Origin: an uncultured Gammaproteobacteria bacterium | GTDB taxonomy: Bacteria > Pseudomonadota > Gammaproteobacteria > Ga0077554 > Ga007554 | Length of the DNA: 42,367 bases | NCBI GenBank assembly: GCA_947085925.1 | Contig: CAMTYI010000030.1 | Span: 1-42,367, forward strand | Direction of reading: 5' to 3' | Part shown: piece after piece, positions 1 to 42,367 of the stretch | Numbering within the stretch: the stretch's first letter is position 1 | How the letters are laid out: every line of letters starts with the position of its first letter | Position numbers and translations under genes: made by a program | The notes under the pieces: generated by a model | Databases searched by the model: none | What the model saw: the letters and a program-made list of their open reading frames with translations, nothing else | What the model was told of the DNA's origin: nothing

Positions 1-276
1 CAGGTAACGCCTGGGAGGCGCGAGTCTACGGAAAGTGCCACAGAAAATATACCGCCGATGTCTCGCAAGAGGCAGGTAAGGTTGAAATGGTGCGGTAAGA
101 GCGCACCGCGCGGCTGGCAACAGCCGTGGCAGGGAAAACCCCGCCCGGAGCAAGACCAAATAGGGGAACGATGGTGCGGCCCGCACTGTTCCCGGGTAGG
201 TTGCTTGAGGTGTGCGGTGACGCACATCCCAGATGAATGGCTGTCCAAGACAGAACCCGGCTTATAGGCCAACTCC
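1..276 (+). ncRNA. rnpB: RNase P RNA (class A), 5' end outside the window
   Basis: Conserved motifs GGAAAGTGCCACAGAAA, GGTAAGAGCGCACC, GAGCAAGACCAAATAGG and the 3' ACAGAACCCGGCTTA; position upstream of mraZ. Confidence 0.97.
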
Positions 277-465
277 TTTATTTTTTAATTCAACATGCTG
301 ATCCCACCCTGCTCTTGATGTTTTGCTGTAATTGCCCGCTCCAACTTTTTGATTTGATTGCCGCTTACCCCCCTTCTTCTCCCTGCCTGCTTCCAATTCC
401 CGTGTTGTTGCGCTAAGTCACTGTCCGCAAAGCAGGAATTTATCCATTTCCATGGTGTTTTTTTC

Positions 466-495
466 TTGACAGGGGTGGCTTGTGATACCTATAGT
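466..495 (+). promoter_or_regulatory. Sigma70 promoter of the dcw operon
   Basis: TTGACA (466-471), 18 bp spacer, TATAGT (490-495), upstream of mraZ. Confidence 0.75.
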
Positions 496-501
496 GTCGT
501 C

Positions 502-530
502 AAGTGGGGTAAAGTGGTAAAAAGTGGGGG
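502..530 (+). promoter_or_regulatory. MraZ-binding direct repeats
   Basis: AAGTGG at 502, 512 and 522 (10-bp period) between the -10 box and the mraZ start; matches known GTGG-type MraZ boxes. Confidence 0.85.
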
Positions 531-536
531 TAAATT

Positions 537-983
537 TTGTTTCGCGGGGTCACTTCACTAAGTTTGGATACCAAGGGTCGCATGGCAATGCCGACCAAGT
601 ATCGTGATCGCCTGCAGGATTTGTGCGGCGGTCAACTGGTGATTACCGTGGATCGTGACGACCGCTGCCTGTTGGCGTATCCCCTGCCCGAGTGGGAAGA
701 GATCGAGCGCAAGCTGGCGAAGTTGCCTAGCCTCAATAAGCAGGCGCGCCGCTTGCAGCGGCTGCTGATCGGTCATGCCACCGAGTGTGAGCTGGACGGT
801 GCGGGCCGCATCCTGTTGCCTCCCAAATTGCGGGAATATGCCGGACTCGACAAACAGGTGATGTTGCTTGGTCAGGTCAATAAGCTTGAGTTGTGGGATG
901 AGCAAACCTGGAATGCCATCTGGTCGAAGGAGGAGGTGGGTGAGGAAGGCCTTTCCGCTGAGTTGGAGTCGTTGTCGCTTTAG
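537..983 (+). CDS. mraZ: Division/cell wall cluster transcriptional repressor MraZ
   Basis: MFRG...LDTKGR and [11 protein letters not shown] repeats; TTG start; first gene of the dcw cluster. Confidence 0.97.
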
Positions 984-994
984 TGGAGTTTGGT

Positions 995-1945
995 ATGGAA
1001 TCTGGCGCCACGGTGACTGACACCTATCTTCACCGTCCAGTGCTACTGGCGGAGGTGATAGACGCCTTGAATATCGTGCCGGAGGGCATCTATGTGGATG
1101 CCACCTTCGGGCGCGGCGGTCATGCGCAAATGATACTGCAGCAGTTGGGTCCGCACGGTGCATTGCTGGGCATCGACAAGGATCCGCAGGCCGTGGCTGC
1201 CGCGCGGCAGATGTTTGAGGGTGAGCCAAGGTTTTCGATTGAGCGAGGGACGTTTGCCATGCTTGGGCAGTATGTTCAGGAGCGCGGCTGGATGGGCAAG
1301 GTCAACGGTGTGTTGCTTGACCTTGGGGTTTCCTCGCCCCAACTGGACGATCCCCAGCGTGGCTTCAGCTTTCGGCAGGATGGGCCGCTCGATATGCGTA
1401 TGGATCCCGCGACGGGTATCAGCGCCGCGCAGTGGCTGGCTACCGCCTCGGAGCAGGAGATCACATCGGTGCTGTATACCTACGGTGAAGAACGTTATGC
1501 CCGGCGCATTGTGCGCGCTATCGTTGCCGCCCGGCAGGAAGCGCCCATCACCACCACTGGCCGTCTGGCGGCGATTGTGGCTGCCGCCAACCCGGCCTGG
1601 GAGCGAGACAAGCACCCCGCTACGCGCAGTTTTCAGGCGATACGCATTTTTATTAATCACGAACTTGAGGATGTGCAGACCTGTCTTCCCCAGGTGGTCG
1701 AGGCGCTGGCGCCTGGCGGGCGGGTGGCGGTGATCAGTTTTCATTCTCTGGAAGATCGGATCGTAAAGCGTTTTATCCGCGAACAGGTGCGCGGCGATGA
1801 CTTTCCGCCGGGGTTACCAGTGACGCAGGCGCAGTTGCGCCCTAGTTTGCGTGCGGTGGGCAAGGCGATATATCCGGGCACGGATGAATTGCAGACCAAT
1901 CCGCGCGCGCGCAGTGCGGTGTTGCGTGCGGCGGAGAAGGTTTAG
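995..1945 (+). CDS. rsmH: 16S rRNA m4C1402 methyltransferase
   Basis: [41 protein letters not shown]; ATG 995 follows GGAG (ORF open from 983). Confidence 0.97.
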
Positions 1946-1947
1946 AG

Positions 1948-2247
1948 GTGATGGTGAGTAGCTCAAAAACATCCTTGTTCAACAGCCGTTATTTCAGGGG
2001 TGGTCTCCTGGTGGCGGTAGTGTTGGTGTCTGCCTTCGCTGTGGTCTATGCCAAATATGAGAGCCGCAAATTGTTTGTCGAATTGCAATCCCTGCAGAAG
2101 GTTCGTGACGATATGGCTGTCGAGTGGGGTCAGTTGCAGTTGGAGCAAAGCACATGGGCGACGCATGGCAGGATTGAAGGTACGGCGCGCACCACTCTGG
2201 GCATGATTCTGCCTCCCCCCGAAGCCGTGGTGATCGTCAAGCCATGA
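1948..2247 (+). CDS. ftsL: Cell division protein FtsL
   Basis: One TM helix plus coiled coil, EWGQLQLEQSTW motif, synteny; start uncertain (1948/1951/1954). Confidence 0.93.
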   Translation: MMVSSSKTSLFNSRYFRGGLLVAVVLVSAFAVVYAKYESRKLFVELQSLQKVRDDMAVEWGQLQLEQSTWATHGRIEGTARTTLGMILPPPEAVVIVKP

Positions 2248-4055
2248 TGCAGAATACGCCCCCTACCCAGCCGGTCAGGCTCCTGGTGGTGCTGGGAGTG
2301 CTGGGCACGATTACTTTATTGTTGGTATGGCGTGCGCTGGATTTGCAAATATTGAGCAATGATTTTTTACAGGATCAGGGTGATGCGCGTCATCTGAGAG
2401 AGGTGGCGACACCCGCGCATCGCGGCATGATTGCTGATCGCAATGGCGAGCCTTTGGCGATTAGTACACCGGTCGATTCGGTGTGGGCAAATCCACAGGC
2501 GCTGCTGGCGGCGCGTGCGCAATGGCCGCGTCTGGCGCGCCTGCTGAATATTGATGTGAAGAGTTTGGAGCGTCACCTGACCAGCCGCGTGGGGCGTGAA
2601 TTCGTCTACCTCAAACGCAATGTCAGCCCGGATCTGGCCGAGCAGGTGATGGCGCTGGGCGTGCCGGGCGTGTCCCTGCAACGCGGGTATCGCCGCTATT
2701 ATCCGGCGGGTGAGGTGGCGGCGCATGTGGTTGGTTTTACCAATGTGGATGATGCCGGTCAGGAGGGTCTGGAGCTGGCCTATGACGAATGGCTGCATGG
2801 CATACCGGGCAGCAAACGGGTGATCAAGGACCGCTTGGGCCGGGTTGTGGAAAATGTCGAGAGAGTGAGCGAGCCGCTGCCGGGCAAGGATGTGGCCTTG
2901 AGTATCGACCGGCGTCTTCAGTATCTCGCTTACCGTGAATTGAAGGCGGCAATCCAGAGCAGTCGTGCGCGCTCAGGTTCGGTGGTGATGCTTGATGTGA
3001 ATACCGGCGAGGTGTTGGCGCTGGTTAATCAACCCTCGTTCAATCCAAATAATCGCGCCAATCTGCGCGGTGATGATTTTCGCAACCGTGGCGTAACGGA
3101 TGTCTTCGAGCCTGGCTCCACGATCAAGCCATTTACCGCTGCTGCGGCGCTGGAAACCGGAAAATTTCGCCCCACCACCATGATTGATACCGGCTCCGGT
3201 TTGTTCAAGGTGGGTAATCATACGGTGCGCGATGTGCATAATTACGGTGTCATTGATGTGTCTACCGTTATCCAGAAGTCGAGCAACGTCGGTGCTACCA
3301 AGATGGCCCTGGCGATGGCGCCCAAGCAGTTATGGTCGATGTTTTCGCGGGTGGGATTTGGTGCCGCCAGTGGGGGCCGTTTCCCTGGCGAGATGACCGG
3401 CGCACTGTCTGGTTATGAAGGTTGGGGTGAGGTCGAGCGCGCCACGCTTTCCTATGGTTACGGCCTGTCGGTGACCCCACTGCAACTTGCGCGCGCCTAT
3501 ATGGTGCTGGCGGATGGGGGGCAATTCAAGCCGGTTTCCTTCGTCCACCTGGCCGAGCCGCCGCAGGGTGAGCAGGTCATGCGTCCTGAAGTCGCCGGAC
3601 AGGTGTTGAAAATGATGGAGGCGGTGGTGAATACCGGCGGCACCGGTTTGTCGGCAGGTGTGCCGGGCTACCGGGTGGCTGGCAAGACCGGCACGGTCCA
3701 TAAGTCTCAGGCAGGCGGGTATGCGACTAACCGCTACCTTGCCCTTTTCGCCGGCATGGCGCCTGTCAGTAAGCCACGTCTGGTCATGGTGGTGATGATC
3801 AACGAGCCGAGCAGCGGCGAATACTACGGCGGGCTGGTGGCCGCACCGGTATTTGGGCGAATCATGGCGGGTGCGCTACGCCTACTCGATGTGGCGCCGG
3901 ACGATGTGCAATCGCTGCGGACACAGTTGGTGCAGGGGGATGGGGTTGGTAAAAATGCGGCGGGTGCTGTGACGCAGGCGGTGCCGGTACAGCCTGTGGT
4001 TCGTCAGGTTCATGTGTCTAACCCGCAGCCCAAACATATAGGAGGGGTATTGTGA
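2244..4055 (+). CDS. ftsI: Peptidoglycan transpeptidase PBP3/FtsI
   Basis: RGMIADRNG, STIK (SxxK), SSN (SxN) and KTGT motifs. Confidence 0.97.
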   Translation: MMQNTPPTQPVRLLVVLGVLGTITLLLVWRALDLQILSNDFLQDQGDARHLREVATPAHRGMIADRNGEPLAISTPVDSVWANPQALLAARAQWPRLARLLNIDVKSLERHLTSRVGREFVYLKRNVSPDLAEQVMALGVPGVSLQRGYRRYYPAGEVAAHVVGFTNVDDAGQEGLELAYDEWLHGIPGSKRVIKDRLGRVVENVERVSEPLPGKDVALSIDRRLQYLAYRELKAAIQSSRARSGSVVMLDVNTGEVLALVNQPSFNPNNRANLRGDDFRNRGVTDVFEPGSTIKPFTAAAALETGKFRPTTMIDTGSGLFKVGNHTVRDVHNYGVIDVSTVIQKSSNVGATKMALAMAPKQLWSMFSRVGFGAASGGRFPGEMTGALSGYEGWGEVERATLSYGYGLSVTPLQLARAYMVLADGGQFKPVSFVHLAEPPQGEQVMRPEVAGQVLKMMEAVVNTGGTGLSAGVPGYRVAGKTGTVHKSQAGGYATNRYLALFAGMAPVSKPRLVMVVMINEPSSGEYYGGLVAAPVFGRIMAGALRLLDVAPDDVQSLRTQLVQGDGVGKNAAGAVTQAVPVQPVVRQVHVSNPQPKHIGGVL

Positions 4056-5587
4056 TGGTGTCGCGTAGCTGTGCATTGAGGATGTTACTGGAAGGATGCG
4101 TACACGTTGATGCTGCCAGTGACCGGGAGATTCGGGGCTTGTCGATGGACAGCCGCAAGACCCGGCCTGGTGATCTGTTTTTGGCCTGCGCGGGACAGTC
4201 TCAGCGCGGTCACGATTTTATCGCCGCTGCGATTCAGGCGGGCGCGGTCGCTGTTGCCTATGAGAAGGATGGCGAAGCTGCGCCGCCGTTGTTTGAGGAT
4301 GTCCCTTTGTTCGGCGTTGCAGATCTGAGCCAGCGCGTCGGGATTATCGCCGAACGGTTTTACGGCAATCCCAGGCGCAAGTTGTTTGTGGCGGGCGTGA
4401 CGGGCACCAACGGCAAGACCTCGTGTAGCCATTTTCTTGCTCAGGCGCTCAACGAAAATGCGCCCTGCGGTGTGATCGGCACGCTGGGTAATGGCTTGTC
4501 CGGGCAGTTGGAGGTGGGCACTCACACCACGCCTGATGCGATTTCCCTGCACGCCTTGCTGGCTGACATGCTGGAGAAGGATGCGGCGAGTGTTGCGATG
4601 GAGGTGTCGTCTCACGGCCTGGATCAGGGGCGGGTCAACGGTGTTAAGTTCGATCTGGCAATTTTTACCAACCTTAGCCGCGATCATCTCGATTATCACG
4701 GTGACATGGCCTCTTATGCGCGGGCCAAGCGGCGCTTGTTTGAAATGCCGGGGCTGCGCTATGCAGTGATCAATGCTGATGATCCCTTCGGCGTCGAGCT
4801 GCTGCAATCCATGCCTTCGAGTGTAAAAACGATAAGTTATTCTCTGTCCGGACAGGGCAAAGGCGATGAAGGCGGCATTCCGTCACGTTATGTTGCAGCC
4901 AATATGAACAGGGTGCAGGGCACAGTGCTGCACCCATACATCAATGGCATGGAAATGCACGTTGTCACTCCGTGGGGAGAGGGGCGCTTCCCCAGCCAGT
5001 TGCTGGGCCGTTTCAATGCGAGCAATTTGCTCGCGGTGCTGGCGGCGCTGGTGCTGTCGGGCATCGATTTTCGCGATGCCCTGCACAAAATCAGCCGAAT
5101 CCGCCCAGTGCCGGGGCGCATGGAATGCTTTGACGGGGGTGCTGGGAAGCCGCTGGTGGTGGTCGATTACGCCCATTCCCCGGATGCCCTGCGGCAGGCT
5201 CTGGAGGCCTTACGCGAACACTGTGCGGGCGCGCTGTGGGTAGTGTTCGGCTGCGGTGGTAACCGTGATCGCGGCAAGCGCCCGCTGATGGGCGAGGTGG
5301 CGCAACGCTACGCCGATCATGTGGTGCTCACTGATGACAACCCTCGTCATGAGGATGCAGATGGAATTATCGCGGAGATTGCTGCGGGTCTGCATGAGCC
5401 TAGCCATATGCATGTGCAGCGTGATCGTGCCCGGGCGATTGCCCATGCCTTGAATCAGGCGAAAGAGGGCGATGTCGTGCTGGTGGCCGGCAAGGGCCAC
5501 GAGGATTATCAAATCATCGGTGATGAAAAGCGACCGTTCAGCGACAGCGCCCAGGTGCGCGCCTTGCTCGGAGAAGTTGCAGGATGA
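4052..5587 (+). CDS. murE: UDP-MurNAc-tripeptide synthetase (meso-DAP adding)
   Basis: GVTGTNGKTS, DYAHSPD, DNPR (DAP-specificity motif), AGKGHEDYQ. Confidence 0.97.
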   Translation: MMVSRSCALRMLLEGCVHVDAASDREIRGLSMDSRKTRPGDLFLACAGQSQRGHDFIAAAIQAGAVAVAYEKDGEAAPPLFEDVPLFGVADLSQRVGIIAERFYGNPRRKLFVAGVTGTNGKTSCSHFLAQALNENAPCGVIGTLGNGLSGQLEVGTHTTPDAISLHALLADMLEKDAASVAMEVSSHGLDQGRVNGVKFDLAIFTNLSRDHLDYHGDMASYARAKRRLFEMPGLRYAVINADDPFGVELLQSMPSSVKTISYSLSGQGKGDEGGIPSRYVAANMNRVQGTVLHPYINGMEMHVVTPWGEGRFPSQLLGRFNASNLLAVLAALVLSGIDFRDALHKISRIRPVPGRMECFDGGAGKPLVVVDYAHSPDALRQALEALREHCAGALWVVFGCGGNRDRGKRPLMGEVAQRYADHVVLTDDNPRHEDADGIIAEIAAGLHEPSHMHVQRDRARAIAHALNQAKEGDVVLVAGKGHEDYQIIGDEKRPFSDSAQVRALLGEVAG

Positions 5588-6942
5588 TGACGTTGTCCGA
5601 AGCGGCCAAGGCGTTGGGTGCCGAACTGCATGGCGAGGATGTGGCGTTCGCGGCGGTGAACACCGATACCCGCACCTTGCAACAAGGGGATCTATTCGTT
5701 GCGCTGTGCGGCGAGAATTTTGATGGTCACGCCTTTGTGGCGGAGGCCGCCGCCCGTGGCGCGGTGGCAGCGCTGGTCAGCATGCCTATGGAGGCTGCTT
5801 TGCCTGCCCTGTGCGTGGCGGATACCCGCCTGGCGTTAGGCCAGTTGGCTGCGGCATGGCGCGCGCGCTTCGCCATGCCGCTGGTTGCAGTTACCGGCAG
5901 CAACGGCAAGACCACCACCAAGGAGATGCTCGCCGCGATACTGGCGCGGCGTGGGCCGGTGCTGGCGACCCAAGGCAATTTGAACAATGACATCGGTGTA
6001 CCGCTGACGCTGTTGCGCCTGCGCGATGAGCACCGTTGCGCGGTGATCGAAATGGGCGCCAATCATCCTGGTGAAATCGCCTATCTGAGCAATCTGGCAC
6101 GGCCCACCGTGGCGCTGATTACCAACGCGGCCATGGCCCATATCGGAGGCTTTGGCAGTCTGGATGAAATCGCGCATACCAAGGGTGGAATCTACGCAGG
6201 GCTGGATGAAAACGGCATCGGCATAGTGAATGCCGATGATGTCTATGCCGGGTTTTGGCGCACCCTGCTGGGCGCGCGCCGCTGCATGACTTTCGGTATG
6301 AGTAATCCATCGGATGTCTACGCGCTGGCAGAGAGTGTGCGCTGCATCGTTGACGATACCGCTATTACAACTTCTTTTCATATGCATACGCCTGCCGGTG
6401 ATGCCTCTGTGGTGTTGCCTCTGATGGGCCTGCACAACGTGATGAACGCCCTGGCGGCGAGCGCTGCGGCATTGGCAGCGGGCGCTACGCTTGCCGACAT
6501 CAAAGCGGGGTTGGAGGCGATGCGTGCGGTGAAAGGGCGCTTGCAGGTTAAGCGGGGTATCCACGGCACGCGCATCATAGATGACACCTACAATGCCAAC
6601 CCGCCGTCGGTGCAGGCGGCGATTGCTGTGCTGGCCACCGTTGAGGGCGAAAAGGCGCTGGTGCTGGGCGATATGGGCGAGCTGGGTGATGATGCGCCGC
6701 TATTCCATGAGCAAGTGGGCGCGCAAGCGAGGCAGGCCGGTATAGGCCGCCTCTATGCCACCGGGGAACTCAGCGTGGGCGCAGTGCGGGAGTTTGGTGC
6801 GAACGGGCGGCACTGTGCCAGCCACAATGAGTTGATAGCCGCGCTGCTGGCGGATCTGGCAGCAGGGACGACCGTGCTGGTGAAAGGATCACGGTTCATG
6901 CGCATGGAGCGTGTGGTTGATGCCTTGGTGGAAAAGGCGTGA
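5584..6942 (+). CDS. murF: UDP-MurNAc-tripeptide:D-Ala-D-Ala ligase
   Basis: TGSNGKTTTKEM, NLNNDIGVP, DDTYNANP, VKGSR. Confidence 0.97.
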   Translation: MMTLSEAAKALGAELHGEDVAFAAVNTDTRTLQQGDLFVALCGENFDGHAFVAEAAARGAVAALVSMPMEAALPALCVADTRLALGQLAAAWRARFAMPLVAVTGSNGKTTTKEMLAAILARRGPVLATQGNLNNDIGVPLTLLRLRDEHRCAVIEMGANHPGEIAYLSNLARPTVALITNAAMAHIGGFGSLDEIAHTKGGIYAGLDENGIGIVNADDVYAGFWRTLLGARRCMTFGMSNPSDVYALAESVRCIVDDTAITTSFHMHTPAGDASVVLPLMGLHNVMNALAASAAALAAGATLADIKAGLEAMRAVKGRLQVKRGIHGTRIIDDTYNANPPSVQAAIAVLATVEGEKALVLGDMGELGDDAPLFHEQVGAQARQAGIGRLYATGELSVGAVREFGANGRHCASHNELIAALLADLAAGTTVLVKGSRFMRMERVVDALVEKA

Positions 6943-6962
6943 TTTCTTTAAAGGCCAATTAA

Positions 6963-8045
6963 ATGCTGCTTTATTTTTTCAAATATCTGTCCCAGTTTCA
7001 CACAGGCTTCGGCGTGTTCCAGTACCTGACGCTGCGCGTCGTGCTGGGTGCGCTCACTGCGCTGGCGATTTCGCTGCTGGTGGGGCCTGCGATGATCCGC
7101 AAATTGACCATGTACAAGGTAGGGCAGAGCGTGCGTGACGATGGTCCGCAGACCCATCTGACCAAGGCCGGTACGCCAACCATGGGTGGTGCGCTGATAC
7201 TGGTGGCGATTGCGTTGAGCACCCTGCTGTGGGGCGACCTGGCTAATCGTTATGTCTGGTTGGTGTTGATCGTTACTCTGCTGTTCGGTGTGATCGGCTG
7301 GGTGGATGACTACAAGAAGTTGATACTGCGCAACTCCAAGGGTCTGTCGGCGCGTGCCAAGTATTTCTGGCAGTCGGTGGTGGGGTTGGGTGCCGCAGTG
7401 TTCATCTACCACTATGCTGCAACCCCGGCCGAAACCGATCTGCTGATACCGTTCCTCAAGCATGCCTCCATCGAGATGGGGGTAGTGTTCATCCTGCTTA
7501 CCTACTTCGTGATCGTCGGCACCAGCAACGCGGTTAATCTGACCGATGGCCTGGACGGTTTGGCGATCATGCCCACTGTTCTGGTAGCAGGGGCGCTGGC
7601 GGTATTTGCCTATGTCGCGGGGCACGCCAAATTCGCACCTTATCTCAGTATCCCCTATGTCACAGGTGTAGGCGAGGTGGCGGTGTTTTGCGGTGCAATA
7701 GTCGGAGCGGGTCTGGGATTTTTGTGGTTCAACACCTATCCGGCGCAGGTGTTCATGGGCGATGTCGGCGCCCTCGCCCTCGGCGCGGCGCTGGGCGTGG
7801 TGGCGGTGGTGGTGCGTCAGGAGCTGGTGTTGCTCGTCATGGGCGGGGTGTTCGTGATGGAGGCGGTGTCGGTGATGCTGCAAGTGGGGTCATACAAGCT
7901 CACAGGCCAACGCATCTTCCGCATGGCGCCGCTGCATCATCATTTTGAATTGAAGGGCTGGCCGGAACCGCGCGTCATCGTGCGTTTCTGGATTATTACC
8001 GTGATCCTGGTGCTGGTTGGTTTGAGTTCGCTGAAGATACGATGA
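6963..8045 (+). CDS. mraY: Phospho-MurNAc-pentapeptide transferase
   Basis: [33 protein letters not shown]; multiple TM helices. Confidence 0.98.
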
Positions 8046-9382
8046 GCATGGATGAGGTAAAACTCAATACTTTGATCGTGGGTCTGGGCAAGACTGGCCT
8101 GTCCTGTGCGCGCTTTCTCGCCGCGCGCGGGGTGCCGGTGGCAGTGACCGACAGCCGTGATTTCCCGCCGGGATTGGCCGCCCTGGAGCAGGAGTTTCCA
8201 GGCATGGCAGTCTTTGTTGGCGGTTTTGATCCTGCCGCTTTTGCCGCCGCACAGCAATTGGTGGTGAGCCCCGGCGTGTCACTGCGCGAACCGCTGATTG
8301 CTCAGGCCATGGCGCGCGGTGTGCCGGTGCTGGGTGACATCGAATTGTTTGCGCGCCATGCCGCCGCGCCCGTGGTGGCGATTACCGGTTCGAACGGCAA
8401 GAGCACCGTGACTACGTTGGTGGGTGAAATGGCTAAGCACGCCGGTCGCAATGTGCGCGTCGGCGGTAATCTTGGTGTGCCCGCGCTTGATCTGCTTGGC
8501 GCCACCGAGCCGGATCTATATGTGCTGGAGCTGTCCAGTTTTCAGCTTGAGACCACGTCTTCGCTTAATGCCGTAGCGGCGACCGTGCTCAATATCAGTG
8601 TTGATCATATGGATCGTTATCAGAGCATGGATGAATACGCTGCCGCCAAGCAGCGCATTTTTCACGGCAACGGTGTGATGGTGCTCAACATTGATGATCC
8701 TGTAGTGATGGGCATGGCGCAGACGGGCAGGCACACGGTGCGCTTTGATCTGGGTGAACCGGAGTTTAACGACTTCGGAATTATGCAGCGGGTGCATGGG
8801 CCTTGGTTGGCGCGGAATAGCGAACCGCTGATGCCGGTGGCCGAGGTGCGCATCAAGGGCATGCACAATGTCGCCAATGCCCTGGCCGCATTGGCTTTGG
8901 GTGATGCTGTGGGCCTGCCAATGGAGGCAATGCTGCAAACCCTGCGCGAATTCCCCGGCCTACCACACCGCAGTCAATGGGTAGCCGAGAAAGAGGGCGT
9001 GGCCTGGTACAACGACTCCAAGGGCACCAACGTCGGCGCCACGCTCGCCGCCCTGCAAGGTATGCCGGGCAAGGTGGTGCTGATTGCCGGTGGACTGGGC
9101 AAAGATGCGGATTTTACACCGTTGCGCCAGGCCGCCGCAGACAAGACACGCGCCGTGGTGTTGATCGGGCGCGACGCGCCGCTCATCGAAGCCGCGTTGG
9201 GCGGCGTGACGCCAGTGGTGCATGCGGCCAGCATGGAGGATGCCGTGGCTCAGGCGCGTCGTCTGGCGCAACCGGGCGATGTCGTGCTGTTGTCGCCGGC
9301 CTGCGCCAGTTTCGACATGTTTAGCGGATATGAAGAGCGCGGCAATGTATTCACCAACGCAGTGTTGAAGGTGACTGCATGA
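8042..9382 (+). CDS. murD: UDP-MurNAc-L-Ala:D-Glu ligase
   Basis: [38 protein letters not shown]. Confidence 0.97.
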
Positions 9383-10665
9383 TCGCGTGGCTCAAAAAAA
9401 TCTGGGCACCGCGCGCAAAGAACGTCAGCAGGGTTGCAGGGCGAGGCGGGGTGGTGATGCCGCGTCCGCGTGCCGGATCGCGTCCAAATGCACCGTCGCG
9501 GTCCGCCGTCGCCCTGCCGTTGGGCGACCCCTGGCTGCTCGGTGCGGCGCTCACGCTGCTGGTGCTGGGGGTGGTGATGGTGAGTTCCGCCTCGCTCAAT
9601 ATCGCCGAGCGCCAGTTTGGCCATCCCTTTTATTACATCATCCGCCAGGTGGCGTTTGTGATGGTGGGCGTGATGGCAGCGGTGCTGGTGGCGCGCACCC
9701 GCCTGGTTTATTGGGAAAAGGCCGGCAGCACGCTGCTACTGGTTGGCATGGTGATGCTGGCGCTGGTGCTGCTGCCGGGGATAGGCAAGGTGATCAACGG
9801 CAGTCAGCGTTGGGTCTCTTTGGGTTTATTTAATTTGCAGGCGTCCGAGCCGGTGAAACTGTTTGTGGTGATCTATATCGCCGGTTATCTGGTGCGCCAC
9901 GGGGCGGAGGTGCGTAACTCGATCCTGGGCTTTATCAAGCCAATGCTGCTGTTGACGTTGATCGCGCTGTTGTTGTTGCTGGAGCCGGATTTCGGCGCCA
10001 CCGCAGTCATGTTTGCCACTGCGCTGGGCATGTTGTTCCTGGGCGGCGCGCGTCTTTTGCCGTTCGTGGCTTTGATGGCGGCGCTGGCAGTGGCGGTGGT
10101 GGGGCTGATCTTTTCATCGCCGTATCGCATGGCGCGCCTGACGGGTTTCATGGATCCGTGGGCCGATCCGTTCGACAGCGGTTTCCAGTTGACCCAGGCG
10201 CTGATCGCCTTCGGGCGCGGCGAGTGGTTTGGCGTGGGGCTGGGTGCGAGTGTGCAGAAATTGTTCTATCTGCCTGAGGCGCACACCGATTTTCTATTTG
10301 CAGTGCTGGCTGAAGAGTTGGGCTTGGTGGGTTCGCTGGTGGTGATCGGGCTGTTCACGTTGCTGGTGGTGCGTGCCTACGTCATCGGGCGGACAGCGGA
10401 AAAGGCCGGGCACAGCTTCGCGGCCTATCTTGCCTATGGACTGGGGTTGTGGATCGCCTTGCAGGCGATTATCAACATCGGCGTCAACATGGGCGTGCTG
10501 CCGACCAAGGGGCTGACGCTGCCACTGATGAGTTACGGCGGCAGCAGTATTGTGGTGATGTGCGTGGCGGTGGCGTTGCTGTTGCGCGTCGCGCATGAAA
10601 CCCGCGTGCACGACCACGCACGAACCGTCCCTGTGGTGCGTGTTGCGGGAGCCGTGGCGACATGA
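9379..10665 (+). CDS. ftsW: SEDS peptidoglycan glycosyltransferase FtsW
   Basis: LEPDFG, LPEAHTDF, PTKGLTLPLMSYGGSS; start may be at ~9451-9457. Confidence 0.96.
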   Translation: MIAWLKKIWAPRAKNVSRVAGRGGVVMPRPRAGSRPNAPSRSAVALPLGDPWLLGAALTLLVLGVVMVSSASLNIAERQFGHPFYYIIRQVAFVMVGVMAAVLVARTRLVYWEKAGSTLLLVGMVMLALVLLPGIGKVINGSQRWVSLGLFNLQASEPVKLFVVIYIAGYLVRHGAEVRNSILGFIKPMLLLTLIALLLLLEPDFGATAVMFATALGMLFLGGARLLPFVALMAALAVAVVGLIFSSPYRMARLTGFMDPWADPFDSGFQLTQALIAFGRGEWFGVGLGASVQKLFYLPEAHTDFLFAVLAEELGLVGSLVVIGLFTLLVVRAYVIGRTAEKAGHSFAAYLAYGLGLWIALQAIINIGVNMGVLPTKGLTLPLMSYGGSSIVVMCVAVALLLRVAHETRVHDHARTVPVVRVAGAVAT

Positions 10666-11756
10666 GCGTGCAGCGTGTTTTGATTATGGCGGGCGGCACC
10701 GGCGGACACGTTTTCCCTGCGCTGGCAGTGGCGGATGAGCTGCGCGCGCAAGGGGTTGAGGTGGTGTGGATGGGCACCCGTGCCGGCCTGGAAGCCGAGG
10801 TGGTGCCGCGCGCCGGTATCGACATCGAATGGGTGTCGATCAGCGGCTTGCGCGGCAAAGGGCCGATGAGCCTGCTGCTGGCGCCCTTCAAGCTGATGGT
10901 TGCGATGGCGCAATCGCTGGCGATAGTGATGCGTCGTCGCCCGATGGCGGTGTTGGGGATGGGCGGCTTTGTCACCGGGCCAGGCGGGTTTATCACCTGG
11001 CTGCTGCGCAAGCCGCTGGTGATCCACGAACAGAATGCCATCGCGGGCATGACCAACCGCTGGCTGGCGAGGCTGGCGAATAAGGTTCTGGAAGCCTTCC
11101 CAGGCACGTTTCCGGCGCGATGCAAGGCCGTCGCCACCGGCAATCCTATCCGCGCCACGATCACCGCGCTGCCGCCGCCGGAGCAGCGCCTTGCCGGACG
11201 CAGTGGCGTGCTGCGACTGCTGGTGGTGGGCGGTAGTCTGGGCGCGCAGGTATTCAATCAAACGGTGCCCGATGCCATCAAGGCGATGGGGCCGGGGGTA
11301 CGTCCCGATGTGTGGCATCAGGCGGGGAAAAAGCACATCGAGGCCGCCCGTGAGTCTTACCGGCAAGCAGGCGTCGCGGCGCGTGTCGATCCGTTCATCG
11401 GTGATATGGCTGAGGCCTATGCCTGGGCCGATCTGGTGCTGTGCCGTGCAGGCGCCTTGACGGTGTCAGAGTTGGCTTCAGCCGGTGTGGCGTCGATTCT
11501 GGTGCCTTACCCGTTCGCCGTGGATGATCATCAGACGCACAACGCGGCGTACCTGGCGGATGCTGGCGCGGCCATATTGGCGCTACAGCCGCAGCTCACC
11601 GCGCAGTCGCTGGGTAAGCTGCTCGCCGGTTTCTGCGAGGCGCCGCAGCAGGGCAGGCAAAAACTTTTAGAGATGGCGCGCATCGCACGGCGTCTGGCGA
11701 AACCGGAATCCACCCGCGTAGTGGCGGCACTGTGTCTGGAGGCGGCGCGAGCATGA
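10662..11756 (+). CDS. murG: Lipid I GlcNAc transferase
   Basis: [30 protein letters not shown]. Confidence 0.98.
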
Positions 11757-13156
11757 GACGCATCAAACGTATTCATTTTGTAGGCATCGGCGGCGCAGGC
11801 ATGAGTGGCATCGCGGAGGTGCTGCATAACCTGGGCTATCAGGTGTCCGGTTCGGATGTACATGAGAATGCCGCAACGCGCCGCCTGGCAGAGTTGGGTG
11901 TTTCCCTCTCGCTGGGCCACAGTGCGGAGTGCATCAACGGGTGCGACGTGGTGGTGACCTCCACCGCCGTGCGCGCCGATAATCCCGAGGTGATCGAGGC
12001 GCAGCGTTTGCGTATCCCGGTGGTGCCGCGTGCCGAAATGCTTGCCGAACTGATGCGTTTCCGCCAAGGCATTGCAGTGGCGGGCACTCACGGCAAAACC
12101 ACCACCACCAGCCTGGCCGCCAGTCTGCTCGCCGAGGGCGGACTGGATCCCACCTTTGTGATCGGTGGACGGCTCAACAGCGCTGGCGCCAACGCCCGTC
12201 TCGGCGCGGGCCAATATCTGGTGGCCGAGGCCGACGAGAGCGACGCATCATTTTTGTATTTACAGCCGATGATTGCCGTGGTGACCAACATCGACGCCGA
12301 CCATATGGAGACCTACGGTGGCGATTTCGGGCGGCTGCGCCAGACCTTTGTCGAGTTTCTGCACCACCTGCCCTTTTACGGGCTGGCGGTGTTGTGCCTG
12401 GATGATCCGGTGGTGCGCCAGATCCTGCCGCAGGTGACACGTCCGGTGATTACCTATGGCATCGGTGAGGATAGCGGCGCGGATATTTTCGCCAGCGATA
12501 TTCGCCAGGAGCAGGATCGCACCTACTTCACCGTGTCCCGCCCCGGTCAACGCGATTGGTTGACGGTCACCGCGAATCTGGCGGGCCGCCACAATGTGCT
12601 CAACGCCTTGGCGGCGATAGCCATCGCTCATGAAGTGGATGTTGCTGATGATGCGATTCTGCGCGGTCTGGCAGGGTTCCAGGGCGTCGGGCGGCGTCTC
12701 CAGAATTACGGCGAGATCGACACCCCTGCGGGCAGCGTGCTGATGATCGACGATTATGGTCATCATCCGCGCGAGGTCGCCGCCGTGGTGCAGGCGATTC
12801 GCGCCGGCTGGCCGGAACGTCGCCTGGTTGTAGCATTTCAGCCACATCGCTACACGCGCACCCGCGACCTGTTTGAAGACTTTTCCAAGGTGCTCTCCGA
12901 GGTGGACGTGCTGGCGTTGGTGGAGGTGTATCCCGCCGGTGAAGCGCCGATTGCCGGGGCCGACGGGCGCACGCTATGTCGTGCCATCCGGGCACGCGGC
13001 CATGCCGACCCCGTGTTCGTGGAACGTGTTGCCGAACTGCCGGAAACGCTGGCCGGGCTGCTGCGCAAGGGCGACATCCTGCTCACGCTGGGCGCAGGCG
13101 ACATCGGTGCAGCGGCGGCGAAATTGCCGAAGCAACTTAAAGACTTGATGACGTGA
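11753..13156 (+). CDS. murC: UDP-MurNAc:L-Ala ligase
   Basis: [33 protein letters not shown]; ATG 11753 overlaps the murG stop. Confidence 0.98.
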
Positions 13157-13161
13157 TGGCA

Positions 13162-13201
13162 TACCCATGAAGGGCACAATGTACCCATGAAGGGCACAAT
13201 G
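13162..13201 (+). repeat. Two exact tandem copies of the 20-mer TACCCATGAAGGGCACAATG
   Basis: 13162-13181 equals 13182-13201; a 17/20 inverted copy lies at 41623-41642. Confidence 0.95.
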
Positions 13202-14104
13202 CACCACCAACCACCGGCCTTGCGCGGCACCCTGCTCCGTGATGAACCCATGGCGCGTCACACCACCTGGCGCGTGGGTGGTCCGGCCCGGCAGTTTTAT
13301 CAGCCCGCCGACATCGACGATCTGGCGTTGTTCCTGAGCCAGTTGCCGGAGAACGAACCGCTATTTTGGGTTGGTCTGGGCAGTAATCTGCTGGTGCGTG
13401 ACGGAGGCCTTAATGGCACCGTCATCATGATGGTCGGTGCGCTGGGCGGGTTGCAGCATGACGGCGTCACTGTGCGCGCCGAGGCGGGCGTGCCTTGCGC
13501 CAAAGTGGCCCGTTACTGTGCGCGCCAGGGGCTGGTGGGCATCGAGTTTTTCGCCGGGATTCCCGGCACGGTAGGCGGCGCCTTGGCGATGAACGCAGGC
13601 GCCTTCGGTGGCGAGACCTGGCCGCTGGTCGAATCGGTGGAGATCATTGATCACAAGGGTTTGCGCCTTATACGCAGACCGGACGAATACCACGTCGGCT
13701 ATCGCAGCGTCACCGGACCTGCGAGGGAGTGGTTCATCGCTGCGAATTTCAGGCTGCAAAGCGGCGACACCGAGGCCAGCCAGGCGCGTATCAAGGAATT
13801 GCTGGAGCAGCGCAACCGCACCCAGCCGACCAATCAGCCCAGTTGCGGATCTGTGTTCCGCAACCCGCCCGGCGATCATGCGGCGCGGTTGATCGAAGCC
13901 AGCGGCCTGAAAGGCATGCGCATCGGTGGCGCCTGCGTGTCCACCAAGCACGCCAATTTCATTGTGAATACAGGCAATGCCACGGCAGCGGACATCGAGA
14001 CATTGATCGCGCATGTAGCAGATGTGGTGGAGCGGGAACACGGCATTAGATTAATCCGGGAGGCGCACATTATCGGTGAGTGCCTCCCGTCAAAAGAGGT
14101 TTGA
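13187..14104 (+). CDS. murB: UDP-N-acetylenolpyruvoylglucosamine reductase
   Basis: HTTWRVGGPA, GLGSNLLV, GGALAMNAGA, GSVFRNP, KHANFIVN; start 13187 or 13199, both inside the 20-bp repeat. Confidence 0.97.
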   Translation: MKGTMHHQPPALRGTLLRDEPMARHTTWRVGGPARQFYQPADIDDLALFLSQLPENEPLFWVGLGSNLLVRDGGLNGTVIMMVGALGGLQHDGVTVRAEAGVPCAKVARYCARQGLVGIEFFAGIPGTVGGALAMNAGAFGGETWPLVESVEIIDHKGLRLIRRPDEYHVGYRSVTGPAREWFIAANFRLQSGDTEASQARIKELLEQRNRTQPTNQPSCGSVFRNPPGDHAARLIEASGLKGMRIGGACVSTKHANFIVNTGNATAADIETLIAHVADVVEREHGIRLIREAHIIGECLPSKEV

Positions 14105-14107
14105 GTC

Positions 14108-15025
14108 ATGACGCGCAAGACCAATAATCCAGCGGATTTCGGCAAAGTCGCGGTACTGCTGGGCGGCCGGTCGGCCGAGCGCGAGGTTTCGCTGATGAGC
14201 GGCAACGCCGTGCTTGCCGGATTGCGCAACCGCGGTGTCGACGCCCATCCCTTCGATCCCGCCGAGCGTGATCTGGCTGAGCTGCGCGGCTATGACCGCG
14301 CCTTCATCATTTTGCACGGACGCTACGGTGAGGATGGCACCCTCCAGGGCGCGCTGGAGCTGATGGATATTCCCTATACCGGCAGCGGCGTGCTGGCGAG
14401 TGCGCTGGCGATGGACAAGTGGCGTACCAAGCTGGTGTGGCAGGCCGCAGGCGTGCCTACGCCGCGCTATATCCTGCTGGAAGAAGGCTTCGACCCCGAG
14501 GCCGTCGTGCATCAGCTTGGACTGCCGATTTTCGTCAAACCGGCTACCGAGGGATCCAGCATCGGTATCGCCAAGGTGACGCGTGCCGATCAGCTTGTAG
14601 AGGCCTGGCAGGCGGCGTCGCAATACGACAGCCTGGTGCTCGCGGAACAGTTTATCGAAGGGCAAGAGGTGCAGTTCCCCATCCTGGGCGATTGTGTGTT
14701 GCCTTCGATCCGTATCGAAACACCGTGTGAGTTCTATGATTACCAGGCCAAGTATATCCGCGACGACACGCGCTACTACTGCCCGGGTCTTCCCGCCGAT
14801 GAGGAGAGCCGTCTGCACGATATCGTGTTGCGCGCCTTCCGCGTGCTGGGGTGCCGAGGTTGGGCGCGAGTGGATCTCATCATCGACCGCCAGGGCAATC
14901 CGTATTTTCTGGAGATGAATACCTCGCCCGGCATGACCAGCCACAGCCTGGTGCCGATGGCGGCCCGTGTGGCCGGAATCGAATTTGACGAGTTGGTGTG
15001 GCGGGTATTGGAAGCAACATTGTAA
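14108..15025 (+). CDS. ddl: D-alanine--D-alanine ligase
   Basis: [36 protein letters not shown]. Confidence 0.97.
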
Positions 15026-15055
15026 TCGAGTCAAGGAAAGAGATTTTTAACGAAT

Positions 15056-15823
15056 ATGTTTGGCAAACGCACGCCTAAAACCAATCGACGCATTGAGCCG
15101 GCTCGTACCGACGGCGACTGGCGAGCGCGCATCAATGCCCGTCTGATCGTCATGGCGGCGCTGGGCGTGACCTTGTGCGGATTGGCGGCATGGGGCTGGG
15201 TGAAGCTGGATGATCCGCGCACCTTGCCGATCGCGGCGGTGAAGGTTGAAGGCCAATTTCATCACCTGAGCACGCAACAGTTGCAGCAGGCGGCCGCCGC
15301 GTATACGGCGGGAGGGTTTTTCAATGTCGATGTCGATGCGGTCAGAGATGCCGTGCTGCGCTTGCCATGGGTGAATGCCGTCAGCGTGCGTCGTGTCTGG
15401 CCGGATACGCTGCAAATTGCCGTCGTGGAACATTTGCCCGTGGCGCGTTGGGGCAGCGGCGGGCTGGTCAACAGCCAGGGCGCACTGTTCTTTCCGCCTG
15501 CGGCGAGTTATCCCGCAGGGTTGCCCGAGCTGCAGGGGCCGCAAGGCAGCGAGACCGTGGTCGCCGCGCGTTACAGGGATATGGACAAGACCCTAAAGCC
15601 GCTTGCGCTGCATGTCAGCCGCGTATCGCTGGATGATCGCCGTTCCTGGCGTATCGAGTTGGATAACGGCGCCTTGTTGGTGTTGGGCCACGTTGCGGAC
15701 GATGCGCGCCTGACGCGGTTTGCACGCATCTATCCGATAGCCCTCGCGGCACGCGCGGCGGATATCGGCGAGGTGGATCTGCGTTACACGAACGGATTTG
15801 CAGTGCGCTGGAAGAAGGTATGA
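15056..15823 (+). CDS. ftsQ: Cell division protein FtsQ
   Basis: TM plus POTRA region (LPWV...VRRVWPD), C-terminal DLRYTNGFAVRW. Confidence 0.95.
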   Translation: MFGKRTPKTNRRIEPARTDGDWRARINARLIVMAALGVTLCGLAAWGWVKLDDPRTLPIAAVKVEGQFHHLSTQQLQQAAAAYTAGGFFNVDVDAVRDAVLRLPWVNAVSVRRVWPDTLQIAVVEHLPVARWGSGGLVNSQGALFFPPAASYPAGLPELQGPQGSETVVAARYRDMDKTLKPLALHVSRVSLDDRRSWRIELDNGALLVLGHVADDARLTRFARIYPIALAARAADIGEVDLRYTNGFAVRWKKV

Positions 15824-15840
15824 AGCGGAGTGGCGAAAAT

Positions 15841-15863
15841 GTAGGGCGGGTTGGCAACCCGCC
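15841..15863 (+). repeat. Single GTAG-type REP
   Basis: GTAG followed by perfect palindrome GGCGGGTTG-G-CAACCCGCC, intergenic ftsQ-ftsA. Confidence 0.7.
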
Positions 15864-15912
15864 AGGCGTTGCGCAGCAACACAACGGGTTTAATCAAGGG
15901 TAAAAGATTTAA

Positions 15913-17148
15913 ATGTCCAAGAAGTCTGACAAAGATTTGATCGTAGGTCTCGATATCGGCACCTCCAAGGTGGTGGCGATAGTGTGCGAGATTACGCCAG
16001 AGGGGAAGGTCGATATCATCGGTATCGGCTCGCACCCGTCACGCGGCCTGAAGAAGGGCGTGGTGGTAAATATCGAGTCCACCGTGCAATCCATCCAGCG
16101 CGCCGTGGAAGAGGCCGAGCTGATGGCGGGTTGCCAGATTCACTCCGTCTATGCGGGCATCGCAGGCAGTCACATCCGCAGCCTCAATTCGCATGGCATC
16201 GTGGCAATCCGCGATCAGGAAGTGACACAGGCCGATGTCGATCGCGTTATCGACGCCGCGCGCGCGGTAGCGATTCCTGCCGACCAGAAGATCCTGCATA
16301 TCCTGCCGCAGGAATTTATTATCGACCACCAGGAAGGCATCCGCGAACCCATCGGCATGTCGGGCGTGCGCCTTGAGGCCAAGGTACACATCGTTACTGG
16401 CGCGGTGAGCGCGGCGCAGAATATCGAGAAATGCGTGCGACGCTGCGGCCTGGAAGTGGACGACGTCATCCTCGAACAGCTCGCATCCAGCTACGCGGTA
16501 TTGACCGAAGATGAAAAAGAGTTGGGCGTGTGTCTGGTAGATATTGGCGGCGGCACCACGGACATCGCCATATTTACCGACGGCGCGATTCGCCATACGG
16601 CGGTGATACCCATCGCCGGCGATCAGGTGACCAATGATATTGCCGTGGCGCTGCGCACGCCCACCCAGTTTGCCGAGGACATCAAGATCAAATACGGTTG
16701 CGCGTTACGGCAACTGGCCAGCGTCAATGAAACCATCGAAGTGCCCGGCGTCGGCGAGCGCCCATCGCGCCGTCTGGCGCGTCAGACCCTCGCCGAGGTG
16801 ATAGAGCCGCGCTATGAAGAGTTATTGAGTCTGGTTCAGGCCGAGCTGCGCCGCAGTGGATTTGAAGGCTTGATTGCTGCCGGCATCGTGCTGACCGGCG
16901 GCACGTCCAAGATGGAAGGCGTGGTCGAACTTGCAGAGGAAATTTTCCACATGCCGGTACGCCTGGGTGTTCCGCAGAATGTCGTGGGGCTGGTGGATGT
17001 AGTGCGCAATCCGATTCATGCCACGGGTGTCGGGCTGTTGCTGTTCGGTTGCCAGCAGCGTCATGGGCGTGGCGGCGAGGCGAAGGTGAAAGAGGGCGTC
17101 AAGAACATGTGGGATAGGATGAGGGGCTGGTTTCAGGGGAGTTTTTAG
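15913..17148 (+). CDS. ftsA: Cell division protein FtsA
   Basis: GLDIGTSKV, VDIGGGTTD, VLTGG actin-like motifs. Confidence 0.98.
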   Translation: MSKKSDKDLIVGLDIGTSKVVAIVCEITPEGKVDIIGIGSHPSRGLKKGVVVNIESTVQSIQRAVEEAELMAGCQIHSVYAGIAGSHIRSLNSHGIVAIRDQEVTQADVDRVIDAARAVAIPADQKILHILPQEFIIDHQEGIREPIGMSGVRLEAKVHIVTGAVSAAQNIEKCVRRCGLEVDDVILEQLASSYAVLTEDEKELGVCLVDIGGGTTDIAIFTDGAIRHTAVIPIAGDQVTNDIAVALRTPTQFAEDIKIKYGCALRQLASVNETIEVPGVGERPSRRLARQTLAEVIEPRYEELLSLVQAELRRSGFEGLIAAGIVLTGGTSKMEGVVELAEEIFHMPVRLGVPQNVVGLVDVVRNPIHATGVGLLLFGCQQRHGRGGEAKVKEGVKNMWDRMRGWFQGSF

Positions 17149-17180
17149 CAGCCTGTCGGACTTAGGTCGACAGGCTGCTA
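17146..17180. repeat. TA-flanked 13-bp inverted repeat, probable collapsed MITE
   Basis: TAGCAGCCTGTCG-9 nt-CGACAGGCTGCTA; no U tract; includes the ftsA stop. Confidence 0.65.
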
Positions 17181-17262
17181 GGTTCAAGAGTTTGGCCACG
17201 GAGCTTGTGGTGTCTCCGTGGTAATGGCGATTCAACGGCGGGTTATTTTAGGAGATAAAGTC

Positions 17263-18483
17263 ATGTTTGAACTAATGGATGCATACAGTCAAAACGCAGT
17301 TATCAAGGTCATTGGTGTGGGTGGTGGTGGCGGCAACGCTGTTGAACATATGGTGCTGGCGAGCATTGATGGCGTCGATTTCATCTGCGCCAACACCGAC
17401 GCTCAGGCACTGAAAAATTCCTCTGCACGCACCGTGCTGCAACTGGGCGGCAGCATGACCAAAGGGCTGGGCGCAGGCGCCAATCCCGATGTCGGCAGGC
17501 AGGCGGCGCTGGAGGACCGTGACCGCATCATGGAGCTGATCGAAGGGACCGACATGCTGTTTATCACCGCCGGCATGGGTGGTGGCACCGGCACCGGCGC
17601 TGCACCCATCGTGGCGCAGATCGCAAAGGAAATGGGTATCCTGACCGTGGCAGTGGTGACCAAGCCGTTCCCCTTCGAAGGCGCCAAGCGTATGAAGGTA
17701 GCGCAAGCCGGTATTCGGGAGCTGGAGCAGCATGTCGATTCGCTGATCACCATCCCCAACGAAAAACTGCTCTCCGTACTGGGCAAGGGCGTATCCCTGC
17801 TCGACGCGTTCAAGTCGGCGAACAACGTCCTGCTGGGCGCAGTGCAAGGTATCGCGGAACTGATTACCCGTCCCGGCCTGATCAACGTCGACTTTGCCGA
17901 CGTGCGCACCGTGATGTCCGAGATGGGCATGGGCATGATGGGCTCAGGCTCCGCCAGCGGTGATGATCGCGCAAGACGCGCCGCCGAGGCTGCCGTCGCC
18001 AGCCCGCTGCTGGAAGACATCAATTTGTCCGGCGCGCGTGGCATTCTGGTGAACGTCACCGCCGGTCTGGACATGTCCATTGGTGAGTTTGAAGAGGTCG
18101 GCAATATCATCAAAGAGTTCGCATCGGAGAACGCCACCGTGGTAGTGGGTACGGTCATTGATCCTGACATGGTGGCTGGCGAGCTGCGCGTCACCGTGGT
18201 CGCAACCGGGCTGGGTGGACGTGAGGAGATTACCGAGAAGCCGGTCAAGCTGGTTTACCAGAGTGTTGCCGGATTGAGCGCCGGGCACAGCAGTGCGCAG
18301 AGCGGTTACGCCAGCGACCAAAACGCAGGGTTTGGCATGGGCGACATTGATTACGGCAAGCTGGACCGTCCAACAGTGATGCGCAACCAGGCCGTGTCCG
18401 GGCGTCATGCGCAGGCGATTAATCTGGATTCCAATCTGGACTACCTGGATATCCCCGCGTTTCTGCGCCGCCAGGCGGATTGA
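17263..18483 (+). CDS. ftsZ: Cell division protein FtsZ
   Basis: [27 protein letters not shown]-terminal [12 protein letters not shown]; ATG 17263 follows AGGAG. Confidence 0.99.
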
Positions 18484-18645
18484 ACGGCTGTGCTGGCCGG
18501 AGTTCCGGCCAGTTGACAGGCTTGTTTTTACTAGGCAGGGCTTCATGCGCTGTGATAACATGACGCCAAAGAAGGTTTACGGCGCCCCTCTATAAATGGC
18601 GGGGCAAGGTGGGCTATCGTGTATGGATATCGTGGTATTGTTAAC

Positions 18646-19560
18646 ATGATCAAGCAGCGCACTTTAAAAAACGTCATCAGGGCCACAGGCGTCGGTTTGC
18701 ATACCGGTGAAAAGGTCTACCTGACACTCCGGCCCGCCGCCATCGATGCGGGCATTGTGTTTCGTCGCGTGGATCTTGATCCGCCGGTAGAAATCCACGC
18801 CTCGCCGGACAACGTCGGCGATACCCGTTTGTCCACAACGCTGGGCAGCGGTGCCGCGTCCGTTTCCACCGTGGAGCATCTGTTGTCGGCGCTGGCGGGT
18901 CTGGGTATCGACAATGCCTATATCGACATCAGCGCGCCTGAGGTGCCGATCATGGATGGCAGCGCCGGTCCCTTCGTGTTCCTCATCCAGTCCGCTGGCG
19001 TGGTAGAGCAGAATGCGCCCAAGCGCTTCATTCGCATCAAGGAGTCCGTGCTTGTCCAGGATGGCGACAAGTGGGCCAGATTCGATCCTTTTGACGGCTT
19101 CAAGGTTTCGTTCAGCATTGATTTCGATCACCCTGCCTTCAAGGGGCGTCCTCAGGAAGTGGTTGTGGATTTTTCCACGACCTCGTTTGTCAAGGAAGTC
19201 AGCCGTGCCCGCACCTTCGGTTTTATGCGCGACATAGAGATGCTGCGCAAAAATAAACTGGCATTGGGTGGCAGCCCCGATAACGCGATTGTCGTGGACG
19301 ACTACCGCATTCTCAATGAAGATGGCCTGCGTTACGAGGACGAGTTTGTCAAGCACAAGGTGCTGGACGCGGTAGGCGACCTCTACCTGCTGGGGCACAG
19401 CCTGATCGGCGCGTTCAGCGGCTACAAGTCGGGGCACCAATTGAATAATCGTTTGTTGCGTGCGCTGATGGCCAGGGAAAACGCCTGGGAGCTGGTGACT
19501 TTTGAAGACGGCAACAAGTCAGCCCCCATATCGTTCCTGCAGCCAGTGACAGCGGGTTGA
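18646..19560 (+). CDS. lpxC: UDP-3-O-acyl-GlcNAc deacetylase
   Basis: [33 protein letters not shown]. Confidence 0.98.
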
Positions 19561-19615
19561 ATAATTTAAATCAATAAAATGAAATCGTAGGGTGCGTCCT
19601 ACATATGTTGGCGAA

Positions 19616-20071
19616 TTAACTGTGCTTTCCATGCCGTGCCAGACGGTGCAGCGCGGCTTGGAGTTTGGGGTGGGTGATGGCATCGGCCATGCTGTCAAGC
19701 AGGCTGGCGGCGTCCCCGGACATATGCGCGCGCCTTGGTTTTTCTGCCGGGGCGGCGACCATGCTGGCGGGCCTGACCTTGATGTCAATGCCGCGCAGAC
19801 TCTGCAAGGCGGGGGTTTTTTGTAGTTGTGCAAGCATGACGGGCACGCTATAACGCAACTTCAGCGCCCAGGCGGAAGAGTCGGCATGCAATACCAGCGT
19901 ATCACCCCGGATGTTTGCGACTTGACAGTGCTGGTTTAGCGGCGGCGGAAGCTGGTTACGTAAAACATGGCTCAACTGTTCCAGCCGCTTGGCGCGTGCA
20001 AGCAGCGGCTGTAGTATGTCATGGCTTCCCGCCAGCAGGCCAGCTACGCGTTTAGGTGTCTTGATTGGCAT
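19616..20071 (-). CDS. dciA: DUF721/DciA family helicase-loading protein
   Basis: HCQVANIRGDTLVLHADSSAWALKLRY and C-terminal L..ALHRLA; antisense position between lpxC and secA. Confidence 0.85.
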   Translation of the reverse strand: MPIKTPKRVAGLLAGSHDILQPLLARAKRLEQLSHVLRNQLPPPLNQHCQVANIRGDTLVLHADSSAWALKLRYSVPVMLAQLQKTPALQSLRGIDIKVRPASMVAAPAEKPRRAHMSGDAASLLDSMADAITHPKLQAALHRLARHGKHS

Positions 20072-20145
20072 GTTTTTTTAATAGATGGTGATGTAAACGA
20101 AAACATAACATAGACTGGGAGCCTTTATCCTGGGAGTCTACCTAA

Positions 20146-20291
20146 GAAACTGTTCACAATCTCGATCAAGGGATGCAGTGCAGTGCAAGGCAAAATCGAA
20201 CGAAAAAGCGGAGCATACATGAAGTATGTGAGCATTTTGAGTTCGATTTTAACGCAGCAATGCGCCCTTCAGCGAGATTGTGAACAGTTTC
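20146..20291. mobile_element. 146-bp MITE (RPE1-like palindromic element)
   Basis: Perfect 19-bp TIRs GAAACTGTTCACAATCTCG / CGAGATTGTGAACAGTTTC; TAA duplicated on both sides; central CATAC-ATGAA-GTATG hairpin. Confidence 0.9.
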
Positions 20292-20349
20292 TAAGTCAGA
20301 CAGACTTCTAGCTCCTTCCCCCATCCTCCGTTTCTGAATTGATTATCCC

Positions 20350-23058
20350 ATGGTCACCAAATTCCTGAGCAAAATTTTTGGCAGCCGCAATGAGCGGCTC
20401 GTAAAAGCCATGCAAAGCACTGTGGCGCGCATTAACGCACTCGAACCTCAGTATACCGTCCTATCCGATGACGCGTTGCGCGCCAAGACGGAAGAGTTCC
20501 GGCAGCGACTTGCCAAGGGCGAGGCACTGGATGCCTTGTTGCCGGAGGCCTTCGCCACGGTGCGCGAGGCGGGCAAGCGTGTCATGAACATGCGTCACTT
20601 CGATGTGCAATTGGTCGGCGGTATGACGCTGCATGACGGCAAGATTGCCGAGATGCGCACCGGCGAGGGTAAAACCCTGGTCGGAACGCTCCCTGTCTAC
20701 CTGAATGCCCTGGTGGGCAATGGCGTGCATGTGGTGACGGTCAATGATTACCTGGCGCGCCGTGACTCCGCCTGGATGGGCAGGCTCTATGGCTTCCTGG
20801 GGCTGACCACGGGCGTAATTCTCTCCGGGCAGGATTCCACCGCCAAGCGTGAGGCGTATGCGGCAGACATCACTTACGGCACCAATAACGAGTTCGGTTT
20901 TGACTATCTGCGCGACAACATGGCGTTCAGTCCCGCCGACCGCGTGCAGCGCCCCCTGCATTATGCGGTGATTGACGAGGTCGATTCGATCCTGATCGAC
21001 GAGGCACGCACGCCGCTGATTATCTCCGGCCCTGCCGAAGACAGCTCGGATATGTACAAAAAGATCAATGTACTTATCCCCAATCTGACCAAGCAGGACG
21101 TGGAGGAAGGGCCGGGTGACTATTCCGTCGACGAAAAGGCGCGGCAGGTCTATCTCACCGAGGAAGGCCACGCGCAGGCCGAGGAATTGTTGCTGAATGC
21201 CGGGCTGTTGCAGGAAGGCGAGAGCCTCTATGATGCCGCCAATATCAGCCTGATGCATCACCTGAATGCCGCCTTGCGCGCGCATGTGCTCTATCACCGC
21301 GATGTCGAATACATCGTGCGGGACGGTGAAGTGATCATCGTCGACGAATTCACGGGCCGCATCATGCCGGGCCGCCGCTGGTCCGATGGCTTGCACCAGG
21401 CGGTAGAGGCAAAGGAAGGCGTGTCGATCCAGAACGAGAATCAGACGTTGGCGTCGATTACCTTCCAGAACTATTTCCGGCTTTACAACAAACTGTCTGG
21501 CATGACCGGCACGGCGGATACCGAAGCCTACGAATTCCAGCAGATCTATGGTCTGGAGGTGGTGGTTATCCCCACCAACCGGCCCATGATCCGCAAGGAT
21601 CACGGCGATCTGATTTATCTTACCGCCAAGGAAAAATTTGCCGCGATCATCGAAGATATCAAAGGGTGCCGGGAGCGTGGCCAGCCGGTGCTGGTGGGCA
21701 CGGCCTCAATTGAAGCATCCGAGCTACTGTCGCGCCTGCTTACCGAGCAAAAGATCAAGCATGAAGTGCTCAACGCCAAGCAGCATGACCGCGAGGCGGA
21801 GATCATAGCCCAGGCTGGACGCCCGGCGGCGGTGACCATCGCCACCAATATGGCGGGCCGTGGCACAGATATCGTACTGGGCGGTAGCCTGGAAGTGGAG
21901 ATGGCCGCGCTGAACGAGCCGGATGAGCAGGCCGTACAGCGGCTGCGCGATGAGTGGCAGGCACGCCATGAGCAGGTGCTGACGCTGGGCGGGTTGCACA
22001 TCATCGGCACCGAGCGCCACGAATCACGGCGCATCGACAACCAGTTGCGCGGTCGTTCAGGACGTCAGGGCGATGCCGGTTCGACACGATTTTACCTGTC
22101 ACTGGAAGACAACCTGATGCGCATTTTCGCCTCTGATCGCGTATCCGCAATCATGCAGAAACTGGGCATGGAGGAAGGCGAGGCGATTGAGCATCCCTGG
22201 GTCAGCAAGGCGATTGAAAACGCCCAGCGCAAGGTGGAAGGGCACAATTTCGATATCCGCAAGCAATTGCTGGAATACGACGATGTCGCCAACGATCAGC
22301 GCAAGGTGATTTATGAGCAGCGCAACCACCTGATGGAGTCGGAAGATGTGTCGGAAACCATTGCCGCGATACGTGCCGATGCGATGGGAGTCTTAATCAG
22401 CCAGTATATTCCGCCGCAAAGCCTTGACGAGCAGTGGGATATCCCTGGCTTGCAAGAGGCGCTGGAGGCGGAGTTCAGTCTGAAGCTTGATATTGCGGGA
22501 TGGCTGCATGCCGACGAAAACCTGCACGAAGAGACGCTGCGCGAGCGCATTCGCGATGAGGTGGAAAAGGCCTCTGCCGCCAAGGAAGTCGAGGCGGGCA
22601 GCCCCGTGATGCGCCATTTCGAAAAGGCGGTGATGCTGCAAGTGCTGGATACGCACTGGAAGGATCATCTGGCGGCGATGGATCACCTGCGTCAGGGCAT
22701 CCATCTGCGCGGCTATGCCCAGAAAAACCCCAAGCAGGAATACAAGCGCGAAGCCTTCGAGATGTTTGGCATGATGCTGGGCAACATCAAGCGCGAGGTG
22801 ATCAGCATCCTCTCCAGGGTACAGATACGCGCAGAAGAAGACGTACAGGCCGTCGAAGAGCAACGCCGTTCGCGCGCCCCCATGCATTTTGAACATGCGC
22901 AGATGAGTGCCATGACCACAGGCGAGGCAGACGAAGCTGCAATGGGTGAAGAACAGCACACCCCTGTCGTGCGCGAAGGCCGCAAGGTTGGGCGTAATGA
23001 ACCTTGCCCGTGCGGATCGGGCCAGAAGTATAAAAATTGTCATGGGAAGCTGGCGTAA
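20350..23058 (+). CDS. secA: Preprotein translocase ATPase SecA
   Basis: [39 protein letters not shown]-terminal [14 protein letters not shown]. Confidence 0.99.
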
Positions 23059-23075
23059 TCCATTTCATGTTTTGA

Positions 23076-23116
23076 CTCCCCCTCTCCCGCTTTGTGGGTG
23101 AGGGCCAGGGAGAGGG
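23076..23116. repeat. CCCCTCTCCC-type intergenic palindromic repeat
   Basis: CCCTCTCCCGC-TTT-GTGGGTGAGGG hairpin followed by GGGAGAGGG; a common proteobacterial REP-like family. Confidence 0.6.
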
Positions 23117-23131
23117 CCGGAGGGCGAAAGA

Positions 23132-24346
23132 GTGGCGGTAGGATTGACAGGTTTGCCGGAAATGTATCCGGTGGCAGGCATTCGGCTCGGCACGGCATGC
23201 GCAGGCATCAAAAAGCCGGGGCGGCGTGATCTGGTGGTGGTGGAGTTGGCAGAGGGCGCGCGTTGCGCCGCCGTGTTCACGCGCAACGCCTTTTGCGCCG
23301 CGCCGGTGATCGTGGCCCGCAATCATCTTGCCGCCGCCCGCTACCTGCTGATCAATACCGGCAACGCCAACGCCGGCACCGGCGAACAGGGTATGCGCGA
23401 TGCCCTGGCCTGTTGCGCCGCACTGGCGCAACAAGTTGGCTGTATGCCCGAGTCCGTCCTGCCGTTTTCCACCGGCGTGATCGGCGAGCCCTTGCCGGTG
23501 CAGCGCATCACTGCCGGGCTGCCCGAGGCCTACGCAAATCTGAATGAGACGGGCTGGGACGATGCCGCCCACGGCATCATGACCACCGACACTGTGCCCA
23601 AGGGTGCGTCGCGCCACCTGCTGATAGACGGGCAGGCAGTCACCGTCACCGGCATCGCCAAAGGCTCGGGCATGATCCGCCCCGACATGGCCACCATGCT
23701 CGCTTTTGTCGCCACCGATGCGGCCTGTGATCCCACGCTTTTGCAGCAATGCCTGAACGAAGCGGTGGCGGTATCATTTAACCGGATCACCGTGGACGGC
23801 GACACCTCCACCAACGACGCATGCGTGCTGATCGCCACAGGGAAAAGCACACTCGCACCCATTGCCGGCACGTCCAATGATGCCTATAAGCTACTGTGCG
23901 CGGCGGTCGCCGAGGTTTGCACCGAGCTTGCGCAGGCCGTCATCCGCGATGGCGAAGGCGCCACCAAGCTGATCACTGTTGACGTGCGGGAGGGCGCGAG
24001 CGTTGATGAGTGCGCGCTGGTCGCCTATGCCGTCGCCCATTCTCCTTTGGTCAAAACCGCGTTCTTTGCCAGCGACCCCAACTGGGGCCGGATCCTCGCT
24101 GCCGTGGGCCGCGCCGGGCTTGCTGATCTTGATGTCGGACGAATCTCCATCTATCTTGATGAAGTCTGTATCGTCCGCAACGGCGGCCGCGCGCCTGAAT
24201 ACCGTGAAGATCTGGGGCAACAGGTGATGAAACGCGACGAAATCACCGTGCGCATCCACCTAGGACGCGGCACACATCACGACAAGGTGTGGACCTGTGA
24301 TTTTTCCTATGACTACGTGCGGATTAATGCGGAATACCGGACCTGA
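23132..24346 (+). CDS. argJ: Bifunctional ornithine acetyltransferase/N-acetylglutamate synthase
   Basis: [50 protein letters not shown]. Confidence 0.98.
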
Positions 24347-24348
24347 CA

Positions 24349-24365
24349 CAATACTGTTCATTTAA
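24349..24365 (+). mobile_element. Solo IS4-type/MITE terminal repeat
   Basis: CAATACTGTTCATTTAA shares its first 11 nt with the TIR of the MITE at 29697; no partner end nearby. Confidence 0.6.
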
Positions 24366-24397
24366 CCGTTCGTGGTGAGCTTGTCGAACCACCAGCA

Positions 24398-24484
24398 AGC
24401 CCGGATGGAATAAAATGAAATCCGGGGAAATGTGGATGGAGTCACGGTGTTCCCCGGAATCCGCTTGCGCTTCGTCCTGGCTAC
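24398..24484 (+). repeat. REP doublet copy R1 (degenerate)
   Basis: AGCCCGGATGGA..AATCCGGG, spacer containing GGAGT, CCCGGAATCCGC..GCTTCGTCCTGGCTAC. Confidence 0.8.
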
Positions 24485-24486
24485 TT

Positions 24487-24800
24487 GCTGCTGCGGCGAA
24501 GCCGGCACCTTCGCCGTTGCCCGCCCCGACATCGCCACCCAGGTGCGCTTCTGCAAGCAGGAAGAACTGCACAAGGGCATCAAGGCACTCACCGGCGCGG
24601 AGACCGTGGAACACGACGAAGTCAAAATGCTCACCTCCTGTCCCGCCTGCCAGCAAGGCCTGTCGCGCTACGCAGGTGACACCGGCATGCAGACCGACTA
24701 CATAGTGGTGGAGCTTGCCAATAGACTACTCGGCGAAAATTGGCAGCAGATATTTGTCGAGAAAACGAAGCAGGGGGGGATTGAGAGGGTGCTTTTGTAG
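24487..24800 (+). pseudogene. 3'-terminal fragment (~100 aa) of a large FAD/Fe-S oxidoreductase (DUF3683/DUF3400 type)
   Basis: CCGEAGTFAVARPDIATQVRF, TSCPACQQGLSRY and terminal GGIERVLL*; recognisable homology starts abruptly after R1, and the ORF's ATG lies inside the repeat. Confidence 0.8.
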
Positions 24801-24819
24801 GCAAGGGGAAAGCGACTAA

Positions 24820-24875
24820 GTAGTCCGGATGGAGTAACACGCAATCCGGGATTGCGAAGGAGTGACGATCCCCGG
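24820..24875 (+). repeat. REP doublet copy R2 (second arm truncated)
   Basis: GTAGTCCGGATGGAGTAACACGCAATCCGGG, spacer ATTGCGAAGGAGTGACGATC, then only CCCGG. Confidence 0.85.
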
Positions 24876-24983
24876 TACCCATTTCTCTCCTTCCGGGTTA
24901 CCTCGCTGGCAGTTACCGACAGCAATCTGCTTGATGAGATCTCCAAGCGTGAGACGAAATAGAGTAAGGTCAGGAAAGATCCA

Positions 24984-25664
24984 ATGCCAATTCCGAACCC
25001 AATGCGTTTGTTCCATATCACTGCGATTGCCAATCTATCCGCTATTTGCGCGGCGGGGGCGCTACTCTCAAAGAACTCGGGCGCACAAAACGGTATCGCC
25101 TACCAGAATATTGCCCATCAAGGTGCACAGGATGCTCGTTCAATCAAGCAGGTACCGAATCCCCCAGGCGGGAGAGTGCATGATTATGTACCCTTTTATT
25201 TTGCGCCGCGCTCCCCCATGCTTTACGCTATCAATGGCGGTCGTGTGACCGATTGCAACTGGCGGCAAGAGGATATTCTCCACCTGGAAACTACTGTTGA
25301 AAGGGCGGTTTCAGAGGGTGAGGAATTTCTTTTCTACGACCTTAATGCTACTCTGGCTTGGAGCACCCCATTTACCAAATTGCCGGATCTCAATAAGGTA
25401 GCTTGGGACTTGATTTGCGAGGAACCTACGTTGGATGGTTACTGCAAATACTGGCAGAGAAAGATCAATCCTGAACGCTATAGTGACAGGATGGAAAAAC
25501 GTCAGGCGGAATTTTTAGTCAAAAACCAAGTCCCATTGACAAAATTCACCCGCATTGGTGTGATTGATGAAGCAAAGGCGACTCAAGTACGTGCCATTTT
25601 GGTGCAGGCAGGCGTAAACTTGCCAGTCGCGGTCAAACGCGATTGGTATTTTCTGGGTCAATAG
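24984..25664 (+). CDS. darT: DNA ADP-ribosyltransferase toxin DarT (DUF4433)
   Basis: LFHITAIANL, DYVPFYFAPRSPMLY, catalytic QAEFLV, C-terminal WYF; directly upstream of a macrodomain gene. Confidence 0.93.
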   Translation: MPIPNPMRLFHITAIANLSAICAAGALLSKNSGAQNGIAYQNIAHQGAQDARSIKQVPNPPGGRVHDYVPFYFAPRSPMLYAINGGRVTDCNWRQEDILHLETTVERAVSEGEEFLFYDLNATLAWSTPFTKLPDLNKVAWDLICEEPTLDGYCKYWQRKINPERYSDRMEKRQAEFLVKNQVPLTKFTRIGVIDEAKATQVRAILVQAGVNLPVAVKRDWYFLGQ

Positions 25665-25666
25665 AC

Positions 25667-26737
25667 GTGACTATTAAGATTACACAAGGCGATTTATTGC
25701 GGCAGGATGATGTCGATGCCATAGTCAACACAGTGAACTGTGTAGGCGTGATGGGCAAGGGCATTGCACTTCAGTTCAAGAACAAGTGGCCCGCAAATTT
25801 CAGCGTCTACGAGACGGCATGCAAGGCAAAGCGGGTTCGCCCTGGAAGCATGTTCATGTTCGATTCCGGCGGGCTGGTAAAGCCAAACTACATCATTAAC
25901 TTCCCAACCAAGGATCATTGGCGCGGCAAGTCGCGGATTGAATTCATTCATGATGGCTTGGTCGATCTGATCACGCAAGTCAAGCGGCTCGGCATCAAAT
26001 CGATTGCCATTCCTCCATTAGGTTGTGGTAATGGTGGTTTAAATTGGGTTGAAGTACGCTCTCTGATCGAAAAAGCTTTTGCTGACCTGCCTGAGGTGGA
26101 GGTTCGATTATTCGAACCTGCTGGTGCGCCAAACCCTAAGAGCATGGAGGTTAGAACTACGCGCCCACGCATGACGGCCGGGCGTGCGGCCATCCTGAAG
26201 GTACTGAATACCTACCGTGCGCTTGAGTATGGCTTGTCACGCATCGAGGTTCAAAAGCTTGCTTATTTCCTGCAGGAGGCAGGAGAAAATCTCAAGCTAT
26301 CGTTCGTTAAGAATCAATATGGCCCTTACTCGGAGGAATTGCGCCATGCCCTTAATCGGATGGAAGGTCACTTTATCCGTGGGTTGGGTGATGGTGTAGT
26401 TGAAGCGGAGATAGAACCGGTCGCCGAGGCGCTCGCAGAAGCCGAACAGTTCGCTACTGCGAGCGGACATTCCGCATTGGTGCAGCATGTATCCCGCGTA
26501 GCTAGCTTGATCGACGGATTCCAATCCCCTTACGGTATGGAACTTTTGGCGACGGTCCATTGGGTCGCAACACGCGAGCCTAATGTGCGTACGCCTGAAC
26601 AGGCTATTAGTGCCGTACGTGCTTGGAATGAGCGCAAGGCGAGGATCATGCAGCCAACTCATGTGCTTGTTGCGTGGAAGCGGCTTGCCGAACAGCAGTG
26701 GTTGCCGCAGGAAGCAAGCGTAACCCGGGCGCAGTAA
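25667..26737 (+). CDS. darG: Macrodomain DNA ADP-ribosylglycohydrolase antitoxin DarG
   Basis: GDLL..DAIVNTVNCVGVMGKGIALQFK, INFPTKDHW, PPLGCGNGGL; C-terminal QKLAYFLQ, YGPYS, GMELLATVHW; GTG start 2 nt after the darT stop. Confidence 0.94.
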   Translation: MTIKITQGDLLRQDDVDAIVNTVNCVGVMGKGIALQFKNKWPANFSVYETACKAKRVRPGSMFMFDSGGLVKPNYIINFPTKDHWRGKSRIEFIHDGLVDLITQVKRLGIKSIAIPPLGCGNGGLNWVEVRSLIEKAFADLPEVEVRLFEPAGAPNPKSMEVRTTRPRMTAGRAAILKVLNTYRALEYGLSRIEVQKLAYFLQEAGENLKLSFVKNQYGPYSEELRHALNRMEGHFIRGLGDGVVEAEIEPVAEALAEAEQFATASGHSALVQHVSRVASLIDGFQSPYGMELLATVHWVATREPNVRTPEQAISAVRAWNERKARIMQPTHVLVAWKRLAEQQWLPQEASVTRAQ

Positions 26738-26801
26738 CACTCAATCCGGGATGCGACGGAGTCGCGAGCCCCGGATTACGCTATCGCTTCATCCGGGATA
26801 C
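26720..26801 (+). repeat. REP doublet copy R3
   Basis: GTAACCCGG..CAATCCGGG, spacer ATGCGACGGAGTCGCGAGC, CCCGGATTACGCTATCGCTTCATCCGGGATAC. Confidence 0.9.
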
Positions 26802-26823
26802 GCGCTACCATTTTTCGTGCAAT

Positions 26824-27498
26824 TTACGGGGAAAACATTATGTCGAGATCGTCTTTCAGCAAAGTGAGTGTTCCCATAGTGCTTATTCCAACGAGCTGCT
26901 GCAATAGCATGTAGTCTAAACCCGAAAACCCCGATACGCTGTCAACGCCTTCTCGCTGAGCATTGTAGTAATTTTCTAAAACTTGGGCGACGGCTGTCCC
27001 CGTCGATCCAGAATCGATACGTGCCTTAGTGCCAACGAGGGGCTCGCCCACTATTTCTTGATGAAGCAACTGGACATATCGACGGATGGACGCCGACAAC
27101 CACAACCTAGTTTGATCGTGCAAACTGACCCCATTGTCTCCCTGGAGCGTGGCAAGCCCGTCCTCGATCCCCTCAAATACTTCGTCAAGCACATCATGGG
27201 AAACCTGCAATATGGTCGCGACGTAAACGTAGTAGGATGCAACTACAGTGGCCATAAACTGCAAATGAGCCACTTGTGGTTGCGCCTTCAACCTTGAAAG
27301 GAGGCTTTCCTCATGCGTCACGCAACTTTGCTCAATTAAGGAATTTACGCAGGTAGTGGCAGAAGCAAGAGACCACGTAACGCAGTGAAAGCCATATTCC
27401 TTCGGCGTGAGCTGTTTCTTGTCAACGGCGTTGAAGACAAACTTTCGCCTTGGTTTATCAGATGCCCTATCAGAACCAAACCAGCCAAATAACCCCAT
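26824..27498 (-). CDS. Hypothetical protein, 224 aa
   Basis: Long ORF in a lower-GC segment, GGGGTG upstream, candidate promoter; family not recognised. Confidence 0.75.
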   Translation of the reverse strand: MGLFGWFGSDRASDKPRRKFVFNAVDKKQLTPKEYGFHCVTWSLASATTCVNSLIEQSCVTHEESLLSRLKAQPQVAHLQFMATVVASYYVYVATILQVSHDVLDEVFEGIEDGLATLQGDNGVSLHDQTRLWLSASIRRYVQLLHQEIVGEPLVGTKARIDSGSTGTAVAQVLENYYNAQREGVDSVSGFSGLDYMLLQQLVGISTMGTLTLLKDDLDIMFSP

Positions 27499-27534
27499 CT
27501 AATCACCCCATTTGATTGCATGGTCTGAAGCAAC

Positions 27535-27564
27535 ACTCTACTTCGTGCAAAACTGCACTGTCAA
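27535..27564 (-). promoter_or_regulatory. Putative sigma70 promoter for the 224-aa gene
   Basis: Minus strand TTGACA (27564-27559), 18 bp spacer, TAGAGT (27540-27535). Confidence 0.5.
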
Positions 27565-27701
27565 CCGTGATCTTATGGCATTATCAAGGTGTAGGGGTGC
27601 CAAACTTGGGCAAGGGGTAGCCAAGCTCGGGGCTAGCTAAAGGGATAATCATGGAGTGGTGTCCCACGGATTACTACTCGCTAGGCGGGGCCTTATGCGT
27701 G

Positions 27702-28202
27702 TCAGGCCTTTATTGCCAAAACCGATGTTGGCGAAATAACGCCATGCGCCATTAGCGACAGCGAATTCGATATCGAGAACTCGTGTAGGTTCCCAATCTC
27801 AGCAAGATAGGGCAGCGATTCATCCATGAGTGACGCGGCGTTATTGCGTTCTGGATCAAACAACCAGCGGTTATAGCCAGACAGATTTAGCACGCTCGGT
27901 TTAAAGTGTATCATAGCAGAAGAATGTTTCTCGGCTAGTTCGCTTTTCGGGAGCTTAGAAAATACAACGTAGTTTCTACGACTGACATCTCTTTGAAAGA
28001 CATACGGGAAGTATGGCGACGAGTCTTCCACCACCCATTCAAACCTTTTCCCGCGAAAGCGTTTGAGGCCCAAATAATTCAAGAGCATCATTTTTTCGAT
28101 AAAAGTTGCCTGCTTATTGTGATGCCAACAGTACAAAGCACAGAACATGGCGAGGCTTCTGTGCTGCCTCCGAGCACCCTCTCTAATCTCAACTTGTTCC
28201 AT
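27702..28202 (-). CDS. Hypothetical protein, 166 aa
   Basis: ORF with AGGAGA Shine-Dalgarno, AT-richer than the core genes; family not recognised. Confidence 0.75.
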   Translation of the reverse strand: MEQVEIREGARRQHRSLAMFCALYCWHHNKQATFIEKMMLLNYLGLKRFRGKRFEWVVEDSSPYFPYVFQRDVSRRNYVVFSKLPKSELAEKHSSAMIHFKPSVLNLSGYNRWLFDPERNNAASLMDESLPYLAEIGNLHEFSISNSLSLMAHGVISPTSVLAIKA

Positions 28203-28382
28203 GCTTCTCCTAATGTCTAACTTGATATCAACATCAAAAATGGCTTGGCTTTTCTACACCATTGGTGTCTTTGAGCTGTGCACTTTTTCTATGATTGCAA
28301 AGTCGCAATAAGACACATTGTGCGGCGAAGGTTCGCATTCTTTGATGCCGCCGTCAAGTCACGGTGCATGGTCTGTTAGCAA

Positions 28383-28463
28383 GTAACCCGGATGGAGCAG
28401 CACGCAATCCGGGATGCGGCGGAGTGTCGATCTCCGGATTACGCTACGCTTCATCCGGACTGC
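28383..28463 (+). repeat. REP doublet copy R4
   Basis: GTAACCCGGATGGAGCAGCACGCAATCCGGG, spacer ATGCGGCGGAGTGTCGATCT, CCGGATTACGCTACGCTTCATCCGGACTGC. Confidence 0.9.
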
Positions 28464-28508
28464 CCGCTGGAAAGGAAAACCGGGCCGAACGCGACCCACC
28501 CCTCCGTC

Positions 28509-28862
28509 TTAAAGAATAGCCAACACAACCTCCGGCGGGCGCCCTACCGCTGCCTTACCATCAACCACCACGACGGGTCGTTCCATGAGGATGGGGTGCG
28601 TAAGCATGGCGGCAATCAGATCGTCATGTGTCAGTTTTGGATCATTCAGCCCCGCCTCCTTGTACACTGCCTCCTGCGTGCGCATCAATTCGCGTGGTGC
28701 CATGCCAAGGAAGGAGAGTATTTTTTTCAACTCGGTCTTGCTGGGTGGGTTTTTCAGGTATTCGATGACAAGCGGCTCGATACCTTTGTCGCGCAAAAGC
28801 TGGAGCGTTTGGCGTGATTTGCTACAATGCGGATTATGGTAGATGGTGACGTCGGCGTGCAT
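28509..28862 (-). CDS. arsC: Glutaredoxin-type arsenate reductase family protein
   Basis: IYHNPHCSKSR, RELMR, ERPVVV, GRPPE. Confidence 0.9.
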   Translation of the reverse strand: MHADVTIYHNPHCSKSRQTLQLLRDKGIEPLVIEYLKNPPSKTELKKILSFLGMAPRELMRTQEAVYKEAGLNDPKLTHDDLIAAMLTHPILMERPVVVVDGKAAVGRPPEVVLAIL

Positions 28863-28929
28863 GGCGGTTATCCCCGAAGTTTGGATGATTCATTTTATCA
28901 GGCGCGCCGCCCTTAGATGAGACAAATTA

Positions 28930-29307
28930 ATGAGCAGTGACTACAACGTGCAGGTCCAGACGGAATCCTTTTACATCGAGGATCAGTCGATCCCGGAGCG
29001 GGATCAGTATGTGTTTGCCTACCGCATCACCATCCGTAATACCGGAGAGGTGGCGGCCAAGCTCATGACCCGTCACTGGGTTATTACCGATGCCAATGGC
29101 AAGGTGCAGGAAGTACGCGGCGAAGGAGTGGTCGGCGAGCAGCCGCTTCTTAAACCGGGAGATGAATTCCAGTACACCAGCGGTGCGATTATCGAAACCT
29201 CGGTCGGCACGATGAAGGGTAGCTATCAGATGGTCGCCGATGACGGCGGACATTTCGACGCCGAAATTTCGCCATTCACACTTGCCGCGCCACGTGTGCT
29301 GCACTAA
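28930..29307 (+). CDS. apaG: ApaG domain protein
   Basis: YVFAYRITI, RHWVITD, GEGVVGEQP, FQYTSG, PRVLH. Confidence 0.96.
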   Translation: MSSDYNVQVQTESFYIEDQSIPERDQYVFAYRITIRNTGEVAAKLMTRHWVITDANGKVQEVRGEGVVGEQPLLKPGDEFQYTSGAIIETSVGTMKGSYQMVADDGGHFDAEISPFTLAAPRVLH

Positions 29308-29374
29308 TAATTCGCCTGAATAGACGAGGCGGTTGATTTCATGGTAAAAACCTTAACTCCCGCAGCGAATTGAG

Positions 29375-29683
29375 ATGACCATGCACAACTTCCCCTGCCC
29401 GCGCTGCGAAACACACAGCATTACCTTCAAGGATAAATTTCGCTCCGGCTTATGGATACCCATCTTTTGCAGTAATTGTGGCGCGAAACTGACGGCGCTG
29501 CCGATTTTACTGGGGCTGCTGCACGGTGTTTATGTCTGGAACGTTCTGTGGCTTTATGCCACCTACACGTTTGACCTCTCCGTATGGTGGTACCCCATCG
29601 TAATGGTGGAATGGGTGGTATTTGAGCTGTTAAGCATTTGGTACATGCCACTTGCCGTGCTACGATCCGCGCCCCGTCAATAA
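29375..29683 (+). CDS. Small CXXC-20-CXXC zinc-ribbon membrane protein
   Basis: CPRC-x20-CSNC followed by two hydrophobic segments. Confidence 0.75.
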   Translation: MTMHNFPCPRCETHSITFKDKFRSGLWIPIFCSNCGAKLTALPILLGLLHGVYVWNVLWLYATYTFDLSVWWYPIVMVEWVVFELLSIWYMPLAVLRSAPRQ

Positions 29684-29696
29684 GCCCGTCCTGACC

Positions 29697-29788
29697 CAAT
29701 ACTGTTCGGATATGTGAAAATACATAATATAAATCAATAAGTTAGAATTCTTTTTCTGCGCGAAAGGTTGCTTAGCCGAACAGTATTG
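29697..29788. mobile_element. 92-bp IS4-type MITE
   Basis: 13-bp perfect TIR CAATACTGTTCGG (16/18 extended); exact 10-bp TSD CGTCCTGACC at 29687-29696 and 29789-29798; internal IHF consensus at 29732-29744. Confidence 0.93.
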
Positions 29789-29799
29789 CGTCCTGACCC

Positions 29800-30666
29800 A
29801 TGGCACGGATACTTGGTGTCGGCATCGCCACCCTGGACATCATCAATACCGTGGATGGCCTTCCCGCAGAAGATAGCGAGGTGCGGGCCTTAACCCAACG
29901 TATATGCCGTGGCGGCAACGCCACCAATACCCTGGTAGTGCTGAGTCAGCTTGGGCACGCATGCGCCTGGGGCGGCGTGCTGGCGGACGAGCCTGACGGC
30001 ACGCGCATCCTCGATGATCTTACCCATTACCGCATTGATACAAGTGCCTGCCGTCTGGAGGCGCAGGGCAAGGTGCCGACCTCGTACATTGCGCTGAACC
30101 GGCGCAATGGTTCGCGCACCATCATCCATTACCGCGACCTCCCCGAATACAGCTTTACTGACTTCAGCCGCATTGGCCTGTCCGGTTTTGATTGGCTGCA
30201 TTTCGAAGGCCGCGCGGTTGACGAGACACGTCGCATGCTGGAACGGGTACGCGCCGAAGCGCCCCACACCCCGCGTTCGGTCGAGATCGAAAAACCACGG
30301 CCAGCCATCGAGAGCCTGTTTCCCCTCGCTGATGTACTGCTGTTCTCGCGCAACTATGCCCGGTCATACGGCATCGAAGATGCGGGCGCTTTTTTGCGCC
30401 ACGCACGCAGTCTGGCACCCCATGCCGATCTGGTGTGCGCATGGGGTAATGAAGGAGCGTATAGCCTGACACGGGACGGAACGGCATACCACAGCCCTGC
30501 CTTTCCTCCATCTGTGGTGGTTGACACGCTTGGCGCGGGCGACACCTTCAATGCGGGCATCATTCATGCCCGTTTGAACGGTTTCGCGTGGGCACATGCC
30601 ATGCGGTTCGCATGCGAGCTTGCGGGAAATAAATGCGGACGGGTAGGGCTTGATATTGGGTTGTGA
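29800..30666 (+). CDS. PfkB-family carbohydrate kinase (ketohexokinase-like)
   Basis: RGGNATN, WLHFEGR, SVEIEKPR, DTLGAGDTFNAG. Confidence 0.9.
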   Translation: MARILGVGIATLDIINTVDGLPAEDSEVRALTQRICRGGNATNTLVVLSQLGHACAWGGVLADEPDGTRILDDLTHYRIDTSACRLEAQGKVPTSYIALNRRNGSRTIIHYRDLPEYSFTDFSRIGLSGFDWLHFEGRAVDETRRMLERVRAEAPHTPRSVEIEKPRPAIESLFPLADVLLFSRNYARSYGIEDAGAFLRHARSLAPHADLVCAWGNEGAYSLTRDGTAYHSPAFPPSVVVDTLGAGDTFNAGIIHARLNGFAWAHAMRFACELAGNKCGRVGLDIGL

Positions 30667-30725
30667 GGCTGCTGTGAACCTGTTTACCTCAGTTTGTTCA
30701 TTAACCCCAAAAGAGTTCACTTAAA

Positions 30726-30814
30726 GTAGGTTGGGTCAAGCGAAGCGGACCCAACATTGCACTGAATTAATGATTTTGTTGGGTCCGGAGCTTGCACTCC
30801 TTGACCCAACCTAC
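30726..30814. repeat. REP doublet of a second family (GTAGGTTGGGT)
   Basis: GTAGGTTGGGTCAAG..GGACCCAACA / TGTTGGGTCC..CTTGACCCAACCTAC between convergent genes. Confidence 0.85.
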
Positions 30815-30848
30815 ACGCTACGATTTTGCTATCGATTTAGAAATGGAA

Positions 30849-32240
30849 TTACTTCTGCGCAGCCGAACGGCCCACGACTACCGTCACCATCCTGTCAGAC
30901 TGTACGCGCCGCTTGAAGGCGTCCTGGATTTGCGGCAGGGTGACGGCGTCCACCTTGGCAATAAAGGTGTCCAGGTAGTTCAGCGGCATGTTGTAAAAGC
31001 CGATCATGCCGATGTAATCGACGATTTTTTTGTTGGTGTCGATGCGCAGCGGAAAGCCGCCGGTGATGTTTTTCTTTGAGGCTTCAAGCTCCTTGGTGGT
31101 GGGGCCCTTTTCCACAAAGGTACGCAGCGTGTCGCGCATCACCTTGAGCGCTTCATCGGCCTGGTTGGAGCGGGTTTGCAGGCCCATGGTGAACGGCCCC
31201 CGGTCGCGCAGCGGCATGAAATAGCTGTAAGCGCTATATGACAAGCCGCGCTTTTCGCGGACCTCCTCGCTCAGACGTGACACCAGCCCGCTGCCGCCCA
31301 GTGTGTGGTTGCCCACGTACAACGCGAAATAGTCGGGATCATTGCGGCTCATGCCCGGCTGGCCTGAGAGGATATGGGTTTGCGCTGAAGGGTACTCGAT
31401 GTTGATGGCTTGTGCTGCCGTCAAATCGTTCACCTTGGGCAAGGCCAGTGCAGGCTCCCCTTCCGGCAGTTTGCTCACCAGAGTGTCCGCCAGCGCTTGC
31501 GCCTGGGCACGATCCAGCGCGCCAACGATGGCCACCACGGCATTGCGCGCCACATAATAGCGGCTGTGGTGGTTGACGGCGTCATCGCGGGTGAGCGCGT
31601 TGAGCGATTCCTCGCTGCCCAGTGGTGACGCGCCATAGGGGTGATCACCATACATGGCCTTGTCGAACGCCTTGTCGGCAATGGCATTCGGTGATTGCTG
31701 CTGCTGGCGTAGGCCGATCAGCATGCGCTTGCGGACACGCTCGAAGGCGTCCTGCGGAAAGGTGGGTTGACGCAGGATCAGCGCCAGGGTGTCGAGAGCC
31801 GGTTGCAGCACCTCCGGTTTACTCAGGCTGCGCAGGCTAACCGTGGCATTGTCCAGCTCGGCAGCAGCGGCGAATTGTACACCCAGACCACCGAAGCGCT
31901 CCGCAATCTGGTCGGCGTTCAGATCCCCCGCGCCATCGTTAAGCAGGCCGCTGGTAAGTTGCGCCAGGCCACCCTTGTCGCCATTGCGCGCGCCGCCTGC
32001 GTCGAACATGATGCGCACATCGACTATCGGCAGCTCCGGCGCGGGCACGAAATAGACGCGCGCGCCGTTGGCGGTCTGCCATTGCTGGATCACGGGGGCG
32101 GCACTGGCAAAGGTTGCAGGCAACAGGCTGGATACCGCGACAACCGCAAATACAGCAATTTTTCTTGCATTATTGAACATGGGGCGTTGCTTCCTGGTAT
32201 GGATGTTCATGGAATTGATCGTATCGGGATTAACGGCCAT
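30849..32240 (-). CDS. M16B peptidase, non-catalytic subunit
   Basis: Signal peptide, no HXXEH, REKRGLSY motif; start 32240 (after GGAGG) or 32180. Confidence 0.9.
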   Translation of the reverse strand: MAVNPDTINSMNIHTRKQRPMFNNARKIAVFAVVAVSSLLPATFASAAPVIQQWQTANGARVYFVPAPELPIVDVRIMFDAGGARNGDKGGLAQLTSGLLNDGAGDLNADQIAERFGGLGVQFAAAAELDNATVSLRSLSKPEVLQPALDTLALILRQPTFPQDAFERVRKRMLIGLRQQQQSPNAIADKAFDKAMYGDHPYGASPLGSEESLNALTRDDAVNHHSRYYVARNAVVAIVGALDRAQAQALADTLVSKLPEGEPALALPKVNDLTAAQAINIEYPSAQTHILSGQPGMSRNDPDYFALYVGNHTLGGSGLVSRLSEEVREKRGLSYSAYSYFMPLRDRGPFTMGLQTRSNQADEALKVMRDTLRTFVEKGPTTKELEASKKNITGGFPLRIDTNKKIVDYIGMIGFYNMPLNYLDTFIAKVDAVTLPQIQDAFKRRVQSDRMVTVVVGRSAAQK

Positions 32241-33612
32241 GGCGACCTCCCCCGGCAGGCATCGCACCATGCGCCGGTTTATCGCTCATCGGCTGCGGAT
32301 CAAGCACCGCCACGGTAAGGCCGTCGTCGACAAGATATTTGCGCGCCACTTGCTGGATCTGTTCAGGGGTGATGGCGCTGAGCTTGTCGACATACGCATC
32401 GAGCAATTTGGGGTCCAGCCCCACTGTGACCAGCGTTCCGATCTGCATGGCCTGGTAAAACGGCGAATCCAGCTCGTAGACCTTGCTGGCGATAACCTGT
32501 GCCTTGATGCGGGCAAGCTCCTGCCCGCTCACCGGCTCGTCCTGGATACGCTTGATCTGACCACGGATCGCCTGTTCCAGATCCGCCACGCTACGGTCCT
32601 GGGATGGCGTACCAGCGAAGTTGAAGACATCTGCGCCACGGTTATACATGTTGTAGCCCGCCCCCGCCTCAGCGGCGATTTGTGATCCGCGCACCAACTC
32701 CTTGGCAAAGCGCGCGCTGTCACCGCCATCCAGCACACCGGCCAGCATTTCCAGCGCATAGGGCTCCCAGCTTTCCTTGGCGGTTTTGATGACCGGCACC
32801 TTGTAGCCCATCAGCAAATAAGGCAGCTCCGCCGGGGCCTTGACCGTGACACGGCGCACCCCCTTTTGTTCTATTTCCTGACGCGGTTTGGCGGGTGTTA
32901 TCTTGCTGGGCTTGAGCGGCCCGAAGTACTGTTTGGCCAGTTTAAATACCTCCTCGGCCTGCACATCACCCACCACCACGACCGTGGCGTTATTCGGGGC
33001 ATACCATTTCTGGTACCACTCACGCAGATCCTCGGTGCGCAGATTTTCCAGGTCATCCATCCAGCCAATGATGGGGTGACGATAGGGGCTGTTGACGAAG
33101 GCCGCGGCGGTGAACTGCTCCTGGGTCAGGGACTGCGGTTCATCGTCGGTACGCAGGCGGCGCTCCTCCATCACCACCTTGATCTCTTTGGCGAACTCCG
33201 CTGGTTGCAGCAGCAGATTGCGCATGCGGTCCGCCTCCAGTTCGAAACTCACCTTGAGGCGGCTTTTCTCCATTTGCTGGAAATAGGCGGTGTAGTCCTG
33301 GCCGGTAAAGGCGTTTTCACGCCCGCCGTTGGCGGCGATGATGCGCGAAAACTCCCCCGCCGGACGCTTGGGCGTGCCCTTGAACATCATGTGCTCCAGC
33401 ACATGAGAGACGCCGGTGATGCCGTCGTTCTCGTAGCTGCTGCCTACCTTGTACCAGACTTGCGACACCATCACTGGCGCGCGATGATCCTCTTTGACGA
33501 TCACTCGCAAACCATTGTCCAGCGTGGTTTCGCGCAAAGTGTTCTCCGCCTGCGCGGACGGCACGAGAGACAGGCTGAGAAAGGAGGTGAGTAACAGGAA
33601 GCGTATCTGCAT
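32230..33612 (-). CDS. M16B zinc peptidase, catalytic subunit
   Basis: Signal peptide from MQIRF, HVLEH (HXXEH), NAFT, EERR; divergent from ftsY. Confidence 0.92.
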   Translation of the reverse strand: MQIRFLLLTSFLSLSLVPSAQAENTLRETTLDNGLRVIVKEDHRAPVMVSQVWYKVGSSYENDGITGVSHVLEHMMFKGTPKRPAGEFSRIIAANGGRENAFTGQDYTAYFQQMEKSRLKVSFELEADRMRNLLLQPAEFAKEIKVVMEERRLRTDDEPQSLTQEQFTAAAFVNSPYRHPIIGWMDDLENLRTEDLREWYQKWYAPNNATVVVVGDVQAEEVFKLAKQYFGPLKPSKITPAKPRQEIEQKGVRRVTVKAPAELPYLLMGYKVPVIKTAKESWEPYALEMLAGVLDGGDSARFAKELVRGSQIAAEAGAGYNMYNRGADVFNFAGTPSQDRSVADLEQAIRGQIKRIQDEPVSGQELARIKAQVIASKVYELDSPFYQAMQIGTLVTVGLDPKLLDAYVDKLSAITPEQIQQVARKYLVDDGLTVAVLDPQPMSDKPAHGAMPAGGGRHGR

Positions 33613-33734
33613 ATGATGTAGTCCTTGTTGTTGTCTTGAAGCCAGGCAGACTGAAACCGGGGCATGAATGATGTTAGAATGTCCTGCATCATCACGCCTG
33701 ATCTCAGGCACTGAGCTTATTGACCGAGAATAAC

Positions 33735-34763
33735 ATGTTTGGTTTCCTGAAAAAAAAGGGCGATGATAAAATTCCGCCCGATACGGCTACCGCTCCGGAC
33801 GTTGCAACACCCGTTGAGCAGCCTGCCGGACTCTTTGATCGCCTGAAAAACCGCCTGACGCGCACCCGCCAGGGTCTGACTGAAGGTCTGGCCAGCCTGG
33901 TGCTGGGCAAAAAGCAGATCGACGCGGAGGTGCTGGAAGACCTCGAAACCCGCTTGCTGAGCGCCGATGTCGGCGTGGACGCTACGCGCAAAATCATCGG
34001 CAATCTAACGGCGCGGGTAGCGCGCAAACAGCTCGCCGACGCCGATGCCCTGTTTGCCGCGCTGCGCGAGGATATGCTGGCGATTTTGCAGCCGTGCAGC
34101 ACGCCCCTGATGATTCCCAAGGACAGCAAGACACCGTTTGTGTTGCTCATGGTGGGGATTAACGGCGCGGGCAAGACCACCACCATCGGCAAACTCGCCA
34201 AGCGCTTTCAGAGCCAGGGGCACTCCGTCATGCTCGCCGCAGGCGACACTTTCCGCGCCGCAGCGGTGGAACAGTTGCAGGTATGGGGCGAGCGCAATAC
34301 CATCCCGGTGATCGCCCAGAAACAGGGGGCTGACCCTGCCTCGGTGGCCTACGACGCCCTCCAGGCCGCCAAGGCGCGCGGTGTGGACGTGCTGATCGCC
34401 GACACGGCGGGTCGACTGCACACCCAGACCAACCTCATGGAAGAACTGAAAAAGGTCAAACGCGTCATCGCCAAACTCGACCCCGGCGCACCTCACGAGG
34501 TGATGCTGGTGGTTGATGCAGGCATTGGTCAGAATGCGCTCAACCAGGCCCAGCAATTCGGCCAGGCGGTGGGCCTGACCGGCATCACCCTTACCAAGCT
34601 GGACGGCACCGCCAAGGGCGGCATCATCTTCGCCATTGCACAAAAGACGGGCCTGCCGATCCGCTTTATCGGCGTAGGCGAAGGCATCGACGATCTGCGC
34701 GAATTTGATGCTGCGGAATTTGTTGATGCACTGCTGGGGGACGAAGGGATGGCAAGAAAATAA
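33735..34763 (+). CDS. ftsY: SRP receptor FtsY
   Basis: GINGAGKTTT, DTFRAAA, DTAGR, TKLDGTAKGG. Confidence 0.98.
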   Translation: MFGFLKKKGDDKIPPDTATAPDVATPVEQPAGLFDRLKNRLTRTRQGLTEGLASLVLGKKQIDAEVLEDLETRLLSADVGVDATRKIIGNLTARVARKQLADADALFAALREDMLAILQPCSTPLMIPKDSKTPFVLLMVGINGAGKTTTIGKLAKRFQSQGHSVMLAAGDTFRAAAVEQLQVWGERNTIPVIAQKQGADPASVAYDALQAAKARGVDVLIADTAGRLHTQTNLMEELKKVKRVIAKLDPGAPHEVMLVVDAGIGQNALNQAQQFGQAVGLTGITLTKLDGTAKGGIIFAIAQKTGLPIRFIGVGEGIDDLREFDAAEFVDALLGDEGMARK

Positions 34764-34820
34764 GGATGGAACTGGTAGCCCTCGGTTCTCTTTCTTCATT
34801 TACTTGTTACTTTTGAAAAC

Positions 34821-35474
34821 ATGATCCAATTCACCAACGTCACCAAACGCTACCCCGGCGGCCATCAGGCCCTGAACAATGTCAGTTTCGAACTGAAGTC
34901 TGGGGAAATGGCCTTTCTCACCGGACACTCCGGTGCGGGCAAAAGCACCCTGCTCAAGCTGATCACCTGTATCGAGCGGCCCACCAGCGGGCAAGTGATG
35001 GTCAACGGCAAGAATCTCGGCAAGCTGGGCCGCCGCCATGTCCCTGCGGTGCGGCGCCAGATTGGCATGATTTTTCAGGACCACAAACTCATTAATGAGC
35101 GCAGCGTGTTCGACAACGTGGCCCTGCCGCTGGTGATCGCTGGTCTGCACAACCACCCGGAAATCGCCCGCCGGGTGCGCGCCGCACTCGACAAAGTGGG
35201 GCTGCTGGGCAAGGAAAAACAATATCCGGTGACACTCTCAAGCGGCGAACAGCAGCGCGTCGGCATCGCCCGCGCCGTCGTTAACAAACCGGCGCTGCTG
35301 TTGGCCGACGAACCCACCGGCAACCTCGACCCCGATCTGGCTGCGGAGGTGATGGGATTGTTCGGGCAATTCAACCAGGTTGGTGTCACCGTGCTGATCG
35401 TCAGCCACAACGTCGACCTCATCACTCGCTTCAGCTCTCGCATATTGCATCTGGAAAAAGGCGGGCTGGTGTAG
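34821..35474 (+). CDS. ftsE: Cell division ATP-binding protein FtsE
   Basis: GHSGAGKS, FQDHKL, LLADEPTGNLD; between ftsY and ftsX. Confidence 0.96.
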   Translation: MIQFTNVTKRYPGGHQALNNVSFELKSGEMAFLTGHSGAGKSTLLKLITCIERPTSGQVMVNGKNLGKLGRRHVPAVRRQIGMIFQDHKLINERSVFDNVALPLVIAGLHNHPEIARRVRAALDKVGLLGKEKQYPVTLSSGEQQRVGIARAVVNKPALLLADEPTGNLDPDLAAEVMGLFGQFNQVGVTVLIVSHNVDLITRFSSRILHLEKGGLV

Positions 35475-35523
35475 GGTACATCCCACGCACCACCCCCCCA
35501 ACCACTGAAAAAGCCACACATTG

Positions 35524-36444
35524 ATGCGCATAAAAAACTACTTTCTCAATCACCTCTACGCCTTCTTTTACAGCCTGGGCCAGATCAGCCGCGCGCCTCT
35601 GTCCAGCGTCATGACCATGGTGGTGATCGGCATCACCCTGGCCTTTCCCGCCGGGCTGTATGCCGTGCTGAAAAATGCCCAGCAACTTAGCGCGGGCTGG
35701 GATGACGTAGCGCAAATCTCGGTGTTTCTCAAAAAAGAGGTAGACGGGCAGGCCTTGGCCGATCTGGCAAAGCGTTTGCGTGACAGGCCGGATATCGCCA
35801 AGATTACGACGGTCCCGGCGGACCAGGCGCTGGAGGAATTCAGAAAACTGTCCGGGTTTGACGATGCCCTGCGCGCCCTGGAGGGAAATCCCCTACCTTC
35901 CGTGCTGATAGTTCAACCGGCGGCGGGGTATGCTGACCCGATGGCGGTCGAACATTTACAGGCGTCGTTGCGAAAACTACCTGAAGCGGATTTTGTCCAA
36001 CTGGATCTCCAGTGGGTACAACGCCTGCACGCGGTGCTTGAGATCGCCAAACGCGGCGTGGAGATCCTCGCCGTGCTGCTGGGGCTGGCGGTGCTGCTGA
36101 TTGTGGGGAATACCATTCGCCTGGGTGTCCAGAACAACCGTGACGAAATCGCCATTACCAAGCTGATCGGCGCCACCGACGGCTTCGTGCGCCGCCCCTT
36201 TTTATATGCCGGGGTCTGGTACGGACTATTGGGTGGCATCATCGCCTGGGGGCTGGTCAGTCTTGCGCTGCTGCTGCTCGATGAACCGGTGAGGAAGGTG
36301 TCGGCCCTGTATGACAGCACCTTCGCCTTGGGCATGATGGATGTCTGGACCACCCTGTTGCTGCTAACCTCGGGCACGCTGCTGGGTCTGCTTGGATCGT
36401 GGTTGGCAGTGGGCAAGCATTTACGGGCGGTTGAACCTGATTGA
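35524..36444 (+). CDS. ftsX: Cell division permease FtsX
   Basis: NPLP, VGNTIRL, KLIGATDGFVRRPFLY; four TM segments. Confidence 0.96.
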   Translation: MRIKNYFLNHLYAFFYSLGQISRAPLSSVMTMVVIGITLAFPAGLYAVLKNAQQLSAGWDDVAQISVFLKKEVDGQALADLAKRLRDRPDIAKITTVPADQALEEFRKLSGFDDALRALEGNPLPSVLIVQPAAGYADPMAVEHLQASLRKLPEADFVQLDLQWVQRLHAVLEIAKRGVEILAVLLGLAVLLIVGNTIRLGVQNNRDEIAITKLIGATDGFVRRPFLYAGVWYGLLGGIIAWGLVSLALLLLDEPVRKVSALYDSTFALGMMDVWTTLLLLTSGTLLGLLGSWLAVGKHLRAVEPD

Positions 36445-36849
36445 CGTGATCGGACGTAATAAAGTCGTAAATTGCCAGCCCAGTATTAGTGTGGGCTCCT
36501 GTCCCTCTCGCGCAGCTCTTGTTTAGCCCCGGGTGCTTGGCGCACGCTGCCACGGACTCGTGTCATCGAAAACCATCTTGTGGTAGTCCGCCTTGGTCAA
36601 GGCTTCGATCTGAGTAGCGAGGTTTTAAAAGTGAATTCTATGGTATTCCTTTCCATTTCAGGCTCTCATCGCAGAAATCGCCTTAAATGACGGATTTCTA
36701 TACGTTTGTCACCCGTTTTTTAATGAAAACCCCCGTATTCTGGCCCGCATTTTTGATGTTGTCCATGGAGGTATGTTATTATTCCGCAGAGGGATTCCGG
36801 TTTGTTGGCCCAGGCGCGGGTTCATTGTGACAAATATTGAGGAAAATAC

Positions 36850-37554
36850 ATGTTGACGAAAAAAATGTGGCTGGGCCTGGGTTTAATGTTTGCCGCCAGT
36901 GGCGCGTATGCGCAATCCTATGTAATGAATTTCAGCACGCCGCTGAACAGTGGCGCACCTGCCGCTACTGTGGCTATCCTCACCCTGACTCAGGATGGCA
37001 GTGATGTGGATTTCTCGTTGACCAAGATGGGTGTAAGCGGCTTGGGTAGTAGCTCCTTCATTTCGGAACTGTCACTATCCTACTTCGGCCCAACGTTGCC
37101 GGGATCATCGTTCAGCAGTATCGGCAGCAGCCAGACCATCGGCTCGTTTACGTTTAATCCGCCCGGAAGGAACGCGGGCTATAATTTTGATGTTCAGGTG
37201 CAGTTCCCGACATCCAATGGTAAAAAGTCGGACAGATTCCTGGATGATGACGTAGCCTCATGGACTCTCACCAATACCAACGTGAGCAGCTTTCTGACAT
37301 CCATTTCCGGTAGCGGCGCCAATGCCTATGGCATGGTGCATGTGCAGGGCATAACGAATACCGATCCCTTTTCGATCGCCTCCTTTAGTGACACGTCCCT
37401 CAAATATGTGGTCACACAAGGTGGCCTGATTTCACCCGTGCCGGAAGCGAGTGCCTGGGCGTCCATGTTGGTCGGACTGGGCGTGATAGGTTTGCTATTA
37501 ACGCGCCGTAATAAGGTCGGCGCACAAAACGTCGGACTTCCTTCCGCCGCATAA
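36850..37554 (+). CDS. PEP-CTERM sorting-domain protein
   Basis: Signal peptide (AYA), Ser/Thr-rich body, PVPEASAWASMLVGLGVIGLLLTRR. Confidence 0.9.
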   Translation: MLTKKMWLGLGLMFAASGAYAQSYVMNFSTPLNSGAPAATVAILTLTQDGSDVDFSLTKMGVSGLGSSSFISELSLSYFGPTLPGSSFSSIGSSQTIGSFTFNPPGRNAGYNFDVQVQFPTSNGKKSDRFLDDDVASWTLTNTNVSSFLTSISGSGANAYGMVHVQGITNTDPFSIASFSDTSLKYVVTQGGLISPVPEASAWASMLVGLGVIGLLLTRRNKVGAQNVGLPSAA

Positions 37555-37557
37555 GTT

Positions 37558-37587
37558 AAAGGGGGCGCTAATCATGCGCCCCTTTTT
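37558..37587. terminator. Bidirectional intrinsic terminator
   Basis: AAA-GGGGGCGC-loop-GCGCCCC-TTTTT between convergent genes. Confidence 0.8.
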
Positions 37588-37617
37588 CATTCTGGCGTGC
37601 CGAGTCGTTCGACGCCC

Positions 37618-37908
37618 CTACGCATCACTGATCAGGGCGTTAATCCTGACAGCAAGATCAAAATCCTTCTCCGTCAGTCCGCCCGCTTCGTGGGTGGTAA
37701 GCGTTAAAATGACATTCCGCCAGCGGATGTCGATGTTAGGGTGATGATTGGCAGCCTCCGCGAGAAACCCTACCTCAGTGACGAAAGCGATTGCCGCCGG
37801 GAATGAGCGGAGCCGGATGCTGCGATGGATCGCATCTCCTGCAAGCGCCCAGCCGCTCACAGTGCCCATTTGCTGCTCTATGTGGGTGATGCTGAGCTTC
37901 TCTGTCAT
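37618..37908 (-). CDS. phhB: Pterin-4-alpha-carbinolamine dehydratase
   Basis: AEAANHHPNI, LTTHEAGGLTEKDFDLA. Confidence 0.9.
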   Translation of the reverse strand: MTEKLSITHIEQQMGTVSGWALAGDAIHRSIRLRSFPAAIAFVTEVGFLAEAANHHPNIDIRWRNVILTLTTHEAGGLTEKDFDLAVRINALISDA

Positions 37909-37997
37909 CGTGTGACACCTCCAGTCGGGCGTTATGTTTGCGTGAGCGTTATGTGTCTGGACGTCACCCCCAGTAATAAGTTATTCTACGCGATTAC

Positions 37998-38074
<77 letters not shown>

Positions 38075-38110
38075 CAACAGAAATCCCGGCATAGATAAAA
38101 GATCACAGAC

Positions 38111-38605
38111 ATGAGCAATCCACTGGTCGGCGTGGTGATGGGCAGTAACAGTGACTGGGATGTCATGCAGCACGCCGTCAAGCAGTTGGACGCCTTTGGC
38201 ATTCCGTATGAGGCCAAAGTGGTGTCGGCGCACCGCACACCTGATCTCCTTTTTGAATATGCCGAGACCGCCGAGGCGCGTGGCCTCGCCTGCATCATAG
38301 CAGGCGCGGGTGGCGCGGCGCATCTGCCGGGAATGCTGGCCGCCAAGACTATCGTGCCGGTACTCGGTGTGCCAGTACCTTCCAAACACCTCAATGGCAT
38401 GGATTCCTTGCTTTCCATCGTGCAGATGCCCAAGGGCATTCCTGTTGCCACCTTCGCCATCGGCGAGGCAGGGGCCGCTAATGCCGGCTTGTTTGCCGCT
38501 GCCCTGCTGGCGCGCACCAACCCCGATCTTGCGCAGCGCCTCAACGCCTTTCGCGCCCGCCAAAAAGAAACAGTTTTGGCGATGGAACTGCCCGCACCGC
38601 AATGA
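38111..38605 (+). CDS. purE: N5-CAIR mutase
   Basis: [29 protein letters not shown]. Confidence 0.98.
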
Positions 38606-39750
38606 TACTGCCGGGTGCGATGCTAGGCATCCTTGGCGGCGGCCAGTTGGGCCGCATTTTTGCCGTCGCGGCGCGCACCATGGGCTATCAGGTTACCGTG
38701 CTGGACCCCGACCCTGACAGTCCGGCGGCGCACTTTGCCGATGCCCATATCGTTGCCGGTTTTTCTGATGAGAGGGCGCTGGAGCAGCTAGGCAAAACTT
38801 GCGCCGCCATCAGCACGGAATTCGAAAATGTTCCCGCCGATACCCTGCGTTTTCTCGCTCAATTCTGCACCGTGCACCCAGCAGCGGAGCCTGTGGCGGT
38901 AGCCCAGGATCGTATCACGGAAAAGAGCTGCCTGGCGGCAAACGGTTTCCCCTGCGCCCGCTTCGCGGTGATCCGCTCACGGCAAGAAATAGTTCAGGCA
39001 ATGCAGCAGATCGGCGCGCCCGCCCTGCTCAAGGTCAGTCAGTTTGGATACGACGGCAAGGGCCAAGTACGGGTAAACAACGCTGAAGAGGCGTTGGCGG
39101 CCTTCGAGGAAATGGGCGCCGCGCCCTGCGTGCTGGAGGAACTGCTACCGCTAGAACGGGAGATCTCAGTAGTGCTGGCGCGCGGCGCGGACGGTCAGAT
39201 TGCCGCCTATCCCGTGGCCGAAAACCAGCACCGCGACGGCATCCTCGACGTAAGCATCATCCCCGCACGTATTTCCGATGGTCTGGCGCTCAAAGCCACG
39301 CAGTCGGCCGCTGCGCTGGCGGAGCAGCTCGATTATTGCGGTGTGATGGCTGTGGAGTTTTTTGTTTTGCAAGGCGAACGCCTGCTCATCAATGAAATGG
39401 CGCCGCGCCCCCACAACAGCGGTCACTACACGCTGGATGCCTGTGTCACAGATCAATTCGAACAGCAGGTGCGCGCCCTGTGTGGCCTGCCGCTCGGTGA
39501 TACCCGCTTGCTCACCCCCGCCGTGATGGTCAACCTGCTGGGCGACCTGTGGAGCAAGGGTACGCCGCAGTGGGATCACCTTCTTATTCATCCCCAAACC
39601 AAGCTCCATCTCTACGGCAAACGCGAAGCCCGCCCTGGGCGCAAAATGGGTCATTACACCTGCGTGGATGCCTCAGTGGAGAAGGCATTGGCCGTGGCAC
39701 TGGAGATTAGAGGGAAGATTCTGGGCCGGACAACGGATTTATCAAAATAA
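38602..39750 (+). CDS. purK: N5-CAIR synthetase
   Basis: [40 protein letters not shown]. Confidence 0.98.
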
Positions 39751-39762
39751 TCCCCCATACCC

Positions 39763-41272
39763 GAATGGCACTTACTTAAGCTTCTTTGGATGCCCATTTT
39801 TACGAACGTCCTCCCTGGCGATGTGTCGTGGCTTGGTGAGCAAAGGATACGGTTTAGGTCGTCGTTTGACGGCTCTTGGCTCGATACGTCCCGGGCGGTT
39901 CCCAACCTGTTGTTGGGCGATCAGGACAAACAGGGCAGACAGCTTGTCATCGTGGTCGTTACCTATTCCACATTGCCCCCACGCTACCCAAAGCTGCAGG
40001 GTGTGCTTGAAACTGAGCTCACGGGGCAGCCTGTCAGCCAGTGAGGCCGCCCGCGCCATTATCAGCCGGATCAGGTTGTAGGCCAGCAGGGTTACCCAGA
40101 TCTCTTTTTCGGCCATCGCCGGTGTCTTGCATCTGAGCACCTCCAGCCCCAAGGTGGTCTTGATATTGCGCAGGTCCAGCTCAACATGCCAGCGGTCGCG
40201 ATACAGTGCTTTTAATGCAGGCTTGGGCGTTTGCTTCGGGCACCACAGTGTTGTCATTAGGATCTTGCCTCCGGTATGCAGCTCCCGCACCTTCAGGGTG
40301 TCCGGGGCCTGGTCATAGTCCGCTTGCGCCATCCAGTCGGGCTTGATCTTTGGCTTAACCAGTTCAATCAGATGATCGCGCGACCCCAGCCGTTGGCCGC
40401 GACGAAAGTCGGTGCTGCGCCGACGTGCCCCCTGTTGTTCGAAGACCGCATCCACGCCGCGCTCCTGCAAGTCACACAGCAGAAAATAGGTGGCGTAGTA
40501 GGCGTCCCCCAGCAGAATATCGCCAGCGTTCAGCGTGTCGAGCATTGATCTGAGCAGGGACTGTTCATCGCCACTCTTGCCCCGGTACCGGCCGATGGCC
40601 GCATTGAGCACCGCCCCGTTTCCCAGGCACAGGATGCCCACCATCCGGCACAGCGGAAAACCCAAGCCCGGTTTTTGGCTGCGTGGTTGCGGGTAAGCCG
40701 CCTGGTTGGCCGGGGTGTCCGGCATCGGTACGGTCGTGCCATCCACCAACCGCACCGGCCGACCCCGCCAATGCCACGCCTGCGGCGATTGACCGGCCAT
40801 CGACCGGCCCGTGTGGCGAACCAACGTGCAGGCCATTTCCACCGGCAACCGCTGTCTGGCCCGGCAATAGGCGCCTGTATGCGTACTGCAACCCGGTAGT
40901 CCTGCTGCCAACCGCTGGACCGCCGCATCATTCACGGCCTTCTGACACGAGCGATCCGCGCTCAGGGCCTGCGCCAGAAACATGGACAGCGTTTCCGTCG
41001 GCGGAAACCGTCTTTCCCGGTGATCGGGCAACAGCGATTCCACCTGTTCCCGCCATTCAGGGCCGGTGAGAAGGTTAAGAAATTCATAGCCATCACTGTT
41101 CGCGGCATGACGACGAACACGTCTTTGTTGATGCGCACGCGCGCGGCGGTTAGGATGCATGAAGGCTGGCTCCTGTTGTGATGGGTGGTGGTTTCGCAAC
41201 TCACACCTTATCACCTTGAGCCAGCCTTTTTGTGATTCAGTTCAGACGGTTATACTTAAGTAAGTGCCATTC
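39763..41272 (-). mobile_element. IS4-family insertion sequence, 1510 bp
   Basis: Perfect 18-bp TIRs GAATGGCACTTACTTAAG (39763-39780, 41255-41272) enclosing one transposase; no flanking TSD. Confidence 0.93.
39772..41160 (-). CDS. IS4-family DDE transposase
   Basis: LVDGT, LGDAYY, YRDRWHVELDLRNIK (YREK motif); stop lies inside the TIR; start 41160 preferred. Confidence 0.93.
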   Translation of the reverse strand: MHPNRRARAHQQRRVRRHAANSDGYEFLNLLTGPEWREQVESLLPDHRERRFPPTETLSMFLAQALSADRSCQKAVNDAAVQRLAAGLPGCSTHTGAYCRARQRLPVEMACTLVRHTGRSMAGQSPQAWHWRGRPVRLVDGTTVPMPDTPANQAAYPQPRSQKPGLGFPLCRMVGILCLGNGAVLNAAIGRYRGKSGDEQSLLRSMLDTLNAGDILLGDAYYATYFLLCDLQERGVDAVFEQQGARRRSTDFRRGQRLGSRDHLIELVKPKIKPDWMAQADYDQAPDTLKVRELHTGGKILMTTLWCPKQTPKPALKALYRDRWHVELDLRNIKTTLGLEVLRCKTPAMAEKEIWVTLLAYNLIRLIMARAASLADRLPRELSFKHTLQLWVAWGQCGIGNDHDDKLSALFVLIAQQQVGNRPGRIEPRAVKRRPKPYPLLTKPRHIAREDVRKNGHPKKLK

Positions 41273-41316
41273 AGTCCTGAGGTGAAAAATGACACAAGAC
41301 AGAAAGCAGTATACCC

Positions 41317-42354
41317 CAGGGCAATCGCATTAAAAGTCTCTTGACAGGGAAGCGGGGATAATGGTTTTTGTTGTCCTTTTGGACTGTCGCCATGGAACCA
41401 CGCCCAACTGCCTCCATCATCAAGCATTTCTCATCCATTCCTGATCCCCGAATAGATCGTCGGAAGTTGCATAAGCTACAGGACATTTTTTTCATTACGC
41501 TGTGCGCCGTCATTTGCGGAGCGGATGATTGGGTGTCTATCGAGTTGTTTGGAGAGTCCAAGGAGGCTTGTTTACCGAGGTTCTGCGCGGCAGTTTAGAT
41601 AAGGCTTCTGGAAAAGCGGCTACATTGTCCCCTTCACGGGGATTCACATGGTCAGTGCGTGGGCAACACAGAACCAGTTAGTGCTTGGGCAACAAAAGGT
41701 AGACGACAAATCCAATGAAATTACCGCCATCCCCAGGCTGTTGATGCAACTCAATATAGCGGGTGCTGTGGTGACCATGGATGCGATGGGTTGTCAGACC
41801 AAAGTGGCAGAACAAATCGTTAATCAAGGCGCTAATTACATGCTCAGTTTAAAAGGCAACCAGCGCAACTTGCAGCAGGAACTGTGCGAGCGTCCGCAGA
41901 TATCGATTGGCTGAAAGAACGGCATCCCCAATGGGTCGACTTGAAGAGTATTTTTGCGGTCACCGCCCAGCGCGAAGCGCGAGATAAAACAACGGAAGAA
42001 ACGCGTTATTTCACCAGCAGTATGGATGCCTCCGACCCAAAACGTTTGGGGCAAATCGTCCGTGCGCACTGGGGTATCGAAAACAATCTGCACTGGGTCT
42101 TGGACTATGCCTTTGATGAGGACGCTCAACGTGCCAGGGCAGGTCACAGTGCCGCTAACATGGCTGTCATCCGGCACATCGCTCTCAATCTGGTTAAATC
42201 CGAAAAAACGGCGAAGGTCGGCGTGAAAAATAAACGACTCAAAGCAGGCTGGGATGAGGATTATTTATTAAAAGTAGTGACGGGAAAGCCGGTGAAAATA
42301 AAGAGAAAAACATAATGGCATGTTTTATAGATTGTTTTTAACGCGATCGCCCTG
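41317..42354 (+). mobile_element. Decayed ISAs1-family element, 1038 bp
   Basis: TIRs CAGGGCAATCGCATTAAAA / TTTTAACGCGATCGCCCTG (17/19 match). Confidence 0.88.
41392..42315 (+). pseudogene. ISAs1 transposase pseudogene
   Basis: IPDPR..HKL, MVSAW..KSNEITAIP, DAMGCQ, KGNQ and RAHWGIENNLHWVLD lie in separate ORF pieces; PSHDT/IDGK and HGRIE segments are missing. Confidence 0.92.
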
Positions 42355-42367
42355 AGCCTGATGGTAC

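Follow-up and report, generated by a model that had tools for sequence, protein, structure and literature searches.

A candidate integrase-free accessory-gene hotspot framed by resident REPINs in an uncultured gammaproteobacterium

Between argJ and an arsC-family gene of an uncultured gammaproteobacterium, a block of accessory genes is punctuated by four similar palindromic repeats, which raises the question of what such repeats have to do with the arrival of the genes between them. The window analysed here comprises 42,367 nt of contig CAMTYI010000030.1 (C30) of assembly GCA_947085925.1 (G000), and its features are collected in Table 1. A preliminary description had proposed that one repeat unit is duplicated each time foreign DNA is captured, which would build an integron- or CRISPR-like array. 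The explanation that we favour, and to which we give an even chance of being right, is that the block is an integrase-free hotspot for accessory genes, mostly for defence, framed by resident REPINs.

Table 1. Features of the argJ–arsC block and its flanks (positions in the window).
Feature	Position	Strand	Basis or remark
argJ, left-flank core gene	23132–24346	+	Pfam ArgJ, 2.1e-146
Short palindromic repeat, different family	24339–24396		between argJ stop and R1
R1, REPIN	24392–24491	+	covariance model, 74 bits; distinct subtype
FAD-oxidase partial duplicate, 457 nt	24487–24941	+	last ~107 codons, R2 and 38 nt downstream
R2, REPIN	24816–24908	+	covariance model, 87 bits; 17 nt past oxidase-fragment stop
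darT, ssDNA ADP-ribosyltransferase toxin of DarTG	24984–25664	+	Pfam DarT, 9e-62
darG, macrodomain antitoxin	25643–26737	+	PADLOC DarG, 9e-134
R3, REPIN	26716–26808	+	covariance model, 91 bits; between convergent darTG and orphan operons
Orphan gene 1, 224 aa	26824–27498	-	ORF
Orphan gene 2, 166 aa	27702–28202	-	rare family of hypothetical proteins
R4, REPIN	28379–28470	+	covariance model, 89.5 bits; 38 nt beyond arsC stop codon
arsC-family gene, right-flank core gene	28509–28862	-	Pfam ArsC, 1.1e-21

The repeats are REPINs, REP doublets of a RAYT-associated family. Each unit, about 90 nt long and oriented like the other three, consists of two inverted REPs, GTAG-CCCGGAT-loop-ATCCGGG ... CCCCGGAT-loop-ATCCGGG-CTAC, and can be folded as a whole into one long hairpin. 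An nhmmer profile made from the four window units matched the forward strand at 24398–24489, 24818–24903, 26718–26806 and 28381–28468 (E values 4e-19 to 8e-23), and a covariance model trained on 12 units found all four as well (74–91 bits). The co-oriented doublets are therefore located where the preliminary description had placed them, the four spacers that it quoted can be read in the sequence, and neither model found a fifth copy in the window. Over the whole assembly (2.64 Mb, 205 contigs, 85% complete), 14 rows of covariance-model output reduce to eight distinct sites, namely the four in the window and those on C200, C56, C1 and C4, so that half of them fall in this 4.1 kb; a rough formula (n=9) puts the chance of four sites within 4.1 kb at ~2e-6. 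Co-orientation by itself is weak evidence (1 in 8). The same-genus genomes G001–G004 carry 5, 9, 10 and 9 sites, while outside this genus (g1) weak matches were seen in two of the five genomes examined, G005 (g2) and G008 (g3), and G006, G007 and G010 had no match. The family is low-copy and largely confined to one genus.

With the REPIN-RAYT systems of Pseudomonas fluorescens SBW25 and Escherichia coli (BIME/TnpA-REP), these units share the inverted REPs, the GTAG/CTAC feet, the short spacer and the ability to fold into a single long hairpin. Further shared features are a Y1 transposase gene that has the same REPs on either side in relatives, and a family with orthologous copies in different species that hardly extends beyond one genus. 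Known REPIN families, however, have tens to hundreds of copies per genome, whereas only 5–10 sites per genome are found here, half of those in the present genome lie in one 4-kb accessory block, several abut truncated genes, and, in place of a single RAYT per genome, numerous RAYT paralogues occur in the genus.

Repeats of this kind might have led the assembler to join contigs of two co-binned strains. The MAG is indeed fragmented, C200 carries a second oxidase 3' end (90.6% identical), the continuation of argJ-R1 seen in G003 is found at contig ends in G000 (C98 and C183), and in run X4 the depth of the island is ~6.6 against ~40 for argJ, which indicates mixed strains in that sample. Yet we consider such an artefact very improbable. 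Logan contigs of four runs from four studies cover the stretch; R2, R3 and R4 are each bridged by single contigs from independent metagenome assemblies in runs of different studies, one contig runs from argJ-R1 into the oxidase fragment (29–30 nt on the far side), and in runs X1 and X2 the depth is flat, ~157–200, over flanks and island. Moreover, the R1/oxidase join has only 3 nt in common, too little for a collapse within a repeat. The assembly across the repeats is sound. At the short palindrome before R1, which has BLAST matches on contigs C32, C27 and C145, the summed contig depth was very high and loose ends were numerous in all four runs.

The flanking genes belong to the core: the ArgJ protein is 94–96% identical in four same-genus genomes and in G010, a further genome of the family, and the arsC-family gene, with its stop codon at 28509–28511, is 86–90% identical at the DNA level in G001–G004. 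G+C content is 46–53% over the cargo versus 57–67% in argJ. The gene content given before is borne out, with a DUF3400 3' fragment (Pfam match on the ORF at 24432–24800), DarT, DarG and two ORFs without a family match, and no integrase, transposase or tRNA was found among the genes of the block. As in known DarTG systems, darT adjoins darG, and both exceed their NCBIfam equivalog cut-offs (toxin_DarT, 223.6 bits versus 150; antitoxin_DarG, 465 bits versus 250, with positions 1–338 of 338 of the model covered); DarT also matches PADLOC DarT at 3e-62, the likely start of darG is GTG at 25667, and the nearest DarG, 84% identical, comes from a Burkholderiales MAG. The genes themselves are ordinary; what differs is that the final ~6 codons and the stop codon of darG are supplied by R3. 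The claim that genes are cut at the repeats thus holds for the oxidase fragment and only marginally for darG, since the DarG models match to their ends. Only ~42 nt of cargo-specific DNA precede darT. Orphan gene 1 had no Pfam, PADLOC or NCBIfam match, yielded nothing usable from the Atlas, and found no homologue besides itself in a word search of 5.8 billion proteins. Orphan gene 2, likewise without a Pfam, PADLOC or NCBIfam family match, has 12 homologues at 41–57% identity, none of them named; its AlphaFold2 model (mean pLDDT 67.6) had no PDB match at E <= 0.001, and the weak matches were mostly to winged-helix proteins.

Comparison with relatives bears directly on the age of the repeats. 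Orthologues of R1 (70–76% identical) lie directly after argJ in G003 and G001, those of R2 after the full-length oxidase gene in G004, in G002 and on C200, and positional orthologues of R4, which is situated just past a terminator-like hairpin of arsC (28498–28481), have common flanks in G004, G002 and G003. By this orthology R1, R2 and R4 are old residents just 3' of argJ, of the gene for a 1290-aa FAD-oxidase and of arsC, and are older than the cargo. R3 is the sole unit without a positional orthologue and is 89% identical to the pre-arsC REPIN of G003. The idea of one unit duplicated per capture finds no support here, as three of the four units predate the cargo. Identities within the array are 57–81% (R1 to R2–R4, 57–59%; R2–R4 among themselves, 72–81%, with R3 at 73% to R2 and 81% to R4), and R3 is 84–89% identical to copies from other species; array units that are no closer than cross-species copies do not show the pattern of recent duplication in place.

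What varies is the interval between R2 and R4, a slot with different cargo in each species. In G000 it holds DarTG and the two orphan genes, in G004 a DRT UG19 reverse transcriptase (PADLOC, 5.4e-159) and an IS4-type transposase, and in G002 three ORFs without a defence match. As the preliminary description would have it, homology is lost on or close to the REPIN edges: that with G004 ends at 24909 and restarts at 28378, the inner edges of R2 and R4. The cargo DNA, R3 excepted, had no match in 11 other genomes of the order, and the REPIN was absent from all of the 32 foreign darTG loci closest to this one; the repeats are therefore host sequences that were not brought in by the cargo. In G004 the R4 orthologue is immediately preceded by 19 nt of a REPIN left end, probably a recombination scar at a REPIN. 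The arrangement oxidase-REPIN...REPIN-arsC is present in only three genomes, which are related and hence not independent, and among the genomes compared there was no empty slot and no cargo common to two, so that the exchange itself was not seen.

The analogy with integrons or CRISPR arrays fails on structure. An integron-type array without integrase (CALIN) or a CRISPR-like one, in either case recombined by the resident IntI, would agree with a block that has no recombinase gene and whose cassettes are separated by imperfect palindromes, and an integrase is encoded at C154:20372–21313 (493.5 bits versus a cut-off of 265). But the attC sites of this resident integron (R'' ..CTAAC, R' GTTAG.., core AAGGGGACACGCC) bear no relation to the REPIN units; their core occurs in 17 copies, spread over six other contigs and absent from C30, C154 gives no match to the REPIN profile, and by inspection neither strand of the units has RYYYAAC or GTTRRRY ends. 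The cassettes do not all point one way, the second being opposite to the first, and units that are 72–81% alike and spaced 424, 1900 and 1663 nt apart are unlike CRISPR repeats. We find either kind of array hardly credible.

The oxidoreductase piece had been counted as a captured cassette of foreign DNA, a view that we reject: it duplicates part of the FAD-oxidase/REPIN locus resident on C200. It is 90.6% identical to C200:30913–31368, where the gene is full length (1290 aa) and is followed by a REPIN and then by strain-specific DNA. The homology extends 38 nt past R2, to 24941, so breakpoints lie near the repeat edge and not always on it. At its other end the fragment is joined to the terminal nucleotides of R1 (...GGCTACTTGCT|GCTGCGG) with a 3-nt overlap, GCT, and the parental sequences at the join are both GC|T (...CTACTTGC|T and ...GAACGC|TGCTGCGG).

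A join on the last nucleotides of the terminal inverted repeat, with GC|T in both parents, is consistent with RAYT-assisted capture, in which a Y1 HUH transposase would act in trans on single-stranded DNA, cleave at or near REPIN ends and at nearby C|T, and join the ends. PMC3333891 describes E. coli TnpA-REP as requiring GTAG and the REP hairpin, as cutting single-stranded DNA at C|T beside iREP and >400 nt away, and as carrying out strand transfer as well as cleavage in vitro. A RAYT gene flanked by the same REP, for which the preliminary description had called, is intact in G004:C4 and frameshifted in G003:C38, with the same REP subtypes: the left REP loop of R1 is that of the REP upstream of the G004 gene, and the right REP of R2 is the subtype located 3' of RAYT. 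The G003 gene is even part of the same locus, where it immediately follows the FAD-oxidase gene and stands in the place of R2. Truncations exactly at REPIN termini also affect a RAYT on G000:C56 and, in the accessory Rhs locus of G004:C4, an Rhs fragment and RAYT N-terminal fragments, amid a second cluster of 4–6 co-oriented REPIN variants; strain-specific DNA after the C200 oxidase REPIN points the same way. We nevertheless regard RAYT-assisted capture as unlikely, RAYT involvement as such being possible. Three of the four REPINs are older than the cargo, a 3-nt overlap containing CT is weak evidence, and contigs of four runs, which drop rare variants, contained no excision joints. The G000 assembly yielded no close orthologue of the cognate RAYT, although at 85% completeness this does not demonstrate absence; the REPs that flank its best matches (57, 55 and 51% identity) are of other families, the genus having many RAYT paralogues, each with a REP family of its own. 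RAYTs are usually viewed as domesticated and vertically inherited, and are not known to mobilise genes.

Alternatively, the association may be a coincidence: REPINs would settle harmlessly behind gene 3' ends, foreign genes would enter the same long convergent intergenic region independently, through IS elements or illegitimate recombination, and the repeats would have no role in cargo acquisition, R3 being a later transposition into the gap between two convergent cargo operons. All four units lie 17–46 nt past a stop codon or overlap one, and the setting of R3 between convergent operons is the classic REP position. Elsewhere, singleton REPINs that follow core genes are conserved at their orthologous positions (G004 C4:101868 and G002 C27:1560 are examples), arsC of G001 lacks a REPIN, several genomes are rearranged in the region past argJ whatever the cargo, and the IS4 transposase of G004 could have carried DNA in. 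Coincidence is nonetheless unlikely in our judgement, as four of eight sites fall in 4.1 kb, a second co-oriented cluster exists in the Rhs locus of G004, homology with G004 is lost at the inner edge of each of the two bounding REPINs, and the oxidase fragment is joined precisely at a REPIN end. With only 5–10 family sites per genome, a fresh insertion into ~100 nt of recent DNA is improbable.

Under the REPIN-framed hotspot that we favour, cargo would be swapped or stacked by host recombination with incoming DNA, either homologous or homology-facilitated illegitimate, the conserved flanks with their ~90-nt REPINs serving as portable homology. An unequal crossover between the right-hand REPIN of one allele and the left-hand REPIN of another would yield two stacked cassettes and leave R3 as the internal REPIN, and the truncated oxidase piece may have arisen incidentally when a rearrangement brought the oxidase-R2 flank next to argJ-R1. 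Some observations count against this route: plain homologous recombination does not predict the R1/oxidase join on the terminal 0–3 nt of the REPIN terminal inverted repeat, REPIN termini are also the exact points of truncation of other genes in the genus, and REPINs 72–91% identical offer only ~20–28 nt of perfect match, marginal for RecA. According to PMC3390384, REPs have been proposed as homologous recombination sites for integrase-free insertions, and mobile elements of Pseudomonas lie mainly in REP deserts. Dedicated defence hotspots without a detectable mobile element are reported for E. coli and P. aeruginosa (PMC10121019), and the minimal mobile elements of Neisseria are defined by variable content between conserved flanks (PMC3787668). 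Like E. coli hotspot #37, the P. aeruginosa core defence hotspots and those minimal mobile elements, the present locus has varied, largely defence cargo between the same flanking genes, no integrase, and exchange that would proceed through the flanks. Unlike them, it is bounded and divided by co-oriented REPINs of one family, and one flank is rearranged at a REPIN terminus; a literature search found no published description of a defence slot framed by REPINs.

With three of its repeat copies older than the genes between them, the locus would be a recombination hotspot and not a new integron-like capture machine. Were RAYT-assisted capture true instead, the end-precise junctions would be its product, and REPINs would act as att-like docking sites for cassettes.

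Between argJ and arsC, the preliminary description had noticed four similar repeats, and reading of positions 24000-29000 bears this out: four units of ~90 nt (R1-R4), all on the + strand, carry exactly the spacers first given. Each consists of a left REP (GTAG/GTAA-CCCGGAT-loop-ATCCGGG), a spacer of 14-24 nt and an inverted right REP (CCCCGGAT-loop-ATCCGGG-CTAC), that is, of two inverted REP hairpins with a short spacer that are able to form a single long hairpin, which is the make-up of a REPIN. The covariance model of the family comprises 12 units from five genomes; their consensus fold has 20 pairs, three of them with compensatory changes, and DNA folds of the units reach -15 to -23 kcal/mol (z-scores of -1.7 to -2.8). 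The GTAG/CTAC foot expected of REPs is present in the family consensus, GTAGCCCGGATG...CATCCGGGCTAC. These tetranucleotides are partly decayed in the window: R2 has GTAG, R3 and R4 have GTAA, and R1 is without its left GTAG and keeps the right CTAC. No Rfam family matched positions 24200-28700 at E <= 1.

Features of the REPIN block and its flanking genes (positions in the window)
Feature	Position	Strand	Remark
argJ	23132-24346		left flank
R1	24392-24491	+	REPIN; covariance model and sequence reading
DUF3400 FAD-oxidase gene, 3' fragment	24432-24800		
R2	24816-24908	+	REPIN; covariance model and sequence reading
darT	24984-25664	+	
darG	to 26737	+	
R3	26716-26808	+	REPIN; covariance model and sequence reading
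Orphan ORF 1 (P0001)	26824-27498	-	without family match
Orphan ORF 2 (P0002)	27702-28202	-	without family match
R4	28379-28470	+	REPIN; covariance model and sequence reading
arsC	28509-28862		right flank

Within the window the family is confined to R1-R4, as had been claimed, according to both an nhmmer profile and the covariance model. In the source assembly (G000; 2.64 Mb in 205 contigs, 85% complete, with the window being the whole of contig C30), 14 covariance-model rows correspond to eight distinct sites, four of which fall within the 4.1-kb block; by a rough calculation, such clustering has a chance of ~2e-6. The same model found 5-10 sites in each of four relatives from the same genus (G001-G004). 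The many dispersed extragenic copies usual for REPs were not found, as there are only eight sites, half of them clustered and some adjoining truncated genes. Outside the genus, weak matches alone were seen, in two of the five genomes examined, one in each of two other genera (g2 and g3). Among JGI metagenome contigs, an exact 21-mer of the REPIN hit a single locus, which was uninformative.

The block contains no integrase or transposase gene, and the sole tRNA of the window lies at 37998, in agreement with the preliminary description. Its adjoining darT and darG genes encode a DarTG system, both scoring above the NCBIfam cut-offs (223.6 bits versus 150 and 465 versus 250, respectively) and being recognized by PADLOC (DarT, 3e-62; DarG, 9e-134). 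The nearest DarG is 84% identical at the protein level and at most 73% at the DNA level; DNA identity to the nearest foreign darTG loci is likewise at most 73% and is restricted to the coding region. Over the cargo, the DNA between R2 and R4, the G+C content drops to 46-53%. A word search of 5.8 billion proteins revealed no homologue of P0001. The predicted model of P0002, with a moderate pLDDT of 67.6, matched nothing in the PDB at E <= 0.001, and its weak hits were winged-helix-like.

Our genus sample consisted of five mutually related genomes, with the slot present in three. R1 orthologues directly follow argJ in G003 and G001. In G004 and G002, the order is a full-length oxidase gene, an R2 orthologue, other DNA (4.0 and 2.6 kb, respectively), an R4 orthologue and arsC. 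An R4 orthologue also precedes arsC in G003, with housekeeping genes upstream, and is absent from that position in G001. In none of the relatives does arsC adjoin argJ. Different cargo occurs between the R2 and R4 orthologues. This slot holds DarTG and two orphan genes in G000, a defence-type reverse transcriptase (PADLOC RT_UG19, DRT, 5.4e-159) with an IS4-family transposase in G004, and three ORFs in G002; neither these three nor the two orphans of G000 had a PADLOC match. Such differences in content, with G003 and G001 arranged otherwise, are those of a hotspot, and two of the three occupied slots contain known defence systems (DarTG in G000, DRT UG19 in G004). Three of the four units (R1, R2 and R4) are older than the cargo.

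The preliminary description had proposed that one unit is duplicated with each capture. This proposal is not supported, since R1, R2 and R4 have orthologues and the copies within the array are not the most alike, as would be expected of units copied on arrival of the species-specific cargo: R2 and R3 are 73% identical, R3 and R4 81%, and R2 and R4 72%, while R3 shares 89%, 85% and 84% identity with G003 and G004 copies. R1, at 57-59% to the other three, falls with its orthologues into a subtype apart. There is therefore no sign of copying at capture. R3 is the one part of the cargo interval with a DNA match in the 11 further genomes of the order, where no donor or sibling copy of the cargo was found. 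Arrival of the REPINs together with darTG was rejected, as the covariance model found none in the 32 nearest foreign darTG loci. In four genomes of sister genera, neither the REPIN of this family nor arsC lies within 1.5 kb after the oxidase gene.

The best-supported reading, which we hold with middling confidence, is that the block is a REPIN-framed, integrase-free hotspot. The oxidase and arsC genes, which converge, would each be followed by an old REPIN; the DNA between these REPINs would be turned over through host recombination with incoming DNA, for which flanks and REPINs supply the homology, and unequal REPIN-REPIN exchange would stack cassettes, leaving an internal REPIN. Published proposals agree with this reading: REPs are proposed to act as recombination sites for insertions that involve neither integrons nor transposons (PMC3390384), E. 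coli and P. aeruginosa are reported to have defence hotspots lacking any detectable mobile element (PMC10121019), and the minimal mobile elements of Neisseria follow the same logic as the REPIN-framed slot (PMC3787668). Among the genomes examined, no empty slot, exchange event or circle was seen. The homology between G000 and G004 breaks off at the inner edge of R2 (24909) and restarts at that of R4 (28378); with contig C200 of G000, it extends 38 nt further, to 24941. Mere coincidence, with REPINs settling independently and DNA inserting by an unrelated route, appears improbable.

What the hotspot reading does not explain is the junctions that are precise to REPIN ends. The oxidoreductase fragment between R1 and R2, previously taken for a captured cassette, proved to be a partial copy of the C200 locus, a rearrangement scar: window positions 24487-24941 are 90.6% identical to C200:30913-31368, where the oxidase gene is complete (1290 aa) and has a REPIN of its own behind it, then the identical 38 nt, beyond which the DNA is again specific to G000. 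The R1/oxidase junction reads ...GTCCTGGCTACTTGCT^GCTGCGGCG (the caret marks the join), while R1 orthologues terminate in ...GGCTACTTGCT before unrelated sequence and the intact oxidase gene reads ...GAACGCT^GCTGCGG at the join. Comparison of the three places the break in the last 0-3 nt of the 17-nt REPIN terminal inverted repeat (AGCAAGTAGCCCGGATG / CATCCGGGCTACTTGCT), where the two sides overlap by 3 nt. Both parents of the junction read GC^T, the REPIN end being ...CTACTTGC^T and the oxidase ...GAACGC^TGCTGCGG. No second oxidase 5' part, as expected from a reciprocal argJ/oxidase rearrangement, was found in G000. In G003, argJ-R1 is followed by the tldD region, which in G000 is located on other contigs, at their ends; the region after argJ is rearranged among the relatives as well.

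Capture assisted by a RAYT, the REP-associated Y1 (HUH) transposase, would account for junctions precise to the REPIN end. According to one report, the E. coli enzyme TnpA-REP needs GTAG and the hairpin, cuts single-stranded DNA at C^T both near a BIME and far from it, and performs strand transfer in vitro (PMC3333891); GC^T in both parents of the R1/oxidase junction is compatible with such cleavage, not diagnostic of it. Of the many RAYT paralogues in the genus, each that was examined is bordered by a REP family of its own. Two of the genes carry the REP subtypes of the window on their flanks, one each in G004 and G003. The former is intact (174 aa; matched at G004:C4:58743-59240, with the gene at 12741-13265 of locus L089), its left flank resembling the left REP of R1 and its right flank the right REP of R2. 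The latter, on G003:C38, is frameshifted and lies directly 3' of the full-length FAD-oxidase gene, which is the R2-orthologous position; a small lipoprotein gene and another REPIN follow downstream. The anticipated transposase gene flanked by the same REP thus exists in these two relatives and was not found in the 85%-complete assembly of G000, where the best matches, at 57, 55 and 51% identity, have other REPs on their flanks; with 15% of the genome missing, G000 may still possess the cognate RAYT. RAYT-assisted capture is an unlikely explanation. A stronger version, in which the REPINs of this genus would be more than passive residents of stable intergenic DNA and would constitute, with their RAYT, att-like docking sites, with RAYT cleaving ...CTACTTGC^T as well as C^T in other single-stranded DNA and joining the ends, we consider quite doubtful.

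Further junctions of this kind occur elsewhere. At G000:C56:1092-1622, a RAYT gene from another family breaks off exactly where a 123-nt variant REPIN has its left terminus. The same RAYT is interrupted by a small hairpin insertion, and a second REP doublet, of another type, follows the 123-nt REPIN. In an Rhs locus on G004:C4 (L089 = 46000-62000; 4184-13304), there are four good and two weak co-oriented 123-nt variant REPINs, one of which adjoins a truncated Rhs fragment and at least two of which adjoin RAYT N-terminal fragments; the cluster includes the intact cognate RAYT, and the locus also contains an IS30-like (rve) gene. A 19-nt partial REPIN left end directly precedes the R4 orthologue of G004. 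In G001, co-oriented R1-type REPINs are found 81.5 kb apart (C26:1039-1138 and 82695-82793), the distal one having on its right the sequence found immediately after argJ-R1 in G003. The apparent 81-kb insertion was rejected as an island, since the 11.7 kb examined beside argJ is core DNA placed elsewhere in relatives, which makes it a rearrangement with REPINs at both ends.

Several other small repeats were also observed. Positions 29688-29797 of the window, between apaG and the next gene, hold a 110-nt inverted-repeat element that corresponds to a gap in the relatives' alignments, and positions 30726-30815 a ~90-nt repeat with copies on at least ten G000 contigs; both look like further small mobile palindromes. 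Within the strain-specific stretch that follows the C200 REPIN, a ~165-nt repeat (2819-2983 of locus L214, G000:C200:31369-37063) has a MITE-like appearance, since it recurs in four relatives with 3 to 9 or more copies per genome. Just upstream of secA (20136-20301), two inverted 37-nt arms that are 86% complementary enclose 92 nt.

Misassembly is not supported. Logan contigs from four runs of four studies cover the stretch, and R2, R3 and R4 are each bridged by single contigs. Another contig runs from argJ through R1 into the oxidase fragment and ends 29-30 nt past the junction, the exact point where k-mers become common to the second oxidase copy on C200. Depth is flat over flanks and island in two runs; in a third, the island is a minority form alongside a strain resembling G003 after argJ. 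On these contigs, the assembly across the repeats is sound. No joint skipping a unit or cassette was seen in the contigs of the four runs, but contigs drop rare variants. Between the argJ stop and R1 (24339-24396) lies a short palindromic repeat of another family; further copies occur on C32, C27 and C145, and contig depth at the repeat is very high in each of the four runs.

The likeness to an integron or CRISPR array suggested in the preliminary description did not hold up. G000 does possess a genuine chromosomal integron (C154:20372-22666, C39, C62, C131, C66 and C22), whose IntI integrase (C154:20372-21313; TIGR02249, 493.5 bits versus a cut-off of 265) belongs with another repeat family. 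The attC sites of this integron read ...CTAAC...AAGGGGACACGCC...GTTAG, and the core AAGGGGACACGCC is present in at least 17 copies on six contigs that break in the array and in none on C30; C154, in turn, gave no match to the REPIN profile. Inspection of both strands of the units revealed no attC ends, RYYYAAC (R'') or GTTRRRY (R'). Whereas integron or CALIN cassettes are co-oriented with attC at the 3' end, the block is mixed, with darTG on the + strand and the orphans on the - strand. With the attC family unrelated to the REPIN and absent from C30, the window array is neither part of this integron nor a CALIN. The CRISPR reading was rejected as well: unlike the near-identical, regularly spaced repeats and short spacers of such arrays, the units are 57-81% identical and spaced by 424, 1900 and 1663 nt, and their 'spacers' are genes.

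REPIN/RAYT systems are usually seen as vertically inherited passengers of a stable core genome. These systems, DarTG, DRT systems and integrase-free hotspots are each already known. Our literature search found no description of three features together, all observed here: a variable defence slot that a single low-copy REPIN family both borders and divides, the cognate RAYT at the same locus in a sister species, and gene-truncating junctions precise to REPIN termini. If host recombination alone is at work, this is an ordinary hotspot in which REPINs act as portable homology, and it would serve mainly as a caution against reading repeat-punctuated gene blocks as capture arrays. If REPINs are docking sites, foreign or ectopic segments would be attached precisely to REPIN ends without an integrase, giving stacked cassettes for defence and toxins (DarTG, DRT, orphan Rhs modules) with REPINs between them, and an HUH enzyme would power this platform for gene capture. 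The case bears on how defence genes reach chromosomal hotspots that lack an integrase or transposon: a REPIN family small enough to be counted frames one such slot, with the transposase gene in the same locus of a sister species, and together with the end-precise junction this offers a specific connection, accessible to experiment, between REPIN/RAYT systems and the turnover of hotspots.

Follow-up and report, generated by a model that had tools for sequence, protein, structure and literature searches.

The stretch of DNA analysed here (the window) is 42,367 nt long and belongs to the genome designated G000. Near its right end, a decayed insertion sequence of the ISAs1 family occupies 41317..42354 on the plus strand, bounded by the terminal inverted repeats CAGGGCAATCGCATTAAAA and TTTTAACGCGATCGCCCTG at 41317 and 42354, and its alignment with the nearest DNA relative, contig C34 of G006 (another genus of the same bacterial family), begins and stops at these repeats. 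Both features by which ISAs1-family membership was tested, a DDE_Tnp_1-type transposase and terminal inverted repeats, are present, as two C-terminal pieces of the transposase at 41648-41911 and 41884-42312 match Pfam PF01609 (DDE_Tnp_1) with E values of 1.3e-7 and 4.5e-8. The name ISAs1 itself presumably applies, in our view, to judge from conserved motifs at the N-terminus and from AIHMVSAW. The element is present as a single copy in the assembly, with its final 110 nt also found on contig C42, and its transposase is disrupted at three places, by internal deletions around 41570 and 41890 and by a 20-nt insertion.

This insertion, the focal unit, lies at 41623..41642 on the minus strand, where it reads TCCCCGTGAAGGGGACAATG and folds as the hairpin TCCCC / GTGAA / GGGGA followed by CAATG. 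It shifts the transposase frame by 20 nt: positions 41583-41621 translate as LRGSLDKASGKAA, and base 41622 followed by a skip of 41623-41642 lets the frame resume as I-HMVSAW and enter the open reading frame 41648-41911. The relative in G006 reads GCGGCCA^TTCACATGG where the window reads GCGGCTA, the 20 nt and then TTCACATGG. The site is thus an exact 20-nt insertion lacking a target duplication, and in the orientation of the unit it reads GTGAA^T with a 1-nt ambiguity (T). An earlier note made from the sequence had claimed that the frame resumes once the 20 nt are removed and that no clear target duplication is seen, and the translation and the G006 alignment bear out both points; the same note held that intact relatives containing these 20 nt would speak against an insertion, and the G006 relative lacks exactly these 20 nt.

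The site was also compared with Logan contigs of public runs. Contigs assembled from another sample (X2) of the study that yielded the window span 41523-42367 with 0 gaps, and a contig from a different study (X7) spans 41515-41683 with 1 other letter and 0 gaps, both including the insertion. No empty ISAs1 allele was found among the Logan contigs, a result that is uninformative on polymorphism. The contigs of a further run (X3) break off at 41600 and restart at 41689.

The window holds further copies of the unit at murB, where two identical tandem units lie on the plus strand at 13162..13181 and 13182..13201, in the interval that separates the murC stop codon (13154-13156) from murB. The only in-frame start codons left to murB are the ATG codons at 13187 and 13199, both within the second unit, and the murB reading frame runs from 13187 to 14104. 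One unit is found at this position in G003 and none in G001, G002, G004 and G006. The empty alleles read GTGATGGCCATGCACCAG, and in the filled ones CATG is replaced by G/A, the unit(s) and CAC, so this insertion was not a clean one. The likeness of the reverse complement of the focal unit to the murB unit, set at 17/20 with two of the three differences at the paired stem positions 2 and 14, was confirmed, but two tandem copies are present there instead of one and their junction is untidy. Two unit-free members of repeat families that are filled elsewhere also lie in the window. A REP doublet of the GTAGGTTGGGTC type at 30715..30805 represents the paralogous empty site for the unit at G000:C88:15984, and a copy of the 'GATCAAGG' palindromic repeat lies at 20145..20232, other copies of which are filled at GCA^AGGC.

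A family of 20-nt hairpin units

In the consensus of 20 nt, positions 1-5 pair with positions 11-15 around the loop RTRAA, and the tail CAATG follows. The genome of the window contains about 85-95 copies. The pattern proposed in the earlier note gave 3 matches in the window against 0.11 expected, with 0 of 100 shuffles reaching 3, and 70 matches genome-wide against 4 for the reversed pattern. Iterative excision recovered 84 units (64+16+4) and none from the reversed genome, and a looser pre-filter raised the yield to 95 (71+17+6+1). These copy numbers are approximate because a few units accepted by the one-substitution model match conserved genes by chance, at C189:3257 and at G004:C9:666200 and 1659658. 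The absence of further copies genome-wide had been named as grounds for abandoning the idea of a mobile unit, and many more copies are present.

The stem positions of the unit covary. A pattern that takes no account of pairing, NNNCCRTRAAGGNNNCAATG, has 76 exact matches (55 in G000 and 21 on G004:C9), with 0 and 0 in the reversed controls. Pair 3-13 is of the Watson-Crick type in 70 of these 76 (46 C-G and 24 A-T) against 39.8 expected, pair 2-14 in 56 against 30.6, and pair 1-15 in 62 against 46.1.

The family occurs in all five genomes of the genus (G000-G004). With at most 1 mismatch, these contain 51, 15, 9, 62 and 35 copies, compared with 0-1 in seven other genomes of the order or family and 0-2 in 49 genomes of other families; exact matches number 38, 7, 3, 44 and 20 versus 0 in the seven others. 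The family is thus restricted to one genus and stands at chance level in the 49 genomes from other families. A scan of 596 Gb of genome contigs with a degenerate 20-mer returned at least 115 matches, nearly all of them single chance matches, from a pattern too loose for judging the distribution beyond the order; among the matches listed, only three loci, in one public MAG record, resemble the genus of the units. Two subfamily patterns run against viral contigs gave 1 and 0 matches, the single match being unrelated DNA.

Turnover within the genus is suggested by the site upstream of ruvB, which is filled in G000, G001 (a decayed copy), G002 and G004 and precisely empty in G003, the sister of G000 in the murC-murB tree (95% identity, support 0.993). 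The empty site in G003 is likely to reflect the clean loss of an old copy, a reading that stays short of proof because the trees from three loci are discordant; allele replacement by recombination could have produced it instead.

Filled and empty sites, targets and nesting

More than 20 pairs of filled and empty sites, both paralogous and orthologous, differ by exactly 20 nt. Fourteen paralogous pairs lie within G000, and the orthologous pairs filled in G000 and empty in G004 are C56:1261, C69:2053, C69:2241, C146:17130, C133:1404 and C161:1367. In addition, an IS200 tnpA gene is interrupted by an exact unit insertion in G001 and has an intact copy in G002, and a nested pair of units is absent as one 40-nt block from its empty counterpart. 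In the reverse comparison, 5 of 27 unit clusters of G004 could be bridged in G000, two of these being chance matches in conserved genes. Neither target duplication nor deletion of target bases was observed at the exact 20-nt insertions.

The units are hosted by the loops of other units, REP loops, MITE-like palindromes and four IS families. Transposase genes of the ISAs1, IS30-like, IS110-like and IS200 types are frameshifted by them (the sites C69:2053 and 2241 lie in IS30-like DNA), and a helicase gene carries a unit with its frame rescued by 20+4 nt. Of 66 unit sites, 29 fall within reading frames of at least 200 aa, compared with 82% of 1000 random positions, so units are depleted in long reading frames rather than excluded from them. 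Units survive where a 20-nt frameshift is harmless, namely between genes, in REPs and MITE-like palindromes, and in IS genes that are already dead.

The 66 clusters comprise 47 single units, 13 doubles, 4 triples, 1 cluster of four and 1 of six, and nesting reaches a depth of four. Inner units are positioned at GTRA^AGG or GTGAA^GGG, and of 26 nested units 22 share the orientation of their host and 4 are opposite. The favoured site ...GTRA^AGG... is the loop/stem junction of the unit itself, and units therefore pile up inside one another; they also enter similar sequences and other hairpin loops, and a head-to-tail arrangement is possible. Among 118 de-duplicated sites, 65 have A at position -1, and many other 5' flanks occur. 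Of the 68 A-type units, 25 have the target A^AGG and 19 are directly preceded by GTAA, GTGA or TGAA. The target rule is loose, since GTRA^AGG is missing from many targets and 4 of the 26 nested units point the opposite way to their host. The rule A^YA, drawn earlier from two empty sites, does not generalise across the unit sites.

The mover and competing explanations

The 20 nt in the ISAs1 element are very probably a copy of a real mini-element mobilised in trans. The earlier proposal of a mobile unit far below the size of a MITE is strengthened by the copy number, the covarying stems, the precise alleles, the nesting and the restriction to one genus; its weak points are the untidy murB junction and the recombination that could underlie the G003 loss. 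In the proposed mechanism, a host-encoded enzyme would act in trans on the folded hairpin of the unit, would read its structure together with the conserved CC/GG stem base, the loop and the CAATG tail, and would cut at both exact ends of the unit and rejoin the DNA without a footprint. As to the chemistry, our best guess is an HUH/Y1-type transposase that acts on single-stranded DNA, as in IS200/IS605 or RAYT. The statement as a whole, a non-autonomous, genus-specific hairpin element moved in trans with HUH/Y1 chemistry as a guess, is held to be somewhat more probable than its negation. The self-spreading 20-nt unit of the earlier interpretation is supported, and its excision footprint and A^YA rule are not.

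An HUH-type mover, taken separately, is possible but doubtful. The absence of target duplication, the hairpin with its conserved flank, the short preferred 5' target and the Y1 genes present in every genome of the genus are consistent with it. However, 0 of 22 Y1/RAYT (PF01797) loci, comprising 2 in G000 and 20 of the 35 matches in G001-G004, are flanked by units; around the two RAYTs of G000 lie other REPs, of the GTAGGTTGGGTC and GTAGGATGGGTG types. PF01797 is found in 12 of 12 genomes of the order, including the 7 that are unit-free. No replication-strand bias is seen on G004:C9, a contig of 1.9 Mb whose cumulative GC skew puts the terminus near 590 kb: 18 units lie on the leading-strand sequence and 15 on the lagging, in a small sample whose nested units are not independent. 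The target rule is loose, and the unit has one hairpin versus the two subterminal hairpins of IS200/IS605 ends. The HUH nuclease as the mover accordingly remains a guess. Among other candidate genes, PF07282 (TnpB) is present in 0 of 12 genomes of the order, PF04754 in 4 and PF01548 (IS110) in 10, the latter two not tracking the units. No unit was found within 1.5 kb of any of the 12 GIY-YIG (PF01541) loci of G000-G004 with 2 substitutions allowed, and no enzyme gene was found near the unit-dense loci of G004 and G003, which hold housekeeping genes only.

Movement by nuclease and repair is an unlikely alternative. Here, a site- or structure-specific double-strand nuclease would cut GTRA^AGG-like sites or the tips of hairpins or cruciforms, and short-patch gene conversion would copy units into the break in a homing-like manner. 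Most insertions lie in repeated sequences (unit loops, REP loops, the 'GATCAAGG' palindromes and a 75-nt palindrome with GGGGCCGTTA^AGG), and donor and recipient therefore share flanking similarity; the same loop position takes either orientation, and the lack of strand bias also fits. Exact units nevertheless occur in unique targets that resemble no filled site, including the ISAs1 element, C69:2053 and 2241, C146:17130, C56:1261, the IS200 tnpA gene and the helicase gene, where the homology arms would be 0-5 nt.

Template switching that needs no dedicated enzyme, in which a polymerase stalled at small hairpins in replication or repair jumps via microhomology (GTGAA, AGG, ATG) to a unit-bearing template and returns, is judged quite improbable. 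Microhomology is found at many junctions, GTRA and AGG being common to unit and target, and the ISAs1 target CATGTGAA^TGG is similar to a composite at C163:7872 that is filled, with ...CCGTGAA before the unit and GGG after it; the identical tandem copies and the untidy junction at murB would also be accommodated. Against this, the ends of the units are constant (T/C1 ... CAATG20) in unrelated targets, where microhomology switches should vary, and the family is limited to one genus though hairpins and polymerases are universal. Covariation in the stems, together with a loop and tail that do not vary, points instead to a specific recognition factor.

There is little reason to regard the units as selected functional motifs, such as sites for protein binding, small terminators, stabilisers of RNA, or signals for DNA uptake or recombination, with their spread being secondary. 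Many copies lie between housekeeping genes, the copy upstream of ruvB is kept in 4 of 5 species, and a unit now supplies the murB start codon; yet copies also occur in dead IS genes, nested up to four deep and in either orientation. The hairpins are weak as single-stranded DNA, at -4.4 kcal/mol for the focal unit and -2.1 kcal/mol, a direct reading finds the T-run after the hairpin absent, and no Rfam family matches at E up to 1 around the ISAs1 or murB site. Moreover, selection leaves the arrival of exact 20-nt blocks at new sites unexplained.

It is highly improbable that the units are excision footprints or solo ends of a larger IS bounded by TNNCCRTRA ... AGGNNACAATG, as the earlier note had considered. 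The stem does resemble a pair of 5-bp terminal inverted repeats, but the 56 matched half-site pairs in G000 are spread flat over 20-6000 nt with no preferred spacing, the unit-dense loci hold only housekeeping genes, and the loop, besides being conserved, serves as the target. A longer element with the two hairpin halves at its ends was not found. Finally, chance resemblance or an assembly artefact at the ISAs1 site, for which nothing speaks except the shortness of the motif, is refuted by the shuffled and reversed controls at or near zero and by the identical insertion in the contigs of a second sample and a second study.

Relation to known small repeats and significance

The closest known kind of element, as far as the accessible parts of the published descriptions go, is that of the small dispersed repeats (SDRs, especially SDR4-6) of Nostoc punctiforme and other Nostocaceae, which are about 20-27 nt long. 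In those parts, SDRs are very short dispersed repeats, thought to be mobile, that insert precisely and occur in tandem, and none is reported outside the Nostocaceae. The 20-nt units display the same behaviour so described, with precise presence or absence between relatives and tandem or nested copies. Their host is not a cyanobacterium but an uncultured lineage of another phylum, filed under Gammaproteobacteria in a related public record. They measure 20 nt, and their sequence family is probably unrelated to the SDRs; they favour the loop of the unit itself (GTRA^AGG) as a target rather than HIP1. Elhai and colleagues reportedly noted in 2008 the hairpin form, compensatory changes and nesting of SDRs. 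The earlier view that the unit is not a described element is right as regards the sequence family. The Nostocaceae SDRs, however, are a published class of comparable elements, to the extent that these partial descriptions allow the comparison. In a literature search, neither the unit motif, which is poorly suited to searching as text, nor a self-nesting element of 20 nt from Proteobacteria turned up in any paper.

Elements of the IS200/IS605 type insert without target duplication next to a short specific flank, leave no footprint on excision, and are recognised at their ends via DNA hairpins; a replication-strand bias is expected of them. The units share the precise ends and the absence of target duplication. 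In contrast, IS200/IS605 elements and the gene-less PATEs have two subterminal hairpins and are hundreds of nt long, the unit consisting of one hairpin and 20 nt, and the lagging-strand orientation bias is not seen among the units of G004:C9 (18:15). The IS200 copies of the genus carry a different end hairpin, CCGGCTTTAGCCGG, and in G001 these copies are themselves interrupted by a unit. Fungal mitochondria contain mobile GC clusters and double-hairpin elements, which are tiny and gene-less and insert into hairpins and each other, but these reside in organelle genomes, are longer two-hairpin units, and in some cases have target duplications. Compared with MITEs, the units lack target duplications, measure 20 nt versus about 50-500 bp, and no parent element was found for them.

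Like REPs and REPINs, the units are imperfect palindromes in the range of 20-40 nt with a conserved tag beside a covarying stem, are high in copy number, lineage-specific and non-autonomous, and lack target duplication. The unit-bearing genomes also carry classical GTAG-tagged REPs and RAYT genes. REP tags are of the GTAG or CGTC class in the accessible part of their description (PMC3733652), whereas the unit is tagged by CAATG on the 3' side of its stem, which reads CATTG on the opposite strand. A cognate RAYT is flanked by its own REPs, but none of the 22 loci is flanked by units, and REPINs are extragenic and mostly inverted doublets where the units are nested or tandem and lie also inside genes and IS. 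The resident REPs are targets of the units, not relatives. In Neisseria, the dRS3/NTS repeats related to Ssn are 20-30-nt hairpins present in hundreds of copies in one lineage and tied to a protein acting on single-stranded DNA, the gene of this GIY-YIG nuclease being usually flanked by its own repeats, according to the accessible part of the report (Chenal et al. 2025, PMC11893778). Compared with what that part describes, the motif of the units differs, and 0 of the 12 GIY-YIG loci has a unit nearby.

The units rank among the smallest mobile elements seen in bacteria. To our knowledge, there is hardly any documentation of mobile DNA shorter than about 50 nt and no account of how it moves, and we know of no explanation since 2008 for the mechanism of SDRs or the enzyme that moves them. 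The family provides a second, cleaner system in a phylum other than that of the SDRs, with a simple consensus, a readable target rule (the unit's loop), dozens of exact filled and empty pairs and likely clean excision. Considering the narrow host range, five species with units versus seven relatives without, a comparative hunt for the enzyme is feasible, and an enzyme that cuts and joins at a 20-nt hairpin with single-base precision would be of practical interest. The units also matter for annotation, as they frameshift genes, allow in-frame rescue in the helicase, replace the start codon of murB and break assemblies at repeats.

A bolder conjecture, to which we give a minority chance, is that the 20-nt hairpin is a complete transposon substrate with its landing site in its own loop, moved exactly and without footprint or duplication by an enzyme of the genus, and that subfamilies differing in a stem base prefer different flanks, with A-type units favouring A^AGG and G-type units N^CC. 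If so, the flank preferences of the subfamilies would mean that the element's own DNA helps to read the target, and the units would be the smallest self-targeting mobile DNA known in Proteobacteria. They would then serve as a clean model system for the 'very small mobile repeats' of several phyla, which still lack an explanation, and the enzyme behind their movement may be a DNA transferase of a new, hairpin-specific class.

Exact insertion of a 20-nt block

A decayed ISAs1-family insertion sequence occupies the window's end (41317–42354); its terminal inverted repeats are read directly, and in the alignment its homology with a copy on contig C34 of G006, a genome from another genus of the same family, begins and ends at these repeats. 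Two C-terminal pieces of the transposase match Pfam DDE_Tnp_1 (E 1.3e-7 and 4.5e-8). The translation of 41583–41621 is LRGSLDKASGKAA, and the frame picks up as (I)HMVSAW... only when 41623–41642 are left out. The earlier note's reading, that 20 extra nucleotides interrupt this frame with no clear target duplication, was confirmed by the G006 relative, which lacks exactly these 20 nt: it reads GCGGCCA^TTCACATGG (^, insertion point), and the window reads GCGGCTA, the 20 nt and TTCACATGG. The alignment of the empty and filled sites therefore establishes an exact insertion without target duplication. In the T...CAATG orientation the target is CATGTGAA^T, with one T ambiguous. Neither ISAs1 copy is intact: compared with G006, the window copy lacks sequence at two internal places, near 41560–41600 (about 190 nt) and 41880–41900 (shorter), and the G006 copy carries a different deletion. 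The window copy is unique in the assembly of the window's own genome (G000); the final 110 nt of the window were found again on G000 contig C42 (97%). Contigs of two further data sets, one a second sample from the same study and the other a drinking-water metagenome from another study, carry the insertion without a gap, which excludes an assembly artefact; no empty ISAs1 allele was seen among the assembled contigs of either.

Within G000, rejoining the flanks of many units gives a sequence that aligns across the junction with uninterrupted copies of the local repeat, the filled copy being longer by exactly 20 nt. Units lie at GCAGCGCA^AGGCAAAAG in 'GATCAAGG' palindromes (four filled copies versus several empty ones, including window 20145–20232), in a REP loop of the GTAGGGTGCG type, at GGTGCGTCC^CACGCACC, in a 75-nt palindrome at GGGGCCGTTA^AGGAATA, and in a REP doublet whose empty copy is window 30715–30805; in a further paralogous comparison, a nested pair of units is absent as a single 40-nt block. 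Between genomes, filled G000 sites and empty sites in G004, one of four other genomes of the genus (G001–G004), differ by exactly 20 nt at C56:1261, C69:2053, C69:2241, C146:17130 and C133:1404, and at C161:1367 by 20 nt with one extra 1-nt indel. Target duplication was absent at every filled/empty site compared. The unit is a discrete 20-nt block whose two ends are constant, inserted exactly and without duplication.

The murC–murB site, where the earlier note had found a similar unit, is untidier. Positions 1–20000 carry a standard division and cell-wall (dcw) cluster, with murC at 11732–13156 and murB at 13187–14104, judged by ORF sizes and order only. No unit is present between these genes in G001, G002, G004 and G006, one is present in G003, and two identical tandem units (13162–13181 and 13182–13201) part the murC stop from the murB start in G000, within the interval 13154–13201. 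The tandem units abolish the ancestral overlapping start (TGATGG...ATG in G001, G002 and G004), and the only in-frame start left to murB is an ATG that the second unit supplies (13187 or 13199). At this junction the CATG of empty alleles is replaced by G/A, the unit or units, and CAC.

Family size, structure and targets

The pattern proposed in the earlier note has 3 matches in the window versus 0.11 expected, and a search for further copies in the G000 assembly (2.64 Mb, 205 contigs, 85% complete) gave 70 matches versus 4 for the reversed pattern. A stricter, structural model, NNNCC-RTRAA-GGNNN-CAATG, was applied with at most one substitution and a minimum of two outer pairs out of three, and was iterated with each round's units removed. 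It recovered 64+16+4 = 84 units in G000 and none in the reversed genome, and a pre-filter tolerating a tail mismatch raised the number to 71+17+6+1 = 95; the copy number is given as about 85–95 because a few matches are chance occurrences inside conserved genes (e.g. C189:3257).

In predicted single-stranded folds, the ISAs1 unit forms a 5-bp stem closing a 5-nt loop (-4.4 kcal/mol), and the murB unit, having an A.C mismatch, reaches just -2.1 kcal/mol. Covariation was assessed with the pairing-agnostic exact pattern NNNCCRTRAAGGNNNCAATG, which matches 55 times in G000 and 21 times in G004 contig C9 (reversed controls 0 and 0). Watson–Crick pairs occur at positions 3–13 in 70 of 76 copies (46 C-G, 24 A-T; 39.8 expected if independent), at 2–14 in 56 (43 C-G, 11 G-C, 2 A-T, besides 18 A.C; 30.6 expected) and at 1–15 in 62 (52 T-A, 10 C-G, besides 8 T.G; 46.1 expected), counts in which copies share kinship and events are not independent. 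Positions 4–5 and 11–12 (CC/GG), the loop and the tail are near-invariant, and the stem types TCCCC/GGGGA, TCACC/GGTGA, TGCCC/GGGCA, TACCC/GGGCA and CACCC/GGGCG each have many copies. The stem is hence under structural constraint, and the loop, stem base and tail are under sequence constraint. An Rfam search around the ISAs1 and murB sites matched nothing.

The 95 G000 units fall into 66 clusters (47 single, 13 double, 4 triple, one of four and one of six), with nesting up to four deep (e.g. C111:21181–21300). Inner units occupy the loop of the host unit, after GTRA (GTRA^AGG) or after GTGAA (GTGAA^GGG), and are co-oriented with it in 22 of 26 cases, some composites being copies of one another. 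Both the ISAs1 target and that in C56 (CATGTGAT^C) are similar to the 5' half of the loop in the unit itself. In G000 and G004:C9 together, 118 sites remain after de-duplication, and A stands at position -1 in 65 of them; A^AGG is the target of 25 of the 68 units with A at position 15, and of the 47 with G there, 24 have C at +1 and 25 have it at +2. A difference in flank preference between these subfamilies is only suggestive, as some of the sites are not independent. Units favour their own loop sequence and other hairpin loops as targets.

Distribution, turnover and genes hit

Copies at up to one mismatch number 51, 15, 9, 62 and 35 in the genus's five genomes (controls 0), 0–1 in seven other genomes of the family and 0–2 in each of 49 genomes that represent other families in the class. 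Exact copies number 38, 7, 3, 44 and 20 versus 0 in the seven. The unit family is restricted to one genus; the order comprises only these 12 genomes, and beyond them the negatives apply to the searched genomes alone. Among viral contigs, one subfamily pattern gave a single match, in unrelated DNA, and a second gave none.

The oldest datable copy lies about 15 nt 5' of a ruvB-like start codon (G004:C9:365549–365568; orthologues at loci L272–L274 and G000:C112:17059–17078). It is kept in four of five species, diverged at 1–4 positions, the site being filled in G000, G002 and G004, decayed in G001 and exactly empty in G003. In the murC–murB tree G003 is sister of G000 (95% identity, support 0.993), but trees from two further loci disagree. 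The likeliest history is that an old insertion was later lost cleanly in G003; allele replacement by recombination would also yield the empty allele and is less likely.

Long ORFs are depleted at unit sites, 29 of 66 being spanned by an ORF of at least 200 aa versus 82% of 1000 random positions, and the unit-dense loci of G004 and G003 sit between ordinary housekeeping genes. The genes interrupted are mostly those of mobile elements. One IS30-like transposase copy (rve and HTH_38) carries two units (G000:C69:2053–2072 and 2241–2260) and G004:C9 has three copies without units. An element of the IS110 family also carries two (G000:C146:17130–17149 and C56:1261–1280), the first abutting the DEDD domain (C146:17151–17528) and the second mapping 1 kb away in G004. 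In an IS200-type tnpA of G001 (L148:161–180, contig C76) the unit follows ...VSSPP, the intact G002 gene reads CCACCGG^AAATGG there, and the insertion recurs in at least two G001 copies. A UvrD-like helicase gene in G003 (L277:1524–1543, C29:21523–21542) contains a unit and, six bases downstream, 4 extra nt, together a 24-nt, in-frame insertion of eight residues; the gene lies within a 4.2-kb tandem duplication with the unit in both copies (twin at L277:5755), and the empty site is in G000:C176.

Candidate movers and related repeats

The proposal of the earlier note that a 20-nt unit spreads is upheld by the family, its exact filled/empty pairs and its confinement to one genus. A genus-specific trans-acting protein probably recognises the folded hairpin and tail and performs a footprint-free cut-and-join of the unit, for which HUH/Y1 single-strand transposition would be the best-fitting chemistry. 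That HUH/Y1 transposition moves the units is a tentative and rather doubtful proposal, because strand bias and gene linkage are absent and the hairpin is single. On G004:C9 (1.9 Mb; cumulative GC skew peak near 590 kb), 18 units read as leading-strand and 15 as lagging-strand sequence, so a replication-strand bias is absent. Y1/HUH genes have two matches in G000 and 5–11 in each other genome of the genus, and are also present in all seven unit-free genomes; no unit lies beside a Y1/RAYT gene at any of 22 loci. The presence of IS110 does not track units. Four tandem Y1_Tnp (RAYT-like) genes were observed within 5 kb at G004:C4:213850–218918, and two adjacent ones at G003:C20:44165–45218.

Each of the two RAYTs in G000 has its own GTAG-type REPs on its flanks, and the genome has at least three classical types of these: GTAGGTTGGGTC flanks the RAYT on C59 (9970–11060), GTAGGATGGGTG adjoins that on C147 (450–560), and GTAGGGTGCG, for which no RAYT was found, occurs 106 times. 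Units in GTAGGGTGCG loops keep one orientation relative to GTAG (about 10 cases seen). A palindromic repeat some 130 nt long, starting ...CGATCAAGG..., lies directly 5' of both RAYT genes (C59:10170–10300), has many dispersed copies (including window 20145–20232 and many in G004:C9) and is a favoured place of unit insertion, at GCA^AGGC.

The main rivals, nuclease-plus-repair copying and template switching, would also spread units, but both lose weight because units keep their exact ends even in unique targets and because the host range is narrow. All five genomes of the genus have a small GIY-YIG gene, and none of 12 GIY-YIG loci has a unit within 1.5 kb; the Ssn/NTS model (PMC11893778) is therefore unsupported. 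None of the 12 genomes encodes TnpB, and across them Transposase_31 presence does not track units either. Matched unit halves spaced 20–6000 nt apart in G000 bound no longer element, and the notion of an excision footprint was not sustained.

The units differ in at least one defining feature tested from each of three known classes: REP/REPIN elements, derivatives of IS200/IS605 and repeats related to Ssn. Their closest published counterpart is the small dispersed repeats (SDR) of Nostocaceae (Elhai et al. 2008). Later papers report that SDR5 inserts precisely between nt 3 and 4 of HIP1, and that among HIP1-rich cyanobacteria none outside Nostocaceae was found to have an SDR-like repeat. A literature search found neither the unit motif nor any 20-nt self-nesting element described in Proteobacteria. 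The unit family is a real feature of a known kind whose mechanism is unexplained. Since it is a simple system with many exact filled/empty pairs within one genus, it makes the old problem of how repeats this small are moved approachable.
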